A DNA stretch of 64,000 bases from an uncultured delta proteobacterium (GTDB taxonomy: Bacteria; Desulfobacterota; RBG-13-43-22): positions 32,001 to 96,000 of the forward strand of contig CAWDKY010000017.1 in the NCBI GenBank assembly GCA_963802945.1, given 5' to 3'. A model generated the notes under the pieces. It was not told the DNA's origin, did no database searches, and was given only the letters and a program-made list of their open reading frames with translations. The first letter of the stretch is position 1, and each line of letters starts with the position of its first letter. The translations under genes were made by a program, and so were the position numbers. Below, piece by piece: positions 1 through 64,000 of the stretch.

Positions 1-215
1 TCGCATTGCCGCTCCAGGGTGATCTCGGTGATTTCTACTGCCTCCTCTTCTTTTTTACGAGCAATACGGATTTCCGATCCCAGGATTTCAACCTCTTTTG
101 TCCCCCCGGCATTGCACACGGTCACACACCCTTTACATCCGGCGACCAGAATCTTCTTATATGGCTGGATCATGGCCAGAATTTCGTTGATAGGTTTTCT
201 TTCCGCCACAACCAT
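1..215 (-). CDS. metV: Methylenetetrahydrofolate reductase small subunit MetV (5' part; runs off the window)
   Basis: Hand translation MVVAERKPINEILAMIQPYKKILVAGCKGCVTVCNAGGTKEVEILG...ITLERQC; GGAGG RBS; directly downstream of mvhD. Confidence 0.8.
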   Translation of the reverse strand, partial: MVVAERKPINEILAMIQPYKKILVAGCKGCVTVCNAGGTKEVEILGSEIRIARKKEEEAVEITEITLERQC

Positions 216-229
216 AGGTTTCCTCCCTT

Positions 230-306
230 TACTGGATGCTAGCTACTGGATACTAGATAAGAACCATCCCAAAATTTATTATATCCAGCATCCAGTATCT
301 AGTATC
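230..306. repeat. Degenerate 7-mer tandem repeats with inverted counterpart (TACTGGA/TGCTAGC ... TCCAGCA/TCCAGTA)
   Basis: Visible in the mvhD-metV spacer; can fold as a long imperfect hairpin. Confidence 0.6.
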
Positions 307-312
307 TGTTTA

Positions 313-740
313 TTACGCTGCCTCTTCTTCAGTTCGAATCGGACTTGGTCCCAAGGCCCGGATCTTCTCGGTCATTTCTCTGGCAATTTCAGCAAAGCGG
401 GGACCTTGGGCTGCCGAGAGATTATACATTTCCACCCGTTCGGGTTCAATCCCCAGGTTCGTCAGAATTTGTTTCACCCGGGCTACCCTCTTTTTGGCTT
501 TGAGGTTTCCAGTCAGAAATGGCAATCTCCTTCCATACAACCGGCCACATAGACGCCGTCAGCCCCTTCTTCAATAGTTTTGAGAAGGTGAATCACATCC
601 ACCCGGCCGGTACAGGGGAGCATGACCACCCGGATGTTGGTCGGATATTGAAGTCTCATCGAACCTGCCAGGTCCGCGGCGCTATAAGCTCAATGCTGGC
701 AGCAGAAGGCCACAATCCTGGGCTCAAAAGGGGGGGGCAT
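313..740 (-). CDS. mvhD: MvhD/FlpD [2Fe-2S] subunit; selenoprotein (UGA at codon 17); apparent 1-nt frameshift near 517
   Basis: MPPPFEPRIVAFCCQH*AYSAADLAGSMRLQYPTNIRVVMLPCTGRVD...GADGVYVAGCMEGDCHF / LTGNLKAKKRV...; TGA at 690-692 aligns with the conserved Cys of CxxCxYxxADLAG. Confidence 0.9.
661..675 (-). promoter_or_regulatory. Putative bacterial SECIS hairpin of mvhD
   Basis: GGACCU-GGC-AGGUUC stem-loop starting 14 nt after the UGA, G in apical loop. Confidence 0.6.
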
Positions 741-809
741 TAATATTTTTTCCTCAATATTTTTTAACTCGTTCATTGATCACAGTATTTCATACTAATC
801 ATGTTGAAA

Positions 810-887
810 GTTCAGAGTTCAGAGTTCGGAGTTCAGAGTGCAGAGTCCTGAAATTGAAGTTCAACTCCGAACTCCCGACTCCGAACT
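810..887. repeat. 7-mer tandem repeats (GTTCAGA/GTTCGGA) followed by inverted copies (ACTCCGA)
   Basis: Visible in the hdrA-mvhD spacer. Confidence 0.75.
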
Positions 888-895
888 AATTACTG

Positions 896-3800
896 TCAGG
901 CCGCCATCATGGCCTGCACCTTGGCCAGCACCTGTCGGTCCGTAAAATGTTGCAGGCTGAGGGCCTTGGCCGGACATTCGGCGACGCAGACCCCGCAGCC
1001 CTGGCATCTGGTCATATCAATTTCCGCTGCTCCCCGCTCACCGATAACCGGGACCCTGAAGGGGCAGACCCGGACACAGGTCAAACAAACCGCGCAGAGG
1101 TCTTCCTGAACAACGGCCACTACGCCGCCTACCTGGATGGTCTCCTTGGCCAGTAGCGTTAAAGCCCTACCAACAGCGGCCTGGGCTTGGGCAATACTTT
1201 CATCAATGGGTTTGGGATAATGGGCCAAACCGCAAAGAAAGATCCCGGCGTTGGCAAAATCCACTGGTCGAAGTTTCATGTGGGCTTCAAGAAGAAACCC
1301 CTCACTATTCAATGGGACCTTGAGGATTTCGGAGAGTTCTTTGACAGGATTGGGAATAATTGCCGAGGCCAGAGTTAACAGCTCGGGGCTCAAGGTAATG
1401 GGTCTGCCCAGGATATGATCCATGACGGTTACCGTCAGCCGGTCTCCTTCCACTCTAACTTCCGGTTTGTTTTCCAGGCTGTAAAGGATAAAAAGGATCC
1501 CCTGATTTCGGGCTTCCCGGTATAGATCTTCCCGTACCCCGAAAGTTCTCATGTCCCGATAGAGGATATAGATATCCATTTCGGGGTTGAGCTTTTTCAG
1601 GGCCAAAGCACTTTCAACACTGTGGGTACAACAAATTTTGCTGCAGTAAGGCCGATCGGGTTCTCGAGAGCCGACGCATTGGATAAATACCGCAGTTTGG
1701 GCCTTGGTTAGGCGTTCTTCCTGATTGATAATCGCCTGATCCAATTCTAAGGCGGTTACAATCCGCGGATCCTGCCCGTAACCATAGACATCCGGTTTCC
1801 ATTCTTGCCCGCCGGTAGCCAAAATAACCAGCCCATGTTCAATATCCTGGTTTTGACCGCTTTTAACTATGGTCGTATTGAAATTACCCACAAAGCCGGA
1901 AGATTGAGAGATTTCGGTGTTGAAGTGGATCCGGATCAATGGGTTGTTGGTGACTTTATTTATTAGGTCAAGGACATATTTCCTAATATCCTCCCCTTTC
2001 CAGGTATGCCTTAATTTTAGGGCATTGCCTCCAAGTCTATCCGTTTTTTCAATCAAGTGGACTGGATAACCCTGTTCAGCCAGATGCAGGGTGGCTGTCA
2101 TTCCAGCGACCCCGCCCCCGACCACCAGGCCGGATTTCTTTAATGGAAAAGAGATTTTTTTCAAGGGTTCCAGGTAGCTGACTCGGGCCACGGCCATACG
2201 AACCAGATCTTTGGCCTTGTCGGTGGCCTTCTCCGGTTCATGTTGGTGGACCCAGGAATTCTGATCACGGATATTTGCCATGTCAAAGAGATATTTATTG
2301 ATACCTACCTCTTGAAGGGTTTCCTGGAACATAGGTTCATGAGTTCTTGGAGAACAGGAAGCAACCACGACTCGATTAATATTTTTTTCTCGGATAATCT
2401 CCTTCATTTTATCCTGGACATCCTGGGAACAGGTGAAGAGGTTCTGATCAACATGGACCACATGGGGCAAGGTTTTTGTATATTCAGCAACACTGGGAAC
2501 ATCAACGATGCCACCGATATTTATCCCACAATTACAGATAAAGACCCCAATCCGCGGTTGCTGGCCCTCAACATTGATCTCCTCAGGATATTCCTTCATC
2601 TTGATTAAAGTATTGCGAACCGAGGTCAGGGATTGGGTGGCGGCACAGGAGGCTGCCGAGGCCTCCATAACTGTCTGGGGAATATCTTTGGGTCCGCCAA
2701 AGGTCCCACAGGCATAAATGCCCGGCGTTTCCGTGCTCACCGGAGAAAAACTGCTGACCTTGACGAACTTATTATTATCCAGGGGCACACCCAATTTCTC
2801 GGCCAGGGCAATGGCTTCCGGAGAGGTCTCCACGCCAACGGAGAGGACCACCATATCAAATTCTTCCTTGTTAAGGAGATCCCCATTTTCCGATACATAT
2901 TGAATCAGGAGGTTGTCCTTGCCGGGGATCGGTTCTATGGAGGGGATGCGGGAGCGGACAAAACGGATTCCTCGTTCTTGTTCAGCCCAATTATAGTATT
3001 TCTCAAAATCTTTACCATAGGTTCGTATATCGATAAAGAATATGGTTGTCTCCAAACCCTGGGGACAATGCTCCTTGGCAATCACAGCCTCTTTTATGGC
3101 ATACATACAGCAGACCGCTGAACAATAGCCATGGTCGCAATGGTTGATGTCCCTGGATCCAATACATTGCAGCCAGGCAATCTTTTTGGGTTCCTGGTGA
3201 TCCGAAGGTCTCACTAAATGACCTTGAAAAGGACCTGAGGCCGAAAGGATCCGTTCAAATTCCAGGCTGGTTACCACATTAGGGTGTTTGGCATATTGAT
3301 AGGTTCCAAAGGAAGAAGGATCAAAGGGCTGAAATCCGGGAGCCATAATGACGGAACCGACTTGGAGGGTTATGGTTGCTTCTTGATCCTGATGGTTGAT
3401 GGCTCCGGCCTTACAAGCCGTGACGCACTGCATACATTCGGAACAAATCCCGCAATTCAAGCACCGTTCAGCTTCCTTCTTCCCTTCCTCCGGGGTGTAC
3501 CCTTTTTCCACTTCTTCGAAACAAGTACAACGGATTTCCGGAGGCACCACCTCCATGGGATGGCGGGGTTTTTTCTCTTCATCCAAGGGTAAATTGGCCC
3601 ACTGGGCCTCTTGACTCTTTTCCCTGGTTCGGCCGGCAACCAGATCTTCTCCTTGGAGATATCGATCGATGGAAATAGCGGCTTCTTGTCCTTCAGCAAC
3701 TGCCCCTATGGCGATATAAGGTCCGGTATGCATATCACCACCGGCAAATACGCCGGGAAGACCGGTGGCCAAGGTCAACGGATCCACTTCAATGGTTCCA

Positions 3801-5332
3801 TGGCGGGTGAAATTCAACCCCTTGATCCCTCCCACCGCGGCCAGGTCAGTAGCCTGTCCTATGGCGGGTATGATCATGTCAACATCCAGGACGAATTCGG
3901 ATCCCTCGATGGGGATCGGACTGCGGCGGCCGGTGGCATCCGGTTCCCCCAGTTTCATTTTAAGGCATTCCAACCCAACTGCCCGGCCCTCAGCCACAAG
4001 TGCCTTTGTTGGTGCAGCCAAATAATAGATCTTGACACCTTCGCAAAGGGAAGCCTCTATTTCTTCTTCCCAGGCGGGCATTTCTTGCCGGGTTCGGCGA
4101 TAAACGATAGTGACTTCTTTGACACCCAAACGGATGGCCGACCTGGCTACGTCAATGGCTACATTACCGCCGCCGATGATGGCCAATTTTTTCCCTAACC
4201 GGACACCCCGTTTTAAATTAATATCCCTTAGCAAGTCCGTCCCTTGAACGATTCCTTCGGCCTCCTCACCGGGTATTCCCAAATTTCTGCCCTGATGAGC
4301 CCCCAAGGCCAGATAAACCGCTTTAAAGCCCTTTACAAACAGGTCTTCAATGCTGAAATCCTTGCCTAAGGCCGAATTGGTCTTTAGAATGACTCCTAAT
4401 TTTAGAATTGAATCAATTTCATTTTGCAGAATATCTTTGGGAAGTCGGTAATCGGGGATGCCGACTTTGAGCATCCCACCGGGTTCGGGCAAGGCTTCAA
4501 AGATGGATACCAGATACCCCTTAAGGGCCAAAAAATAGGCGGCGGTTAAACCGGCCGGACCACTTCCGATGACGGCCACCTTTTTTTCCTTTTTTTCTAT
4601 TTCAGGCAGGGGAAAGGAAAGGAGATCCACCTGGTCGGCAGCCAATCGTTTCAAGTTTCTTATAGACACAGACTCATCGATACTCGCCCGGCGGCATTCG
4701 ACCTCACAAGGGTGAGGACAGATCCTTCCCAAGACCCCCACCAAAGGCAAATGTTCCCTTATTAGGGCTACCGCCTCCTTATATTTTCCTATTTTTACCA
4801 GTTGAACATATCCTTGGACATTAATATGGGCAGGGCAGGTCATGGTACATGGTGCCCTATCCAACTTTTCTATAGCGAAGGCATTAGGGAAAGCTTGGGC
4901 ATACGGTCTGTACACAGCTTTCCTTTTAGAGAGCCCCTGATCAAAAGTATTTTCTATTACCACAGGGCAGACATCAGCACAATCACCGCAACCCGTACAC
5001 TTGGATAGATCGATATATCGAGGCTTTCTCCGGACCGTTATGGTAAAATTTCCAGGTTTTCCTTGAATATTTTGGATGTCGGAAAGGGTCAAGATTTGGA
5101 TATTTAAATGTCTTCCACATTCCACGACCTTAGGAGAGAGGATACACATGGAGCAATCGTTGGTGGGAAAGGTTTTGTCCAACTGGGACATAGCCCCGCC
5201 AATGGCCGGAGATTTTTCCACCAAATAAACATAGTAGCCTGATTCAGCGAGATCCAGGGAGGCTTGAATACCGGCGATCCCGGCCCCGATCACCATAACA
5301 GCACCGACTTTATTTTCTTTTTCTCCTGCCAT
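896..5332 (-). CDS. hdrA: Large HdrA-like (HdrL-type) flavo-iron-sulfur protein with inserted GltD-like NAD(P)H oxidoreductase module
   Basis: 1478 aa; GAGIAG, LDKTFPTNDCSMC, GltD-like GRICPHPCE/GSGPAG/GGGNVAID, two CxGSR...YCSxxCC HdrA motifs, several ferredoxin motifs. Confidence 0.9.
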   Translation of the reverse strand: MAGEKENKVGAVMVIGAGIAGIQASLDLAESGYYVYLVEKSPAIGGAMSQLDKTFPTNDCSMCILSPKVVECGRHLNIQILTLSDIQNIQGKPGNFTITVRRKPRYIDLSKCTGCGDCADVCPVVIENTFDQGLSKRKAVYRPYAQAFPNAFAIEKLDRAPCTMTCPAHINVQGYVQLVKIGKYKEAVALIREHLPLVGVLGRICPHPCEVECRRASIDESVSIRNLKRLAADQVDLLSFPLPEIEKKEKKVAVIGSGPAGLTAAYFLALKGYLVSIFEALPEPGGMLKVGIPDYRLPKDILQNEIDSILKLGVILKTNSALGKDFSIEDLFVKGFKAVYLALGAHQGRNLGIPGEEAEGIVQGTDLLRDINLKRGVRLGKKLAIIGGGNVAIDVARSAIRLGVKEVTIVYRRTRQEMPAWEEEIEASLCEGVKIYYLAAPTKALVAEGRAVGLECLKMKLGEPDATGRRSPIPIEGSEFVLDVDMIIPAIGQATDLAAVGGIKGLNFTRHGTIEVDPLTLATGLPGVFAGGDMHTGPYIAIGAVAEGQEAAISIDRYLQGEDLVAGRTREKSQEAQWANLPLDEEKKPRHPMEVVPPEIRCTCFEEVEKGYTPEEGKKEAERCLNCGICSECMQCVTACKAGAINHQDQEATITLQVGSVIMAPGFQPFDPSSFGTYQYAKHPNVVTSLEFERILSASGPFQGHLVRPSDHQEPKKIAWLQCIGSRDINHCDHGYCSAVCCMYAIKEAVIAKEHCPQGLETTIFFIDIRTYGKDFEKYYNWAEQERGIRFVRSRIPSIEPIPGKDNLLIQYVSENGDLLNKEEFDMVVLSVGVETSPEAIALAEKLGVPLDNNKFVKVSSFSPVSTETPGIYACGTFGGPKDIPQTVMEASAASCAATQSLTSVRNTLIKMKEYPEEINVEGQQPRIGVFICNCGINIGGIVDVPSVAEYTKTLPHVVHVDQNLFTCSQDVQDKMKEIIREKNINRVVVASCSPRTHEPMFQETLQEVGINKYLFDMANIRDQNSWVHQHEPEKATDKAKDLVRMAVARVSYLEPLKKISFPLKKSGLVVGGGVAGMTATLHLAEQGYPVHLIEKTDRLGGNALKLRHTWKGEDIRKYVLDLINKVTNNPLIRIHFNTEISQSSGFVGNFNTTIVKSGQNQDIEHGLVILATGGQEWKPDVYGYGQDPRIVTALELDQAIINQEERLTKAQTAVFIQCVGSREPDRPYCSKICCTHSVESALALKKLNPEMDIYILYRDMRTFGVREDLYREARNQGILFILYSLENKPEVRVEGDRLTVTVMDHILGRPITLSPELLTLASAIIPNPVKELSEILKVPLNSEGFLLEAHMKLRPVDFANAGIFLCGLAHYPKPIDESIAQAQAAVGRALTLLAKETIQVGGVVAVVQEDLCAVCLTCVRVCPFRVPVIGERGAAEIDMTRCQGCGVCVAECPAKALSLQHFTDRQVLAKVQAMMAA

Positions 5333-5355
5333 ATCTTATTTCCTTAAAGGACGTC

Positions 5356-5508
5356 TCAAGAAGAGCAGTGGATAATCTGATGAGACATAGGATAGGACAC
5401 CGGACAGCCGACGCTGCATTTGCGGCATTGGTAGCAGGCCGATATTGGCCTATCCATGGCGGCCCCGACCTCATTTAGAAACTGGGAGTCAATATGTATG
5501 CCGGACAT
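5356..5508 (-). pseudogene. hdrC: Truncated hdrC-like ORF (50 aa, one 4Fe-4S motif)
   Basis: Hand translation MSGIHIDSQFLNEVGAAMDRPISACYQCRKCSVGCPVSYPMSHQIIHCSS*; AAGGTG RBS; lies between promoter and hdrA. Confidence 0.75.
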
Positions 5509-5567
5509 GTTCACCTTTAAAGCCCTTTGGCAAAGGGCGCCGATAGGGCAAAAACCTGTAAAGTGAA

Positions 5568-5596
5568 AGTATAATTTCCTATCGAGAATGGGTCAA
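5568..5596 (-). promoter_or_regulatory. sigma70 promoter of the hdr-mvhD-metV operon
   Basis: TTGACC-17 bp-TATACT. Confidence 0.7.
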
Positions 5597-5967
5597 GGAC
5601 AAAAAGGAATTTGATACCGTCACTCAAAGCGACAATTCTCTATCTGCTATGTTTATTTATCTTATCCAACGGATAGAAATGAATTAGAAATTCCAGAATG
5701 ATCATCTAGATGGTCACCCTTAATTTAAGACTGCAAAAATATTACCAAAAATCAGGGCCTGCAAGAAATCTATAGGAAATACCTGGAACTATAAGATAAC
5801 TGGTTAATTTATTAAGAAGAAGATGATGGCGATCAGTTGGGGCATTCTTTATTCGGGCAAAAAACTGTCTCCGCCTGTTAAAAACAAATGACAATATTGT
5901 AATGAAAGGGATTGATAAGTTAACAATTTTGTAAAGTTGATAGCCATTATCTATTTATTCTTACCTT

Positions 5968-6020
5968 CTGTTTTTCTCCTTGATCCCTTTTTTTCTTATC
6001 CTATATTCTTTTCATCTCAA
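5968..6020 (+). repeat. Copy of IS91-end-like promoter element
   Basis: TTTTCTCC-TTGATC-16-TATATT-CTTTTCATC, same layout as copies at 19.3, 21.2, 22.3, 23.4 and 61.3 kb. Confidence 0.6.
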
Positions 6021-6031
6021 CAAATTTATTT

Positions 6032-6106
6032 ATGATTATGCTGCAAGGTCGAATTGATATTCATCACCATGTCATCCCACCTGCCTTTATAGAGGCGATG
6101 ACCAAC
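6032..6106 (+). pseudogene. N-terminal fragment of an amidohydrolase_2-family gene, cut at an attC junction
   Basis: MLQGRIDIHHHVIPPAFIEAMTN carries the IDxHxH metal motif; similarity ends at the attC core. Confidence 0.6.
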
Positions 6107-6165
6107 GAAAAGCTAAGCCGGAGTGGCCCGAGAGGGACGCGATCTGCTTCATGCCGTTGTTATGC
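6100..6165 (-). mobile_element. Integron attC-like site
   Basis: GCATAAC-AACGG-CATGAAGC...GCTTAGC-TTTTC-GTTGGTC; stop codon of the upstream gene lies in the inverse core. Confidence 0.65.
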
Positions 6166-6956
6166 GTCATCTCCGATCCTTGATGCCAGCCAGTATTGGA
6201 GAATATCCTCCAGTCTCAGCCTCGGGATCTTGATAAGTCAACCTGACGCCAATTCCACTTCATCTGGCACCTCACGTCCCTCGCGCTCCGACCAGAAGTT
6301 CCCTTGAAGCCAGAGTTTCAAGTCCTCAAGATCACGCAGGCGAAAGAAGTTTCGACTGGCTTCCTGAGAGGCAAGCCACAAGGCGTCTCGGCTAAAAGTC
6401 GTATTTGTAACCGACAGACCGGCGTTGAAGAAGCTCCCCCTTCAAGACAATAGGCGATCAACATTTTCTCTGCCGGTCTTGCGCGCCTCTTGGTGATGTT
6501 TGACCTGAACAGCAACGAGTTGAAAAACAACGTTCGAAGCTCGGGAGCAATTAGGTCAATGCCACCATCTCGTGCATTGGTTGAACCGGTCCTCTGCACC
6601 TCAAAGCCCGCCTTGTCAAGACGCTCGGCCACTAAACTTTCAAATGACTCAGCCGAGAGTTCTCTTAAACGATCGGGTTCATTACCGAGCATTCGGAGCA
6701 GCTCCGATGTGATGTCAGAAACGGTGACAATTGTCGGAGTATCCACTGCTAGGAGGTCGAGGGAGCGACACCACCGCTGAAACGGACCGAACGTTGGGGG
6801 TTGCAAGCCAGCCTCCCACCGAGACAATGCTATCCGCGTTGTCCCAATGCTCACAGCGAGTTCCTCCTGTGAGACTCCGCTAACATCTCGAACATACTTG
6901 AGTACCCTACCAAGTTCTCGGGAAAACTCTGTCGGCTGCGCCCGGTGCTCCGCCAA
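6160..6956 (-). pseudogene. XRE-HTH fused to Mrr-like PD-(D/E)xK endonuclease; frameshift plus two internal stops; start uncertain
   Basis: SQEELAVSIGTTRIALSRWEAG; FESLVAERL..GFEV..TG...DGGIDL; shifted frame VAVQVKHH...VTNTTFSRDA...IGDDA*. Confidence 0.75.
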
Positions 6957-7392
6957 ATGAAACTCAGCATACAAGAAGATCGCTGCCAAGGCAGTTGCTT
7001 CGCCGAATCGGCGTTCATTGAACGCCACGTCTCGGGTTGTTTCGATTGACAGAAAGCACCGGCGACCTCGTTTCCTCGACGAATTGGGGAGCCCAGGAAG
7101 GCCTTGGGCAGCTCCCGTGAGGCGAAAAACCGATAGGGAAGGCAAGAAAAAAGGCAGGTGGCGGGAGGGGAAAGAAAAAATATTTGCTGGCTTTATGGAC
7201 CTGTATTTAGACCTCTGATTAAATAATATCAATCGGGTTGATCTATGGTAAGATAAAGTGCCAATGCATGGCATGGTCATGTTTATTCAAGGATTACTAC
7301 CTTGGATTAGACTCCGGCTGTGGCCGGAATAATGAAAAAATCCCTTCGGCGGGCTGTTGAGCCTGCACCTGATAAAAGAAAGGAGAAAAACT

Positions 7393-8382
7393 ATGTTCAA
7401 GACAGCCATCACCGACATGTTTGGAATCAAATATCCCATCATCTGCGGGGCAATGATGTTTTTATGCAAACCGAAACTCTGTGCGGCCATATCCAATGCC
7501 GGGGGAATGGGGAATCTTACGGCCGGAAATTGGGAAACGGAAGAAACCTTTCGCCAGGCCATTGAGGAAACCCGAAAAATGACCAGTAAACCCTTCACGG
7601 TCAACATCACTCTTTTGCCCTCGGTTCGTTTGAATCCCGAGAATTATCAAATGTGGCTCAGGGTATGTGCCGAAGAAAAAATCGCCGCCATCGAGATTTC
7701 CGGCACACCCATTGATAAGGCCCTGGGCATGGGAACCATTGAGATGCTCAAAAAAGCAGGGGTAAAGATGTTTCATAAAGTGGGATCAGTCAGACATGCG
7801 ATTCACGCCGAACATGTTGGCTATGACGGGATCTATGCGGCAGGTGTCGAAGAGGGAGGCCATCCCCTGAATGACGATGTCACCACTATGCTTTTGACCC
7901 CCAGAATCGTCGAATCGGTCAAAATACCGGTGGTTACGGTAGGAGGTATAGCCGACGGCCGATCTTTGGCCGCGGCTTTGGTTTTAGGCGCCCAGGGGGT
8001 GATGATGGCCAGCCGGTTTATCGCCACCCGGGAATGTGAAGTCCATGATAAGCACAAACAGGAACTGATAAACAGGCAGGAACATGAGACGGTTCTTTAT
8101 GGGCAGTCCACCGGCCTCCAGGGCCGGGGATTGAAGAACAAAACGGTATCGGAAATCATGGCCATTGAAAAACAAGGCGGCGGTCTGGATGATCTGATTC
8201 CCTTCATGTCCGGCCTGCGGATGAGGGAGGCCTGGATTTCGGGAGATACGGAATCCGCTGTCTTGCCGGTCGGCCAGTCCATCGGTCTGATCAGGGATAT
8301 CCCCACCTGTCAGGAACTCTTGGACCGCATGGGAAAAGAAACCGGGGACTATCTGAATAAAGCCGGGAAAATGATTCAGTAG
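7393..8382 (+). CDS. Nitronate monooxygenase / FabK-like FMN-dependent oxidoreductase
   Basis: MFKTAITDMFGIKYPIICGAM, SNAGGMG, EEGGH, GGIADGR..AAALVLGAQGV; AGGAG RBS. Confidence 0.9.
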   Translation: MFKTAITDMFGIKYPIICGAMMFLCKPKLCAAISNAGGMGNLTAGNWETEETFRQAIEETRKMTSKPFTVNITLLPSVRLNPENYQMWLRVCAEEKIAAIEISGTPIDKALGMGTIEMLKKAGVKMFHKVGSVRHAIHAEHVGYDGIYAAGVEEGGHPLNDDVTTMLLTPRIVESVKIPVVTVGGIADGRSLAAALVLGAQGVMMASRFIATRECEVHDKHKQELINRQEHETVLYGQSTGLQGRGLKNKTVSEIMAIEKQGGGLDDLIPFMSGLRMREAWISGDTESAVLPVGQSIGLIRDIPTCQELLDRMGKETGDYLNKAGKMIQ

Positions 8383-8687
8383 TTCCAAATTTTTCCAATG
8401 ATTAATCCACCGATCTAAAAAATTTTAAAAAGAAAACTGCTATGATTAGGACGCTGGCACAGTATGTCGATAGTTTGAATGATATCGTAAGTTAGCACTT
8501 GTTAAGGTAATTCAAGGAATAGAACGTATGGAAAAAAGGCGATTTTTAACGACGTCCCCATTTATGCAAGATTAGGTATCCTGACCAGTATTTGGGTTGA
8601 GGAATAGTGTCAAGATAACTCTTCTTGCGACTTACAAATGTGGTGATAAGTCAGCGCAAAGGGTTGATGATTTCCAATTGAAAGAGA

Positions 8688-8759
8688 GAGTAACACCCAA
8701 GCTCAACTGCCGCTATGAAGCGCGGCAGAATGAGGGTCAGGTGAAGCGCTGTGTTAGGC
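8688..8759 (-). mobile_element. Integron attC site
   Basis: GCCTAAC-ACAGC-GCTTCACC...GTTGAGC-TTGGGT-GTTACTC; contains the gene's TAA; matching TTAGGCT at the cassette 5' end (9651-9657). Confidence 0.75.
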
Positions 8760-9632
8760 TTTTTGGAATATCAATACATCTTGGAAGAATGCTCCAGGAA
8801 CTTCTTTCCAGTTCCCCGGATAATGGTCAATTAGTTTCATTCCAGATCTTGAAATAAGTTTATTAAGGCCGAATTCAGTGACACCTATTGCAAGTTCAGG
8901 AACTTCTGCCCATTTTGGATGTAACCAGGCATCTGATCCATAGGATGGTTGATCAAAAACCCATTGATCCTGCGACGTCATGTGAAATCTACCTTCTTGT
9001 TTTGACCTCCTGCTAAGGCTATTTCTGTAAGTTTCATCAAGCAGAAAAAACGTTACTATTGCTTTACTGTTTGGTTTGAGGACACGGCTTATCTCGTTAA
9101 AATAGAACAAAGCGTTATCTTCATTGAGATGGGTCCAAACGGACAAGGCTGTTGTTAGATCAAAGCACGCACTTTCGACAGGCCATTCTAATTTTGTGTC
9201 CTTCTGACCAGGAGCATAGACTGGATTGTTGACATCGAAATGTATAAACTCGAAATTTGCGGATGGATAATGCCCACGGCAGAAGTTGACATCCTCCTTA
9301 TTCACGTCAATGCCTATATATTTCCCATCTTGACCTAAGAAAGGTTCACTGGATATTCCCAATAACCCAGTTCCACAACCCACATCCAGTATCATGTTGT
9401 TATCTTTCTTCGGCAGATGAAGCAACATTAGAGTCTGGAAAATACCGATGACGTGTGCCCATTCGGCATAGGAATACTTACCACCTCTTCGATCACGTTC
9501 CTTTGGAATAAGGCGAATATTCTTTGTCCTGCGAATGTGTTTCCGATCTAAAGGAACGTATAAGTTGTCTAGCAAATGATACGGACTGACTCCTATTTGT
9601 CATAGTCCCTTAATGATTCTCTGTATGTTCAT
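8754..9632 (-). CDS. Class I SAM-dependent methyltransferase (cassette gene; TGA at codon 11, or restart at TTG 9575)
   Basis: ILDVGCGTG, SVWTHL, RVLKP; AT-richer than flanks; RBS-preceded ATG at 9632 reads MNIQRIIKGL*QIGVSPYHL. Confidence 0.8.
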
Positions 9633-9939
9633 TTTGGAATCCTCTTGGGAAGCCTAATAAGTTATTATAAAGAGCTTTATATCTCCTTGTTAAAACAAAA
9701 AATCTCACCCTTTTATTAAAAAGCAGGGCCGAATATTCTACTCTTGACACTCTTTTGGTTAAAGGTTGTCAGCAGAAAAAAGTTTATGGCTTTTATTACT
9801 AATTTTCAATCTATAATTCCTAAAAAGTCAAGTCAGTTTATTAACTGTTCGTTGATTACGGTTGAAATCTTGGCTTTTTTCAAATAGGGGAGGTTGAGGA
9901 GGAAAAAGCCCTCAAGTTTCCTCAAACATAGCCTCCCCA

Positions 9940-9975
9940 TAAATTTTTTTACAAATTAGCCGATTATATTATAAT
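9940..9975 (+). promoter_or_regulatory. Overlapping sigma28-like and sigma70-like promoters
   Basis: TAAA-15-GCCGATTA (9940-9966) and TTTACA-16-TATAAT (9948-9975). Confidence 0.4.
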
Positions 9976-10152
9976 ATTCCCTGTAGTTTTAAACCTACAA
10001 ATACCTTTCTTTAAGATCTTAAGAAGATTCATGGCCCGGATCGTCATTTTATAGAGACAAAGAGAAAATTCCCGGATTGGGGAGTTATGTGGAAACTATA
10101 GGACGTTACATTAGGCGGTAATCTATCATTGTAGACTGTGAAAGGATAATTT

Positions 10153-10965
10153 ATGAAATATGACTTTTTGAGTAAACTATCTCTACTCAAGGATCAGGCG
10201 TTTCAAATTAAGGCGTTGAAAAAAGAACAAGAGCATCTCAAACAGAAATGTCGCCAATTTGAGGCATTATTAGCGCAGACTGATTATTTACCTATTCCAC
10301 CGCAAGAGTTAATAGTGCGAGTAGATTACTCGGAAGATGTGGATCTTTTCCTGGGAGTTGGACGGAAAATATTTTGGGATTTGAAAAGGTTACTGGGCGG
10401 TATTGGAAAGAACTTTGAGTCTTTTCATTCCATTCTGGACTTTGGTTGTGGTTGCGGAAGAGTGACACGTTTCTTAAGACCAACCAACCATCAGGTTATC
10501 ACTGGAATGGACATTGATCCCGAGTCAATTGGATGGTGTAAAGCAAATCTTAGTCATATTGCTGAGTTTGAAACCATTAATTTTCTTCCACCTCTTCCAT
10601 TTACTGACGACAGTATCGACTTTGTTTTCTGTATCTCAGTCTTTACGCACCTGCCAGAAGATATGCGATTTCAGTGGTTGGAGGAATTGAGAAGAATTAC
10701 CAAGCCACAAGGGATATTTATAGCATCAATACATGGGGAAGGATTGTTACCTACGGATGACAGTGAAGTATTGAACAATTTCACAAAAAATAGCTTTGCT
10801 TATAAAAAAGGAGGAGGAACGAAAGGATTACCTGATTTTTATCAAACCACATATCATGCGAAATCGTATATTGATAAGAATTGGAGCAGGTATTTCAATA
10901 TCCTGAATATACAAACGAGGGCTATTAACAATCATCAGGATGGCATTGTCTGTCAAAAGGTATAA
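10153..10965 (+). CDS. Class I SAM-dependent methyltransferase with N-terminal coiled coil
   Basis: ILDFGCGCGRV, ISVFTHL, WLEELRRITKPQG; AT-rich. Confidence 0.88.
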   Translation: MKYDFLSKLSLLKDQAFQIKALKKEQEHLKQKCRQFEALLAQTDYLPIPPQELIVRVDYSEDVDLFLGVGRKIFWDLKRLLGGIGKNFESFHSILDFGCGCGRVTRFLRPTNHQVITGMDIDPESIGWCKANLSHIAEFETINFLPPLPFTDDSIDFVFCISVFTHLPEDMRFQWLEELRRITKPQGIFIASIHGEGLLPTDDSEVLNNFTKNSFAYKKGGGTKGLPDFYQTTYHAKSYIDKNWSRYFNILNIQTRAINNHQDGIVCQKV

Positions 10966-10990
10966 GGTTACCATAATTAAGAAATAAACT

Positions 10991-11066
10991 CCCTAATATT
11001 ATGATCGAGTTGGACGCTGCGCAAGCGCAGCGCCCCACAACAAGCGAATGCAGCAGACCGTTAGTT
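10991..11066 (+). mobile_element. Degenerate or composite attC-like site
   Basis: CCCTAAT inverse-core-like box, CGCTGCGC-AA-GCGCAGCG hairpin, attC-like left arm CAACAAGCGAATGCAGCAGAC, then GTTAGTT. Confidence 0.45.
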
Positions 11067-11400
11067 TGCCAATGGTTTAAATCTCCTGCCGCCTTGATGA
11101 CGATTACTGTTTGAACTCTTGTCGTTTGTCTAAAGTGGAAGTTTGAGGACTTCAGGAAGAAGTCTTTTCACCTAAAGTTCTCTTTCCGAATTATTGTATT
11201 TGATCATCCTGGTTCAAACCGGCCAAGACAAACTTCTTTAATTCTAAAAAACCATCAGGGTTCATCGTAAATCCGGTTCGTAGGGTCGCACTTTATGAGA
11301 CTGGTTTACCGCAGGGAACTCCAATATTTAAAATAAGGATCTTCTCCAAGAGAATTGGTGATGGTAGGGTCAAAAAAAAGTGAGGCGTCGGTAAAGGGGT

Positions 11401-11605
11401 CTAGGAGGTTTTGTCTTTGGTATCTTTGCTATTTTCTTTCAGCTCGGCCTGATCTTCGTTCTCGCTTTCTCCAGTAACGCTGTTTTTAAATTCCCGGATA
11501 CTTTTCCCCAGGCTTTTGCCGATTTCGGGCAGCCCTTTTGCTCCAAAGATAAAAAGGACTATGACCAAAATTAATGATTAACTCTTGCGCCCCTATACCA
11601 AACAT
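11401..11605 (-). CDS. tatA: TatA/E family subunit, +1 frameshift near 11572
   Basis: [11 protein letters not shown] / [29 protein letters not shown]...; AAGGAGG RBS; span of 205 nt is 3n+1. Confidence 0.8.
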
Positions 11606-11632
11606 GGGACCTCCTTGGGTATGAAAAAAGGG

Positions 11633-11806
11633 TTAATGGTTCAAATTTTTTATCGCCCGCATGGTCCTTAAGGCCACAACTGTCAAGGTCACCCCAAGTA
11701 CGGCCAGAACCAGATAAGCCAGGCCAAGGAAAAAACCGTGTCCCCAATCCCAGGGGACTTCCCAGGGGAGTATGCTCCAAACACTGTGAGTACTGATTGA
11801 AACCGT
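11633..11806 (-). CDS. Small membrane protein (57 aa) with ACG at the expected start position
   Basis: (M)VSISTHSVWSILPWEVPWDWGHGFFLGLAYLVLAVLGVTLTVVALRTMRAIKNLNH*; AAGGGGG 7 nt upstream; one TM helix. Confidence 0.5.
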   Translation of the reverse strand, partial: TVSISTHSVWSILPWEVPWDWGHGFFLGLAYLVLAVLGVTLTVVALRTMRAIKNLNH

Positions 11807-11849
11807 AAAATATCCCCCTTTAAGACAGATAATCCAGTAGATTTATTCC

Positions 11850-11914
11850 TTTTTAACAAAAATACGGTCTTCTGTCAACTTTTTCTTGACAGAATCCTTG
11901 GTTTTGGTTATAGG
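11850..11914. promoter_or_regulatory. Back-to-back divergent sigma70 promoters
   Basis: (+) TTGACA-17-TATAGG toward cytochrome c3; (-) TTGACA-17-TAAAAA toward the small ORF and tatA. Confidence 0.55.
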
Positions 11915-12003
11915 GGTTCTAAGAAAAGATATCGTAAGGGAATAAATTCCTTATTAATGAATAATACTCATAAACATTTCAGAAAAGGGAGGTAAGCGGG
12001 AAA

Positions 12004-12441
12004 ATGAAAAAAGGCTTGGCAATTATCACCATCATTGCGGCATTTCTCTTTTCAATGGGGTTAATCGCTTGGGTTTACGCCGCTGCTGCGGTTAAAGTTC
12101 CTGACACCGTCAAGATTGATAACGATAAGGCTTTTTTTAAGGAAAGTAAACGAACGAAGCCGGCGGTGGAATATAGCCATCTAAAACACGAGAGGGATCA
12201 CAAAATCGCCTGTACCGAATGTCACCATCTTTACAAGGACGGTAAAAATACCTGGAAACAAGGCACAAGCAAGGTACAAAAGTGCAATGAGTGCCACAAG
12301 GCTACAGAACAGGGCAAAATCCTAACTCTCCAAAATGCCTATCATAAGAATTGTAAAGACTGCCACGCCAAAATGAAAAATGAAAGCAAGAAAACTGGGC
12401 CTGTTGTTTGCGCTCAGTGCCATGTGGAGGGAAAGAAATAA
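12004..12441 (+). CDS. Tetraheme class III cytochrome c (cytochrome c3)
   Basis: Signal peptide; four CxxCH motifs (CTECH, CNECH, CKDCH, CAQCH) plus distal His residues; Lys-rich. Confidence 0.92.
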   Translation: MKKGLAIITIIAAFLFSMGLIAWVYAAAAVKVPDTVKIDNDKAFFKESKRTKPAVEYSHLKHERDHKIACTECHHLYKDGKNTWKQGTSKVQKCNECHKATEQGKILTLQNAYHKNCKDCHAKMKNESKKTGPVVCAQCHVEGKK

Positions 12442-12460
12442 TACCTTTTAGGTTGGGAAT

Positions 12461-12500
12461 AAAAAAGGTCTGGCTGAAGGACTTCAGTCAGACCTTTTTT
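12461..12500. terminator. Bidirectional intrinsic terminator
   Basis: AAAAAAGGTCTGGCTGAAG-GA-CTTCAGTCAGACCTTTTTT between convergent genes. Confidence 0.85.
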
Positions 12501-12502
12501 TG

Positions 12503-12688
12503 TTATACCTCGGTTACCGTGATTGCTCCTTCTTCACATGCCTCTATGCAGCTTTCACAGCCTAAGCATTCATCTTCTTGAAATGGGACGGCCTTACCAT
12601 CTCGAAGCTCAAGAACATTAACAGGGCAAACCTCTATACATGCATCGTCCCCGACACATTTATTCGGGTCCACTTCGACTTTAAACAT
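12503..12688 (-). CDS. Dicluster ferredoxin with Asp in the first cluster motif
   Basis: CVGDDACIEVCP ... CLGCESCIEAC, 61 aa. Confidence 0.9.
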   Translation of the reverse strand: MFKVEVDPNKCVGDDACIEVCPVNVLELRDGKAVPFQEDECLGCESCIEACEEGAITVTEV

Positions 12689-12828
12689 AACGCATCTCTT
12701 TCCTGGCTTAAAATATTTTATAAATTAAAAGTAATCGGTGAGCCCTTTGAAATCATTTTTATTAACACTATTTAGGAAAATAAACCAAATTTGTCAAGCG
12801 AAAAGAATCTTCAGAAGGAGGCTGCCCA

Positions 12829-13839
12829 TCAGACCAGAGCAGGTGAGAAGAGAATTAAAGGAATTGATCCTCTTTGATCAAGCTGGGCCAGGGGTTCTTT
12901 CCACGAAGGCTGAAAAGAGGGGAGGATGAGCTGATATTTGCCGTTAGGCGGCAATCCTAAACCCGAAAGGGCAATTTTGAAATCATCAAGGGATCTTTTT
13001 TGCTCCTGCACCCCGAAAGAACGTAAAAGCCTCTTCAGGTTTTGTTGAACAAAAGATTTATTAAGAGAGGCCAAGTTCTTGGCCTGTTTTTGAAAGTTTT
13101 CCGAACATAGAGAACTCAAATCCGGCAAGGAGAGAGCCATGATCTGGTCTTCTTCAGGATCGAGGCCATAATGATCCGTCCAAACCCATTGCTGAGTAGT
13201 GAAGAGGATCGAGGGTTCAGGGGCCAGTTCATTTTTTAATTCCCGCCAGGCAGTCAGGGCCAGGGGACAAAGGATCTCGATGTCGTTCTTGTTCAATACC
13301 AGAGGGGAGGCCGTTTCCCATTGCGATCCTTCTTCCAAACTTTCCTGCCAACCTTGAGCCATGATTTGTTCCTGCTTCTCAATCTCGGCCAAAGAGGCCT
13401 CCACTTCCCATTCCTTAAGCATCCATTCGTGAATCAGACAAAGGAAAACCTGGCCGTTTACGATGGAGGCATCCCTCAAGGGTGTTGTGAAAGGTTTTCT
13501 CTTTATTAAACCGACGATCTCTTCTTGGGTTTCCTGATCCTGCATTGAATCGGCTTCTTTAAGATATTTCAAAAATCCCCGATTTGAATAATTGGCCATA
13601 TAGGCCTGGATTTCTCTTAACTTTTTATCTTTTACCCGGATTTCCTCCCGGGTTCGTTCCAAGGTCCGTACCTGGAGCAAGCCTTGAGAAACAAGTGATT
13701 GAAAGAACGCCGGTAAAGGTAAGGGGAAAGGGTGCAGCAATATAGCTTGGTTAGAAAAAAGAATAGACCAGATCAGGGCCTCTTCTTCCATCAAGGTATA
13801 GGGGCAAATCAGGGCCGAAGGAAAGGTTGTTAATTCCAT
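12829..13839 (-). CDS. Hypothetical protein
   Basis: 336-aa ORF, no motif recognised. Confidence 0.65.
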   Translation of the reverse strand: MELTTFPSALICPYTLMEEEALIWSILFSNQAILLHPFPLPLPAFFQSLVSQGLLQVRTLERTREEIRVKDKKLREIQAYMANYSNRGFLKYLKEADSMQDQETQEEIVGLIKRKPFTTPLRDASIVNGQVFLCLIHEWMLKEWEVEASLAEIEKQEQIMAQGWQESLEEGSQWETASPLVLNKNDIEILCPLALTAWRELKNELAPEPSILFTTQQWVWTDHYGLDPEEDQIMALSLPDLSSLCSENFQKQAKNLASLNKSFVQQNLKRLLRSFGVQEQKRSLDDFKIALSGLGLPPNGKYQLILPSFQPSWKEPLAQLDQRGSIPLILFSPALV

Positions 13840-13967
13840 ATTAAGCCAAGATATCCCGGCTGCAGCGAGGCGTCAGGAACGACCAAAATATTGAATGTCG
13901 AACAACAAATAACGAATGTCGATTTAAAAAGAAACCAATCAATTCATGAATCGGAATTCGAAGTTCG

Positions 13968-14606
13968 TTATTTATTATTTGTATTTTTAAAACCGTTTCG
14001 CCTCCTCACACCGGCCTTATCTAAAAAATCGGCCATTTTTTCATAGGGCTGAGCCCCGACCAAAAAATGTTGCCCTAATAATAAAGTCGGGACAGCTTGA
14101 ATTCCCTGTTGCCGTGAACGAGCCCAGTCCTGATCCACCGCTTCCTTAAAGGCCCTCTTTTGGAGCACTTCCTGGGCTTCATCCCCCGGGAGCCCGATGG
14201 ATTCGGCCAAAGGAGCGAGTTCGGGAATTTTTCCTATGTTTATGCCTTGAACAAAATAAGCTCGGAATATTGCTTGGTGGAATTCGTCTCCCTTGCCCTT
14301 GGACTCGGCCCACTTACCCAGCTCCTGGGCCAAGCGGCTGTTATAGGTCATTTTCCTCTCTCCCAAAGGCAATCCGGCATCCTGGGCCGCCTGTTTCAGA
14401 CGGGATCTTACCTGATTCAAATCCAGACGACCGGCAAAAAGTTGTTCTATCGACTGTCCGCTCTCAGGGGTTTCGGGATGAAGGGGAAAAGCAGTCCAGC
14501 GGATAGCTATTTTAAATTCTTTACGTAATCGATCAATACGCCCGGTAATGAAATAACACCAGGGTCAAACGTAATCTGAAAAAATTTCGAGGGTGGGGAT
14601 CTCCAT
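13968..14606 (-). CDS. DsbA/FrnE-like thioredoxin-fold selenoprotein (UxxC)
   Basis: MEIPTLEIFSDYV*PWCYFITGRI...FPLHPETP in frame with track ORF 13968..14420 (GIQAVPT, VGAQP); TGA at 14565-14567; AAGGA RBS. Confidence 0.88.
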
Positions 14607-14639
14607 CGTGGATTTCCTTTCAGATGCTGACTTCAAGAA

Positions 14640-14825
14640 ATTTCTTTTGTCAGAAGAATGTCGGCTTTGATTTGATGATTAGGTTTTCAACAGTGAAGCC
14701 GGAAGCTTTTTTATCTTTAAGCCGTTTTGACTGACCTCGACAATGGCCTCGATACCCTCGAGAGGGATCTCATTGATAAACTATCGATCGTCTTTTCTTT
14801 GATTCAGGGGCTTTCCCATTTCCAT
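14640..14825 (-). pseudogene. Possible PilZ-domain remnant
   Basis: AGGGAGG RBS; MEMGKPLNQRKDDR*FINEIPLEGIEAIVEVSQNGLKI resembles RxxxR and (D/N)xSxxG; internal stop. Confidence 0.3.
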
Positions 14826-14986
14826 GGCCTGTGCCTCCCTTTAAAAACTTGTCGAGCGGAGAAATGGTTTCCTAATAAATTGCCTCTGTCAAAAGAAAAA
14901 ACTTCTCCCTCGCCGTAATAAACTTTTACGGGCTATCCGGCGAAAATAAAAAAATTATCCTATTCCCTCTAATCAATTTAAAAGGC

Positions 14987-15988
14987 CTAAGCCGGAACAA
15001 ACTCGGCCGGCCTGACCTCATCCAGAGTGATAGCCTCCACCGGACAGGTCACCAGACAGAGACCGCACCCCATGCATTTCTCGGGGTTAATAACAGCAGT
15101 ATCCCCCTCTCCTTCCATACTGATCGCCTCAAAATAGCATCGGTCCAGACAGGCCTCGCAGGACGAACAGGTTTCAGGATCAACTGCCGCCCGAAACCGG
15201 CTCGGCAAAACAAATTTCCCCAGGCCGGTTCTGACCGAAGGCCAGTTCAAACAACAGTCGCCGCAGCAGTTACAGATCACATGACCCAGGGTCCTTTTGT
15301 TACCGGTAACGTGTATCAGACCCTCTTCTTCGCACATCTTCATCATCTTGAGGGCTTCATCCTTTTCCAGTTTGCGACCCGTTCCCCTTTCAATCGAATA
15401 GTCGGCGGCCTTGTCGATCTGGACGCAGACCTCCACCGGCTTGCCGCAGGCCCCATCTATGGCCCGGCAGGAACAGGGGGTGACGGCCAGGTTTCTGGCC
15501 TCGGCTATGATGCTCTTGACATCGTCAAAAGCCAGGATTTGGGTCTCGTTTTGAACCGATACATTCACCGGGATTACCCGGATTACAGCGGAGGGCAGCA
15601 TTTGCTCTATTTTCCGGCTGAGATCATCGAACTCCTTATGCATAAAATCCTTCCAGAGGGGCAACATCTTGGGAGGTGGATTTACAATAACTGCCGTAGA
15701 ATCGTGCATCTGAAGTACAGTCCGGACCCGGTAATATCGGGTTCCATCCGCTTTTTTTGACTTAAAAAGCAAACCCTTCTTGAATAGCGGATCAACCAAC
15801 GTTTCAACCTCTTCCTCCTTCAGGCCGGTCTTTTGAGCGATCTCCTGGATAGAAGCTGGCGGTGCGGCAGCCAAAAGGATCTTGGCCTCCTTTTCGTCGG
15901 TCAAGGTTTCAAAAATCCCGGGAATGTATTTTGAATTCCCTACTCCCACCGCTTCAGCTAGTTGTTGGTACAATGTTTTTTCGGTCAT
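14987..15988 (-). CDS. 4Fe-4S binding protein with N-terminal HTH-like region
   Basis: PCSCR, ICNCCGDCC, two C-terminal ferredoxin motifs. Confidence 0.85.
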   Translation of the reverse strand: MTEKTLYQQLAEAVGVGNSKYIPGIFETLTDEKEAKILLAAAPPASIQEIAQKTGLKEEEVETLVDPLFKKGLLFKSKKADGTRYYRVRTVLQMHDSTAVIVNPPPKMLPLWKDFMHKEFDDLSRKIEQMLPSAVIRVIPVNVSVQNETQILAFDDVKSIIAEARNLAVTPCSCRAIDGACGKPVEVCVQIDKAADYSIERGTGRKLEKDEALKMMKMCEEEGLIHVTGNKRTLGHVICNCCGDCCLNWPSVRTGLGKFVLPSRFRAAVDPETCSSCEACLDRCYFEAISMEGEGDTAVINPEKCMGCGLCLVTCPVEAITLDEVRPAEFVPA

Positions 15989-16332
15989 TGAATTTCTCCT
16001 CCTTGTTTTCTCAATAAGTCGGTTTTTGAATCATCGCGATATACTCTTGCTTCTTTTCCTTGAATTCTTAATGAACTATTGTACCCCAGATCTTAAAAAA
16101 AAGAAATGCCTTATGACTATTATCTAAGATTACCCCTTTTTCCTTTTTCAACCCGATAGGGAGCCGGAGCCTGGATTGAATTCAAGGGTGGCCGAAAGGA
16201 TCAAGGGACTGGGCAAATATAAAATGACTAATTGATCCGGACTCTATAAAATTTGTCATATCCAAGACACTTTATGGGGGACATTGGTTTCAGACATGGC
16301 TACTCTTTACTTCAAAGATGCTTTCAAATTTT

Positions 16333-16431
16333 ATTCGGGTCATAACATACCCGTTCAACTAATTCCACAAGGTCCTGGATTATGTCCTGGATTAAGGTAG
16401 GTCAACAAGGAAGATTTGACCCTCTTCCCCC
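16333..16431. repeat. Dispersed junction repeat B (about 100 bp)
   Basis: GGGTCATAA...TTCAACTA...GGATTAAGGTAGGTCAA...GAAGATTTGACCCTCTTCCC; homologous to 19432-19518 and 22653-22729. Confidence 0.75.
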
Positions 16432-16444
16432 TTGTTGATTAATA

Positions 16445-16490
16445 AAAAAGATTGGTCGGGGGGAGGAAAACATCATTCCCCCGACCAAAA
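16445..16490 (-). terminator. Intrinsic terminator after the 3-hydroxyacyl-CoA dehydrogenase gene
   Basis: TTGGTCGGGGG...CCCCCGACCAA stem followed by TCTTTTT on the minus strand. Confidence 0.6.
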
Positions 16491-16507
16491 TAGCGGACAC
16501 TACTTTC

Positions 16508-17659
16508 TTAAACTTTGATCTGACCTGCCTGCATCGTCTTCGTCGGTTTGAGTACCTCCAGCTTGAATTTATTGTATAACTCCTCCAGCTTGGCCAGGAG
16601 CACAGGATAACCGATGCCTTGGGCCAACGCAAACGGGCCGAAGGGCGATCCGCCGCCGTTGGCCAAGGCCAGGTCTATTTCTTTCGGATCTTCGCACACG
16701 CCCTCTTCGATAAGCTTGGTCGCTTCATTGACCTGGAGGGCAACCATGTGATTGAGGTCATATTCCTTGGTTGCCTTGGACAGATCGATTGCCGGCCGGC
16801 CCTTGGACCAATCGTATATGCCCTTGCCGGTCTTCTTGCCCAAGTTTCCCGATTTCAGAAAAGCCAGGATAGCCTCGGACGGCTTGTAGTCTTTGGACAG
16901 GACCTCGGCAAAATATTCCAGACCATGGACAGCAATATCGATCCCGACATAGTCTATCAGCTCAAACGGCGCCATGGGCATCATGGGTTTGAAGGCTGCG
17001 TCGAATTCTTCCGGTGAGGGATGCCCCGCTTCCAGAATCTTGGACAGCAAAAGCAGGGTTGGTTCGTTGACCCGGTTGTAAATAAAGCCGGGCGAATCTT
17101 TTTTCACAATGACAGGAACCTTATTGATTTTTTTGGCAATAGCATAGCCGATTTGGATGGACTCATCGGAGGTCTTCTTGCCCTTGATCACTTCAACCAG
17201 TTTCATCAGGATGGCCGGATTGAAAAAATGATAACCGATGACCTTGTCCGGTCTCTGCGTGGCGGAAGCAATGTCGGTGATACTGATGTTGGAGGTGTTG
17301 GACGCCAAAATGGCATGTTTGGGCGCGAACTTGTCCAGGTCGGCAAAGACGCTCTGTTTGAGCTGCAGCTTTTCGGGAACGGCTTCAATGATAAAATCGG
17401 CGTCCTTCACCGCCGTCTGCAAATCGACGATCGGGATCAGACGAGTAAAGGCGTCGGCATAAGCCTCCGGCGTCATTTTGCCCTTTTCCTTGAATTTATC
17501 AAAACTGGCCTTGATGCCGGCCATTCCCTTATCGACAAACTTCTGATCAATATCACGTAAAAATACTTTATAGCCGCCCATCAAACAGGCGGCGGCAATT
17601 CCGTGACCCATGTCACCCGCACCGATCATAGCAATCGTTTTTACATCTTCAGCTTTCAT
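16508..17659 (-). CDS. 3-hydroxyacyl-CoA dehydrogenase
   Basis: IGAGDMGHGIA, IEAVPE, ASNTS, HFFNP, PGFIYNR, GKKTGKGIY. Confidence 0.93.
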   Translation of the reverse strand: MKAEDVKTIAMIGAGDMGHGIAAACLMGGYKVFLRDIDQKFVDKGMAGIKASFDKFKEKGKMTPEAYADAFTRLIPIVDLQTAVKDADFIIEAVPEKLQLKQSVFADLDKFAPKHAILASNTSNISITDIASATQRPDKVIGYHFFNPAILMKLVEVIKGKKTSDESIQIGYAIAKKINKVPVIVKKDSPGFIYNRVNEPTLLLLSKILEAGHPSPEEFDAAFKPMMPMAPFELIDYVGIDIAVHGLEYFAEVLSKDYKPSEAILAFLKSGNLGKKTGKGIYDWSKGRPAIDLSKATKEYDLNHMVALQVNEATKLIEEGVCEDPKEIDLALANGGGSPFGPFALAQGIGYPVLLAKLEELYNKFKLEVLKPTKTMQAGQIKV

Positions 17660-17878
17660 GGCACTCTCCTCCTTCTATGTTTTTTAATTTATTGGTTTCT
17701 TGGACTGCCCCAATCCCGTTCAGGCTGTTGCTTGAACATCCCAAAACGGGATGGTTGCTATTGATAGGCGATAAAATATTTACATTTTAACACAAAAGGA
17801 TTGCGATGGAAAGTTGAATTTTCCTATCCATTAAAACTGAATACCGGTTAATTATTTAAGGTCATCCCTCATTTTATA

Positions 17879-18406
17879 CTATTTCGGCAGGAATCCCACA
17901 TCGAGGCCCGAGAAGTTGTGCTCGATGCCCATCTCGTCCAAGATCTGCGATATCTGCCCGCGGTGATGGATGCCGTGTATAACGGTCGTGCTCAAGAGGT
18001 AATGGAGGGGCACCGCGTCGGGCTTCCCGCCGAACCAGGCCACCTTGACCGGAAGGACGAGATCGTTCTCGGTAAGGGTGGCGACGAAATCGACGGTCGC
18101 CTGATCGGCGATTTGGGTGATCTTCTTAAGCTCGGCCCATTGGTCCGCGTTAAGGCTATCACCCCTGGGCACCTTGAGACCATCGGTTGCCTTAAACGCC
18201 GAGGCCGCCGCGGGTACGGCCGTGCGTAAAAAACCCTGGAAAAAAAGGACTACGCCGAAGGCGTGGCAGGCGAGACCGGAGAGACTCTTGTAGTAGCTTT
18301 TTCTGTTCTCGTTACGAGCCTCTTCCGATAGGCCATCGAGCAGGGCGATGACCGAGGCGTCAGCCCTTTGCGTGTACTTCGCATACATAAGCAGCAGATC
18401 TTTCAT
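17879..18406 (-). CDS. DinB/YfiT family protein
   Basis: HGIHHRGQISQIL; GGAGG RBS. Confidence 0.85.
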   Translation of the reverse strand: MKDLLLMYAKYTQRADASVIALLDGLSEEARNENRKSYYKSLSGLACHAFGVVLFFQGFLRTAVPAAASAFKATDGLKVPRGDSLNADQWAELKKITQIADQATVDFVATLTENDLVLPVKVAWFGGKPDAVPLHYLLSTTVIHGIHHRGQISQILDEMGIEHNFSGLDVGFLPK

Positions 18407-18522
18407 GTGATACCTCCCAATGAAAATTTATAGTATTACTAAAGTAACCTTAAAATAATTGAAGCTCCCTGCACCAGGGTGCAGTCCCGCGAGACGGGAT
18501 TCTAGGCAAGATAAGGGGGCGA

Positions 18523-19278
18523 TCATTTCCCGTCCAAATGGGAAAGCCCTTCGATAAAGGCCAGCACATTTTTGCCCAGAACAGAATGATTGTAGCCGCC
18601 TTCGAGGATGCCGAAACATCCGCCTTTATTGTTTCGAGCGGTCTCCCTGACCAGTCTGCCCATAAAGGTATAATCTTCGGTTTTGAGAAGCCCTCCCCAA
18701 TCCGCTTCATGATTATCGAATCCGGCGGAAACAGCGATCATATCGGCATCGGTCCGGGCTAGGGAATCTTCCACGCTCTTTAAATATTCCATTCGGTTTT
18801 GGGCTGAGGGATTAAAGATGGTCACATATCCACGGCCGCCCAGAATGTTAACATTCCCGTCCCCGAAGTGCAGATCGAAATCCAGAATAAAGGCTTTTTT
18901 GATTTTCCCTTCCTTCTTTAATTTTTCGAGGGCAATGGACATATTGTTGAAATAACAGAAACCCCAAGCGCTTGAGGCCGAGGCGTGATGACCCGGCGGA
19001 CGAATCAGGGCAAAACAGGGTTCGGTCAACCCGATCCGGGCGGCTAAGACGGCGCCTCCCGCGGCCATGGCGGCTATATCATAGACACCCTCTTGTTCGA
19101 CGGATTGGATATGCCCTGGTGTGTGGGCACGGAGAATATCCTCCCGTGTCGCCGCCACAGGGGTCAAAAAATGGACTTTCCCCCGCAGTTCCGTTTCGAC
19201 GGCCAGGATTCTTCCCGGGGCCGAAGCGGGGTCAGAAGAATAAATTTGGTTATAATCTTCATGAAAGACGACCTTCAT
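18523..19278 (-). CDS. Histone deacetylase / AcuC family Zn hydrolase
   Basis: RPPGHHA, GFCYFNN, DFDLHFGDG, SAGFD, LEGGY. Confidence 0.93.
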   Translation of the reverse strand: MKVVFHEDYNQIYSSDPASAPGRILAVETELRGKVHFLTPVAATREDILRAHTPGHIQSVEQEGVYDIAAMAAGGAVLAARIGLTEPCFALIRPPGHHASASSAWGFCYFNNMSIALEKLKKEGKIKKAFILDFDLHFGDGNVNILGGRGYVTIFNPSAQNRMEYLKSVEDSLARTDADMIAVSAGFDNHEADWGGLLKTEDYTFMGRLVRETARNNKGGCFGILEGGYNHSVLGKNVLAFIEGLSHLDGK

Positions 19279-19334
19279 CTCTTCCTCACTTTATCCGGGG
19301 CCACAAAAATTATTTTTAACCACGGGCCCAAAGA

Positions 19335-19518
19335 ACTTTTTTGCTGGAAAGAGTATAAGACAAGAACAAGACCGGGGCAAGGGGAAAAGCAAATCGAAAA
19401 TCCTTCTATTGACCGATGGAGGCCTGGTCTAATCGGGGCCATAAAACACCAAGTTAACTTAGGCAACAACGTCTTGGATTAAGGTATGTCAATAATGAAG
19501 ATTTGAGCCTCTCCCCCC
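19335..19518 (-). repeat. Repeat B joined to IS91-end-like promoter element
   Basis: TTGCCC(19375-19380)-17-TATACT(19352-19357) facing the deacetylase gene; aligns with 22317-22520 and 21230-21325. Confidence 0.8.
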
Positions 19519-19558
19519 TTTTGATGCCCGGGGAAACTTTCCCCGGGCATCGTGTATA

Positions 19559-21097
19559 TTATTTTTTTGTCAACCCGATGCTTTCATAAGACTCGTCGAT
19601 AGGAGGCATTTTTACGAAATACGGCCGCGCCGGAAGCTTTCCATAGATGGGATGTTCCTGCCAACCGTTTATACGGGCCGCCCGTTTGGCCGCCGATTGG
19701 TATCTTTTCCAGTCAGCGCTGGTATAGAGAAACATCTCCTGAGCGGCCATGGACCCTTCACCGTGAATGGTATCGACCTCGTAGTGATTTCCGGTGTAGT
19801 CCTTGATGAGCCGCAATATGCGAATCCGGTCCTCTGTCGGCACCCCGTCTTTGGCCGCCAGATATTTTTCAATGTAGGGTTGTATGGCCGGATTTTTCCA
19901 GTCCCGATAGGCCGGCACCGTGGTGGTCAATCCACCCCCGATATCCTGCATATGTTGGACCATCTGGTGAAAATTGCTGGCATAGGTGAACTTGGAGGCA
20001 TTAATGGCCATCCGATTGGGCATCATGACATCCATTCCAAATTCGGTGACCGGATCCTGGCAGGCCTGTTTCCCCAACATCTGCACCGTTTCCGTAATAT
20101 AGGCCATCCAGGCCAGCTTTTTCCGGACGTGCGGGACATTCTGGACACCGTTATATTCAGCGATCAGGCTCGCTGCCCCGGTCATGGTTTCAAGAGTCCC
20201 CGTCATCTTGCAGGTGCCGAAGAGGCGGTGGTAACTGGCGAAGGCATAGGCCAGGATTTGGGAATACTCCCACTCGCCGCACATAAAAACCCGTTCCCAG
20301 GGCACAAAGACATTATCGAAGATGATCAAAGATTCCGAGGGCTGCATGTGGTCCGATATGGGATAATCGAATTCACATTCCTCCCCGTAGAGCCGGACAT
20401 TCGGCTCTACCCCCAAAAGCTTGACACCGGGCGTGCTAACAGGTACGGCAAAGGCCAGGGCATAGTCCTTGTCTGCTTCGCCATGGGTCCGGCAGGGCAG
20501 GCAGAGCAGCTCATTGGCACAGGGAGAGGCGCTGATATGCACCTTGGCGCCCCGGACCACGATGCCGTCCTTCTGCCGATCTACTATCCTCAGGTAAAAG
20601 TCCTGGTGCTGTTTCTGCTTGGAGGGGTGAAGGCTTCGATCCCCCTTAACATCAGTAATGGCCCCGGTGATGGCCAAATCGTTCTTTTGCAGATGTTTGC
20701 GGTACTGCTCGACCCGCTCCATATACCCGGTGCCCAGTTTGCTGTCCATGACCTGGGCAGCGACGGTAAAGGCGGCCAGGGCATCGGCGCCCATGCAATG
20801 GACGATTACTCCTCCGCCGGATCGGATCCCGACCGTGTAGCATTCCCGCCGGCGAAGAAGGTCTTCCGGTGTTTTCGGAGAAGTCAGCAAAAAATTAATA
20901 TCTTCGCCGTCTTCATTCTGGGTCACAAAGAGCTTCCGATAATCCGGGTGATTGGGCAGGACATAGTCCATGCAGGCCGTTCTGATGATGGTACTCACCG
21001 TCGGATGGGTCCGCACATCAGCCACCTTTTCTCCCAGACACCAGACTTCCCGTCCGTCATTCAAACTTTCAAGATACTGTTCTACTGTTTTTATCAT
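19559..21097 (-). CDS. 4-hydroxybutyryl-CoA dehydratase / HpaB-family flavoprotein (AbfD-like)
   Basis: YLESLNDGREVW, AITDVKGDRSL, VRGAKVH, IFDNVFVPWERVFMCGE, YHR, HGEGS. Confidence 0.88.
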   Translation of the reverse strand: MIKTVEQYLESLNDGREVWCLGEKVADVRTHPTVSTIIRTACMDYVLPNHPDYRKLFVTQNEDGEDINFLLTSPKTPEDLLRRRECYTVGIRSGGGVIVHCMGADALAAFTVAAQVMDSKLGTGYMERVEQYRKHLQKNDLAITGAITDVKGDRSLHPSKQKQHQDFYLRIVDRQKDGIVVRGAKVHISASPCANELLCLPCRTHGEADKDYALAFAVPVSTPGVKLLGVEPNVRLYGEECEFDYPISDHMQPSESLIIFDNVFVPWERVFMCGEWEYSQILAYAFASYHRLFGTCKMTGTLETMTGAASLIAEYNGVQNVPHVRKKLAWMAYITETVQMLGKQACQDPVTEFGMDVMMPNRMAINASKFTYASNFHQMVQHMQDIGGGLTTTVPAYRDWKNPAIQPYIEKYLAAKDGVPTEDRIRILRLIKDYTGNHYEVDTIHGEGSMAAQEMFLYTSADWKRYQSAAKRAARINGWQEHPIYGKLPARPYFVKMPPIDESYESIGLTKK

Positions 21098-21229
21098 CTT
21101 AATTCCTCCTTTTTATTAAACGCCATTGTAAAAAATTGTATTTTTGAAAACATACACATCCCCAGGATCATAGAGGACCCGCATCGGCAATTAAAAGCGA
21201 TCAAAGGTCTTTTATTATAAGTTGAAAAA

Positions 21230-21325
21230 GTTTCCTTCTGGATGGAAAGAGTATAAGGCAAGAATAAGACTGGGGCAAGGAGAAATGTAAATCGCAAACC
21301 CTTCTTTGGACCGTTGGTTGCTAAA
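21230..21325 (-). repeat. Copy of IS91-end-like promoter element
   Basis: CCAACGGTCCAAAGAAGG...TTTCTCC-TTGCCC(21273-21278)-17-TATACT(21250-21255)-CTTTCCATC. Confidence 0.8.
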
Positions 21326-21465
21326 AATATCGTTATTATGCCCCAGGAATCCCCGGACAGTGGCCTTTTAATTGGTGACCCCCTTCCTAATCCTGGCCTT
21401 TGAGTTCAGAGCCGTCAAGGATAAGAACCAGATCACTCATCATATCCTCTAAAACAAACTTTCAA

Positions 21466-22291
21466 TCATTCATTGAGAGGGAAGAAATCCGGCATATCGC
21501 CGGGGACCTTCAGTTTCCATTCCGGTTCCCGTTTTTCCAGGAAAGAAGTCACCCCTTCCCGTGCATCGGGTTGCAAACCGGTCCAGGCATAATATTTGTG
21601 ATTGATCCTTTCGGCCTTTTCCGGATCGGGTTCACTTAAGAATTGATAAAGCATGTGTTTGGTCAGGGCCACACTGACCGGGGCGCAGTTTACGGCGATG
21701 TCCCTGGCCAGTTCCCGGGCTGTCGGCATGAGTTGGTCGTCCGGCACCACTCGGCTAACCAACCCAAATTCCAGGGCCTCCCGGGCGGTCAGGATCCGGC
21801 CGGTATACATCAATTCAGCCGCCCGGCTGATTCCGACGATCCTCGGAAGAAGCCAGGCACAGCCCACCTCCGGGATGATTCCCCGACGGTTGAAAACGAT
21901 TCCCAGACGGGCGCTCTCGGCTGCGATACGGAATATCATAAGGCAAAGTCATGGTTACACCCACTCCCACGGAAGGCCCATTGTAAGCCACGATGACAGG
22001 TTTTTTAAGTGAAAAATAATATTTCAAAAGGCTGGCACGTCTTTCCTCAGGCGGGCGTTTGGTCCGGTCAAAAGTGTCCCCTCCTCTTTGAAGATCGGCA
22101 CCGGCACAGAATCCCCGGCCCGCCCCGGTCATAATGGTCACTCTCATTTCAGGATCCTCTTCAACTTCCATGAGGGCCTGGCGGATCTCCTGCCCCATGG
22201 TCTGGGTAAAAGCATTGAGCCGTTCTGGCCGGTTCAGGGTTATGAAGGCAATCCTTTCCGCTTTTTCAAAAATAATCTGGGTATAATTCAT
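21466..22291 (-). CDS. Enoyl-CoA hydratase/isomerase (crotonase); 1-nt frameshift near 21932
   Basis: ITLNRPERLNA, GFCAGADL, VGVGVTMTLPYD / IRIAAESAR, GIIPE, EGVTSFLEKR; AAGGAG RBS. Confidence 0.9.
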
Positions 22292-22316
22292 TTTTGTCTC
22301 CTTTGCGAATATTTTT

Positions 22317-22520
22317 GATAAGAATTTTCTTTTTGATGGGAAGAGTATAAGGCAAGAAAAAGACGGGGGCAAGGAGAAAAGCAGGGCGGAAGAGAAGGGG
22401 ACGAAGGGCGACTTCTTCTCCATTAATACAGGAATCGAAAGACCTTCTTTGGGCCGTTGGTGGCGTAGTTTATTCGGGCCATAAAATACCAATTCAACTA
22501 TTTCAACAACGTATCGGAAA
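22317..22520 (-). repeat. Longest copy of the IS91-end-like promoter element, with oriIS-like tail
   Basis: TTGCCC(22367-22372)-17-TATACT(22344-22349)-CTTCCCATC-AAAAAGAAAATTCTTATC ending about 25 bp before the ATG. Confidence 0.8.
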
Positions 22521-22652
22521 ACGATTTTTAAGATCAACAGACCGCCCCGTTGACTTGCTTTAGTACGCCGTAATGTGCAAGATTCAGAACCGGACCTCCG
22601 ACCTGCTCAAATCCATGAACCTTCGATCATCTCCAACTCTTTTGGAGATGAT

Positions 22653-22729
22653 CATAAAATAGTAGTTCAATTCATTCACCAATGCCCTCGATTAAGGCAT
22701 GTCAACCAGGAAGATTTGAGCCTCTTCCC
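22653..22729. repeat. Dispersed junction repeat B
   Basis: CATAAAAT...GATTAAGGCATGTCAACCAGGAAGATTTGAGCCTCTTCCC. Confidence 0.75.
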
Positions 22730-22742
22730 ATATTCATCTTGA

Positions 22743-23387
22743 TTAGGGTTTCATCCCGACCTTTAATCCCCATCCGAGCATTGCCAGGGCTACCATTTCA
22801 ATAAGATGAAAGATACCATTATGATCAAATGGGAAAAGAACCTTCATCGAGACATGGCTGGCCTGCACTCCGGCCGCAACTAGGCTTAGAAGGATTGCCA
22901 AAGAAATCCATCCGGACCCTTTCGCCCGCTGAGTGACGGCCAGGAAAGAATAGATAGCCAGCGTGCCAATAATGGCCAAGGCTTCATAGTTAACGAAGAT
23001 GATCAATGCACTGTCGAAAAACCGACCCAGTACAAAAAAGATAATACTCACTGCCGCAATTAACCCAACGAGACGTTTGGCCATATCCCTGCCACGCCAA
23101 TCCAATAGAGCGCCGGCGACCAAAAGCGCAACGGCTACCCCAAGACATAAAAAGAGAGGCAGCCAAAGCGCTTCACGCAGGGAAGACTGCTTATCCAAAC
23201 CATGAGCAACAGCACCCATAAAGGAAGAAAACGCCAGAAGGCCGAACACCCAACACCACAGGGAAGTTCTCCATCGGTCAACGGCCAGGGCCCGCCACAG
23301 GCCTATCAGGATGAAGACACACTCGATGGCCAGAAACAGGTCGGTTGCACTGGTTGTAAGTTCGGTTGGAGATTTAATCAGGATCAT
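22743..23387 (-). CDS. Multi-pass membrane protein of unknown function
   Basis: About 7 hydrophobic segments; GAVAHG and FDHNGIFH His motifs; the track's TTG start at 23471 falls inside the promoter element. Confidence 0.75.
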   Translation of the reverse strand: MILIKSPTELTTSATDLFLAIECVFILIGLWRALAVDRWRTSLWCWVFGLLAFSSFMGAVAHGLDKQSSLREALWLPLFLCLGVAVALLVAGALLDWRGRDMAKRLVGLIAAVSIIFFVLGRFFDSALIIFVNYEALAIIGTLAIYSFLAVTQRAKGSGWISLAILLSLVAAGVQASHVSMKVLFPFDHNGIFHLIEMVALAMLGWGLKVGMKP

Positions 23388-23415
23388 AACGGCCTGATGA
23401 CGGTAAAATTGAATG

Positions 23416-23490
23416 GCTAAGAAGTTGCTTTTTGATGGTAAGAATATAAAATAAGATAAAAGAGCGGTCAAGGAGGAAAAAGGAAGAAAA
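23416..23490 (-). repeat. Copy of IS91-end-like promoter element with tail
   Basis: TTGACC(23466-23471)-17-TATATT(23443-23448)-CTTACCATC-AAAAAGCAACTTCTTAGC. Confidence 0.75.
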
Positions 23491-23721
23491 AATAGGGGTG
23501 GCTAACGGAGTTAAGGAGGTTTAGGCCGGTTAGCTGGGGAATAGAAGAACCTATTTGAGCAAACAAAAGCCAAAAAGTAAAAATATAGGAGCCGAACTTC
23601 CAAAACTAAGATATACTGCCCCCCATGCATCCTGATCTTACCTTATCTCAATTTGAGGTATATTATCATCAAAACATATAATATTCCGGGGAATCCTGCT
23701 AAAAAATAATATTCAAAATTC

Positions 23722-24561
23722 TTAGAAGTTTTTTTCACAAAACTCAAAAGCATTCTTGAAAATTTTTAATCCTGCCCCTTCCTCATTTTCCAACTGTTTC
23801 CCTTCTCTCTGCCTCATTTCTTTATGCAAGGTCCAGTTGGGATGCTGGGTGAAGTGATGATAGCCCTCGGGATGGGGCATAAGTCCGAATATGCGTCCGG
23901 TGGGATCGCAGATACCGGCAATATCCAACAGGGAACCGTTGGGGTTATAGGGAAACCTGCCTTCGGCTCTGTCCCCGGAAGGCAGAAGATACGAAAGGGC
24001 CACCTGGTTATTTTGTTGCAGTCGATTTAGCACCCCTTCCGGTGCGAAAAATTTCCCTTCCCCGTGGCGAATAGGCAATTCCAGCCATTCAATCCCTTTG
24101 GTAAAAATGCAGGGGGATTCGGGATTGCCCCTCATCTTCACCCAATCATTTCTAAAATTGCCGCAGTCATTGGCCAGCAAGGCCACCTCCCGCCGGTCAT
24201 AATGCCCTTCAAAACCCGGCAGTAATCCCATATTGACCATGGCTTGAAACCCGTTGCAGATCCCGATGATCATTTTCCCAGCAGCGATAAATTCTTCCAG
24301 GTCGGTTTTTAATTTGTATTTCAGACGGGTGGCCAGAAGGACCCCGGCCCCATGATCATCCCCCCAGCTAAATCCACCATCAAAAACCAGGAGGTGATAA
24401 TCTTTTATTTTTTGGGTGTGCTGCCCAACTTCTGGATTGATCAATTCACTGATATGCACCCGTTCGGCCTCAAAGCCGGCCAGGGTTAAGGCATATTGGG
24501 TTTCCCAATCACAATTGAGACCATATCCGGTTAAAACCAAGGCACGAGGAGTTTTCATCAT
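23722..24561 (-). CDS. purQ: FGAM synthase glutaminase subunit
   Basis: GGFSWGD, GICNGFQ, PIRHGEG, NPNGS, GLMPHPE. Confidence 0.95.
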   Translation of the reverse strand: MMKTPRALVLTGYGLNCDWETQYALTLAGFEAERVHISELINPEVGQHTQKIKDYHLLVFDGGFSWGDDHGAGVLLATRLKYKLKTDLEEFIAAGKMIIGICNGFQAMVNMGLLPGFEGHYDRREVALLANDCGNFRNDWVKMRGNPESPCIFTKGIEWLELPIRHGEGKFFAPEGVLNRLQQNNQVALSYLLPSGDRAEGRFPYNPNGSLLDIAGICDPTGRIFGLMPHPEGYHHFTQHPNWTLHKEMRQREGKQLENEEGAGLKIFKNAFEFCEKNF

Positions 24562-27552
24562 ATCAGACCTCCATAAGTTTGATGAAAGGCCTCTCTCAAG
24601 GGCTTCAGTCGTGTTTTTATCAAGATACGCTTTCCATCTTCAATATTAAAGTTTTGATCCTTTCGCACCCGGCCGATGCAATCCATCCGGGACCCGGCCA
24701 TCAGTTTTTCAAAAGGCTTTTTCTTTTTGGGGTCCACGCACAGGAAGCACCCGGCCGCAGGATTCTGAAAACAAGAGCTTGTCGGCCCGTATTGGAAAAG
24801 AAACAGGGACCTTGGCCAGATCGACATCAACCCCCAAATCTCCGGCCAAGGCCATCAGGGCCAAATGGATCCCCAGGCCTCCCCGATAAACCCCGTGGGC
24901 CGCGGAAATCAGGCCTGCTTCTATGGCTCGTTGCAAGGCAGCATAATGATTTTTTTCAGGTACTCCATCCAAATGCGGGACATTCAGCCCCACATGTCCT
25001 AAAAGATCATAGTATTCCGATTCTCCTAATTCATCCCTGGTTTCTCCGAGGAGATAGATCAAGTCTCCGGGAATTTTTACATCCATAGAGACACAGTTTC
25101 GGACATCTGGAACGATGCTGGTGGCCGTAAATTGAAAGGTCGGCAGACCCGAAATCCGGTGGGCCTCTCCAAAGGGGCCGTTGATATAGCCGTCCACATA
25201 CATACTGTCTTTCCCCGAAAGCAAGGGGATGCCGAACTTAAGGCAAATATCCCTCAAGGCCCAGTTGGCCCGCACCAGTTGGGCGGCTTTGTATTTCCCA
25301 TCCGGGTTTTCCAGCGGATCATATTGAATGCTGGGCCAGCAGAAATTATCCACTCCCCCGATTTGTTCCAGATCGCTGCCAACAACCAACAGTCTTCGGA
25401 TCGCCTCATCCATGGTGGCGGCTACCATGGCATAGGGGTCAATCAACCCATAGGTAGGCAAGATGGACTGAGTGAAGGCAATGCCCCGCAAGGAAGGCAG
25501 ATGAGGTCTAATGACCACGGCGTCGCCGGGGATATCGCGGTATTTCCCAGCCAGAGGCTTAAGCACGTTTCCACCCTGGACCTCGTGATCGTATTGACGG
25601 GCAATCCAGTTTTTGGATGCGATGTTCGGTCTGGATAATATATTTTTTAACAGCTCAAGGTAATCCACCGGTTCCTTAATCACCGGCTCGATCAGACCCC
25701 TGGTTTCCGGTGGCTGCCACTCGGCCTCAAAAGTCCATTTGGGAAAATCGGATTGCAAAAAACCCAGATCAACATAGGCACAGGTTTTTCCCTGATAAAG
25801 CAGATGGACCTTGCCGGAAGCAGTGTAGTTCCCTAAGTTGGTGCATTCCACATTGTGTTTGCGGGCCAATGCCTGAAATCGCTCCCAATGCTTAGGCTTT
25901 AATCCTACGGTCATCCGTTCCTGGGATTCGGAAACCCAGATCTCCCATTGATCCAGCCCTTCATACTTCAAGGGCACCCGGTCCAGGTGGACCTCACACC
26001 CGTTGCTGAAGCGGGCTGATTCGCCCACCGAGGAAGAAAGCCCGCCGCCGCCGTTGTCGGTAATATAAGATACAATCCCTTCGTCTCGAGCTTCGAGAAG
26101 AAAATCGTGCATCTTTTTCTGGGTGTAGGGGTCGCCGATCTGGACATGGCTGGCCGGGGTGTTGACGCTGTACACTTCGGATGAGGCCGTAACCCCGTGA
26201 ATCCCATCTTTACCTACCCGGCCGCCGCACATTACGATCAGGTCTCCCGGTTCAGTCTGTTTTAATTCTATTGGTTCTTTTTTTATCTTGGCCGGCATGA
26301 ATCCCATGGCGGCCACAAAGACCAGGCATTTGCCGATATAGCCGGGATGAAAAAAAACCTGACCAAAGGGTGTGGGGATCCCGCTCTTGTTTCCGCCGTC
26401 CCGCACCCCTTCTATGATCCCGTCAAGCAGGCGGCGGGGATGGAGTTTGGGTTTAAGAGGGCCGTCATAGTCCCTGGGGCCGACACAGTATCCGTAAGCG
26501 CCCATACAAAGCCGGGAACCCTTGCCCGTGCCCATAGGATCCCGATAGACCCCCACGATTCCGGTTATGGCCCCGCCATAAGGTTCCATATTGGAGGGGC
26601 TGTTGTGGGTTTCAACCGTGATGCAATAATAATGATTTTCATCAAACCGGGCCACACCGGCATTATCCCAGAGGACCGAGATCACCCAGTCTTTCTCTTT
26701 TTGTATCTTCAAGGTGGGGGCTTCGATACAGGTTTTAAATAGGTTATCGATGGTTGTACTTTCCCCGGTGGTAAGATCGCAATAATGGAACAGCCCCCTG
26801 AAGGTGTTGTGATTGCAGTGATCACTGCGGGCCTGAGAAATATATTCCAGCTCAACATCCGTGGGCATGGTCAGCCCGACACGGCCTCGTTGGGCCAGTA
26901 CTTCCGGCTTTTGAAAATAGGCCTGGATAACGGCCATATCCTCTTTCGGCAGGGCCCAGGAACGTTCCCGGTTAAGCCGGGAAAATTCTTCCAGGGAATC
27001 AATGGGGATGACGGATACCGTGGGTTGATGATGCAATTCCACTTTGGGGATAAGGGTTCCTACCCCTGACGAATCATCCCATTCCGTTTTAGAGAAAATC
27101 CGCCATTGTTGTATCAGATCATTGGCCAAGAGTTCCCGGGCAATTTTTTCTACAGCCTCTTTTTTTATTCGCTGGGCTTTGATCTGATATTGCTTGGATG
27201 TATAGACGGCTTCACCAGGGGAAAACTTGATCCCTAGAAAAGATTCAATAGCTTCAATAGCCGTGCTTCCGGCGTTATCCTTTACCCCGGGCAGAAACCC
27301 CACCCAGATGAGCCAATCAAACCCTTTGGCCAGGGGCTGGAAAGAAGAAATCTGGGTCACCGGATTGGTAAAAATTTCATTCCGGATCGCCTCCAATTGA
27401 TCTTGGGTCAAAGTCGTATCGAAGGTCAGGACTTGGATGGTTCTAACTTCTTCCACCTTAATCCCCAGATAATCCCAAGCCTTCTTTTTGAGCGTTTCTC
27501 CCTCTGGGTCCCGGACTTCCGGTTTAAGCATTATTTCCAAGCGTTGTGGCAT
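24558..27552 (-). CDS. purL: FGAM synthase synthetase subunit with PurS-like N-terminus; 1-nt frameshift near 24748
   Basis: SDHCNH, ETHNSPS, DGIHG, VQIGDP, SESQERM, QYDHEV, SGKDS, LFSES; C-terminus continues in ORF 24558..24830. Confidence 0.93.
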
Positions 27553-28042
27553 GGGTTTTCCTTTCTCCGCTATACTTAAATAGTTAAGTCTCCCCGCGCT
27601 CATCAAATGATAGCGGGACATTACTATTTTCGTCCCAGACCTTCATCTCATCTTTGGATAAAAATGGTTTTATAATACACACCATTTATTAAAATGGAAG
27701 TATTTATTTCCGGTTGAACTATAGGCTATATTGACAATGAAAACCTAAAAAAACGGCAAAGATTTGTCAAATTAATAATTATTATATTATTTATTAATGT
27801 TATAAAAACACGGAAACTGCCCCACAAAGTCAATGAAAATTAATCAAATTTTCTTTGCCGACTTTTGGGAAAAGGCTGGAGAGAGATAAGCAGCCCATTT
27901 CGGGTTTCTCTTGCCCTCGGGGGCGGAAGAAACTATAATTGGTCGGAAAAAAGACAGTTCGGAGTTCAGAGTTCAGAGAGTGGAGATTGGAGAAACCTAA
28001 TTTTCATAACTCTTAATGCCCTAATGGAAAAGGATATCGATT

Positions 28043-29071
28043 ATGCGCGTGGCCATGTATTATAACAATAGGGATATTCGAATCGAGGAGATGCTCAAAC
28101 CAGCCATTGGTCCAGGTGAAGTGTTGATCCAAATAGAGGCCAGCGGGATCTGCGGAAGTGATGTCATTGAATGGTACCGGATCCACAAGGCCCCTCTGGT
28201 CTTGGGGCATGAGATAGCCGGGCAGATCGTCGAGGTCGGGGATCGGGTTAAGAAATACCGGGTGGGTGACCGGGTGGCCGCCTCCCATCATGTGCCCTGC
28301 AATACTTGTTATTATTGCTTAAGCGGCCATCAGACGGTTTGCGATACCTTGCGCTCAACCAATTTTTATCCCGGTGGCTTTGCCGAATTTGTCCGTTTGC
28401 CTCCGATCAATGTGGACCGGGGGATTTACCCTTTGCCCGACGATATGTCTTATGAAGCGGCTACCTTTATCGAGCCCTTGGCCTGTGTCTTAAGGGCTCA
28501 ACGAATCGCCGGCCTGTCCCCGGGGCAGACCGTACTAGTATTGGGCAGCGGGATCTCTGGCTTGCTCCACATCCAAATGGCCAGGGCCTTAGGGGCCGGG
28601 AAGATCATGGCCACCGATGTCAGCGAATACCGGATGAAGGCGGCCAAGGCCCTGGGGGCCGATGAGGTTGTCAAAGCCCAGGACTTGACCCCAGACCTTT
28701 TAAAAAATTTCAACCAGGGCTTTTTGGCCGACCAGGTGATCATCGCCACCGGGGCAGAGCAGGTTCAACTTCAAGCCTTATCCCTGGTTGAACGGGGGGG
28801 GACCGTTCTCTTTTTCGCCCCAACCGATCAAGGAGTCACCATTCCCATTTCCATAAACGACCTGTTTTTCAGAAACGATATCACCTTAACCACCTCTTAT
28901 GCCGGCAGTCCGGCTGACCACTTCCGAGCGCTACAATTAATCGAAGCCGGTGCCTTGAATATTAATCGGTTGATCACCCATCGCCTTGGGCTGGCCGAAA
29001 CGGGGAAAGGATTTCAGTTGGTTGCCGAGGCCAAAGATTCCATCAAAGTGATTGTGGAGCCGCAACGATAA
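28043..29071 (+). CDS. Zn-dependent alcohol dehydrogenase (sorbitol/threonine dehydrogenase-like)
   Basis: GICGSD, LGHE, CNTCYYC..C, IEPLACV. Confidence 0.92.
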   Translation: MRVAMYYNNRDIRIEEMLKPAIGPGEVLIQIEASGICGSDVIEWYRIHKAPLVLGHEIAGQIVEVGDRVKKYRVGDRVAASHHVPCNTCYYCLSGHQTVCDTLRSTNFYPGGFAEFVRLPPINVDRGIYPLPDDMSYEAATFIEPLACVLRAQRIAGLSPGQTVLVLGSGISGLLHIQMARALGAGKIMATDVSEYRMKAAKALGADEVVKAQDLTPDLLKNFNQGFLADQVIIATGAEQVQLQALSLVERGGTVLFFAPTDQGVTIPISINDLFFRNDITLTTSYAGSPADHFRALQLIEAGALNINRLITHRLGLAETGKGFQLVAEAKDSIKVIVEPQR

Positions 29072-29114
29072 GATTTTTTGATAAAATCTTACTTTTTATG
29101 GGGTGAGGATAAGG

Positions 29115-29175
29115 CCACTTTTCCCCTTGACCCTATCTGGGGCTTATTTTATACTCATTTCAACCAAAAGGTATT
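29115..29175 (+). promoter_or_regulatory. sigma70 promoter resembling the dispersed element
   Basis: TTTTCCCC-TTGACC(29127-29132)-17-TATACT(29150-29155). Confidence 0.6.
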
Positions 29176-29248
29176 CTTGCCAAATATTATCAAAGAGTTT
29201 AATTCGAAGAAGACGCTCAATTATCGAAAGAAAAAAAGGAGAAATACC

Positions 29249-30139
29249 ATGCCCGATGTAGAAGACCATAAAGAAGGGAAAAGATATTGCCCGGACATTC
29301 CCCAGCAGACCGAAGGATTTTTTCTTAAGGGATCCAATGCCCTGGATTGGGGGATGAAAAACCGGCTGGCCCGGATCTTCAATCCAAAATCAGGTCGAAC
29401 GGTGATGCTGGCCGTGGATCATGGTTATTTCCAGGGACCTACCACAGGTCTGGAGAGGATGGATTTAAGTATCCTGCCCATCGCCCCCTATGCGGATACC
29501 CTAATGCTGACCAGGGGAATTTTACGCAGTATTATCCCCCCTTCCCTTTCCCCATCCATTGTCCTCAGGGTGTCGGGAGGAACCAGCATCTTGAAGGAGC
29601 TTAGCAACGAAGAAATTGCAGTGGATATTGAAGACGCCATCCGGTTGAATGTTTGCGCCATGGCCGTCCAGGTATTTATCGGGGGGGAGTACGAGCGCCA
29701 ATCCATCATAAACATGACCAAAATGGTGGACCAAGGAACCCGGTACGGCATTCCCACCCTGGCCGTCACCGCCGTGGGCAAGGATATGGCTCGGGATGCC
29801 CGTTACTTCAGGCTGGCCACCCGTATTTGCGCTGAACTGGGCGCCCATTATATAAAAACCTATTACATTGAAGAGGGCTTCGAAACGGTTATTGCCTCAT
29901 GTCCGGTGCCTATCGTCATGGCTGGCGGTAAGAAGATCCCCGAATTAGATGCCTTGACTATGGCCTATCGCGCGATTCAGCAAGGGGCCTCCGGCGTAGA
30001 CATGGGCAGAAATATCTTTCAATCGGATTTCCCTGCGGCTATGATCCAGGCCGTTCGGGCCGTGGTCCATAATAACGCCACCCCGAAAGAGGCTTTTGAG
30101 CTATACAAGAACTTGAGTAAATCTAAAAAGAAAAGATAG
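29249..30139 (+). CDS. lsrF: LsrF-like thiolase / DhnA-type class I aldolase
   Basis: [64 protein letters not shown]; AGGAG RBS. Confidence 0.88.
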
Positions 30140-30174
30140 GGGTTTAGCCTTCAGTCTATCCACTTGTTGTTTAT

Positions 30175-31126
30175 TCACAAGTGATTGCGCAATTTCAGTT
30201 CCAGGGGATGGGGTTGCAGATAGGTTTGGTTTTTCAAATACGATTGATCGTATTTGCGGACATAATGCAGCAGAAGGGTTATTGGTATGATAAGAGGGAT
30301 CAGGCCCTGTTTATAATGATTGATAACTTCAATTAGCTCTTCCTTTTCATCCGAAGATAAATTCTTTTTAAAAAATCCCATCATATGAAAAAGCAAATCG
30401 CTGTGTTTTTTTTGGGTTAATTTTATTTGCAGGACTTCCAGCAAAAGTTCCTGGTAACTGTCAAATCGTTCTTTCAAAGTCAAGCTTTCGGCCTGGGCGA
30501 CAAGCTGTCCCATTAGCTGATAATACTTTCGGCTATGAGATAATATCTGAAACTTATGTCTGGCATGAAAATCGATTAATGGTTTCAGTCCTGTTTTTTG
30601 AGCCTTGACCTCCCGCCATCTTTTTAAGGTGAAAATCCGTTCAATGAAATTTTCCCGAAGCTGCGGATCATGAAGGCGTCCATCATCCTCCATCGGCAAT
30701 AACGGGAACCGGGTCATGAACTCCCGGGCAAAAAGCCCCACCCCCGTTTTGATTGGCGCCCCCTTATCCCCATAAACTTTCACACGCTCCAGGCCGCTGC
30801 TAGGTGAGCCGCTTTTAAAGATAAAACCGCAGAGATCTTCTTTCTCCAGCTCGGCAATCCGCATACGGGCATAAGTCTTTCATCCTGTCGGTATGATCAA
30901 TTTTTGTATGTATAGTCACCAAACGAGGATTTTGGGGATCCCCAATAAGATGCATGGCCTCCCTGGGAACCCTCAGACCACATTCCACCTCGGGACAGAC
31001 CGGGACAAATTCGACATAGTTACCTAGGGTGTCGGTAATGAAGCGATCCCATCTATGTCCCCCGTCATAGCGGACCTTATCACCCAACAGGCACCGACTG
31101 ATTCCAATTTTTATTTTGTCTTCCAT
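30175..31126 (-). CDS. DUF523 + DUF1722 (YbgA-like) protein; 1-nt frameshift near 30879
   Basis: IGISRCLLGDKVRYDGGH, VCPEVECG / SPSSG, EDDGRLHDP.LRENF, YLQPHP. Confidence 0.9.
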
Positions 31127-31456
31127 TGTTTAAATTTTTACATCTTTTGATCTGAAAAATTTTCTCTAATATTCATTGACGTTCTTAATAGTTAAGAATG
31201 TTCGTTGATTCACGATTAAATATTACCCAAAGGAAAAAGGAAAGCCCTTTCTTCTTTAAGACATTCGCTGGTTTTTTCAAGTTCACTTCGGATTTGTTGA
31301 TGTTCCAAAGCATTTGGGCGTAAAAAAGATGATTGAGTGGATAGTGACCAAGCCATCTCAAGAAATCAAATAGTTACGAACGACAAGATTATTTGGCTCA
31401 CCCTTATTGGGACCTTTTTACGAGTTCACCCAGGGTTGCGAAGATATTAAGGTGGC

Positions 31457-32554
31457 TCAGAACCAGAAGGCTAAGACGCACTGGATGGTCTGTGCCCGAC
31501 CAAATTCGGGCTCGATTTCCGGTAACATATTGTACTGGTAGGCTGCCTGGATGCAGCACCACTTGGAGAGGAAGGCACTGAGGCCAAAGCTCACCCCGAC
31601 GTTTTCCTCCAAATCAATAGAGGGACTAAACCGCACAAAGAGCCACTCCAAGAGGCGGTGTTCAATCCCGGCATTAAATCGGTGAATTACCAGGTTGTCT
31701 TGGTCACTGTTGAAAATCCCAAGTTGATAATCCAGGAAGATGGTAGATCCCTTGGCATACTCGTAGGAGAGACCTGGACGCAGGATATATTGCTGTTGAT
31801 TACCATTGGCCTCAATGGTCTGATTTATAGGAGAAGGCAAGGAAGGAAGACTTATCTGGGCCGTTGTCGTGGAGTGATAGGGTTGCCAACCATACTCCAA
31901 GATCATCCCAAGAAGCCACTTTTCGGCTGGCTGATAAAGTCCGCCGATGCGGACGCGATAACTGTCGGCTGAGGTCTCGGTAGCCACGTTCACTGGCATC
32001 ATCTGCGGAAACCCGGGGATTTGGCTAAGTAAGGTCCCATTTCGCTTGACAGTAGCTTGTGCAAAGTTGAGATCTACGCCGAGGGCGTAGTTCCCAAACC
32101 GCTTGCCCCATTGTACCTGGCCCACATCTACCGGGTAATCGAAGGTCAGGCCATCCCGGGCGATAGCGTTGTTGGTGCGAACCTGACTGAGGGTAGGCTG
32201 AATGACGCCCCAACTCCGTGTGTCCCAAGTCATGGACTCGCCGAACAGGTTCAGTTGCATCCCTGCTTGGAAGTTGAGAAAGGAGTAGTAGGGGGACACC
32301 AAGATCCCATTTTCACTAGGGAGGGATGTCCAGTCTAAAGAGGCTGGGTTGACTGCCGAAGAAAACCTGTTGGCTACTGTCTCGCCGCCCAAGGAGGAGA
32401 TCTCGGTGAATTGGAGAGAGGCTGCCGGCAAGCGGACGGAAAAGTCGTAGTTGCTGTAATCGCCCGCAGAAAGGACTATGTAGGGAAAGATAATGAGAAC
32501 CAGGAGAGAGAAGACAGGCAGGCTATAACGAAAATTTCCCTGAGATATCTGCAT
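31457..32554 (-). CDS. Exported, probable outer-membrane beta-barrel protein
   Basis: Signal peptide, NPASL, alternating aromatic strands, C-terminal Phe. Confidence 0.6.
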   Translation of the reverse strand: MQISQGNFRYSLPVFSLLVLIIFPYIVLSAGDYSNYDFSVRLPAASLQFTEISSLGGETVANRFSSAVNPASLDWTSLPSENGILVSPYYSFLNFQAGMQLNLFGESMTWDTRSWGVIQPTLSQVRTNNAIARDGLTFDYPVDVGQVQWGKRFGNYALGVDLNFAQATVKRNGTLLSQIPGFPQMMPVNVATETSADSYRVRIGGLYQPAEKWLLGMILEYGWQPYHSTTTAQISLPSLPSPINQTIEANGNQQQYILRPGLSYEYAKGSTIFLDYQLGIFNSDQDNLVIHRFNAGIEHRLLEWLFVRFSPSIDLEENVGVSFGLSAFLSKWCCIQAAYQYNMLPEIEPEFGRAQTIQCVLAFWF

Positions 32555-32594
32555 TCAGGGCTCCTTTCAAAATTTATGGTCTGAAAACTTGGAA

Positions 32595-32665
32595 GGTAAT
32601 AATTTTGCTTAAGGAGTTGTTATGATTATCATGTTAGGGAGAGGGGGTCAAGAGGAAAAAGGAGA
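32595..32665 (-). repeat. Degenerate copy of the promoter element
   Basis: TTTTTCCTC-TTGACC-15-GATAAT...AAGCAAAATTATTACC. Confidence 0.4.
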
Positions 32666-32962
32666 TTGTAATAGTGGAGTTAAAATGTCCCTACGGAAGA
32701 GGGATATAAAACACCCTTTTTCGCTATAAGAACTCCGTCCACAAAAACCATTTCTCTTTGGGCCATAACACATTCTCCCGTACTTTATTTAATAATAGCC
32801 CTGATAAAAAAATTAGCTTTTTACCTTATGGACTCCTAAAAGGTGATAAAAAACAAATTCGCCGCAAGTAATGTTTATTGACAATTGGCTCCTTTTCCAA
32901 TATTTAAAATTGACAAGGTTTAATTCAATTCGACCAAACCAGAACAGAAAGGGGAGATCGCC

Positions 32963-34093
32963 ATGAAGAAAAAGTTTTCTATCTTGGTCTCCATTGGATT
33001 AATTCTCATGTTACCCAATTTCTTGGCGGCCAAGGAAACCGTCAAAATCGGCTTGATCACTCCATTGACCGGTGACGTGAAGACCTTTGGAGAGTCGGCC
33101 AAGAATGCCTTTGCCATTGCTCTCGAAAACTATGCCAAAGGGGGTAAGTATCAGATTGTTCCCGTTATTGCCGATGATAAGAATGACCCTACCGAAGGGG
33201 CGAACGGGGCGCTGAAGTTGACGACTCAGGATAAAGTGATGGCCATTGTGGGACCTTTAACTTCGAAAGTTGCCATACCCGTAAGCGAGATTGCCGATAA
33301 GCACAAGGTCCCCATGGTCAGCGGGACAGCCACCAATCCCAAAGTGACGGTTTACGACAGCAAAAGAAAACCCTATGTATTCAGGGCCTGCTTCATTGAC
33401 CCCTTTCAGGGCAGTGTGGCCGCTAATTTTGCACTCCATTCCCTGAAGATAAAAACTGCGGCCGTACTTTATGATGTGAGCAATGATTATTCCAAAGGCC
33501 TGGCCGAGGTTTTCAAGGCAACCCTTGAGAAAGGCAAGGGTACCGTAACGGCCTACGAATCTTATCAAAAGGACGATGTTGACTTTTCCGCCCTCATCAC
33601 CAAGGTGGGGATCAAAAAGCCGGACCTTATTTACATCCCTGATTATTACAATAAAGTCGCCCTCATTGCCCGTCAGGTCAGAGAAAAAGGCCTGAAATCC
33701 ATCCTGATGGGCGGGGACGGCTGGGATTCCCCGGAGCTGACTAAGATCGGCGGAACCGCAGTGATAGGAGGATATTTTACCAATCACTATTCTCCTGAAA
33801 GGAAAGATAAGGTCGCTGAGGCTTTTATACAAAAATATAAACAAAAACACGGACAGGTCCCGGATGCCCTGGCAGCGTTATCCTATGATGCCGCTGTCAT
33901 TGTTCTCCAGGCGCTGGACCGGGCCAAAAAACCAATGGCTGATGAGATCTTGAAAGCCCTGGCTGGCCTAAAAAATTTTCATGGTGTAACCGGGAACATC
34001 AGCTTTGATAAAAATGGGGATGCGGTTAAATCGGCGGTGGTGCTGAAGGTGGAAAAGGACGGATTTAAATACGTGGCCACGGTAAATCCGTAA
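32963..34093 (+). CDS. livK: Branched-chain amino acid ABC transporter substrate-binding protein
   Basis: KIGLITPLTG, FRACFIDPFQG, GGDGWD, ALSYDA. Confidence 0.93.
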   Translation: MKKKFSILVSIGLILMLPNFLAAKETVKIGLITPLTGDVKTFGESAKNAFAIALENYAKGGKYQIVPVIADDKNDPTEGANGALKLTTQDKVMAIVGPLTSKVAIPVSEIADKHKVPMVSGTATNPKVTVYDSKRKPYVFRACFIDPFQGSVAANFALHSLKIKTAAVLYDVSNDYSKGLAEVFKATLEKGKGTVTAYESYQKDDVDFSALITKVGIKKPDLIYIPDYYNKVALIARQVREKGLKSILMGGDGWDSPELTKIGGTAVIGGYFTNHYSPERKDKVAEAFIQKYKQKHGQVPDALAALSYDAAVIVLQALDRAKKPMADEILKALAGLKNFHGVTGNISFDKNGDAVKSAVVLKVEKDGFKYVATVNP

Positions 34094-34293
34094 CAGGTTG
34101 ATGAAAAAGGCCTATCTGCTGCGTTGCCCTCGTCCCTCCCCGCTTTTCAGCGGGGCAGGCTTATTGCGACGTACTTCAATGTACGTCTCATTCCTCGGGA
34201 TTTCTTCGCGTCAAGGGCAACGCTCAGTCCCCCCCCTTCGGGGCGGGTTCCCGGTTTCGGGCGCCTTGTATCTCGACCTTTTTGAGCAACCTG
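34094..34293. mobile_element. MITE-like element (200 bp)
   Basis: TIRs CAGGTTGATGAAAAAGG / CCTTTTTGAGCAACCTG; TAA on both flanks; internal palindromes. Confidence 0.75.
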
Positions 34294-34527
34294 TAACAAG
34301 AGGTTTTCCGCATGGTGTTAATAACTATTTGAAGGTTTGATACAGCCACTTGGTATTTTAGCAAAGGATTTAACAAGTTTTCTCTTGTTCCGAGCAAACG
34401 GTTCGGAGTGATTAGTTCGGAGTAACCGATCTCCCCACTCCGAACAACGAACATTAAACTTTGAACATGATTTAACCATCTTCGAATCCATTTCCAATAT
34501 TGAATAAAAAACAGCCAGGAGAAGAAC

Positions 34528-35418
34528 CTGGAAATTTTAAGCTACATTATCCAGCAGTCTATCAACGGCCTTCAGCTCGGGGCGGTCTATGCCCTCATCG
34601 CCCTGGGCTACACCATGGTATATGGGGTATTGCGCCTGATCAATTTCGCCCATGGGGATATCTTCATGTTCGGCGCCTTCACGGCCTATTACCTGCTGAC
34701 CAGGTGGGATCTGCCTCTTTTTCTGGTCTTTATGATCACCATGGCCGTGACCGCAGCCCTCGGATTCCTGGTGGAGAAGATCGCCTATAAACCGTTGCGC
34801 CATGCTCCCAAGATCTCGTTGCTTATTACCGCTGTGGGGGTTTCTCTTTTTCTCGAGTATTTTCTCGGCCTGAACAGCCTGTTTACCTCCAACTACATTG
34901 CCTTTCCGAGGCCCTTTGAGGTCGTAGGGTACGATTTTTCCTTGTTCACCATCACCAATATCCAGATCATCATTTTTTCCCTGACCGCCGTTTCGCTTTT
35001 CCTGCTCTACGTTCTGGTTTATTGGACCAAATATGGAAAGGCCATGCGGGCAGTTTCCCACGACCGGGAAACCGCCTCCTTAATGGGGATTTCAGTGGAT
35101 GGGATCATTTCCTTAACTTTCCTGGTGGGAACCGCTCTGGCCGGCATCGGGGGTATTCTCTATGGCTTCGCTTATCCACAAATCAACGTCTTCATGGGCA
35201 TCATGCCCGGCATCAAATCATTCATCGCCGCTGTCCTGGGGGGTATCGGCATCATTCATGGGGCTGTGGTCGGCGGAATACTGATCGGTATATCGGAGGT
35301 CTATGTCTCGGCCTTTCTTTCTTCAACGCTCAGAGACGGGGTGATATTCATTATCCTCCTGCTCGTTCTTCTTCTGAAACCGCAAGGTCTTTTCGGTAAA
35401 AAGGTGGAAAAGGTATGA
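34528..35418 (+). CDS. livH: Branched-chain amino acid ABC permease (probable CTG start)
   Basis: AGGAG-6 nt-CTG gives (M)EILSYIIQQSINGLQLGAVYALIALGYTMVYGVLRLINFAHG. Confidence 0.92.
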   Translation: MEILSYIIQQSINGLQLGAVYALIALGYTMVYGVLRLINFAHGDIFMFGAFTAYYLLTRWDLPLFLVFMITMAVTAALGFLVEKIAYKPLRHAPKISLLITAVGVSLFLEYFLGLNSLFTSNYIAFPRPFEVVGYDFSLFTITNIQIIIFSLTAVSLFLLYVLVYWTKYGKAMRAVSHDRETASLMGISVDGIISLTFLVGTALAGIGGILYGFAYPQINVFMGIMPGIKSFIAAVLGGIGIIHGAVVGGILIGISEVYVSAFLSSTLRDGVIFIILLLVLLLKPQGLFGKKVEKV

Positions 35419-36380
35419 CCTTCCTTCGGAGCGCTGCCAGGTTTCTGCTCTGTACGGCAATCCTCTATCTTGTGGTCAAAGGGTTTTTTCTCTCCGGTAT
35501 GGTGACGGCCTATATCCAGCAAATTATTCTTTTGGCCTTTATTGTTATACTTAATTCCCTGGGGCTGAATGTTATCTACGGCTTCACCGGTCAATTTTCC
35601 CTGGGGCAGGCTGCCTTCTACGGGATTGGGGCCTATACCTCCGCCTATCTTTGTACAGTTTTCAGGATCGACCATTGGTTTCCTTTTCTTCCGGTACTTT
35701 TAGTTAGCGGCCTAGCAGCCGGTCTGGTCGGCTATCTAATAGGGCTCCCGATACTCAGACTCAAAGACGATTTTCTGGCCATTGCCACGCTGGGCTTCGG
35801 CATCCTGGTCAGGGTATTGCTGGATAATTCCGACAGGTTCATCGAGGTCCTCGGCGGCTCGCGGGGATTTGTAGGCCTGCCCAGAATAACCAATCTTGAA
35901 TTGACCTTATTCTCCATCGCTTTTTTAATCTTGGTTACCAGAAATCTCATCTTTTCCAAATACGGCTTGTTTTGGAAATGTATCAAAGATGATGAACTGG
36001 CCTCGACGGTCTTCGGCATCGATACGACGAAGATGAAGCTCCTGGCCTTTAGTTACGGCTGCTTTCTGGCCGGAGTGGCCGGTGCACTTTATGCACAACT
36101 CTACACCTTTCTTCACCCGTCGAATTTTGATTTTCTCAAATCGATTGATTTCCTGATCATTGTCATCGTCGGAGGCATGGGAAGCATCACGGGTACGATC
36201 TATGCTGGGTTCATCTGGGTGGGATTTATCGAAGGGCTGCGCATCATCCTGCCCGACCGGATGTTGGAACTGCGCTGGGTCATTATCCCCATATTTCTTA
36301 TTCTATTAATGATGTGGAGACCCTACGGGCTTATTGCCCGGAAAGAATCCCGTTTTTTGGGGATCGAAGGGACCCAATGA
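35415..36380 (+). CDS. livM: Branched-chain amino acid ABC permease
   Basis: GQFSLGQAAFYGIGAY, LAIATLGFG, VGGMGS, RPYGL. Confidence 0.93.
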   Translation: MTFLRSAARFLLCTAILYLVVKGFFLSGMVTAYIQQIILLAFIVILNSLGLNVIYGFTGQFSLGQAAFYGIGAYTSAYLCTVFRIDHWFPFLPVLLVSGLAAGLVGYLIGLPILRLKDDFLAIATLGFGILVRVLLDNSDRFIEVLGGSRGFVGLPRITNLELTLFSIAFLILVTRNLIFSKYGLFWKCIKDDELASTVFGIDTTKMKLLAFSYGCFLAGVAGALYAQLYTFLHPSNFDFLKSIDFLIIVIVGGMGSITGTIYAGFIWVGFIEGLRIILPDRMLELRWVIIPIFLILLMMWRPYGLIARKESRFLGIEGTQ

Positions 36381-37147
36381 AAGCTCTAGAAATAAACCGT
36401 TTGAAGAAAAGTTTTGGTGGTGTTGATGCCGTCGACAACCTTTCCTTTTCGGTCGATGAATTTGAAACCGTAGGCATCATAGGACCCAACGGCGCGGGAA
36501 AAACCACGGTTTTCAATCTGGTCACCGGTCTTTACCATCCGGATGCCGGCGGTATTTTATATTTTGGCCGGGACATCAAACGTCTGGCCCCGTTCCATCT
36601 GGCCCATGTCGGCTTGTCGAGGACCTTTCAAAATCTTCGGTTGTTCAGCAGTCTGACGGTGTTGGAGAATATCAAGACACCCATCTTGAGCCATAAAGGT
36701 TACAACCTCTGGTCGGCGATCTTCCGGACCGGGGATTATGTGCAGTTGGAACAGGCCGCTGAAAATCAGGCCAGGGAACTTTTGGATTTTTTCCAAATGA
36801 CCGGGAAAGAAACCTATTCAGCCAACAGCCTCCCCTATGGTGAGCAGCGGAAGCTGGAGCTGGCCCGGGCTTTGGCCGGAAACCCCCGTCTGCTCTTGAT
36901 CGATGAACCGGGGGCTGGCATGAATCCCAGAGAAATCCAGGACCTGGTGAGAATCATACGCCGGGTCAAAGAGAATTTTCGGTTGACTATCGTAATGATT
37001 GAACATCAGATGGGGCTGGTCCTGAACGTCTCGGACCGGGTTATTGTTATGGATTACGGTCAAAAAATCGCTGAAGGTCCTCCGGCGGAAATCAAAAAAA
37101 ATGAAAAGGTCATTGAAGCCTATCTTGGAGAAAAGTTCGCATGTTGA
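36377..37147 (+). CDS. livG: Branched-chain amino acid ABC ATPase
   Basis: GPNGAGKTT, RTFQN, LPYGEQRKLELARAL, VIEAYLG. Confidence 0.93.
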   Translation: MKALEINRLKKSFGGVDAVDNLSFSVDEFETVGIIGPNGAGKTTVFNLVTGLYHPDAGGILYFGRDIKRLAPFHLAHVGLSRTFQNLRLFSSLTVLENIKTPILSHKGYNLWSAIFRTGDYVQLEQAAENQARELLDFFQMTGKETYSANSLPYGEQRKLELARALAGNPRLLLIDEPGAGMNPREIQDLVRIIRRVKENFRLTIVMIEHQMGLVLNVSDRVIVMDYGQKIAEGPPAEIKKNEKVIEAYLGEKFAC

Positions 37148-37878
37148 TGAAGATCATTGACCTTCAGGTGAGTTATGGTGTGGTAAAGGCCATTGATGGT
37201 TTGAACCTCGAGGTGCAAAAAGGGGAGATTCTATCGGTCGTCGGTGCCAATGGGGCCGGGAAAACCACCCTTCTCAAGACCATCACCGGGATTTTGAGGC
37301 CTTCCAGGGGCACCATAGAATACCAGGGGAAAAATATCGCCAGAACACGTCCGGACCGAATCGTCCGACTCGGTATCTGCTTGGTGCCCGAGGGAAGACG
37401 TATCTTTCCTGATTTGACCGTCAGAGAAAATCTGGAATTGGGCGGCTATGCCGTAACCGGCAGAAGACATAAAAAGGAACTTTTTGAACTCACTCTACAT
37501 ACCTTCCCCAGAATGAAAGAGAGGCTCAAACAGGCGGCCGGGACCTTGTCCGGTGGGGAACAACAGATGCTGGCTGTTGGCAGGGCGCTTATGGGTAATC
37601 CGCAGCTGCTTTTGCTCGATGAGCCTTCCATGGGGCTTTCACCCATCGTGACCAGGGAGATATTCACGCTCATCCAGAAGGTCAACCTGGAGAAAGGCAT
37701 TTCCATGATTCTGGTGGAACAGAATGCCAATCTGGCCCTTGATTTTTCCCACCGGGCTTATGTTTTAGAGACCGGAAGGGTGGTTATGGAAGGTGAATCG
37801 GCAACGGTGAAGCGTGATCCCACTGTCATCGATGCCTATCTCGGTTTCGAATTTATGGAGCAGGATCGAGAGCCATAA
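37141..37878 (+). CDS. livF: Branched-chain amino acid ABC ATPase
   Basis: GANGAGKTT, VPEGRRIF, LSGGEQQMLA, DEPSMGL. Confidence 0.93.
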   Translation: MLMKIIDLQVSYGVVKAIDGLNLEVQKGEILSVVGANGAGKTTLLKTITGILRPSRGTIEYQGKNIARTRPDRIVRLGICLVPEGRRIFPDLTVRENLELGGYAVTGRRHKKELFELTLHTFPRMKERLKQAAGTLSGGEQQMLAVGRALMGNPQLLLLDEPSMGLSPIVTREIFTLIQKVNLEKGISMILVEQNANLALDFSHRAYVLETGRVVMEGESATVKRDPTVIDAYLGFEFMEQDREP

Positions 37879-37953
37879 AAAGTAAAAAGGGAGCCCTATC
37901 TATTAATCATGACCAGGTCATCATAGGATGTCCCCTTAATGAGGTAACTGTCT

Positions 37954-38502
37954 TCAATCAGACAGGGCCGTTTTTTCTTCTTCAATAAACCGATTCAACT
38001 CTTCTTCTTCCATTAAGGGGTGGGCCTGTTTCCGATCCATCTTACGGTTTAATCGGTAAACGGATTCATTGAGATCTTCAAAATACAAATACAATTCGGA
38101 GTCCCTTTCTTCGGTCCGAAGCCATTGGATATAAGGCACCAAGAAGCTGAAATATCCCAGTATGGGGGTTCCAAAGGCCTGCCAGGTTTCTTGCTTGGAA
38201 AGGATCTCTTTTTGGACTAAGAAACCAAAGCGGTCAAAAAAATTAAGGACCTCGGCGGAATGGGCTTGAAGTTCCTTCATATCGGTTCGATCCGTCAGGA
38301 TGAGCCGTTGACGACATTTCCTCATTTCGGATGACTGGTAGTAAAATTCAAGGTGACCCAATTCCAAGACCGCCATTGTTTTCCTGAGTCCTCTTATTCG
38401 CCTTAAAATTACCCATAGAAAAATGAAAAAGATTAAGAAGGCCAGGAAAAATCCGGCTTCGGGGACTAAAACCGCATCCAGAATCATACCTATATCATTC
38501 AT
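37954..38502 (-). CDS. Membrane-anchored hypothetical protein
   Basis: 182 aa, one N-terminal TM helix; GGGAG RBS. Confidence 0.7.
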   Translation of the reverse strand: MNDIGMILDAVLVPEAGFFLAFLIFFIFLWVILRRIRGLRKTMAVLELGHLEFYYQSSEMRKCRQRLILTDRTDMKELQAHSAEVLNFFDRFGFLVQKEILSKQETWQAFGTPILGYFSFLVPYIQWLRTEERDSELYLYFEDLNESVYRLNRKMDRKQAHPLMEEEELNRFIEEEKTALSD

Positions 38503-38579
38503 ATCAAAATCACTCCCTTGAAGAAAAACAAGAAGGCGATTAGCTAATTCCCGAAACTAAAAAATTTTACACAAAATAT

Positions 38580-38740
38580 TTGACAGTACCCTATATTAAT
38601 CTATAATTGAAGCTTCGTCAAAAGGAAAATGATTCCCCTCCACCGGCTTCTTTGGCCTTCCTTTGGCAACGCCTTAGCAAACACTATCCTTCTTTATCCT
38701 TGACCCCTTTCCTCTCTCATTTTATAATACCTCCATTTAA
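38580..38740 (+). promoter_or_regulatory. Tandem promoters separated by an IS91 transposase micro-fragment
   Basis: TTGACA-16-TATAAT (38580-38607); GCTTCGTCAAAAGGAAAATGA (38612-38632) identical to 59178-59198; TTGACC-17-TATAAT (38700-38728). Confidence 0.65.
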
Positions 38741-38992
38741 AATAATATTTCCCAATATGAATAAGTTTGAGGCGGGACATGAATAGTAACTATTCAGATA
38801 CGAAAAAAAACATTCAGCTATTGAGCAATCAATTTTTATGCATCCTGGTGCCCGCCACAGGCGGCCTGAAAGTTATTTCATTTGACACCGAGTGCCTAAA
38901 AACATAAAATGCAGCCGGATAACATATCAACCGAGTTTGTATTATTGCGTGGCTCGAACAATATTCTAAATTTAAATTAAGGAGAACAACCG

Positions 38993-39286
38993 ATGATATC
39001 CATTATTGCCAAGATCCCGATCAAAGAAGAAAAGATGAATGAGGCGATTGAAGCCGTTAAACAATTAATGAAAGCAATGACAAATGATGTAGGGACCATG
39101 TCTTATTCCTTGAATGTTTCTAAAAAAGACCCTACGACCTTAGTCATCTTGGAGCGTTACAAGGACAAAGAGAGCTTAGGTCTCCATTCTTCCACACCTC
39201 ATTTTAAAGCCTTTCAAGCCAAGACCGCTGAATTAATCGCTGGGAAGGCGGAAATAATGATTATGGATGAATTGGCCTCCATTTAA
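38993..39286 (+). CDS. ABM / putative quinol monooxygenase family protein
   Basis: 97 aa; GTMSYSL, LERYKD, HSSTPHFKAF. Confidence 0.85.
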   Translation: MISIIAKIPIKEEKMNEAIEAVKQLMKAMTNDVGTMSYSLNVSKKDPTTLVILERYKDKESLGLHSSTPHFKAFQAKTAELIAGKAEIMIMDELASI

Positions 39287-39403
39287 TTTGAGGCAAGAAA
39301 CAATATAAGCAGTTGAAGGTGTGGGGGGAAATTATTGGATCTTAAATGACCATACCAAAGGGTATCTTTGGGGACAGCACCTAAATGATAAAGAAGTCGA
39401 ATA

Positions 39404-40654
39404 ATGCTTATAGAGGGGACGGACCGGCCCATGGAGAAATTTGAAAATCTGATCTCATCTGCTATAAATTTGGGGGTCTCCGATATTCATATCGCCGGAG
39501 GCCATCCTGTCGTTTACCGTATCAACGGGATCTTAAAATTTCAAACGACATTTCAATGGAATTACAAGGAAGTCGATGCCTTACTTGAAACCCTCCTGAC
39601 CCCCAGGCAATTACATGAGCTTAGAGAACGTTATTCCATTGATTGTGCTTTGAGGTTTTCGCGAGCACACTTAAGAATCAATATTTTTTATACCACTCGG
39701 GGATTAAGTCTGGCCATCCGTATCCTTCCCGGGATCGTCCCCACCGTCGAGCAGTTGAATCTCCATCCTTCCCTCAAGGAGATCTGCAAGCTCAAATCCG
39801 GATTGGTTTTGATATGCGGGGCTACCGGAGTTGGGAAAACCACCACCATTGCCTCCCTTATCGAAGAAATCAATCGCAATCTTGCGCATCACATTATTAC
39901 CTTGGAAGACCCCATTGAATATCGGATTGTCTCCAAGAAGTCATTTGTCGAACAGCGAGAATTGGGGACCCATATGCCGACTTTTGAGCAGGGCCTATTG
40001 GATGTCTTAAGAGAAGATCCCGATGTGATCGTTATCGGGGAAGTTAGGGATTATGAAACCATCAAACTGATGTTAAATATTGCCGAAGCAGGTAACCTAA
40101 TCATCGCCACCATGCATGCCAGTAATTCCGAGGAGGCCCTTCATCGTATTTTAAACGCCTTCCCCATGCAATCGCAAGACGATATCCGTAATCGCCTGGC
40201 TTCGACCTTGACCTGGCTGGTCATTCAAGAATTGATTTACCTCGATAAATTCGGATTTCGTGTCCCGCTTCTTTCGATCCTGCGGGGTAGCCAAGCGTTG
40301 AAGGGTACGATTCGAGAAGACAAACTGCACCAGATTGAAAACATTATTCAACTCGGGAAAAACGAAGGCATGTTTAACTTTGATCGCTACTTAAACGAAT
40401 ATTTGATGAATCAGAATTTCCTGACCACGCCGTTAAAACTTTTTCAGCCTTCCCCGGAAAAGACCGAAGAAGTCGACTATCGCTCGCCTATTATGGATTC
40501 TTCCAGAGAAGTCCTGAAAAGGTATCCGAAGGGTAAAAAGCGGATTCCCGAACCTGCCTCCTTCTCGCCGGAAAGTGATCAAGTTCCGACTTTGAGCAAC
40601 GACGGCCGATCGTTGAAAGATTTTATCGAAGAATTGGATAAGGACTACAAATAA
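39404..40654 (+). CDS. pilT: PilT/PilU family type IV pilus ATPase
   Basis: SDIHI, GATGVGKTTT, TLEDPIEY, QRELG, LREDPDVIVIGEVRD, ATMH. Confidence 0.88.
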   Translation: MLIEGTDRPMEKFENLISSAINLGVSDIHIAGGHPVVYRINGILKFQTTFQWNYKEVDALLETLLTPRQLHELRERYSIDCALRFSRAHLRINIFYTTRGLSLAIRILPGIVPTVEQLNLHPSLKEICKLKSGLVLICGATGVGKTTTIASLIEEINRNLAHHIITLEDPIEYRIVSKKSFVEQRELGTHMPTFEQGLLDVLREDPDVIVIGEVRDYETIKLMLNIAEAGNLIIATMHASNSEEALHRILNAFPMQSQDDIRNRLASTLTWLVIQELIYLDKFGFRVPLLSILRGSQALKGTIREDKLHQIENIIQLGKNEGMFNFDRYLNEYLMNQNFLTTPLKLFQPSPEKTEEVDYRSPIMDSSREVLKRYPKGKKRIPEPASFSPESDQVPTLSNDGRSLKDFIEELDKDYK

Positions 40655-40691
40655 CTCTTTGAAGCATCTCTAAAAGAGTCGGTAATGGTCC

Positions 40692-41444
40692 TTATTTTTC
40701 AGGTTCTTCTTCGCTTACTTCTTCCCTTTTCTTCTTCCCGGTCAATTTGACGATCAGGATACTGCTTTCAAAAAGGAGATACAATGGAACGGCCAGCAGG
40801 ATCTGGGAGACGACGTCGGGAGGGGTAACGATGGCGGCGATGATGACAATGAGTAAGATAGCGATGCGTCTATTTTTAGCCATCATGCGGGAATTGATGA
40901 TGCCGACCCGGCCTAAAAAATAAGCCAGGACAGGCAATTCAAAGACCAGACCGAAACCTAGGAGCAGTTTCAGGCAAAAGGAAAGGTACAATTGTAGGGA
41001 GGGCAGAGCGCGAATATTTTCGGTGGAAAAACCGATCAGAAACCGAAACCCGATTGGAAAGACCACGTAATAGCCGAACAAGGCACCGCCGACAAACAAA
41101 AGAGAGGAGGTGATAACAAAAGGTAGGACGATTTTTCTCTCTCTTTGATATAATCCCGGGGCAATAAACATCCACAACTCATAAAAAATAACCGGAGAAA
41201 CCAGGACAATCCCGGCAATCAGGCTGGCCTTCAAATAAATAAAAAAGGCCTCGGGAAGGGCTGTAAAGACCAGCTTGTCTCCAGGGGGGAGAACGCCGAT
41301 CAAGGGTTTAACCAGCCATTCGAAAATCTCGCCCGAAAAAGCATAGGCTACTGCAAAGCCGCAACCGATGGCAACGAAGCAGATGATCAACCGCTTCCGA
41401 AGCTCCGCCAGGTGAGCGGTAAAAGGCATCTTGACATCAGGCAT
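40692..41444 (-). CDS. tatC: Twin-arginine translocase subunit TatC
   Basis: HLAELRKRL, WMFIAPGLY, FELP, TPPD. Confidence 0.95.
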   Translation of the reverse strand: MPDVKMPFTAHLAELRKRLIICFVAIGCGFAVAYAFSGEIFEWLVKPLIGVLPPGDKLVFTALPEAFFIYLKASLIAGIVLVSPVIFYELWMFIAPGLYQRERKIVLPFVITSSLLFVGGALFGYYVVFPIGFRFLIGFSTENIRALPSLQLYLSFCLKLLLGFGLVFELPVLAYFLGRVGIINSRMMAKNRRIAILLIVIIAAIVTPPDVVSQILLAVPLYLLFESSILIVKLTGKKKREEVSEEEPEK

Positions 41445-41763
41445 CGGGGGCTTTCGGGGCCGGGGTCGATGAAGGTTCAGAGGAGGGGGGAGTTTGGCCC
41501 TTTTCTTTTTGGGTATCCAAAGCAGGGCTCAATTCGGTTGTTTCTAAATAATGAGCAGGATCCACCAGATCATTCAAGTCCTTTCGGACTTCTTTTAAAT
41601 CTTCTCCAAGATTTAAATGCTCTTTCAACTCTTCAGCTGATTTTTTAAGTTCTACCAATCCCTTTCCGATGGACCGGGCCAGTTCCGGTAACTTTTTTGG
41701 ACCCAGGACCACCAGGGCGACAACCAGGATTAATAAAAATTCCGGGAACCCGATTCCGAACAT
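41437..41763 (-). CDS. tatB: TatA/TatB family subunit
   Basis: MFGIGFPEFLLILVVALVVLGPKKLPELARSIGK; adjacent to tatC. Confidence 0.85.
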   Translation of the reverse strand: MFGIGFPEFLLILVVALVVLGPKKLPELARSIGKGLVELKKSAEELKEHLNLGEDLKEVRKDLNDLVDPAHYLETTELSPALDTQKEKGQTPPSSEPSSTPAPKAPDA

Positions 41764-41863
41764 ATAAAAATCTCCTGAAGATGACCGAATAAAATCCAAT
41801 CTTAATTTTTATCTGATGAACTGTCAACATTGAAAGTCGGGTTAAGGAGAAGGTTGGGGTTTT

Positions 41864-43507
41864 TTATTTCTGGGGGCGGATTTCTTTTTGTCTGAGCTTA
41901 TGATGATAGGTCAGGGCAAATCGATGGGCCTCATCCCGGACCCTTTCCAGAAAATGCAAAAGGTGCGAATCCGATGATAACCGGACCGGGTTTTTTCGGT
42001 TGGGCAGATAGATGCCGTCTTTCCCTCCCTGGGGCCGAAAGGTCTTTTTGGCCAAAGCCAGGATATCCGGTCTCTGTTCGTCGGAGATTTTTCCTATAAT
42101 GTTTTTCAAGATATTTAACTGGCCTTTTCCCCCGTCTACCAGGATCAGGTCAGGCAGTTTCGGGCTATGACCGACCAGTCTTCCGATCATCTCTGCCATC
42201 ATGGCATAATCATTGGGCTGGTCGATGGTTTTGATCCGGAAACGGCGATAGCTGTTTTTGTCCGGTTGTCCTTGGTTGAAAACCACAAAAGATCCCACGG
42301 CCAGGTCTCCCTGGATATTGGATATGTCCATAGCTCCAACAGTGAGAGGAAGGGTCTTCAAACCCAACCTTTCCTGAAGGGCCTGGGCTGTTTTTTCCTG
42401 ATATTCCTGGGCAGGTTCTTTTTTCTCCAGAAAACTTCTACAATTCTCTTCGGCCAGGTTCATCCAGGACCGTCCTTCTCCCCGGCTGGGTATTCGCAAC
42501 ACGACTTTTTGCCCTTTTGTTTCGGAAAGGACCTCTTCTATCAGTGAGCCGTCTTCCGGGGGGAAAGGGATCAAGATGGTTTGAGGAATATATTTTCCTC
42601 CTTGATAATACTGTTGAATCAAATCGGCCAGACATTCCTCAAGAGACTGGGCCGGATTTTTGAATCGGAAGCGGGTCATGCCAGTCACCGAACCCAGCCG
42701 GATGAAAAGGATAACGGCCGCTACGGCCGGACCTTGTTCGACCAAGGCAATGACATCGACGTCAATAAAGCGGGTGGAGACGACCTTTTGTTCTTTCAAA
42801 GTTTCCGAAATAGCCTGGATGCGATCCCTTAAGACAGCCGCTTCTTCAAACCGCAATTCCTCCGATGCCTGGTGCATCTGGTTTTTAAGATCCCTCAATA
42901 AATCCCGGTTTCTTCCTTCCAGAAAAAAGACGACCTCCCGGACCCGACGGCCGTATTCCTCCTGACTGATTTTGTTATGGCAGGGGCCGGGGCACTTTCC
43001 GGTTTGGAAATAAAGGCAGGGGCGCGACCGTCGGGGAAGTTCTTTTTGTCGGCATTGACGAAGGGGGAAGACCCTTTGCAGATATTCAACCGTGGCCCGC
43101 ATCTTTCCGGCAGAAGAAAACGGGCCGAAATAGACGGCCCTGTCCTTCTTGATCCGCCGGACAACTTGCAGGCGCGGATAGGGCTCTTCCAAGCCGAGTC
43201 TTAGACAAGGGTATTGTTTGTCGTCCCTAAGATCCACGTTGTAGCGGGGGCGATGTTTTTTAATCAGATTGCTCTCTAAGATCAAGGCCTCTTTTTCATT
43301 GGCCGTGATTATATATTCCAGTCCTTCCACCCGTTCGAGCAGGGAGGCGGTTTTTACATTTTCGATTTTTAAATAGGAGGTCACCCGCTTCTTTAAGTCC
43401 TTGGCCTTGCCCACGTAAAGGATCCGGCCCTCCTGATCTTTCATCAGATAGACCCCGGCCTGGTGGGGGAAGGGGGACATCAGAAGCTTTATTTTTTGAA
43501 GATCCAT
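41864..43507 (-). CDS. uvrC: Excinuclease ABC subunit C lacking the C-terminal HhH domain
   Basis: GVY..YVGKAK, PRYN, FEEAA..RD, DISN, VDGGKGQL, RDEAHRFA. Confidence 0.95.
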   Translation of the reverse strand: MDLQKIKLLMSPFPHQAGVYLMKDQEGRILYVGKAKDLKKRVTSYLKIENVKTASLLERVEGLEYIITANEKEALILESNLIKKHRPRYNVDLRDDKQYPCLRLGLEEPYPRLQVVRRIKKDRAVYFGPFSSAGKMRATVEYLQRVFPLRQCRQKELPRRSRPCLYFQTGKCPGPCHNKISQEEYGRRVREVVFFLEGRNRDLLRDLKNQMHQASEELRFEEAAVLRDRIQAISETLKEQKVVSTRFIDVDVIALVEQGPAVAAVILFIRLGSVTGMTRFRFKNPAQSLEECLADLIQQYYQGGKYIPQTILIPFPPEDGSLIEEVLSETKGQKVVLRIPSRGEGRSWMNLAEENCRSFLEKKEPAQEYQEKTAQALQERLGLKTLPLTVGAMDISNIQGDLAVGSFVVFNQGQPDKNSYRRFRIKTIDQPNDYAMMAEMIGRLVGHSPKLPDLILVDGGKGQLNILKNIIGKISDEQRPDILALAKKTFRPQGGKDGIYLPNRKNPVRLSSDSHLLHFLERVRDEAHRFALTYHHKLRQKEIRPQK

Positions 43508-43537
43508 GTCAGGGAATGGTTGGGAAAGATTAGAAGT

Positions 43538-43915
43538 TTATTGATTCAGAAATCGGCTTAGGTCGAAGAGTTCCTTTTGAATATCTTTCAGTAAAGGTTC
43601 CAAACCGTCGGTCTTGGGTAGGGTTTCTTCTTTTTTTTCTAACGTTTTCTTTTCTTTTTGTTCTTTGGAATTCTGGAGCAGTTTTTTCCGTGCCCCGGCT
43701 ATGGTAAATCCTTCCTGGTACAATAATTTTTTAATTTCCAGGATGATCTCAACATCTTTTCGGCGGTACATACGCTGATTAGAGCCGAACCGGACCGGGC
43801 GGATCATTTTGAATTCGGTTTCCCAATACCGGAGGACATAGGCTTCCAAGTGGGTCAGGTCACTCACTTCACCGATTTTGAAGTATTGTTTGTCGGGAAT
43901 TCCCTCAGTTTCCAT
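43538..43915 (-). CDS. MerR-family HTH regulator (pheT/ihfA-linked type)
   Basis: [33 protein letters not shown]. Confidence 0.9.
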
Positions 43916-44029
43916 AGAGCTCCCCCGTTGGATTATGATCAAACCCTCATTTTCGTACTATTATGAACCTATCGCCCTATGAATTCAATAAAATTCATAT
44001 CGAATCCAAAGGAAATGGATTGATCCCGA

Positions 44030-46447
44030 TCATCTTTCCCGCAAGGTGGCCCCGAATTTTTCAAGAACCTTTTTCAACAATTTTTCATGGATCGCATTGA
44101 CCAATTCATCCGACAAGGTTTTTTCCGGAGAACGGTAATGGATTCGAACCCCTAGATTCTTTTTTCCTGCGGGAATCGGTTTTCCGGAATAGAGGTCGAA
44201 GAGCTCGATTTCTTCGATGAGGGGTTCTTTCAGGGAAAGGATTTCATCCTGGATCTCTTTCCAAAGGATATTTTCATTGAGGATCAAGGCCATATCCCGG
44301 GTAATCTCCGGAAACCTGGGCCAGGATTTGAACTGGGGAACATCCCTAATTTTTGAGATGAGCAGATCCACATCCAAATCAAAAATGAAGGCCGTTTCTT
44401 TTAATTCGAACTGAGACCGGACCTGGGGTGATATTTCTCCCATCTCCCCGATTCGGTCATCCTGACAGTAAACCTCTATATACCTGTCCTGGGCAAAATA
44501 AGCAGACGGAGTTGCAGCCAGGAAGGAATAATTCTCGGCTCTTAATGTTTCCAATAAAGTTTCCAACACCCCTTTTAAATCATAAAAATCAACCGGCTCA
44601 GACTTAAAATAATGAGACCTTGCATTGCGTCTTCCTGTCCATAGAGTGCACAGGCGATGGGTCTCTTGAGGTAAGGTGTTCAAATCAGGGAAGGCAGAAA
44701 AGACTTTCCCTAATTCAAAGATACGAAGGTCCAGATTTCTCTGGGTCCAATTCTTCATCACGGTGGTCAGCATCCCCGGAATCAGACTGATTCGCATAAC
44801 CGACTGATCTTCGGTAATGGGATTGCTGATCCTAACAAAGGGTGAGTTTCCGGAATATTTTGGATTTAAAAATAAGGAACTGAGCGATTCAGAACTAAAA
44901 CTATAGTTAATGACCTCATCAAACCCCTGGCCATTCAAAATTTCCTTGATCTGTTTGCGGACAGAAATGGTCTTGGGTTCCTTTCGGCTTTTGGATGAAG
45001 CCGTGGGGATGGTCACCGGAATCTGGTCGTAGCCTATCAGGCGGGCCACTTCTTCTATCAAATCCACCGGGCGGGTCAGGTCACGGCGGAATGAGGTTGG
45101 GGTGACTTCTACCAGATCTTTTTCTTTGATGACCGTCTTCAAGCCCAAGGACTGGCTGATTTCCGCGGCCTTTTCAGCCGAGACCTCCAAGCCCAAAAAC
45201 CGACTGGTCTTCCGGGTATTAAGGGCAATCGGTTTGATTACCAGGGGCTGAGGATACTCATCGATCCAGCCGGGGACGATCTCCCCCCCGGCCAATTCAC
45301 GGATCAACAGGGCGGCCCGGTCATTAGCCTTAAGGACCCCTTCGATGTCCACTCCCCGTTCAAAGCGCATGGAGGCCTCGGAGGACAAAGAAAGTTTTTT
45401 GGCTGTCCGGCGGATACAACGGGGTTCAAAATAAGCGCTTTCTAGGAGGATATTTTGAGTTGAATCCTGGATCTCAGTATTCAATCCCCCCATTATTCCA
45501 GCCAGGGCTACCCCTTTCTCTCCATCGGCAATAACCAGCATTTCCGGTGTCAGATCGCGTTCCTGCCCATCCAGCGTGGTCATTTTTTCATTGGGTTCAG
45601 CTATGCGAACCACAATCCGCCTCCCTGCCAACGTATCATAATCAAAGGAATGAAGGGGCTGCCCGTATTCCATCAAAACGAAATTAGTAACATCAACCAC
45701 ATTATTGATGCTCCGAATACCTACGGAAAGAAGACGGTTGCGCAGCCATGAAGGGGAAGGGCCTATGGTAACGCCGCGGACCAATCGAGCGGAGTACCGT
45801 GGGCACAAATTCGGTGCTAGTATTGTTACAGAAGCCTCTTCCTTGATTGCATTTCCCGTTGGGGCAGCGGAAAGATCCGGAAGTTTCAAAGGACGTTTGA
45901 AAATGGCTGAAATTTCCCGGGCAATTCCGATATGGCTTAGACAATCCCCCCTGTTGGGAGTGATATTGACTTCCAATAAAGTGTCTTCCAATCCCAAGGC
46001 CTTGCTTATGGGCGAGCCTAAGGGAATCCCCTCCGAAAGAATCATGATCCCAGTATGATCATCCGATAATCCCATTTCTCGTTCCGAGCAAAGAGTACCT
46101 GGAGAAACGATACCTCTTATGGTGGCCACCTGGACTTCCATCCCTGAAGGCAGCCGGCTTCCGGGTAAGGCCACGGGCACCAGTATCTCAGGCCGTACAT
46201 TGGGCGCCCCGCAAACTAAATCAAGGGTTTCTGAACCGGTAGCGACCTTACAGATGGTAAGACGATCAGCCTGGGGATGTTTTCGGACTTCCAGTATCTT
46301 CCCTACGACGAGAGATTCCAATTCCCGCCCGATAGGAAGAACCGCTTCCACCTCCAGGCCGGCCATAGTCAAGCCATGGGCCAGGTCATCCACGGAAAGG
46401 CCGGATAAATCCACATATTCCTTTAGCCAGTTGATGGTAACTTTCAT
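44030..46447 (-). CDS. pheT: Phenylalanyl-tRNA synthetase beta subunit
   Basis: HPQADRL, VCGAPN, TPNRGD, YGQPLH, RFERG. Confidence 0.97.
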   Translation of the reverse strand: MKVTINWLKEYVDLSGLSVDDLAHGLTMAGLEVEAVLPIGRELESLVVGKILEVRKHPQADRLTICKVATGSETLDLVCGAPNVRPEILVPVALPGSRLPSGMEVQVATIRGIVSPGTLCSEREMGLSDDHTGIMILSEGIPLGSPISKALGLEDTLLEVNITPNRGDCLSHIGIAREISAIFKRPLKLPDLSAAPTGNAIKEEASVTILAPNLCPRYSARLVRGVTIGPSPSWLRNRLLSVGIRSINNVVDVTNFVLMEYGQPLHSFDYDTLAGRRIVVRIAEPNEKMTTLDGQERDLTPEMLVIADGEKGVALAGIMGGLNTEIQDSTQNILLESAYFEPRCIRRTAKKLSLSSEASMRFERGVDIEGVLKANDRAALLIRELAGGEIVPGWIDEYPQPLVIKPIALNTRKTSRFLGLEVSAEKAAEISQSLGLKTVIKEKDLVEVTPTSFRRDLTRPVDLIEEVARLIGYDQIPVTIPTASSKSRKEPKTISVRKQIKEILNGQGFDEVINYSFSSESLSSLFLNPKYSGNSPFVRISNPITEDQSVMRISLIPGMLTTVMKNWTQRNLDLRIFELGKVFSAFPDLNTLPQETHRLCTLWTGRRNARSHYFKSEPVDFYDLKGVLETLLETLRAENYSFLAATPSAYFAQDRYIEVYCQDDRIGEMGEISPQVRSQFELKETAFIFDLDVDLLISKIRDVPQFKSWPRFPEITRDMALILNENILWKEIQDEILSLKEPLIEEIELFDLYSGKPIPAGKKNLGVRIHYRSPEKTLSDELVNAIHEKLLKKVLEKFGATLRER

Positions 46448-46562
46448 ATCAAAACCTTATGGCTCTGGTGAGACGATATAAGACAACACAAAAAAGATTC
46501 CACGTTTGGAGTGCTTCAATCCTGCCGCAGACGGGACTTGAATCCTGGAATCCTTTTTCAAT

Positions 46563-47570
46563 TTAAAATTGTTTTAAAAACCTCTGGTCGTTTTCAAAAA
46601 ACATCCGGATATCATCGATCCCATACCTGAGCATGGCAATCCGTTCCACTCCCATGCCAAAAGCAAAACCGGTTACCTGGTCAGGATCATAGCCAACCAT
46701 CTTATATACTTCAGGATCGATCATGCCGGATCCCAGGATCTCCAGCCACCCGGTCTGAGAACAAACCCGGCATCCTGATCCCTTGCAAATGACACAGCCA
46801 ATGTCCACTTCGGCGCTGGGTTCGGTAAAAGGGAAAAAGCTGGGGCGGAAACGAAGCGGGGTCTCCTCCCCAAACATCTGATGAACGAAAAGGGTCAGGA
46901 TCCCTTTCAGGTCTCCAAGACTGATATCATCTCCGACCATAAAGCCCTCCACCTGATGAAACATGGGGGTATGAGAGATGTCCGAATCTCGACGATAAAC
47001 CTTACCCGGTGCGATGACCCGCAGAGGAGGAGGATTTTTTTCCATGACCCTGACCTGTAAGGGGGAAGTATGGGTTCGTAGCAGAATGGTATCTGAAACA
47101 TAAAAGGTGTCCTGCATGTCGCGGGCCGGATGATCCGGAGGGATATTCAGGGCTTCAAAGTTATAGTAATCCAATTCGACTTCCGGCCCTTCAACCAATT
47201 CAAAATTCAGGCGGGAAAATATAGTACAGATATCCTCCATGGTCTGGCTAATAGGATGTCTTCGTCCCCGAATGGTTTTTCTTCCTGGAAGACTCCAGTC
47301 AAACCTGGATAAAACAGCTCCCCCTTTCCCGGAGAAGGCCTCTTTCTTTTGTTTGAAAAGCCCTTCCAGTATCCCTTTTAGCCGATTGGCTTCCTGTCCG
47401 ACCAAGGGTCTTTCCTCTGGCGAAATGGTCCCCAGTTCTCGTAAGCACTGAGTCAATTCCCCTTTTCGCCCCAGAAACCGTATCTGCAAGGCCTCCAGAT
47501 CTGCTATGGAGGTCACCCGGCCCAATTCTTCCCTGACTTGGGTTTCCAATGTTTTTAATTTGGATAACAT
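46563..47570 (-). CDS. pheS: Phenylalanyl-tRNA synthetase alpha subunit
   Basis: [34 protein letters not shown]. Confidence 0.97.
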
Positions 47571-47625
47571 GGCAATAATCTTATTTGGATAGAAGTTAGG
47601 ATTAGATCCAAAGGAGGATCAAGCC

Positions 47626-47976
47626 TTAAGATTGGGAAACCTTCTGGACCAGAGAGGCAAACCTTTCCGGATCTCGAGCTGCCATTTCGGATAAAACCTT
47701 ACGATCCAAACCGATGCCGGCTTTTTTCAAGGCTCCCATAAAACGACTGTAGGAAATGCCATTATTCTTGGCGGCTGCGCTGATTCTTACAATCCATAAC
47801 CCTCGAAACTCCCTTTTGCGAACCCGCCGATCCCGGTAGGCATATTTCAGAGACCGGTCCACGGCCTCAGTGGCTGTTTTAAATAACCGGCTTCGCGCAC
47901 CGCGGTATCCTTTGGCCAATTTTAAGACCTTATTTCTTCTCCGCCTGGCCTTGAAGCCCCTTCTTACTCTGGGCAT
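47626..47976 (-). CDS. rplT: 50S ribosomal protein L20
   Basis: MPRV, AKGYRG, YAYRDR, LWIVRI, LDRKVL. Confidence 0.97.
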
Positions 47977-48004
47977 GATTATTCACCTCATTTTTCAAAT
48001 ATTC

Positions 48005-48202
48005 TTAACTGTAGGGCAGCATCCTTTTGATGCCCCGAACATTGGCTGATTCCACCACAGCCGATTTTCTAAGACGCCGTTTTCTCTTGGTTGTTTTACT
48101 GGTTAAAATATGACTGCCAAAGGCCTTGGAACGGACAATTTTTCCATTCCCGGTGGTTTTGAAGCGCTTGGCAGCTCCCCGTTTGGATTTCATTTTCGGC
48201 AT
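48005..48202 (-). CDS. rpmI: 50S ribosomal protein L35
   Basis: [14 protein letters not shown]. Confidence 0.97.
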
Positions 48203-48362
48203 ACTGATACACTCCTTGATAAATACGTTCTCTTAAAGCAATCTTAAAACAAAAGGATAACGGAGGTTGTTACAAGTCAAATCGAGAGTTCAGAGTTCAA
48301 AGGTACCTGCTTCTACTCTGAACTAATTACTCCGAACTAATAAAGGCCTCTCGCCTCTTTTT

Positions 48363-48869
48363 TTATTTCGGTCCCAGTATCATGGTCATGTTTCGGCCTT
48401 CCAGTCTTGCTTCCTGTTCCACGGTAGCCAGGTCCTTGGTTTCCTCGACGACCCTGTTCAGGATATTTCTGGCTGCTTCCTGATATTGAATTTCTCGGCC
48501 CCGGAACATGAGAGAGATTTTGGTTTTATTTTTCTTCTCTAAAAATTTCCGAATGTTCTTCAGCTTGAACTGAAAATCGTGCTCTTCGGTTTTAGGTCGA
48601 AGTTTAACTTCTTTGACCTGTATGATCGTCCGGCGCTTTTTAGCTTCATGAACCTTTTTGGTTTGCTGGTATCTGAACTTACCATAATCCATGATCCGGC
48701 ATACAGGAGGATCCAATTGCGGGGCTACTTCAACCAGATCTAACCCTTGTTCTCTGGAAAGATTCAAGGCCTGGGATATGGGCAGGATACCAAGCTGAAC
48801 GCCTCCATCTCCGATGACTCGAACATTGGCGGCCCTGATCTCTTCGTTCACATTAACCGACTTAGCTAT
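48363..48869 (-). CDS. infC: Translation initiation factor IF-3 (probable ATA start)
   Basis: NEEIR, LDLVEVAP, CRIMDYGKF, KEVKLRP; AGGAGGTG-6 nt-ATA, with the ATG abutting the SD. Confidence 0.95.
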   Translation of the reverse strand: MAKSVNVNEEIRAANVRVIGDGGVQLGILPISQALNLSREQGLDLVEVAPQLDPPVCRIMDYGKFRYQQTKKVHEAKKRRTIIQVKEVKLRPKTEEHDFQFKLKNIRKFLEKKNKTKISLMFRGREIQYQEAARNILNRVVEETKDLATVEQEARLEGRNMTMILGPK

Positions 48870-48967
48870 AACCATCACCTCCTAATTTAATTTCGAATTG
48901 TCGATTGCGGATTTTAGAATGTTTTTTACTCTGAATTCCGGAATCCGAAATCTGTAATCAATATTAA

Positions 48968-50888
48968 TTATTGTTTTCCCGGAACAGACTCTTCCTTTAT
49001 CTTTTCGATGAACTGGGGAACGGTCCATTTCCCCAGATTTTCTCCGCTGCGCGTTCTTGGGCTGACGGAATTCTGTTCTTCTTCTTTGTCTCCGATGACG
49101 ATCATGTAAGGAATTTTTTGCAGTTGGGCTTCACGGACCTTGAGCCCCAATTTTTCATTCCGTATATCCAATTCAGCCCGGATGCCGGCCTGGAGCAGAT
49201 TCTCAAACACCTTTTGACAATATGGGCCGTTACGATCGGTAACCGACAAGACAACGGCCTGTACCGGTGCCAGCCAGGTGGGAAAGGCCCCGGCAAAATG
49301 TTCGATCAAGACCCCGATAAACCGTTCCATGGCCCCTAGGATAACCCGATGAACCATGACCGGCCGGTGACGTTCTCCGTCCGCTCCGACATATTGCAGG
49401 TCAAATCTTTCCGGCAGGGTAAAATCACATTGAATAGTAGCACATTGCCATCGCCGATCCAGGGCATCTTTCAGTTTGATGTCGATTTTCGGTCCGTAAA
49501 AAGCCCCTTCCCCTTGACAAATGGAATAAGGCAATCCAGTGGTCTTAAGGGCGAGTATCAAGGCCTCGGTGGCCCGTTCCCAATCCTGATCGCTGCCGAT
49601 GGACTTTTCCGGACGGGTGCTGATCTCCACTTCGAAATCAAATTGAAAGATCTTCATCACCTCGGCTACAAAATTGAGCACTCCTCGAATTTCATCTTGA
49701 AGCTGGTCCGGAGTGCATATGATATGAGCATCGTCCTGAGTGAATTGACGGACGCGCATCAAACCATGCAAAACCCCGGATTTTTCGTGGCGATGAACCG
49801 TTCCCAGTTCAAAATAGCGCTTGGGGAGATCCCGATAACTCCGAACTTTTGATTTATAAATTATCATGTGGGCCAGACAATTCATAGGCTTTATGCCGTA
49901 ACCCTGCCCGTCGATCTCGGTAAAATACATCATCTCTCGGTAATTCTCAAAATGACCGGACTTTTTCCAGAGGTCGGACTTGAGTATCTGGGGACCGATG
50001 ACGATTTCATACCCCCGCTTCAAATGCTCTCTTTTTTCAAAATCTTCTAGGATGGTCCGGAGCATGGCCCCTTTGGGATGATAAATCACCAGTCCCGGGC
50101 CCACTTCATCATGAATACTGAAAAGGTCCAGTTCACGGCCCAATCGGCGGTGGTCGCGACGCCGGGCCTCTTCCAGACGAAACAAATGATCTTCTAATTC
50201 TTTTTTTTCAAAAAAAGCCGTCCCATAAATCCGCTGGAGCATAGGGTTTCTTTCATCTCCCCGCCAATAAGCCCCGGCAACATGAGTCAATTTATAAAAG
50301 CGGCTCCCGTCGGTTGAGGTCAGATGAGGACCGCGGCACATATCCACAAAATTCCCCTGACGATAGAGGGAAACCATAGGTCCTTCCAGTTGTTCCAGCA
50401 TCTCAACCTTGAAGGATTCCCCTTGAGATGAAAAAAGCCTAATGGCCTCTTCCCGGCGGAGTTCTTCTCGGGCGATGGGGATCTTTTGCCGGCTTAAAAT
50501 TTGCATTCGTTCCTCAATGCGAGGAAGGTCTTCTGGGAGTAAAAGGGTCTTTTTTAAAAAAATCGTAATAAAATCCTTGTTCAATGGCCGGACCGATGGC
50601 CAGTTTTACTTCCGGGAACAATTCCTTTACGGCCTGGGCCATCAAATGGGAGGTGGAATGGCGTAAAATCTCCAATCCTTCCGGTTCATTATCGTAAACC
50701 GGCTCTATTTTCCCTTCTTGAGACAACTTCCTCGTTAGGTCGATTAATTCCCCATCCAGACGGGCAGCAACAACCCTTTTCAAAGACCCTTTAATCCCTT
50801 TTTTCAGGGCTTCCTGGGCTTCGGTTTCTTTGGGAAAATTTAAGGAGGTCCCATCTGGAAAATTGATTTTAATTTCTTCAGGTTGCAT
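48968..50888 (-). CDS. thrS: Threonyl-tRNA synthetase; 1-nt frameshift near 50536
   Basis: [18 protein letters not shown] / [25 protein letters not shown]. Confidence 0.95.
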
Positions 50889-50987
50889 GTCCTTGGATTC
50901 TAATTTTAATTAAATAGTAAAGAATAAACTTTTTATATACTAAGATTTTCCAATTATGTCAAATAAATATTTGAAATTTGGATAGAA

Positions 50988-51269
50988 CTAATTATAGCGG
51001 ATCTGGAACGAATCGAATGCCCCACTATAGGGTCCAAGGTTGACTTCAACTTGTTCAACCTGGGAATAAGGGGACCCGCGCCAGCACCAAGCAACCATTT
51101 GATCCACTTTTTCTTTGTCTCCTTCAAAATAAGCCTCTACGCCCCCATCCCGAAGATTTCTAACCCAGCCAGTCAGCCCCAAAGAAAATGCTTCGTCCCG
51201 GGTAACAGCCCGGAAATAAACCCCTTGAACTCGGCCATGAATAACGACCTGGGCTGAAATTTTTTCCAT
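50988..51269 (-). CDS. acyP: Acylphosphatase
   Basis: GRVQGVYFR, GWVRN..DG.VE. Confidence 0.93.
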   Translation of the reverse strand: MEKISAQVVIHGRVQGVYFRAVTRDEAFSLGLTGWVRNLRDGGVEAYFEGDKEKVDQMVAWCWRGSPYSQVEQVEVNLGPYSGAFDSFQIRYN

Positions 51270-51349
51270 AACGGGCTCCTAACCAAAAATCGAAAATTAA
51301 AAGGGTTCCTGGGATTAGCGTACCGTGACAGTAATCACTTTCCGAGATT

Positions 51350-51410
51350 GTTATTCCGGGCTTGACCCGGAATCCAGCCCTTTAAACTGGATTCCCGCTT
51401 TCGCGGGAAG
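51350..51410. repeat. REP-like double-hairpin palindromic element
   Basis: ATTCCGGGCTTGACCCGGAATCCAG...CTGGATTCCCGCTTTCGCGGGAA. Confidence 0.75.
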
Positions 51411-51513
51411 AACGGCACAAGGTTTATTGTAAACCTGTTATTAATACACTTAGGTATTCAATGCCGCCACAGACGGAACTCGAATCCTGGTATCCTAGAA
51501 CACTATTAATTTA

Positions 51514-53547
<2,034 letters not shown>

Positions 53548-53563
53548 TTAGAAGTGTATCACA

Positions 53564-54616
53564 TTATGCTGGATTTGAAAAGCGAAAGGCTCGCAGCAAT
53601 CCAAAACACCCGCTAAGCATCATATTGCCAAAAGGGGCGGCCATAATCACCGGGGCATCGGCCAGCAATCTTCTTCTTGGCCCGGTGACGATCAGCGAAG
53701 GATATCGGTCCTCCCGTGGGGCAAAATTAAGACAGCCGTGCCCGCCATCTTGAAAGACCTGTTCATTGGTCAGTCGCCCGTCAATAAATTTTTCCAGATC
53801 AGTCATGAGTTTTTCTTTATTTAGAAAGAAGGTGTGATGCTCAAAAATTCCTCGGAGACGTCCTTCCATCATCCAAGCAGCTAGGGTGTGTTCATTGCCG
53901 ATATTGACAATGAGAGTATTAGGGGAGATCATTTTTTTTACTTTTTCATCCTCCATAGCCCCTAGAATAGCCGCCGCCCCGGTATCCATGACTTGGGCCT
54001 GAGGCCAGGTCTCCTGAACGGCCTTCATCCGGGTTAGATATGAAGGTATAGTCGAGTAAAGAAGGGTTTCCAAGGGTCGTTGGGAATTAATAAATTCTTC
54101 CCAGTGCTGAAAACGGAATTGCCGGTTGCTGTCTTGAGGCGCGAAGCCATGATCCTGAACAGCCACCAGACGGGTTTCAGGTAAAACCAGCCCGAAGGAT
54201 TCAAAAAGCCTGGTAAAGGCTGCCTCTTGAATATCTCCCATTTCGATCCTTACGGCCTCATCTGGTGCCGAGTCCGTTATTCGAACTCCCATTCTGGCCA
54301 CTTGGTCGAGATCGTCCCTGAGAGTTAGGGCTGCCTGGGAATGGGCATAAACCGGCAGACCCGTTTTTAGATGATCGCGAACAGCCTGAGAAGAGGCACC
54401 ACCGCCCATCAGATGGCCGGTCAAAAAGATGGCCTTCCGGGACAGGGTAGCCTGGTTGATCTTTCGAGCCGTCATAATCGTAGGTGAAGGCAGGACACAT
54501 TGCAACGCCTTTTCCAGGGACTCTCCTTCGGTCCAGATCAGCAGATCTTGTGTCCCTCCGCCGATATCCAGGGCCAGAATGCTTTTTTTGTTTTTTAATA
54601 TTGAGGATTGGTGCAT
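53564..54616 (-). CDS. DUF1786 family protein (ASKHA-like fold)
   Basis: LDIGGGTQD, LPSPT, AVQDHG, NIGNEHT, FEHHT, MMLSGCFGL. Confidence 0.85.
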   Translation of the reverse strand: MHQSSILKNKKSILALDIGGGTQDLLIWTEGESLEKALQCVLPSPTIMTARKINQATLSRKAIFLTGHLMGGGASSQAVRDHLKTGLPVYAHSQAALTLRDDLDQVARMGVRITDSAPDEAVRIEMGDIQEAAFTRLFESFGLVLPETRLVAVQDHGFAPQDSNRQFRFQHWEEFINSQRPLETLLYSTIPSYLTRMKAVQETWPQAQVMDTGAAAILGAMEDEKVKKMISPNTLIVNIGNEHTLAAWMMEGRLRGIFEHHTFFLNKEKLMTDLEKFIDGRLTNEQVFQDGGHGCLNFAPREDRYPSLIVTGPRRRLLADAPVIMAAPFGNMMLSGCFGLLRAFRFSNPA

Positions 54617-54714
54617 TGATTTTTCTTTCTATTCATCCAACTCTGCCTTTCCTTCTTTTTCCTAATCCAAATCGATTCGCACATGTCCGCTCATGATAAT
54701 GAAGTCTTTATTTG

Positions 54715-57700
54715 TCAGCTTATGGCGTTTTTCTCGAGTCGCTTGCGGCGCGCTTGTATGGCCAAGGCTTCGAGTAGCCGGGTCTGGTTGGCGGAGATCC
54801 AAGGTCCTTCGCAATCGAGCGCGATATAAGGCATGGCGCTTTGGCTGGCCAACGGCCGTATAATCGCTTGCGAGTTCATCGCCGGCTGACAGTTGAAGCA
54901 ACCGAGGTTGACCAGGCCGTCATAGTCGTTTGAGCTTGCTGAACAGACGAATCGGCCTACGGTAACACTTGTCTCGCTAAACCCGTTGTTCGAGACATAG
55001 CGATGTCCGGCGTCCAATATTCGAGGAAACTCGATATGTTCGTCAAACATCAGGCCGGACCGGCCCATAATCGCGCGAAGCTTTTTTAAATGGGATTCGA
55101 TGACGTGGACACCATAGCGTGATGTGCGTAAGCGAATAGCGTCTTCTCGATTTATTTTTGGCGCTTTAAAGGCGATCTGATCGGCGGGATTCGTCATACC
55201 GTTTTTGAAGGCCACGCGTACAAAATTCTCCGATTCAATCCAGAGAGCTCCCTCGGCCACATCCACGACTTTAACCACAATACCTTGATTGAGAAAGTAG
55301 GCGCTCACCGGATAGTGAACGAAAATAAGGTTTAGGCCTCCAATCATGAGCACTTTGGTCGCCCGGCTCAGCTCGGTAGAAAGGGGGACTGCCGCCATTC
55401 GCTCGGCCCATTGCTCAACCGCTCCCTCGAGATCGAAGGTAAGAGTCCTTACGTTACCCACTAATTGCGCAAAGGCCGTATCGAACAACTTGAGCGCGCT
55501 ATCGCGATCGCTCGCGAGGCAGTAGAGCGCGTTGTGCGCTTCCTCCAACAGGTCTCCGAGTAGAAGGCATTTATTGATTTCCTGAATTTGCGCTCCGCTA
55601 AAACCGAGCTGCCGGTTTTCAGGGCTGCGGTTGACGCCGCCGATCGCGTCTTGCGCTTCGAGCCGCGAGAGAAAGTTGTCCCAAACCAAAGGCCAAGCGC
55701 CGTTTTGACACGGCCCTTCTTGGTCAAGCGTGAGATATACGGTGACCTCCCCCTGCTCGCGGCGATGGAGCAAATCCTCGACGACCGCACCGACGGTGGC
55801 GATCATCGGAACACACTCACGGCCGGAACAGACCTGGCGGGCCAATTGCATGGTTCGCGCCGTCGGCTTAGCAACCATTCGGCATTTCTTCCCGTTTTTT
55901 TCATATACCGTTTCGACAAGCCGCGCGGTCCACGGATTGGTCACGTCCGTAAGAACGTGTACGACCCGCTGATCATGATAGGCGATGCTATCACCATGGC
56001 TTCCGATGAACCCATCTTGGTTGTCGGATAAGCGGGCCAAGTTCCACCTTGCCCGGCCCACTTTTTCCGAGTTGGTTTTGGGGTTGATCAATGCCTCTGG
56101 TTTGCGCTCCTGTTCTTCGATAATATCGAGAAAAGCACCGACGCGTGTTTCAAATCCCGCGTGCGCCGTGTGCGAATCGATCTCTAAATAGCAGAAGGGA
56201 CGGCCGGCGAGCTGTTCGCAAAACAGGTGGTACATCACGCTATCTGGTCCGCAAGAAAAGCAGGAAACGAGGCAGATATGCCAGTTTTCACGCCGCTTGA
56301 CATGCTGTACAGCGTTGCTGATCTGCTGGGTGAAGTGCCAGACATCGCGGGGGAGGTAACGGTCTTCGATGGGCTCGAGCAGATCGGCGGGAATGGCGTG
56401 GTAGCCCCGACTGATAATCTTTCGCGGAAGGGCGAGGTTTATTTCGGAAGAATACACCGTATAAGGCCTTCCGGCTAAGACCACCGCCGCTTCTCCTTCT
56501 ATCTGTTGAAGCACCTTACGACCCCACTGCTGATAAGCCGCTTGGAACTGGCGGTAATGATCAAAAGCGGAGATCACTGCCCGCCTGGCTTGCGTTTCGG
56601 TGATAGTCAAAACAGGCGCCAGCCGTTCGATTTCTTTTATCGTTGTATCCCTAAGTTCTTTGGAAAGGCCCAGATGCGGAGCGAGCACTTTGTCCGCCAA
56701 TTGTGGGAAGGCGGCCTTGATCACATCGGCAATAATAGCCGTAGAAGGACAGGTGTAACCATGCAAACTCTGCGCGGGGACCTCTAACTCAAGCAAACGG
56801 GGAAGAAAGATAAAATCGACGTTTTTATCTGATAAGTTATCGACTGCCCCATGGATGATTTGACACGGGTAGCAAATAGCCGCCATGGTCTTTTGCAACC
56901 CTCCGCGGAAGCTTTCGGAGACGACCCAATCAAAGCCGAGCTCATTGATCAGCTTGGCGTAAAAAGGGAAGAGGTGATAGGCGCTCAGCCCCAGGGGTAA
57001 ACCGATCGTGCCTCGCGAGGGGTTCGGGGGCTGCGGTTTAAATTCATCAAACATCAGCCTGTTGCGCTCTGCAACCAAGTCGCGCCCCTCCGGCGTCTTA
57101 TCTTCCTGTCTCCTTTGGTTTTCGTATTTCGAGCACAACCCCCCAAACGGATATACCTTGGATCGTATGGCGATCTTCTGAACCTCACAAAGGTTCTGGC
57201 ACGAACGGCAACGGAAGGTCCCCTTGACGGACATTTCCTCGCCGATCAGGGCGCCGAGATCAAGTCTTTTTTCACGAGCACGTCCATCTCGCAACCGGTC
57301 GCGCGCCATCAGAGCGGCGCCGATGCAGCCCATGAGCTCGGGGTGCGGCGGGACCACGATTTTTCGTCCGACACGGGCAGCAAGCGCCAAGGCGACTGAT
57401 CGATTAAGCGCTACCCCGCCGAGAAAGAACACATCGTCCCGGATCGCGCGCGGCCCGACGATACGCGAAATATAGTTGTCCGCGATGGAACAGACCAAAC
57501 CTGCGATAACGTCGCGCTGATGCGCCCCCTGTTGCAGGGCATTTCTTATATCCGTGTTGATAAAAGCGGCACACCGTTCCCCAAAGGCGATCGGGCTCTC
57601 GCTCGACTCCGCTAGTGCGCTGATGGCCTCGGTCGCTACCCCCATATCGACCAAGGCCGACTCCTCTAGAAAGCTACCCGTTCCCGCTGAGCACCCCTCG

Positions 57701-59037
57701 TTCATGGCATAACCGACCGGAATGCCGTTGGTAAATGAGATGTACTTAGAATCCTGACCGCCGATTTCAAAGACGGTACCCACGTTCTGCACTTGCTCAG
57801 AAGCGGCGCGGGCGTGAGCGAGTATCTCGTTGAAAGAAAGGCCATTATCGAGGTAGACCGAGACGATCTCCCTACCCGACCCCGTACAGGCGGTTTGTAC
57901 AATATCTATCGGTTTATCGCCGACCTGTTTGATGAGCTGCGCGATGCACTGGGTCGTGGCGGAGATAGGATTTCCCAGCGTGCGCAAATAGCACCTGGCG
58001 CCGATCGCGCGGCTTTCCGCGTGGAGGAGCACGGCTTTGGTGGTGGTCGACCCGGCGTCAACGCTAAGAATATAACGGCCGCCGGCTACGGGTATAGGCT
58101 CGTTCGTGTCGCGCTGTACTCGGTAGTCTAAGAGATGCTCGGCCTGGCCCAGAGGAGCACGTGTTTCAAGGTCAAAACGGCGGTTTCTGAGAATGGGTTT
58201 ACGGTCGATAATAGCCGCTTGGTCGCCCAGCTCTTGCGCGAGAAGCGCCGCGCCAAAGGCTTCCAAATAGGTGCTATATTCAACGCGGTCGATGCGGGTC
58301 TCGGGGAACCGCCTGCCCAACGCCTCCACAAAGGGTCTGTTTGCGGTCACTCCTCCACAGACCACTATAGTTTGCATGGGCCATCTAGCGGAGGCCACCA
58401 TGTCGGTGACGCGTTGAGCCAGGTCCTCGATCAAAGAGCGCGCGATATCGCCGCGAGAGCACTCCCCTTTATTCAATTTGTGCGTAGCGTCGGACTTGCA
58501 ATGTACCGAGCAGCGAGTCGCTAACGGAACGCGCTTTCCGCTCTCGTAGGCATTCAGCCCTTGCTCAAGGGTCATCCCCATTCTGTGAAACTGCTGAACG
58601 ATGAACTCCCCGGTTCCCGCCGCGCACTTAGAGGTAGCGATGATGTTCTTGATCACGCCATCCTTCAGCGGATAAACGCAAAACGTTTCTCCCCCTAAAG
58701 CGAGCAGCAGATCAGGTTGATAGCCACAAAAATTTAGGGCCGTTTCCAGGCATTCCGTGGTCGATCGGTAGGGCGCTTCGACCAGTTGCCGGGTAGCCTG
58801 TCCAGTGATCACCAGACGCCGACCATTTTGGCCAGCCGCCCCTGGTCGGCGATCTCCCAGGCCGTGTGCAAACAGTTCTTCGATTACCTCGCGCGGTTGG
58901 CCATTATGCGCTCTGGTAATTGCGCGGGTTGTGCCCTGAGCGTCCCGTTGCACCCATTTGACTGAAATAGCGCCGACTTCCAATCCCTCGAATGTCCCCT
59001 GATCGTGTTGACGCCTCTGACCGCTATCCTTGTTCAT
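54715..59037 (-). CDS. 2-hydroxyacyl-CoA dehydratase activator fusion (two BadF/BcrAD ATPase domains plus dehydratase-like domains)
   Basis: KCAAGTG, RCSVHCKSD, DAGSTTTK, EIGGQDSK, MNEGCSAGTGSFLE, FSCGPD; RBS before MNKDSG at 59037. Confidence 0.9.
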   Translation of the reverse strand: MNKDSGQRRQHDQGTFEGLEVGAISVKWVQRDAQGTTRAITRAHNGQPREVIEELFAHGLGDRRPGAAGQNGRRLVITGQATRQLVEAPYRSTTECLETALNFCGYQPDLLLALGGETFCVYPLKDGVIKNIIATSKCAAGTGEFIVQQFHRMGMTLEQGLNAYESGKRVPLATRCSVHCKSDATHKLNKGECSRGDIARSLIEDLAQRVTDMVASARWPMQTIVVCGGVTANRPFVEALGRRFPETRIDRVEYSTYLEAFGAALLAQELGDQAAIIDRKPILRNRRFDLETRAPLGQAEHLLDYRVQRDTNEPIPVAGGRYILSVDAGSTTTKAVLLHAESRAIGARCYLRTLGNPISATTQCIAQLIKQVGDKPIDIVQTACTGSGREIVSVYLDNGLSFNEILAHARAASEQVQNVGTVFEIGGQDSKYISFTNGIPVGYAMNEGCSAGTGSFLEESALVDMGVATEAISALAESSESPIAFGERCAAFINTDIRNALQQGAHQRDVIAGLVCSIADNYISRIVGPRAIRDDVFFLGGVALNRSVALALAARVGRKIVVPPHPELMGCIGAALMARDRLRDGRAREKRLDLGALIGEEMSVKGTFRCRSCQNLCEVQKIAIRSKVYPFGGLCSKYENQRRQEDKTPEGRDLVAERNRLMFDEFKPQPPNPSRGTIGLPLGLSAYHLFPFYAKLINELGFDWVVSESFRGGLQKTMAAICYPCQIIHGAVDNLSDKNVDFIFLPRLLELEVPAQSLHGYTCPSTAIIADVIKAAFPQLADKVLAPHLGLSKELRDTTIKEIERLAPVLTITETQARRAVISAFDHYRQFQAAYQQWGRKVLQQIEGEAAVVLAGRPYTVYSSEINLALPRKIISRGYHAIPADLLEPIEDRYLPRDVWHFTQQISNAVQHVKRRENWHICLVSCFSCGPDSVMYHLFCEQLAGRPFCYLEIDSHTAHAGFETRVGAFLDIIEEQERKPEALINPKTNSEKVGRARWNLARLSDNQDGFIGSHGDSIAYHDQRVVHVLTDVTNPWTARLVETVYEKNGKKCRMVAKPTARTMQLARQVCSGRECVPMIATVGAVVEDLLHRREQGEVTVYLTLDQEGPCQNGAWPLVWDNFLSRLEAQDAIGGVNRSPENRQLGFSGAQIQEINKCLLLGDLLEEAHNALYCLASDRDSALKLFDTAFAQLVGNVRTLTFDLEGAVEQWAERMAAVPLSTELSRATKVLMIGGLNLIFVHYPVSAYFLNQGIVVKVVDVAEGALWIESENFVRVAFKNGMTNPADQIAFKAPKINREDAIRLRTSRYGVHVIESHLKKLRAIMGRSGLMFDEHIEFPRILDAGHRYVSNNGFSETSVTVGRFVCSASSNDYDGLVNLGCFNCQPAMNSQAIIRPLASQSAMPYIALDCEGPWISANQTRLLEALAIQARRKRLEKNAIS

Positions 59038-59141
59038 CGTCTCTCTTTCTCCGCGCGCCTCGCCTGATACACGTTTGAGGAGTCGCCAGCGGTAACAAGA
59101 CACGCGGGCGCGCGAAAAATTGCGCCTTGCTTGACTGCGAG

Positions 59142-59200
59142 CCGATACTATGGCTCCTAAAGTAACGCTTCCAGGGGGCTTCGTCAAAAGGAAAATGAGG
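59142..59200 (+). mobile_element. IS91-family transposase micro-fragment
   Basis: CCGATACTATGGCTCCTAAAGTAACGCTTCCAGGGGGCTTCGTCAAAAGGAAAATGA aligns with 61049-61109. Confidence 0.75.
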
Positions 59201-59278
59201 AAGCCTTTGATCAGGATTTCGGGATTTCCGTAGATCACTGCTCCGTTTAAGATAAGCAGACCATAACTTAAGAGAAAC

Positions 59279-60754
59279 TCAGAGAAGCTGGGAGCGCATA
59301 ATCCGCCCTTGGGCATCCCGCGGTATCTCTTCCACGAAAACGATCATTCGAGGTGTTTTATAGGATGCCAGGTGTTTATGGGCCTGTTGTTTGATTTCCT
59401 GCTCGGAAATGTTCGTGTTTTCCCGCACAATATAGGCCTTGATGATGGCTCCACGCATCAGGTCCGGGACTCCGGTGATGGCGGAATCTATCACCCCGGG
59501 TATGGCGTTAAGCACACCCTCGACCTCACGGGAGTAAACATTGAATCCGGAGGTGATGACCATTTCTTTTTTATACCCCGTGATGGTGATATATCCATCC
59601 TCATCGACAAAGCCCAGATCCCCGGTATACAACCACCCATCTCGGATAATTTCCGCGGTCTCCTTTTCATATTTGTAATAGCCCTTCATGATGTTGGGCC
59701 CTTTAAACAGCAACTCTCCTGGCTTATTCGCCTTCAGAGGATTACCATCCTCATCCACCACCATAACCTCCACCCCGGGCACAGTCGGACCGATGGTTTC
59801 CGGCTTGACCGGCCAATGCTTTCGGTTGACCGAGCACACCGGAGAAGCCTCGGTGATCCCGTAACCCTGATGGATATCTTGGTGAAATTTTTCTTTGAAA
59901 CCGTTAAAGATCTCGAGGGAGAGTGCCGCTCCTCCTGCAATTAAGGTCCTCACCTTGGAACAATTTACATTCTGGGCTTCCGGATGCTGAATAAGGCCGA
60001 AAAAAATGGTTGGAACAGCACATATGGCGGTAATCCCTGCCTCTTTGAGGGCATAGTCCATTTCCTTGAAATTGAGCCGATTCATCAAATAGATGGAACC
60101 GCCCAGGCGGAGCATGCAAAGCATATTGACACTGGCGCTGAAGGAGTGGAAAAGCGGGATGACGGTCAGGGTTGTATCCGTCTCATCGCAGTCCATACAA
60201 AGCCGCAACAGATCCGAATTGTGGTCCAGGTTGCCCTGGGTCAGCATGGCCCCCATGGGATATCCGGTAAGTCCCGAGGAATAGATAATGACAGCTACCT
60301 CGTCGGGAGTGAGGTCCTCGCCTATCTCCCGGGATTTTCCTGTGATCCATTGGTTAAAGTTGCCCTCTTCACCTGTGGTAATGACGATGTCCAAGGAATA
60401 CTTATCCAGGATCTCGTGGTAGGTCTCCAGACGGCCCTTTTCCAGGATAATGCCCTTGGAATCTGAATTCCTGATGATGTGTGCCAACTCCCAGGATGTA
60501 AAGGAGGGATTGACCGGAACCACTGTGGCACCCAGACCGACAATAGCCATATAAGAAATGACAAACTCCGGAATATTGGGAAGGACTAAGATGACTTTGT
60601 CGTTTTTGTTAAGGCCTGCCAGTTTGAGGGCCGTCCCAAGGGAACGGACGGCCCGAGAGAGCTCCCCGTAGGTGATCTCCTGGTCATGGGTTTTGAGACA
60701 GACCTTGCCTGGTCTTTCCTTGGCATGGATTTCCAACCACGAATAAATGTTCAC
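59279..60754 (-). CDS. Long-chain acyl-CoA ligase / AMP-binding enzyme
   Basis: YSSGLTGYPMG, PLFHSF, QGYGITE, GWLYTGDLG, GFNVY; GTG start. Confidence 0.9.
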   Translation of the reverse strand: MNIYSWLEIHAKERPGKVCLKTHDQEITYGELSRAVRSLGTALKLAGLNKNDKVILVLPNIPEFVISYMAIVGLGATVVPVNPSFTSWELAHIIRNSDSKGIILEKGRLETYHEILDKYSLDIVITTGEEGNFNQWITGKSREIGEDLTPDEVAVIIYSSGLTGYPMGAMLTQGNLDHNSDLLRLCMDCDETDTTLTVIPLFHSFSASVNMLCMLRLGGSIYLMNRLNFKEMDYALKEAGITAICAVPTIFFGLIQHPEAQNVNCSKVRTLIAGGAALSLEIFNGFKEKFHQDIHQGYGITEASPVCSVNRKHWPVKPETIGPTVPGVEVMVVDEDGNPLKANKPGELLFKGPNIMKGYYKYEKETAEIIRDGWLYTGDLGFVDEDGYITITGYKKEMVITSGFNVYSREVEGVLNAIPGVIDSAITGVPDLMRGAIIKAYIVRENTNISEQEIKQQAHKHLASYKTPRMIVFVEEIPRDAQGRIMRSQLL

Positions 60755-60924
60755 TGTAACCCCTTGTTTTTTATGTCGCGCCTATTTTAAGAGTCTCAAT
60801 GTAATAATGACCCCAAAAGACCCCCCCGTTCTTATTCAAGGGAAGTCTTTCCATTTCATGCCTTGACAATAAAGAGACCTTTAATAGGTTATGGGTTCTT
60901 TATCACTCCCTGATTTAGAGGGAT

Positions 60925-61400
60925 TCATCATACCGACCATCCGGGCCTGGTTCCCAGAGGAACGCTGGTCAGAAGTGCTTCGATGGACAACCGGAGTTTG
61001 GCTGGCAGCCATGGCTTCCCATATCCCTGGCCAGCGTGAACAAATGGTCCGATACTATGGCTTCTATAGTAACGTTTCCAGGGGGGCTTCGTCAAAAAGA
61101 AAATCAAGATAACCTCATCCCCTGTGTTAAAGAATCAGATGAGAACGTCAAACCCAATCAGAACTGGCCCAAATTGATTCAGAAAATTGGAGCCTTTCTC
61201 GGACATGATCCGGGAAAGTTGACCCCCTAACCTGCCCGTTCTTTTTCACTTATCACATTCTAAATATTAAGTCCAAACCGGTAAATTCCCATTTCCCTCA
61301 GAGGCCCTCCTTCGTTCCCTTGCCTCGGGTATCATTTTTCTCCTTAATCATATTTTTTTCTTCTTTTATATTTTTCCCATTCAAAAGCAATGCCTTATCA
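60925..61400 (+). mobile_element. Decayed IS91/ISCR-family (HUH Y2) transposase 3' part with downstream end and outward promoter
   Basis: IRAWFPEER, WLAAMASHIP..EQMVRYYGFYSNVSRG, NWPKLIQKI, VDPLTCP across frames; then TTAATC-17-TATATT and AAAAGCAATGCCTTATC. Confidence 0.8.
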
Positions 61401-61690
61401 AACTCTTTTACTGACTGAAGTTAACATCAAGAAAGCGCTTGAAATGTCACAACTGTTTACCGCCGATACTCATGTTGGGAAGAATGGGAGAACTTTATAA
61501 AAAAGTCCTTGAGGCATATCCAGATAAACTGGATATTCTGAAGGAGGAGAAGTTGCTTGATTGAATAATTGTGATTTAAATAGTCCTAAAGGGCAGTACA
61601 AAAATTTTTTTGCATTACCCTTTATTCAATTTTTTTTCAAAAAAACAAAAATACTGTTATACTATATAATAAATTCACAGGAGGCCAGTT

Positions 61691-62701
61691 ATGAAATTAT
61701 CTGAGATTGCGGCTGTTATCGGTGGCGAGCTCGTCGGTAATGAGGTTGAAATTATTGGTGTATCAGGCCTTGATGAACAATCGGAGAATACCATCGCTTA
61801 CGCTGAAAATAAAAGAAACCTGGAACTACTCATAAACTCAAGCGTTGCGGCTATTATCATAAAAAAAGATATGGCAACTTCAGGTAAACCGGTTATAAAG
61901 GCAGATGACCCCAAGTTTGCAATTTCCAAGGTTCTTGAGCTATTCAGCCCTTATAAGCCTTATAAAAAGGAAATCTATCCGAATACTTATATTGAAAAAT
62001 CTGCAAAAATCGGGAAAAACGTCACTGTTTTGCCTTTCAGCAATATTATGGAAGGCACTGAGATCGGGGATAATACCATTATCTATTCACAGGTTTTCAT
62101 TGGAAAGAATGTTAAAATTGGAAAGAATTGTATTATAAAAGCTGGCGTAAAAATTGATGATGAAACTACCATTGGCGACAATGTTATCATTCACCACAAC
62201 AGTGTTGTCGGTGGGGACGGCTTTGGATATGTACAGAAAGACGGTAAGAATTTTAAAGTGCCCCAGATCGGCAGAATTATTATTGAGGATGATGTGGAAA
62301 TCGGGGCTTGTGTGACAATTGACCGCTCAACCATAGGTAATACGGTCATCGGTAAGGGCGTTAAGGTGGATAACCTTGTGCAGATTGCCCACAATGTAAA
62401 AATCGGTGAAAACACATTCCTGGCAGGCCAGGTCGGTGTCGCGGGCAGTTCAACTATAGGCAGGAACTGCTTCCTGGGAGGCCAGGTCGGTATAGCTGAC
62501 CATGTCACCATCGGCGATAATGTGGCCATTCTCGTGCAATCAGGTATAGAAAGTAAAAGAGTGATAGAGTCTAATAAGGTTCTCTTCGGAAGTCCAGCCA
62601 GAGACCTTATGGCCCAGAAGCGTATTATTTTTTCTCTGGACAGGCTTCCTGAATTGGTTAAAACCAATAGAGCTATCAAAAAGAAACTGAATATCGAATA
62701 A
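61691..62701 (+). CDS. lpxD: UDP-3-O-acylglucosamine N-acyltransferase
   Basis: Hexapeptide repeats, GDGFGY, KVPQIG, VEIGA...IDR, KVDNLVQIAHNV. Confidence 0.93.
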   Translation: MKLSEIAAVIGGELVGNEVEIIGVSGLDEQSENTIAYAENKRNLELLINSSVAAIIIKKDMATSGKPVIKADDPKFAISKVLELFSPYKPYKKEIYPNTYIEKSAKIGKNVTVLPFSNIMEGTEIGDNTIIYSQVFIGKNVKIGKNCIIKAGVKIDDETTIGDNVIIHHNSVVGGDGFGYVQKDGKNFKVPQIGRIIIEDDVEIGACVTIDRSTIGNTVIGKGVKVDNLVQIAHNVKIGENTFLAGQVGVAGSSTIGRNCFLGGQVGIADHVTIGDNVAILVQSGIESKRVIESNKVLFGSPARDLMAQKRIIFSLDRLPELVKTNRAIKKKLNIE

Positions 62702-62895
62702 GCTGGACAGGAAATATGATCCTTTTAAGTGAAATAAACAGGATGGATGAATGAATTTATTTACTGGATAGATTAGACTATTAACGCTGGCTGGATATTT
62801 GGGTTACATAGATTTCGATAAAAGGTAAAAGCGACGAAGTAAGTTCTTGAGATACTTTTTTTCTATCATGACACCGGAACTATTAAGGAGAACCA

Positions 62896-63855
62896 TTGAA
62901 TCCGGGTAAGAACAGATACCGAGCGGGGCCGTTGGCCTGGATCTTCGTCCTTGTTTTCTTCCTGCTATTTTCGCCGGCAAAGGCACTGGCCGAGGAGTGG
63001 GGCACCGTCACCATCGATGAAACGAAGCAGATGGTGCTGGGGGACCAGTTTTTTCAGGAAGCGGACTATGCGGGGGCCATTCGGGAATACAAGCGTTTTC
63101 TCTTCTTTTTCCCCCAGAGTGTCAGGGGGGATGAGGCGATGTTAAAAATCGCCCAATCGCACCTGAGGAATGGAAAGTGGGAGGAAGCCTTATCCGCCTC
63201 TGACAATCTGATCCAAAGGTACCCCAATTCTTCACGCATCGCCGAGGCCTTGATGATCAAAGGCAATGTCTTCGCCGTCAAGCGGCAGTACCCCGAGGCC
63301 CGCTCCTTCTTCAGGAAAGCCCAGGACAGTTCTCCTCAGACGTCCTTGGCTGACGAAGCCCAGCTGCAGATCGCCCGTACCTTCATACGGGAGGAAAGAT
63401 GGGAAGAGGCCTCATCCGAATTCCGCCGGATCGACCCGAACAGCAGGGTATATGACAGGGCTGAAACTATGGCCCAGGGGCTGGATCGGATTCACGAGCT
63501 TCCCCAGGATTCCCCCCTGGCTGCGGGGGTCTTATCGGGTCTTCTCCCCGGGGCCGGACAGCTTTATACGGGACGGTACGGCGAAGCGATCATTGCTTTT
63601 CTTCTTAACGGGTCCTTCATCTGGGGGATGGTCGAATCCTTCTCTAACAAGAACAACGTGGTGGGAGGAATCCTGACCGCCTTTGAGCTGGGATGGTACA
63701 GTGCGAACATCGTAAACGCGGTGAACAACGCGAACGAAAATAATCAAAGAATGAGAGGGGACTATCTCCAAAAGCTGGAGAGGGAAGGCGGCTTTTCCCT
63801 GGCACCCGCTCTCTCGGGAAGGACTCTAGTCCTACGGTTGCAGTACACCTTCTAG
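62896..63855 (+). CDS. TPR (BamD/YfiO-like) protein with C-terminal TM2-like segment
   Basis: Signal peptide; AIREYKRFLFFFP; repeated TPR units; LSGLLPGAGQLY; start uncertain. Confidence 0.8.
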   Translation: MNPGKNRYRAGPLAWIFVLVFFLLFSPAKALAEEWGTVTIDETKQMVLGDQFFQEADYAGAIREYKRFLFFFPQSVRGDEAMLKIAQSHLRNGKWEEALSASDNLIQRYPNSSRIAEALMIKGNVFAVKRQYPEARSFFRKAQDSSPQTSLADEAQLQIARTFIREERWEEASSEFRRIDPNSRVYDRAETMAQGLDRIHELPQDSPLAAGVLSGLLPGAGQLYTGRYGEAIIAFLLNGSFIWGMVESFSNKNNVVGGILTAFELGWYSANIVNAVNNANENNQRMRGDYLQKLEREGGFSLAPALSGRTLVLRLQYTF

Positions 63856-64000
63856 TGCAGTGGTGCAGAAGCCTTATTGGCCTCGGTTTTTTTTACTGAA
63901 GGATTTTTTGCGGTGCCCTGGCTTTCGCCGCGAGGGGAGAACCTTGGCGCCCGATCCGGCGGCGGGAGGAGCCAAGGCAAGCAGATCGCATCTCATTGTT

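Follow-up and report, generated by a model that had tools for sequence, protein, structure and literature searches.

Relics of IS91-family right ends with promoter-like placement upstream of unrelated genes in Thermodesulfobacteriota

The window analysed here is a 64,000-nt stretch of DNA in which a repeated element of 62–82 nt occurs, with its own copy before each of four consecutive minus-strand genes (deacetylase, HpaB/AbfD-like, frameshifted crotonase and DUF6962). As judged from sequence, the element is a right (oriIS-side) end, comprising the terminal 70–150 nt of an IS91-family insertion sequence (IS). This family is common in Thermodesulfobacteriota, and the window copies of its end are solo or miniature survivors without a transposase. 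Many unrelated genes have a copy upstream that points into them. Both an IS-end origin and promoter-like use of the element are supported by its sequence, and the joint reading, in which right-end relics now serve as gene promoters and recombine as portable homology, is considered probable. Outward promoters of the IS91 type are already known; here, the copies front dozens of ordinary genes in uncultured bacteria. A first-pass annotation of the same DNA had described the four-gene array and regarded it as integron-like gene capture. Its observation was confirmed, and its interpretation is partly supported.

The repeated element and its copies in the window

A repeat search recovered a four-copy family with cores at 19327–19388, 21225–21286, 22319–22380 and 23418–23479. 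Array copies share 76–84% identity with the reference copy, and three of the four can be extended to 82 nt. The motif CCTTGMCC-N10-CTTR-NN-TTATAYTC matched five times in the window (the four array copies and 29125–29156 on the plus strand) and never in 100 shuffles. The layout of the element, TTG(A/C)CC-17-TATA(C/T)T, is of the sigma-70 type, and a consensus scan flagged all four array copies with 9–10 of 12 matches, in agreement with the promoter boxes proposed by the annotation. These copies lie 52–152 nt upstream of their genes. In the deacetylase copy, 73 nt separate the −10 box from the start codon, and a deletion shortens the terminal tail. The tail of the crotonase copy, AAAAAGAAAATTCTTATCAA, shows no mismatches to the tail motif, and the extra stretch upstream of this copy is homologous to the part of the IS that links the transposase stop codon to the promoter-like core (Table 1).

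Six further copies had been listed by the annotation. Scored with an nhmmer profile built from the four array copies, those at 29115, 61335–61399 and 5968 were recovered, and that at 38690 gave a weak match (E=3.3). The site at 32595 (−) is promoter-like only (E=21), and 7130–7180 (−) produced no match; neither is retained as a copy. Outside the array, the copy at 29.1 kb is strong and those at 6.0, 38.7 and 61.3 kb are weaker. The 29.1-kb copy is retained at the orthologous site in loci L005, L018 and L066, and the 6.0-kb copy precedes a short, 91-aa ORF (6032–6307).

Two features of the array had been overlooked. The crotonase gene carries a frameshift near 21930, such that ECH_1 positions 2–133 and 112–249 fall in separate frames. 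A second repeated module, designated U, lies upstream of the element. It is found together with the element both in the window and at eight or more loci, and it shows no similarity to the Trichlorobacter lovleyi IS described below or to the transposase remnants of locus L038. The split copy of U comprises U1+U2 at 22650–22730 and a second, partial U2 at 22470–22525. The reading of the 512-aa gene as 4-hydroxybutyryl-CoA dehydratase (AbfD) comes from the annotation; the domain evidence places it in the HpaB family.

Table 1. Genes, element copies (P), transposase-derived pieces and U modules of the window
Feature	Position	Strand	Details
Histone-deacetylase-family gene, 251 aa	18523..19278	−	Pfam Hist_deacetyl
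HpaB-family gene, 512 aa	19559..21097	−	HpaB_N/HpaB
Enoyl-CoA hydratase (crotonase) gene, two frames	21466..22291	−	ECH_1
DUF6962 membrane protein gene	22743..23387	−	Domain scan
Element copy (P) before deacetylase gene	19322..19399	−	TTGCCC-17-TATACT; repeat search, nhmmer, motif, consensus scan
Element copy (P) before HpaB/AbfD-like gene	21222..21297	−	TTGCCC-17-TATACT; 152 nt to start codon
Element copy (P) before crotonase gene	22314..22391	−	Most complete copy
IS-homologous extra stretch, upstream of crotonase copy	22381..22422	−	Alignments with L038, L003, L026, L037
Element copy (P) before DUF6962 gene	23413..23484	−	TTGACC-17-TATATT, 10/12 consensus
Element copy before DeoC/LsrF-type aldolase gene (29249–30139)	29116..29183	+	nhmmer E=1.5e-9
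Element copy past transposase remnant	61332..61398	+	nhmmer E=1.3e-4
Diverged element copy, 16-nt spacer	5962..6023	+	nhmmer E=2e-4
Weak diverged copy, TTGACC-17-TATAAT	38693..38742	+	nhmmer E=3.3; preceded by transposase-derived piece 38578–38632
IS91-family transposase 3′ remnant	60888..61230	+	Two frames, internally deleted (...MVRYYGFYSNVSRG...)
Isolated piece of transposase coding sequence	38578..38632	+	Sequence comparison
Isolated transposase-derived piece	59140..59247	+	Repeat search, comparison with L038 fragment
Copy of the 59140..59247-type piece, inside 61-kb remnant	61044..61107	+	Divergent AMP-binding gene 59279–60754 behind
Module U (U1+U2)	19430..19518	−	Between AbfD-like gene's terminator hairpin and element
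Module U copy, after 3-hydroxyacyl-CoA dehydrogenase gene	16331..16431	−	No element behind
Split module U upstream of crotonase copy	22470..22730	−	Insertion of about 125 nt

Relation to IS91-family right ends

The assignment to an IS91-family right end, already made by the annotation, draws on transposase remnants and on an intact relative. Locus L038, from a relative, holds three transposase 3′ parts (Pfam Y2_Tnp), and the element follows about 150–200 nt after each stop codon. The same layout of remnant, then element, recurs in L045, from a second relative, and at 61 kb in the window, where the annotation had likewise reported it. The window remnant (60888–61112) reaches 18.2 bits (E=0.0027) against Pfam Y2_Tnp, short of the 20.9-bit cut-off, and a tblastn comparison with the longer remnant in L038 yielded E=2e-15. 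The 61-kb copy lies about 100 nt beyond the end of the remnant, with the start of lpxD about 290 nt farther downstream. No intact transposase was found in the 64-kb window. Isolated pieces of transposase sequence do occur there. For instance, the piece at 38578..38632 reads TTGACG-17-TAATAT in antisense, 76 nt from a divergent gene (37954–38502), and that at 59140..59247 fuses codons for residues 62–79 to those for residues 172–188 of the query, a transposase 3′ fragment from L038, with a divergent gene (54715–59037) 103 nt behind it.

An intact, 1673-nt IS of the IS91 family, multi-copy and with identical full-length copies, was found on plasmid pIAE1 of T. lovleyi (NZ_CP058410.1). Its transposase scored 173.9 bits against NCBIfam transpos_IS91 (cut-off 125) and contains Zn_Tnp_IS91 and Y2_Tnp domains; the C-terminal parts of the transposases are 51% identical. 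The right end was fixed from five copies, among 14 matched places, as ...TTGACG-N18-TATACA-GTCTGCATCGAAAAAGCAAATTCCTAT. It can be aligned with the window element, and over the 33 columns that run from TATAC to the terminus we count 25 identities with the crotonase copy. The last ~60 nt of the two are homologous, sharing TTGAC-N17/18-TATAC and CATC(G)AAAAAGCAAATTC(C/T)TAT, although the T. lovleyi IS is intact and plasmid-borne, unlike the transposase-less window copies. In the window's own lineage, no intact IS was seen.

The IS end carries a near-consensus sigma-70-type promoter sequence, with TTTTCTCC just before it, that faces out of the IS. Its terminus is the conserved tail CATCAAAAAGCAAnTTCTTAT, and similarity breaks off after ...TTAT-CAA(A/T). 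The tail motif was matched with at most three mismatches by 39 of 91 census copies, versus 51 of 20000 45-mers drawn at random from the same DNA; 40 of the 91 had at least five mismatches. No significant hairpin was detected in the terminal 100 nt (DNA-fold z between −1 and +1.1).

Promoter-like placement across genomes

An exact-pattern scan of 596 Gb picked out 73 loci, against about nine matches expected by chance (our own arithmetic). They belong to 20 assemblies, and nearly all of these carry delta proteobacterium or Thermodesulfobacteriota in their titles. The pattern already required −35 and −10 boxes, a bias that applies to the census as a whole, and genes were called with a simple in-house codon-usage caller. 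The next gene was co-oriented for 81 of 91 copies, and in 78 of those 81 it lay within 400 nt, the distance from −10 box to start codon having a median of 93 nt (IQR 61–154). In tandem gene contexts, 48 copies were parallel and two antiparallel to the genes (p=2e-12), and only two copies lay between convergent genes, a position held by 47 of 407 background intergenic regions. The orientation into genes that the annotation had proposed is therefore borne out. Orthologous loci are not independent, and the 81 downstream proteins are to be read as 56 gene families rather than 81 events. Among 61 downstream proteins scanned were serS, tmk, mreB, KAS, HIT, regulators and transporters, a range at odds with the earlier suggestion that the element stocks the genome with CoA-catabolic genes. 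Orthologous genes keep their copy across species, for example HIT in five assemblies and an aldolase and a response regulator in four each.

Gene order in a close relative and a proposed history

Contig JBEKPQ010000139 is about 88–94% identical to the window. Its gene order is DinB-deacetylase-DUF6962-AbfD, versus DinB-deacetylase-AbfD-crotonase-DUF6962 in the window, and the crotonase unit is missing. The element copies on this contig are chimeric: from the −10 box onward each follows its downstream gene, and the half before the −35 box follows the upstream context. The breakpoints in gene order fall within the element, in the −35/spacer region, and not at its terminus; this favours recombination between copies over rolling-circle capture.

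Copies may have arrived by either of two routes: insertion of an IS followed by loss of its transposase part, or mobilization in trans of right-end miniatures. Judging by their sequence, they would now serve as promoters of the downstream genes, with transcription predicted to start a few nt past the −10 box. If so, each of the four genes at 18.5–23.5 kb would be its own transcription unit. The many similar copies would also provide portable homology, and recombination among them has probably reshuffled single-gene modules between close relatives.

Alternative explanations

In the integron-like capture favoured by the annotation, a transposase would nick one right end and terminate at the next co-oriented end, and the resulting gene-plus-end circles would reinsert beside other ends, giving rise to cassette arrays in which every cassette is a single gene with its own promoter. 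The row of four single-gene units with one copy each fits this scheme, as do the altered order and missing crotonase unit in a relative about 90% identical. One-ended transposition with pick-up of adjacent DNA is documented for IS91 and IS801 (bioRxiv 10.1101/2025.01.24.634351; excerpts of PMC3189936), and past the left end four of the five T. lovleyi IS copies have at least 230 nt in common; a toxin-antitoxin pair and an alpha/beta hydrolase are common to two of these. Breakpoints in the −35/spacer region are nonetheless the signature of recombination between repeats, the window lacks an intact transposase, and many copies are fixtures of orthologous sites shared by several species, some of them before serS, tmk and mreB. 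The direction also fits poorly: the IS91-type rolling circle, as described in bioRxiv 10.1101/2025.01.24.634351 and in excerpts of PMC3189936, mobilizes the transposase side of oriIS and not the downstream gene. Capture is accordingly regarded as unlikely.

It is more doubtful still that the element is simply the lineage's preferred housekeeping promoter, with convergent likeness among copies and an IS that merely carries one such promoter. Core genes do occur downstream, and boxes of the form TTTTyTCC-TTGACC/TTGCCC-17-TATAcT, with no tail or further likeness, precede three other window genes (896–5332 and 31457–32554 on the minus strand, 28043–29071 on the plus strand). Because such sites exist and 40 of 91 census tails are poor, some census copies may be ordinary promoters of the lineage rather than IS relics. 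Convergence sits badly, however, with array copies that are alike over 62–82 nt, spacer and predicted transcribed tail included, and with a tail that equals the IS terminus and ends sharply. Some solo copies also carry the IS 3′ flank and stretches of transposase coding sequence, and the T. lovleyi IS has the same boxes and tail despite its divergent transposase. A selfish repeat lacking any promoter role is given similarly little credence. Here, orientation would reflect an HUH strand or target bias, and the −35/−10 appearance a transposase recognition site. Strand-biased insertion is known in other HUH single-strand transposons, distantly related ISs keep the boxes, as expected of a recognition site, and one T. 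lovleyi copy (matched in L074) adjoins a gene that is convergent to it and annotated on the other strand. The 48:2 tandem ratio and the depletion between convergent genes, however, exceed any plausible gene-strand bias, different species retain copies at orthologous sites even as the non-core parts of these copies decay, and the terminal 100 nt hold no hairpin of the HUH-recognition type.

Comparison with known systems

Relics of right ends acting as promoters would have several precedents. The intact relatives found here share with IS91 and IS1294 a Y2 HUH transposase with a zinc-binding N-terminal domain and two unlike ends. Further points of likeness are a right end 3′ of tnpA, a short right end sufficient as oriIS (the last 82 bp in IS91) and a conserved tetranucleotide adjoining the end (bioRxiv 10.1101/2025.01.24.634351). 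The sequence past the end is CAA(A/T) here, versus CTTG/GTTC/GTCC in IS91/IS1294. Subterminal palindromes are described for the oriIS regions of IS91 and IS801 (bioRxiv 10.1101/2025.01.24.634351), and none was detected in the present element.

The window array resembles integron cassette arrays in that single genes stand in one orientation and vary in order between relatives. Integron arrays have one shared Pc, whereas the window array has one putative promoter per gene, and its reshuffling breakpoints, unlike those of cassette arrays, resemble homologous recombination. No integrase was present among 20 window ORFs scanned. "Putative mobile promoters", near-identical promoters before unrelated genes, have been catalogued across genomes; relative to that catalogue, as excerpted (PMC3575422), the present analysis adds the identity of the source element and of its terminus.

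The analogy to ISCR1 drawn by the annotation is apt. According to excerpts of PMC6218425, the ISCR1 POUT promoters (PCR1-1 and PCR1-2) sit in the 232-bp oriIS region and have been shown to drive variable downstream genes. Both elements are IS91-related, with outward promoters (predicted ones here) in the stretch that runs from the transposase stop codon to the oriIS end. The ISCR1 promoters fit the consensus poorly, with −10 hexamers matching at 4/6 and 3/6 positions in the same excerpts, in contrast to 9–10 of 12 over both hexamers in the window copies. ISCR1 retains its transposase and its attachment to class 1 integrons, serving resistance genes, whereas the copies here are mostly solo, chromosomal and placed before ordinary genes of environmental bacteria; the related intact transposase scores 135 against an ISCR clade model with a cut-off of 925.

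For IS801, right-end fragments of 229, 360 and 679 nt ("miniature sequences") transpose without a transposase of their own, and their authors hold that such fragments chiefly supply homology for recombination (excerpts of PMC3189936). Window copies are likewise transposase-less right-end fragments of IS91-family elements, movement being known for those of IS801. The excerpts describe no promoter role for the IS801 fragments, whereas the window copies are promoter-like by sequence. IS801 fragments are also continuous right-end pieces, in contrast to the window's module U, which is not recognizably IS sequence. On present sequence evidence, the element combines features like those of ISCR1 POUT and of the IS801 miniatures, both already known, in another setting.

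Copies of the Element in the Window

A repeat search of the window placed the sequences upstream of the four neighbouring minus-strand genes in a single family (n = 4), whose members are 76–84% identical across 62 nt, a length that reaches 82 nt in three of them. Five matches to the motif CCTTGMCC-N10-CTTR-NN-TTATAYTC are present in the window, versus zero in 100 shuffles. The claim of the first-pass annotation that each of these genes has its own copy of one element is borne out by both results. The same search also recovered a second repeat, module U, that the annotation had overlooked. Further copies had been proposed outside of the array, and a profile built from the four array copies recovered those at 29.1, 61.3 and 6.0 kb, whereas the candidates at 38693–38742(+) (E = 3.3) and 32595(−) (E = 21) were not significant, and the one at 7130–7180(−) gave no match. 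Rfam models applied at gathering thresholds to the whole window had zero matches.

Coordinates of the element copies, array genes and associated repeats (window positions unless a locus of another assembly is named)
Feature	Position	Strand	Remark
Histone-deacetylase-family gene	18523–19278	−	Array member
HpaB-family (AbfD-like) gene, 512 aa	19559–21097	−	Array member
Enoyl-CoA hydratase gene	21466–22291	−	Array member; frameshifted near 21930
DUF6962 membrane protein gene	22743–23387	−	Array member
Element copy	29116–29183	+	E = 1.5e-9 (four-copy profile)
Element copy	61332–61398	+	E = 1.3e-4 (four-copy profile)
Element copy	5962–6023	+	E = 2e-4 (four-copy profile)
Module U	16331–16431, 19430–19518, 22470–22525, 22650–22730		Between preceding gene's end and element; repeat search
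Lone transposase piece	38578–38632, 59140–59200, 61044–61107; also L036, L045, L047, L068, L070		
Palindromic insert	61165–61200; L038 about 1060–1110 and 7435–7470		In transposase remnants
AGTTCAGAG/AGTTCGGAG-like heptamer runs	778–890, 27956–27992, 48256–48341, 48924–48954	Both	Window repeat search

Several genes behind these copies have features of their own. The enoyl-CoA hydratase gene is divided between two overlapping frames (21815–21939) and seems to contain one base too many near 21930; it is either a pseudogene or the product of an assembly error; it is missing from the corresponding place in the relative's contig. The 6-kb copy precedes only a 91-aa ORF (6032–6307), whose start (..IDIHHHVIPP..) resembles an amidohydrolase N-terminus, and the gene seems to have been cut off by the convergent HTH/Mrr gene at 6318–7280. 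The aldolase at 29249–30139 matches the LsrF-type NCBIfam model (3-hydroxy-5-phosphonooxypentane-2,4-dione thiolase) at 507 bits versus a cut-off of 297. Its DNA identity to three relatives is 90–96%, versus 72–91% for the genes next to it (72–88% for L005 and L066, which share the 90–96% aldolase identity). Recent transfer of an "element plus aldolase" unit is not claimed, since the aldolase is equally conserved versus the closest relative, L018, and strong constraint explains the identity as well as transfer does. Repeat families D8, D10 and D14 consist of the heptamer runs listed in the table and lie in intergenic DNA.

Relationship to IS91-Family Insertion Sequences

A locus of another assembly, L038, possesses three 3′ parts of IS91-family transposase genes (...MVRYYGFYSNVSRG...; Pfam Y2_Tnp, with attached remnants at 1e-10 and 9e-7), and the element lies ~150–200 nt past the stop codon of each. 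A transposase 3′ part followed by the element is also seen in L045 and at window 60888–61398, where the remnant scores 18.2 bits on Y2_Tnp, below the 20.9 cut-off, and matches L038 at E = 2e-15. No intact transposase gene was found in the window, and no intact IS of the window's own lineage was seen. With the L038 fragment as a query, thousands of IS91-like transposases were retrieved from plasmids, the best plasmid match (51% identity, 14 matched places) being to Trichlorobacter lovleyi pIAE1. The pIAE1 transposase has both the Zn_Tnp_IS91 and Y2_Tnp domains and passes the NCBIfam model transpos_IS91 (173.9 versus 125), while ISCR clade membership was negative by NCBIfam ISCR_clade_Ia (135.3 bits versus a cut-off of 925). 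Longer transposase relatives number 571, and among the best 120 of these, proteins of ~445–458 aa carry both domains. Many full-length relatives with 60–70% identity occur among metagenomic proteins named from Thermodesulfobacteriota/Deltaproteobacteria MAGs.

Comparison of five identical copies bounds the pIAE1 IS at 1673 nt, with a left end that begins AACGGGGCTGAGGCACCACCGGCTTGACCGGTG and a right end that reads ...CCATTGACGTAATCCCATTTCCAGTGGTATACAGTCTGCATCGAAAAAGCAAATTCCTAT, beyond which the flanks diverge. Aligned with the element of the window, this right end corresponds to it in the TTGAC box, in a TATAC box spaced by 17 or 18 nt, and in the tail. The element is thus identified as an IS91-family right end, on the oriIS side. 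The first-pass annotation had suggested a resemblance to an IS91/ISCR end and asked whether intact IS91 ends carry the element; the layout in L038, L045 and at 61 kb bears out the former, and the pIAE1 alignment supports both.

The positions following ...TTAT in 29 copies are C (27), A (24), A (23) and A/T (27), and are random beyond; this CAA(A/T) may be either target or IS sequence. The right flank of the pIAE1 IS is TCCT in three copies and TGAC in two. Folding the last 104 nt of four copies as DNA, on both strands, revealed no subterminal palindrome beyond shuffles (−0.1 to −5.4 kcal/mol; z of −0.97 to +1.12), although weak stems may be missed by this approach. Subterminal palindromes, along with a tetranucleotide target, are described for the IS91 family (bioRxiv 10.1101/2025.01.24.634351).

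Two observations concern the insertion sequences themselves. At 147–197 kb of pIAE1, four of the five identical IS copies have at least 230 nt past the left end in common, and an alpha/beta hydrolase gene plus a YoeB/antitoxin pair are common to two of them, a pattern suggestive of either one-ended (read-through) transposition or duplication of a segment. Several transposase remnants also have a small palindromic insert (..CCCGGACATGATCCGGG..) in common, where copy b of L038 has intact coding sequence; the insert could represent a very small mobile hairpin, or else a lesion inherited from a common ancestor.

Distribution and Make-Up of the Copies

One exact-motif scan of a species-representative genome collection (596 Gb) yielded 73 loci in 20 assemblies, titled almost without exception as uncultured delta proteobacterium or Thermodesulfobacteriota, where about nine chance matches are expected by our own arithmetic. 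Four loci (L025, L030, L041 and L054) look like such chance matches. MAG bins may be mixed, as L049 is labelled Ignavibacteria. A profile built from 74 pattern copies was then searched in the window and all loci, and gave a census of 91 copies after overlap removal, which is a biased sample because the loci were fetched by exact motif. Rows for L064 (contained in L065) and for the part of L053 overlapping L052 were dropped. The four likely chance matches were kept out of profile building, yet were searched; L030 was recovered and counted as "inside an opposite ORF".

At positions outside of the search pattern, the copies have TTTTCT in common before the −35 box and TTCCCATCAAAAAGCAAnTTCTTATCAA after the −10 box, whereupon the likeness ends abruptly. 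The terminal tail is kept with ≤3 mismatches in 39 of the 91 copies and with ≤4 in 51, versus 0.26% and 1% of random 45-mers, respectively; in 40 copies it has diverged or has indels. Elsewhere in the window, promoter-like sites have only TTTTyTCC-TTGACC...TATAcT in common with the element. Some of the census copies may therefore be no more than ordinary promoters of this lineage. Alternatively, the preferred promoter of the lineage may have been set by the IS end, or may have been its source.

The tail can also occur by itself. In L059, a lone tail fragment (CAAAAGGAAATTCTTATCAAAAAA) sits at ~5600–5650 on the minus strand, directly after purQ, and is followed by a small two-gene insert, a full element copy and tmk. 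The insert looks, by eye, like a toxin–antitoxin-like pair. Given the fragment and insert, the purQ-downstream copies of the window and L059 were ruled out as orthologous.

Promoter-Like Boxes and the Genes Downstream

All four array copies were flagged by a scan for the sigma-70-type consensus, at 9–10 of 12 matching positions with a spacer of 17 nt, as a consensus match alone. Genes were called by a codon-usage and ribosome-binding-site caller of our own, trained on Pfam-supported window genes; a longest-ORF caller was discarded for its antisense shadow ORFs and over-long starts. The next gene is co-oriented for 81 of the 91 copies and is ≤400 nt away for 78 of these, with a median of 93 nt between the −10 box and start codon (IQR 61–154). 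The remainder comprise five copies facing a convergent gene, one within an opposite ORF and four at contig ends. Where the adjacent genes are in tandem, the copies run parallel to them in 48 cases and antiparallel in 2 (p = 2e-12), and 30 copies lie between divergent genes versus 2 between convergent genes, compared with 68 divergent and 47 convergent among 407 background intergenic regions. On these sequence patterns, the element appears to be a strong, everyday promoter for the genes behind its copies.

The 81 downstream proteins represent 56 families, so that across the window and 17 uncultured Thermodesulfobacteriota assemblies the gene families preceded by a copy number at least 56. The 61 that were scanned include seryl-tRNA synthetase, thymidylate kinase, MreB, ketoacyl synthases, HIT proteins, O-methyltransferases, transporters, regulators and radical SAM enzymes. 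With core and varied genes downstream, the element is tied neither to CoA metabolism nor to accessory genes. The idea that it stocks the genome with CoA-catabolic genes was thus not upheld, and its expected orientation into single accessory genes held for orientation but not for the accessory restriction. At several orthologous genes, a copy is kept in three to five species, which argues for retention by selection rather than recent movement.

Associated Modules

Module U (GGGAAGAGGCTCAAATCTTCC..TTGACATACCTTAATCC..GTTGAATTGGTATTTTATGGCCCGAATAGAC..CCAACGGCCCAAAGAAGG) accompanies the element in several species and is also found in L003, L014, L020, L023, L026, L037, L058, L060 and L065. Its candidacy as the left (terIS) end, or another IS part, was rejected for lack of evidence, as z values of −1.4 to +0.3 were obtained when U was aligned locally with the T. 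lovleyi IS, the left 200 nt of that IS and the L038 remnant.

At eight loci, a 55–64-nt stretch of transposase-coding DNA (around ...YYGFYSNVSRGLRQKEN) persists by itself. In antisense it reads TTGACG-17-TACTAT/TAATAT, and in all eight cases a divergent gene lies behind it. It lies directly upstream of an element copy at 38.6 kb of the window and in L036, L068 and L070, where the two together look like a compact, bidirectional promoter module. An AMP-binding (acyl-CoA synthetase-like) gene at 59279–60754 lies between two direct repeats of this transposase-derived piece (59142–59201 and 61049–61109; 89–92% identical).

Gene Order and Its Reshuffling

Contig JBEKPQ010000139 (L064/L065) is 88–94% identical to the window, and its gene order is DinB, deacetylase, DUF6962, AbfD-like, acyl-CoA dehydrogenase and IS1182 transposase, versus DinB, deacetylase, AbfD-like, crotonase, DUF6962 and purQ in the window. 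An element copy stays with each gene, yet these copies are chimeras: the spacer and the sequence from the −10 box onward go with the gene downstream, and the stretch preceding the −35 box goes with the upstream context. Breakpoints within the repeat point to recombination between copies, and they indicate that gene order has been reshuffled in this way. The same conclusion, recombination between copies, is given for IS801 fragments in PMC3189936.

The first-pass annotation had instead proposed an integron-like system of gene capture and expression. The breakpoints lie inside the element rather than at an IS terminus, a misfit with terminus cleavage, and in the portions of the literature drawn on here, rolling-circle transposition mobilizes the transposase side and not the downstream gene (bioRxiv 10.1101/2025.01.24.634351, PMC3189936). 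For these reasons, integron-like capture is rated as possible but unsupported. As to an integron proper, a scan of 20 ORFs from the array and its surroundings revealed no recombinase, and each array gene has its own promoter-like copy versus the one common promoter of an integron. An empty versus filled site was sought at the NMO gene, which has a copy in L051 and none on that strand in the window (7393–8382); the upstream flanks are not homologous, and so no clean empty site is available. It is improbable, in our estimation, that solo right ends exceed the role of relics and, served by a transposase in trans, form an integrase-free cassette system in which co-oriented oriIS ends bound single genes. 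Under such a scheme, excision would run from one oriIS end to the next, and reinsertion would occur beside another end. Any captured gene would automatically acquire a strong promoter, and a retained antisense transposase piece would provide it with a bidirectional promoter module.

Comparison with Known Systems

To our knowledge, IS91/ISCR elements have been studied almost solely as carriers and activators of resistance or virulence genes in clinical proteobacteria. Here, an IS91-family end appears to have been taken over at large scale as an everyday promoter. If transcription confirms this reading, expression would clearly have been rewired genome-wide by a fragment of a bacterial transposon, a lineage without genetic tools would gain a strong promoter that is ready for use, and it would be shown how dispersed IS ends make gene order fluid. 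The element may also serve as a practical annotation marker for the starts of transcription units in these genomes.

No prior account of the element, or of a domestication of IS91 ends for promoter use, emerged from a literature search, which returned the ISCR1 and IS801 papers alone. As described in those sources, the 232-bp oriIS region of ISCR1 has two outward promoters that drive downstream resistance genes (PMC6218425), and right-end fragments of IS801 that are 229–679 nt long transpose in vivo (PMC3189936). For IS91, the last 82 bp are reported to be enough to serve as oriIS (bioRxiv 10.1101/2025.01.24.634351). The present element unites features of all three. It differs from them in being mostly solo and chromosomal, without a detectable palindrome, and in its near-consensus boxes and the many, ordinary genes that it would serve.
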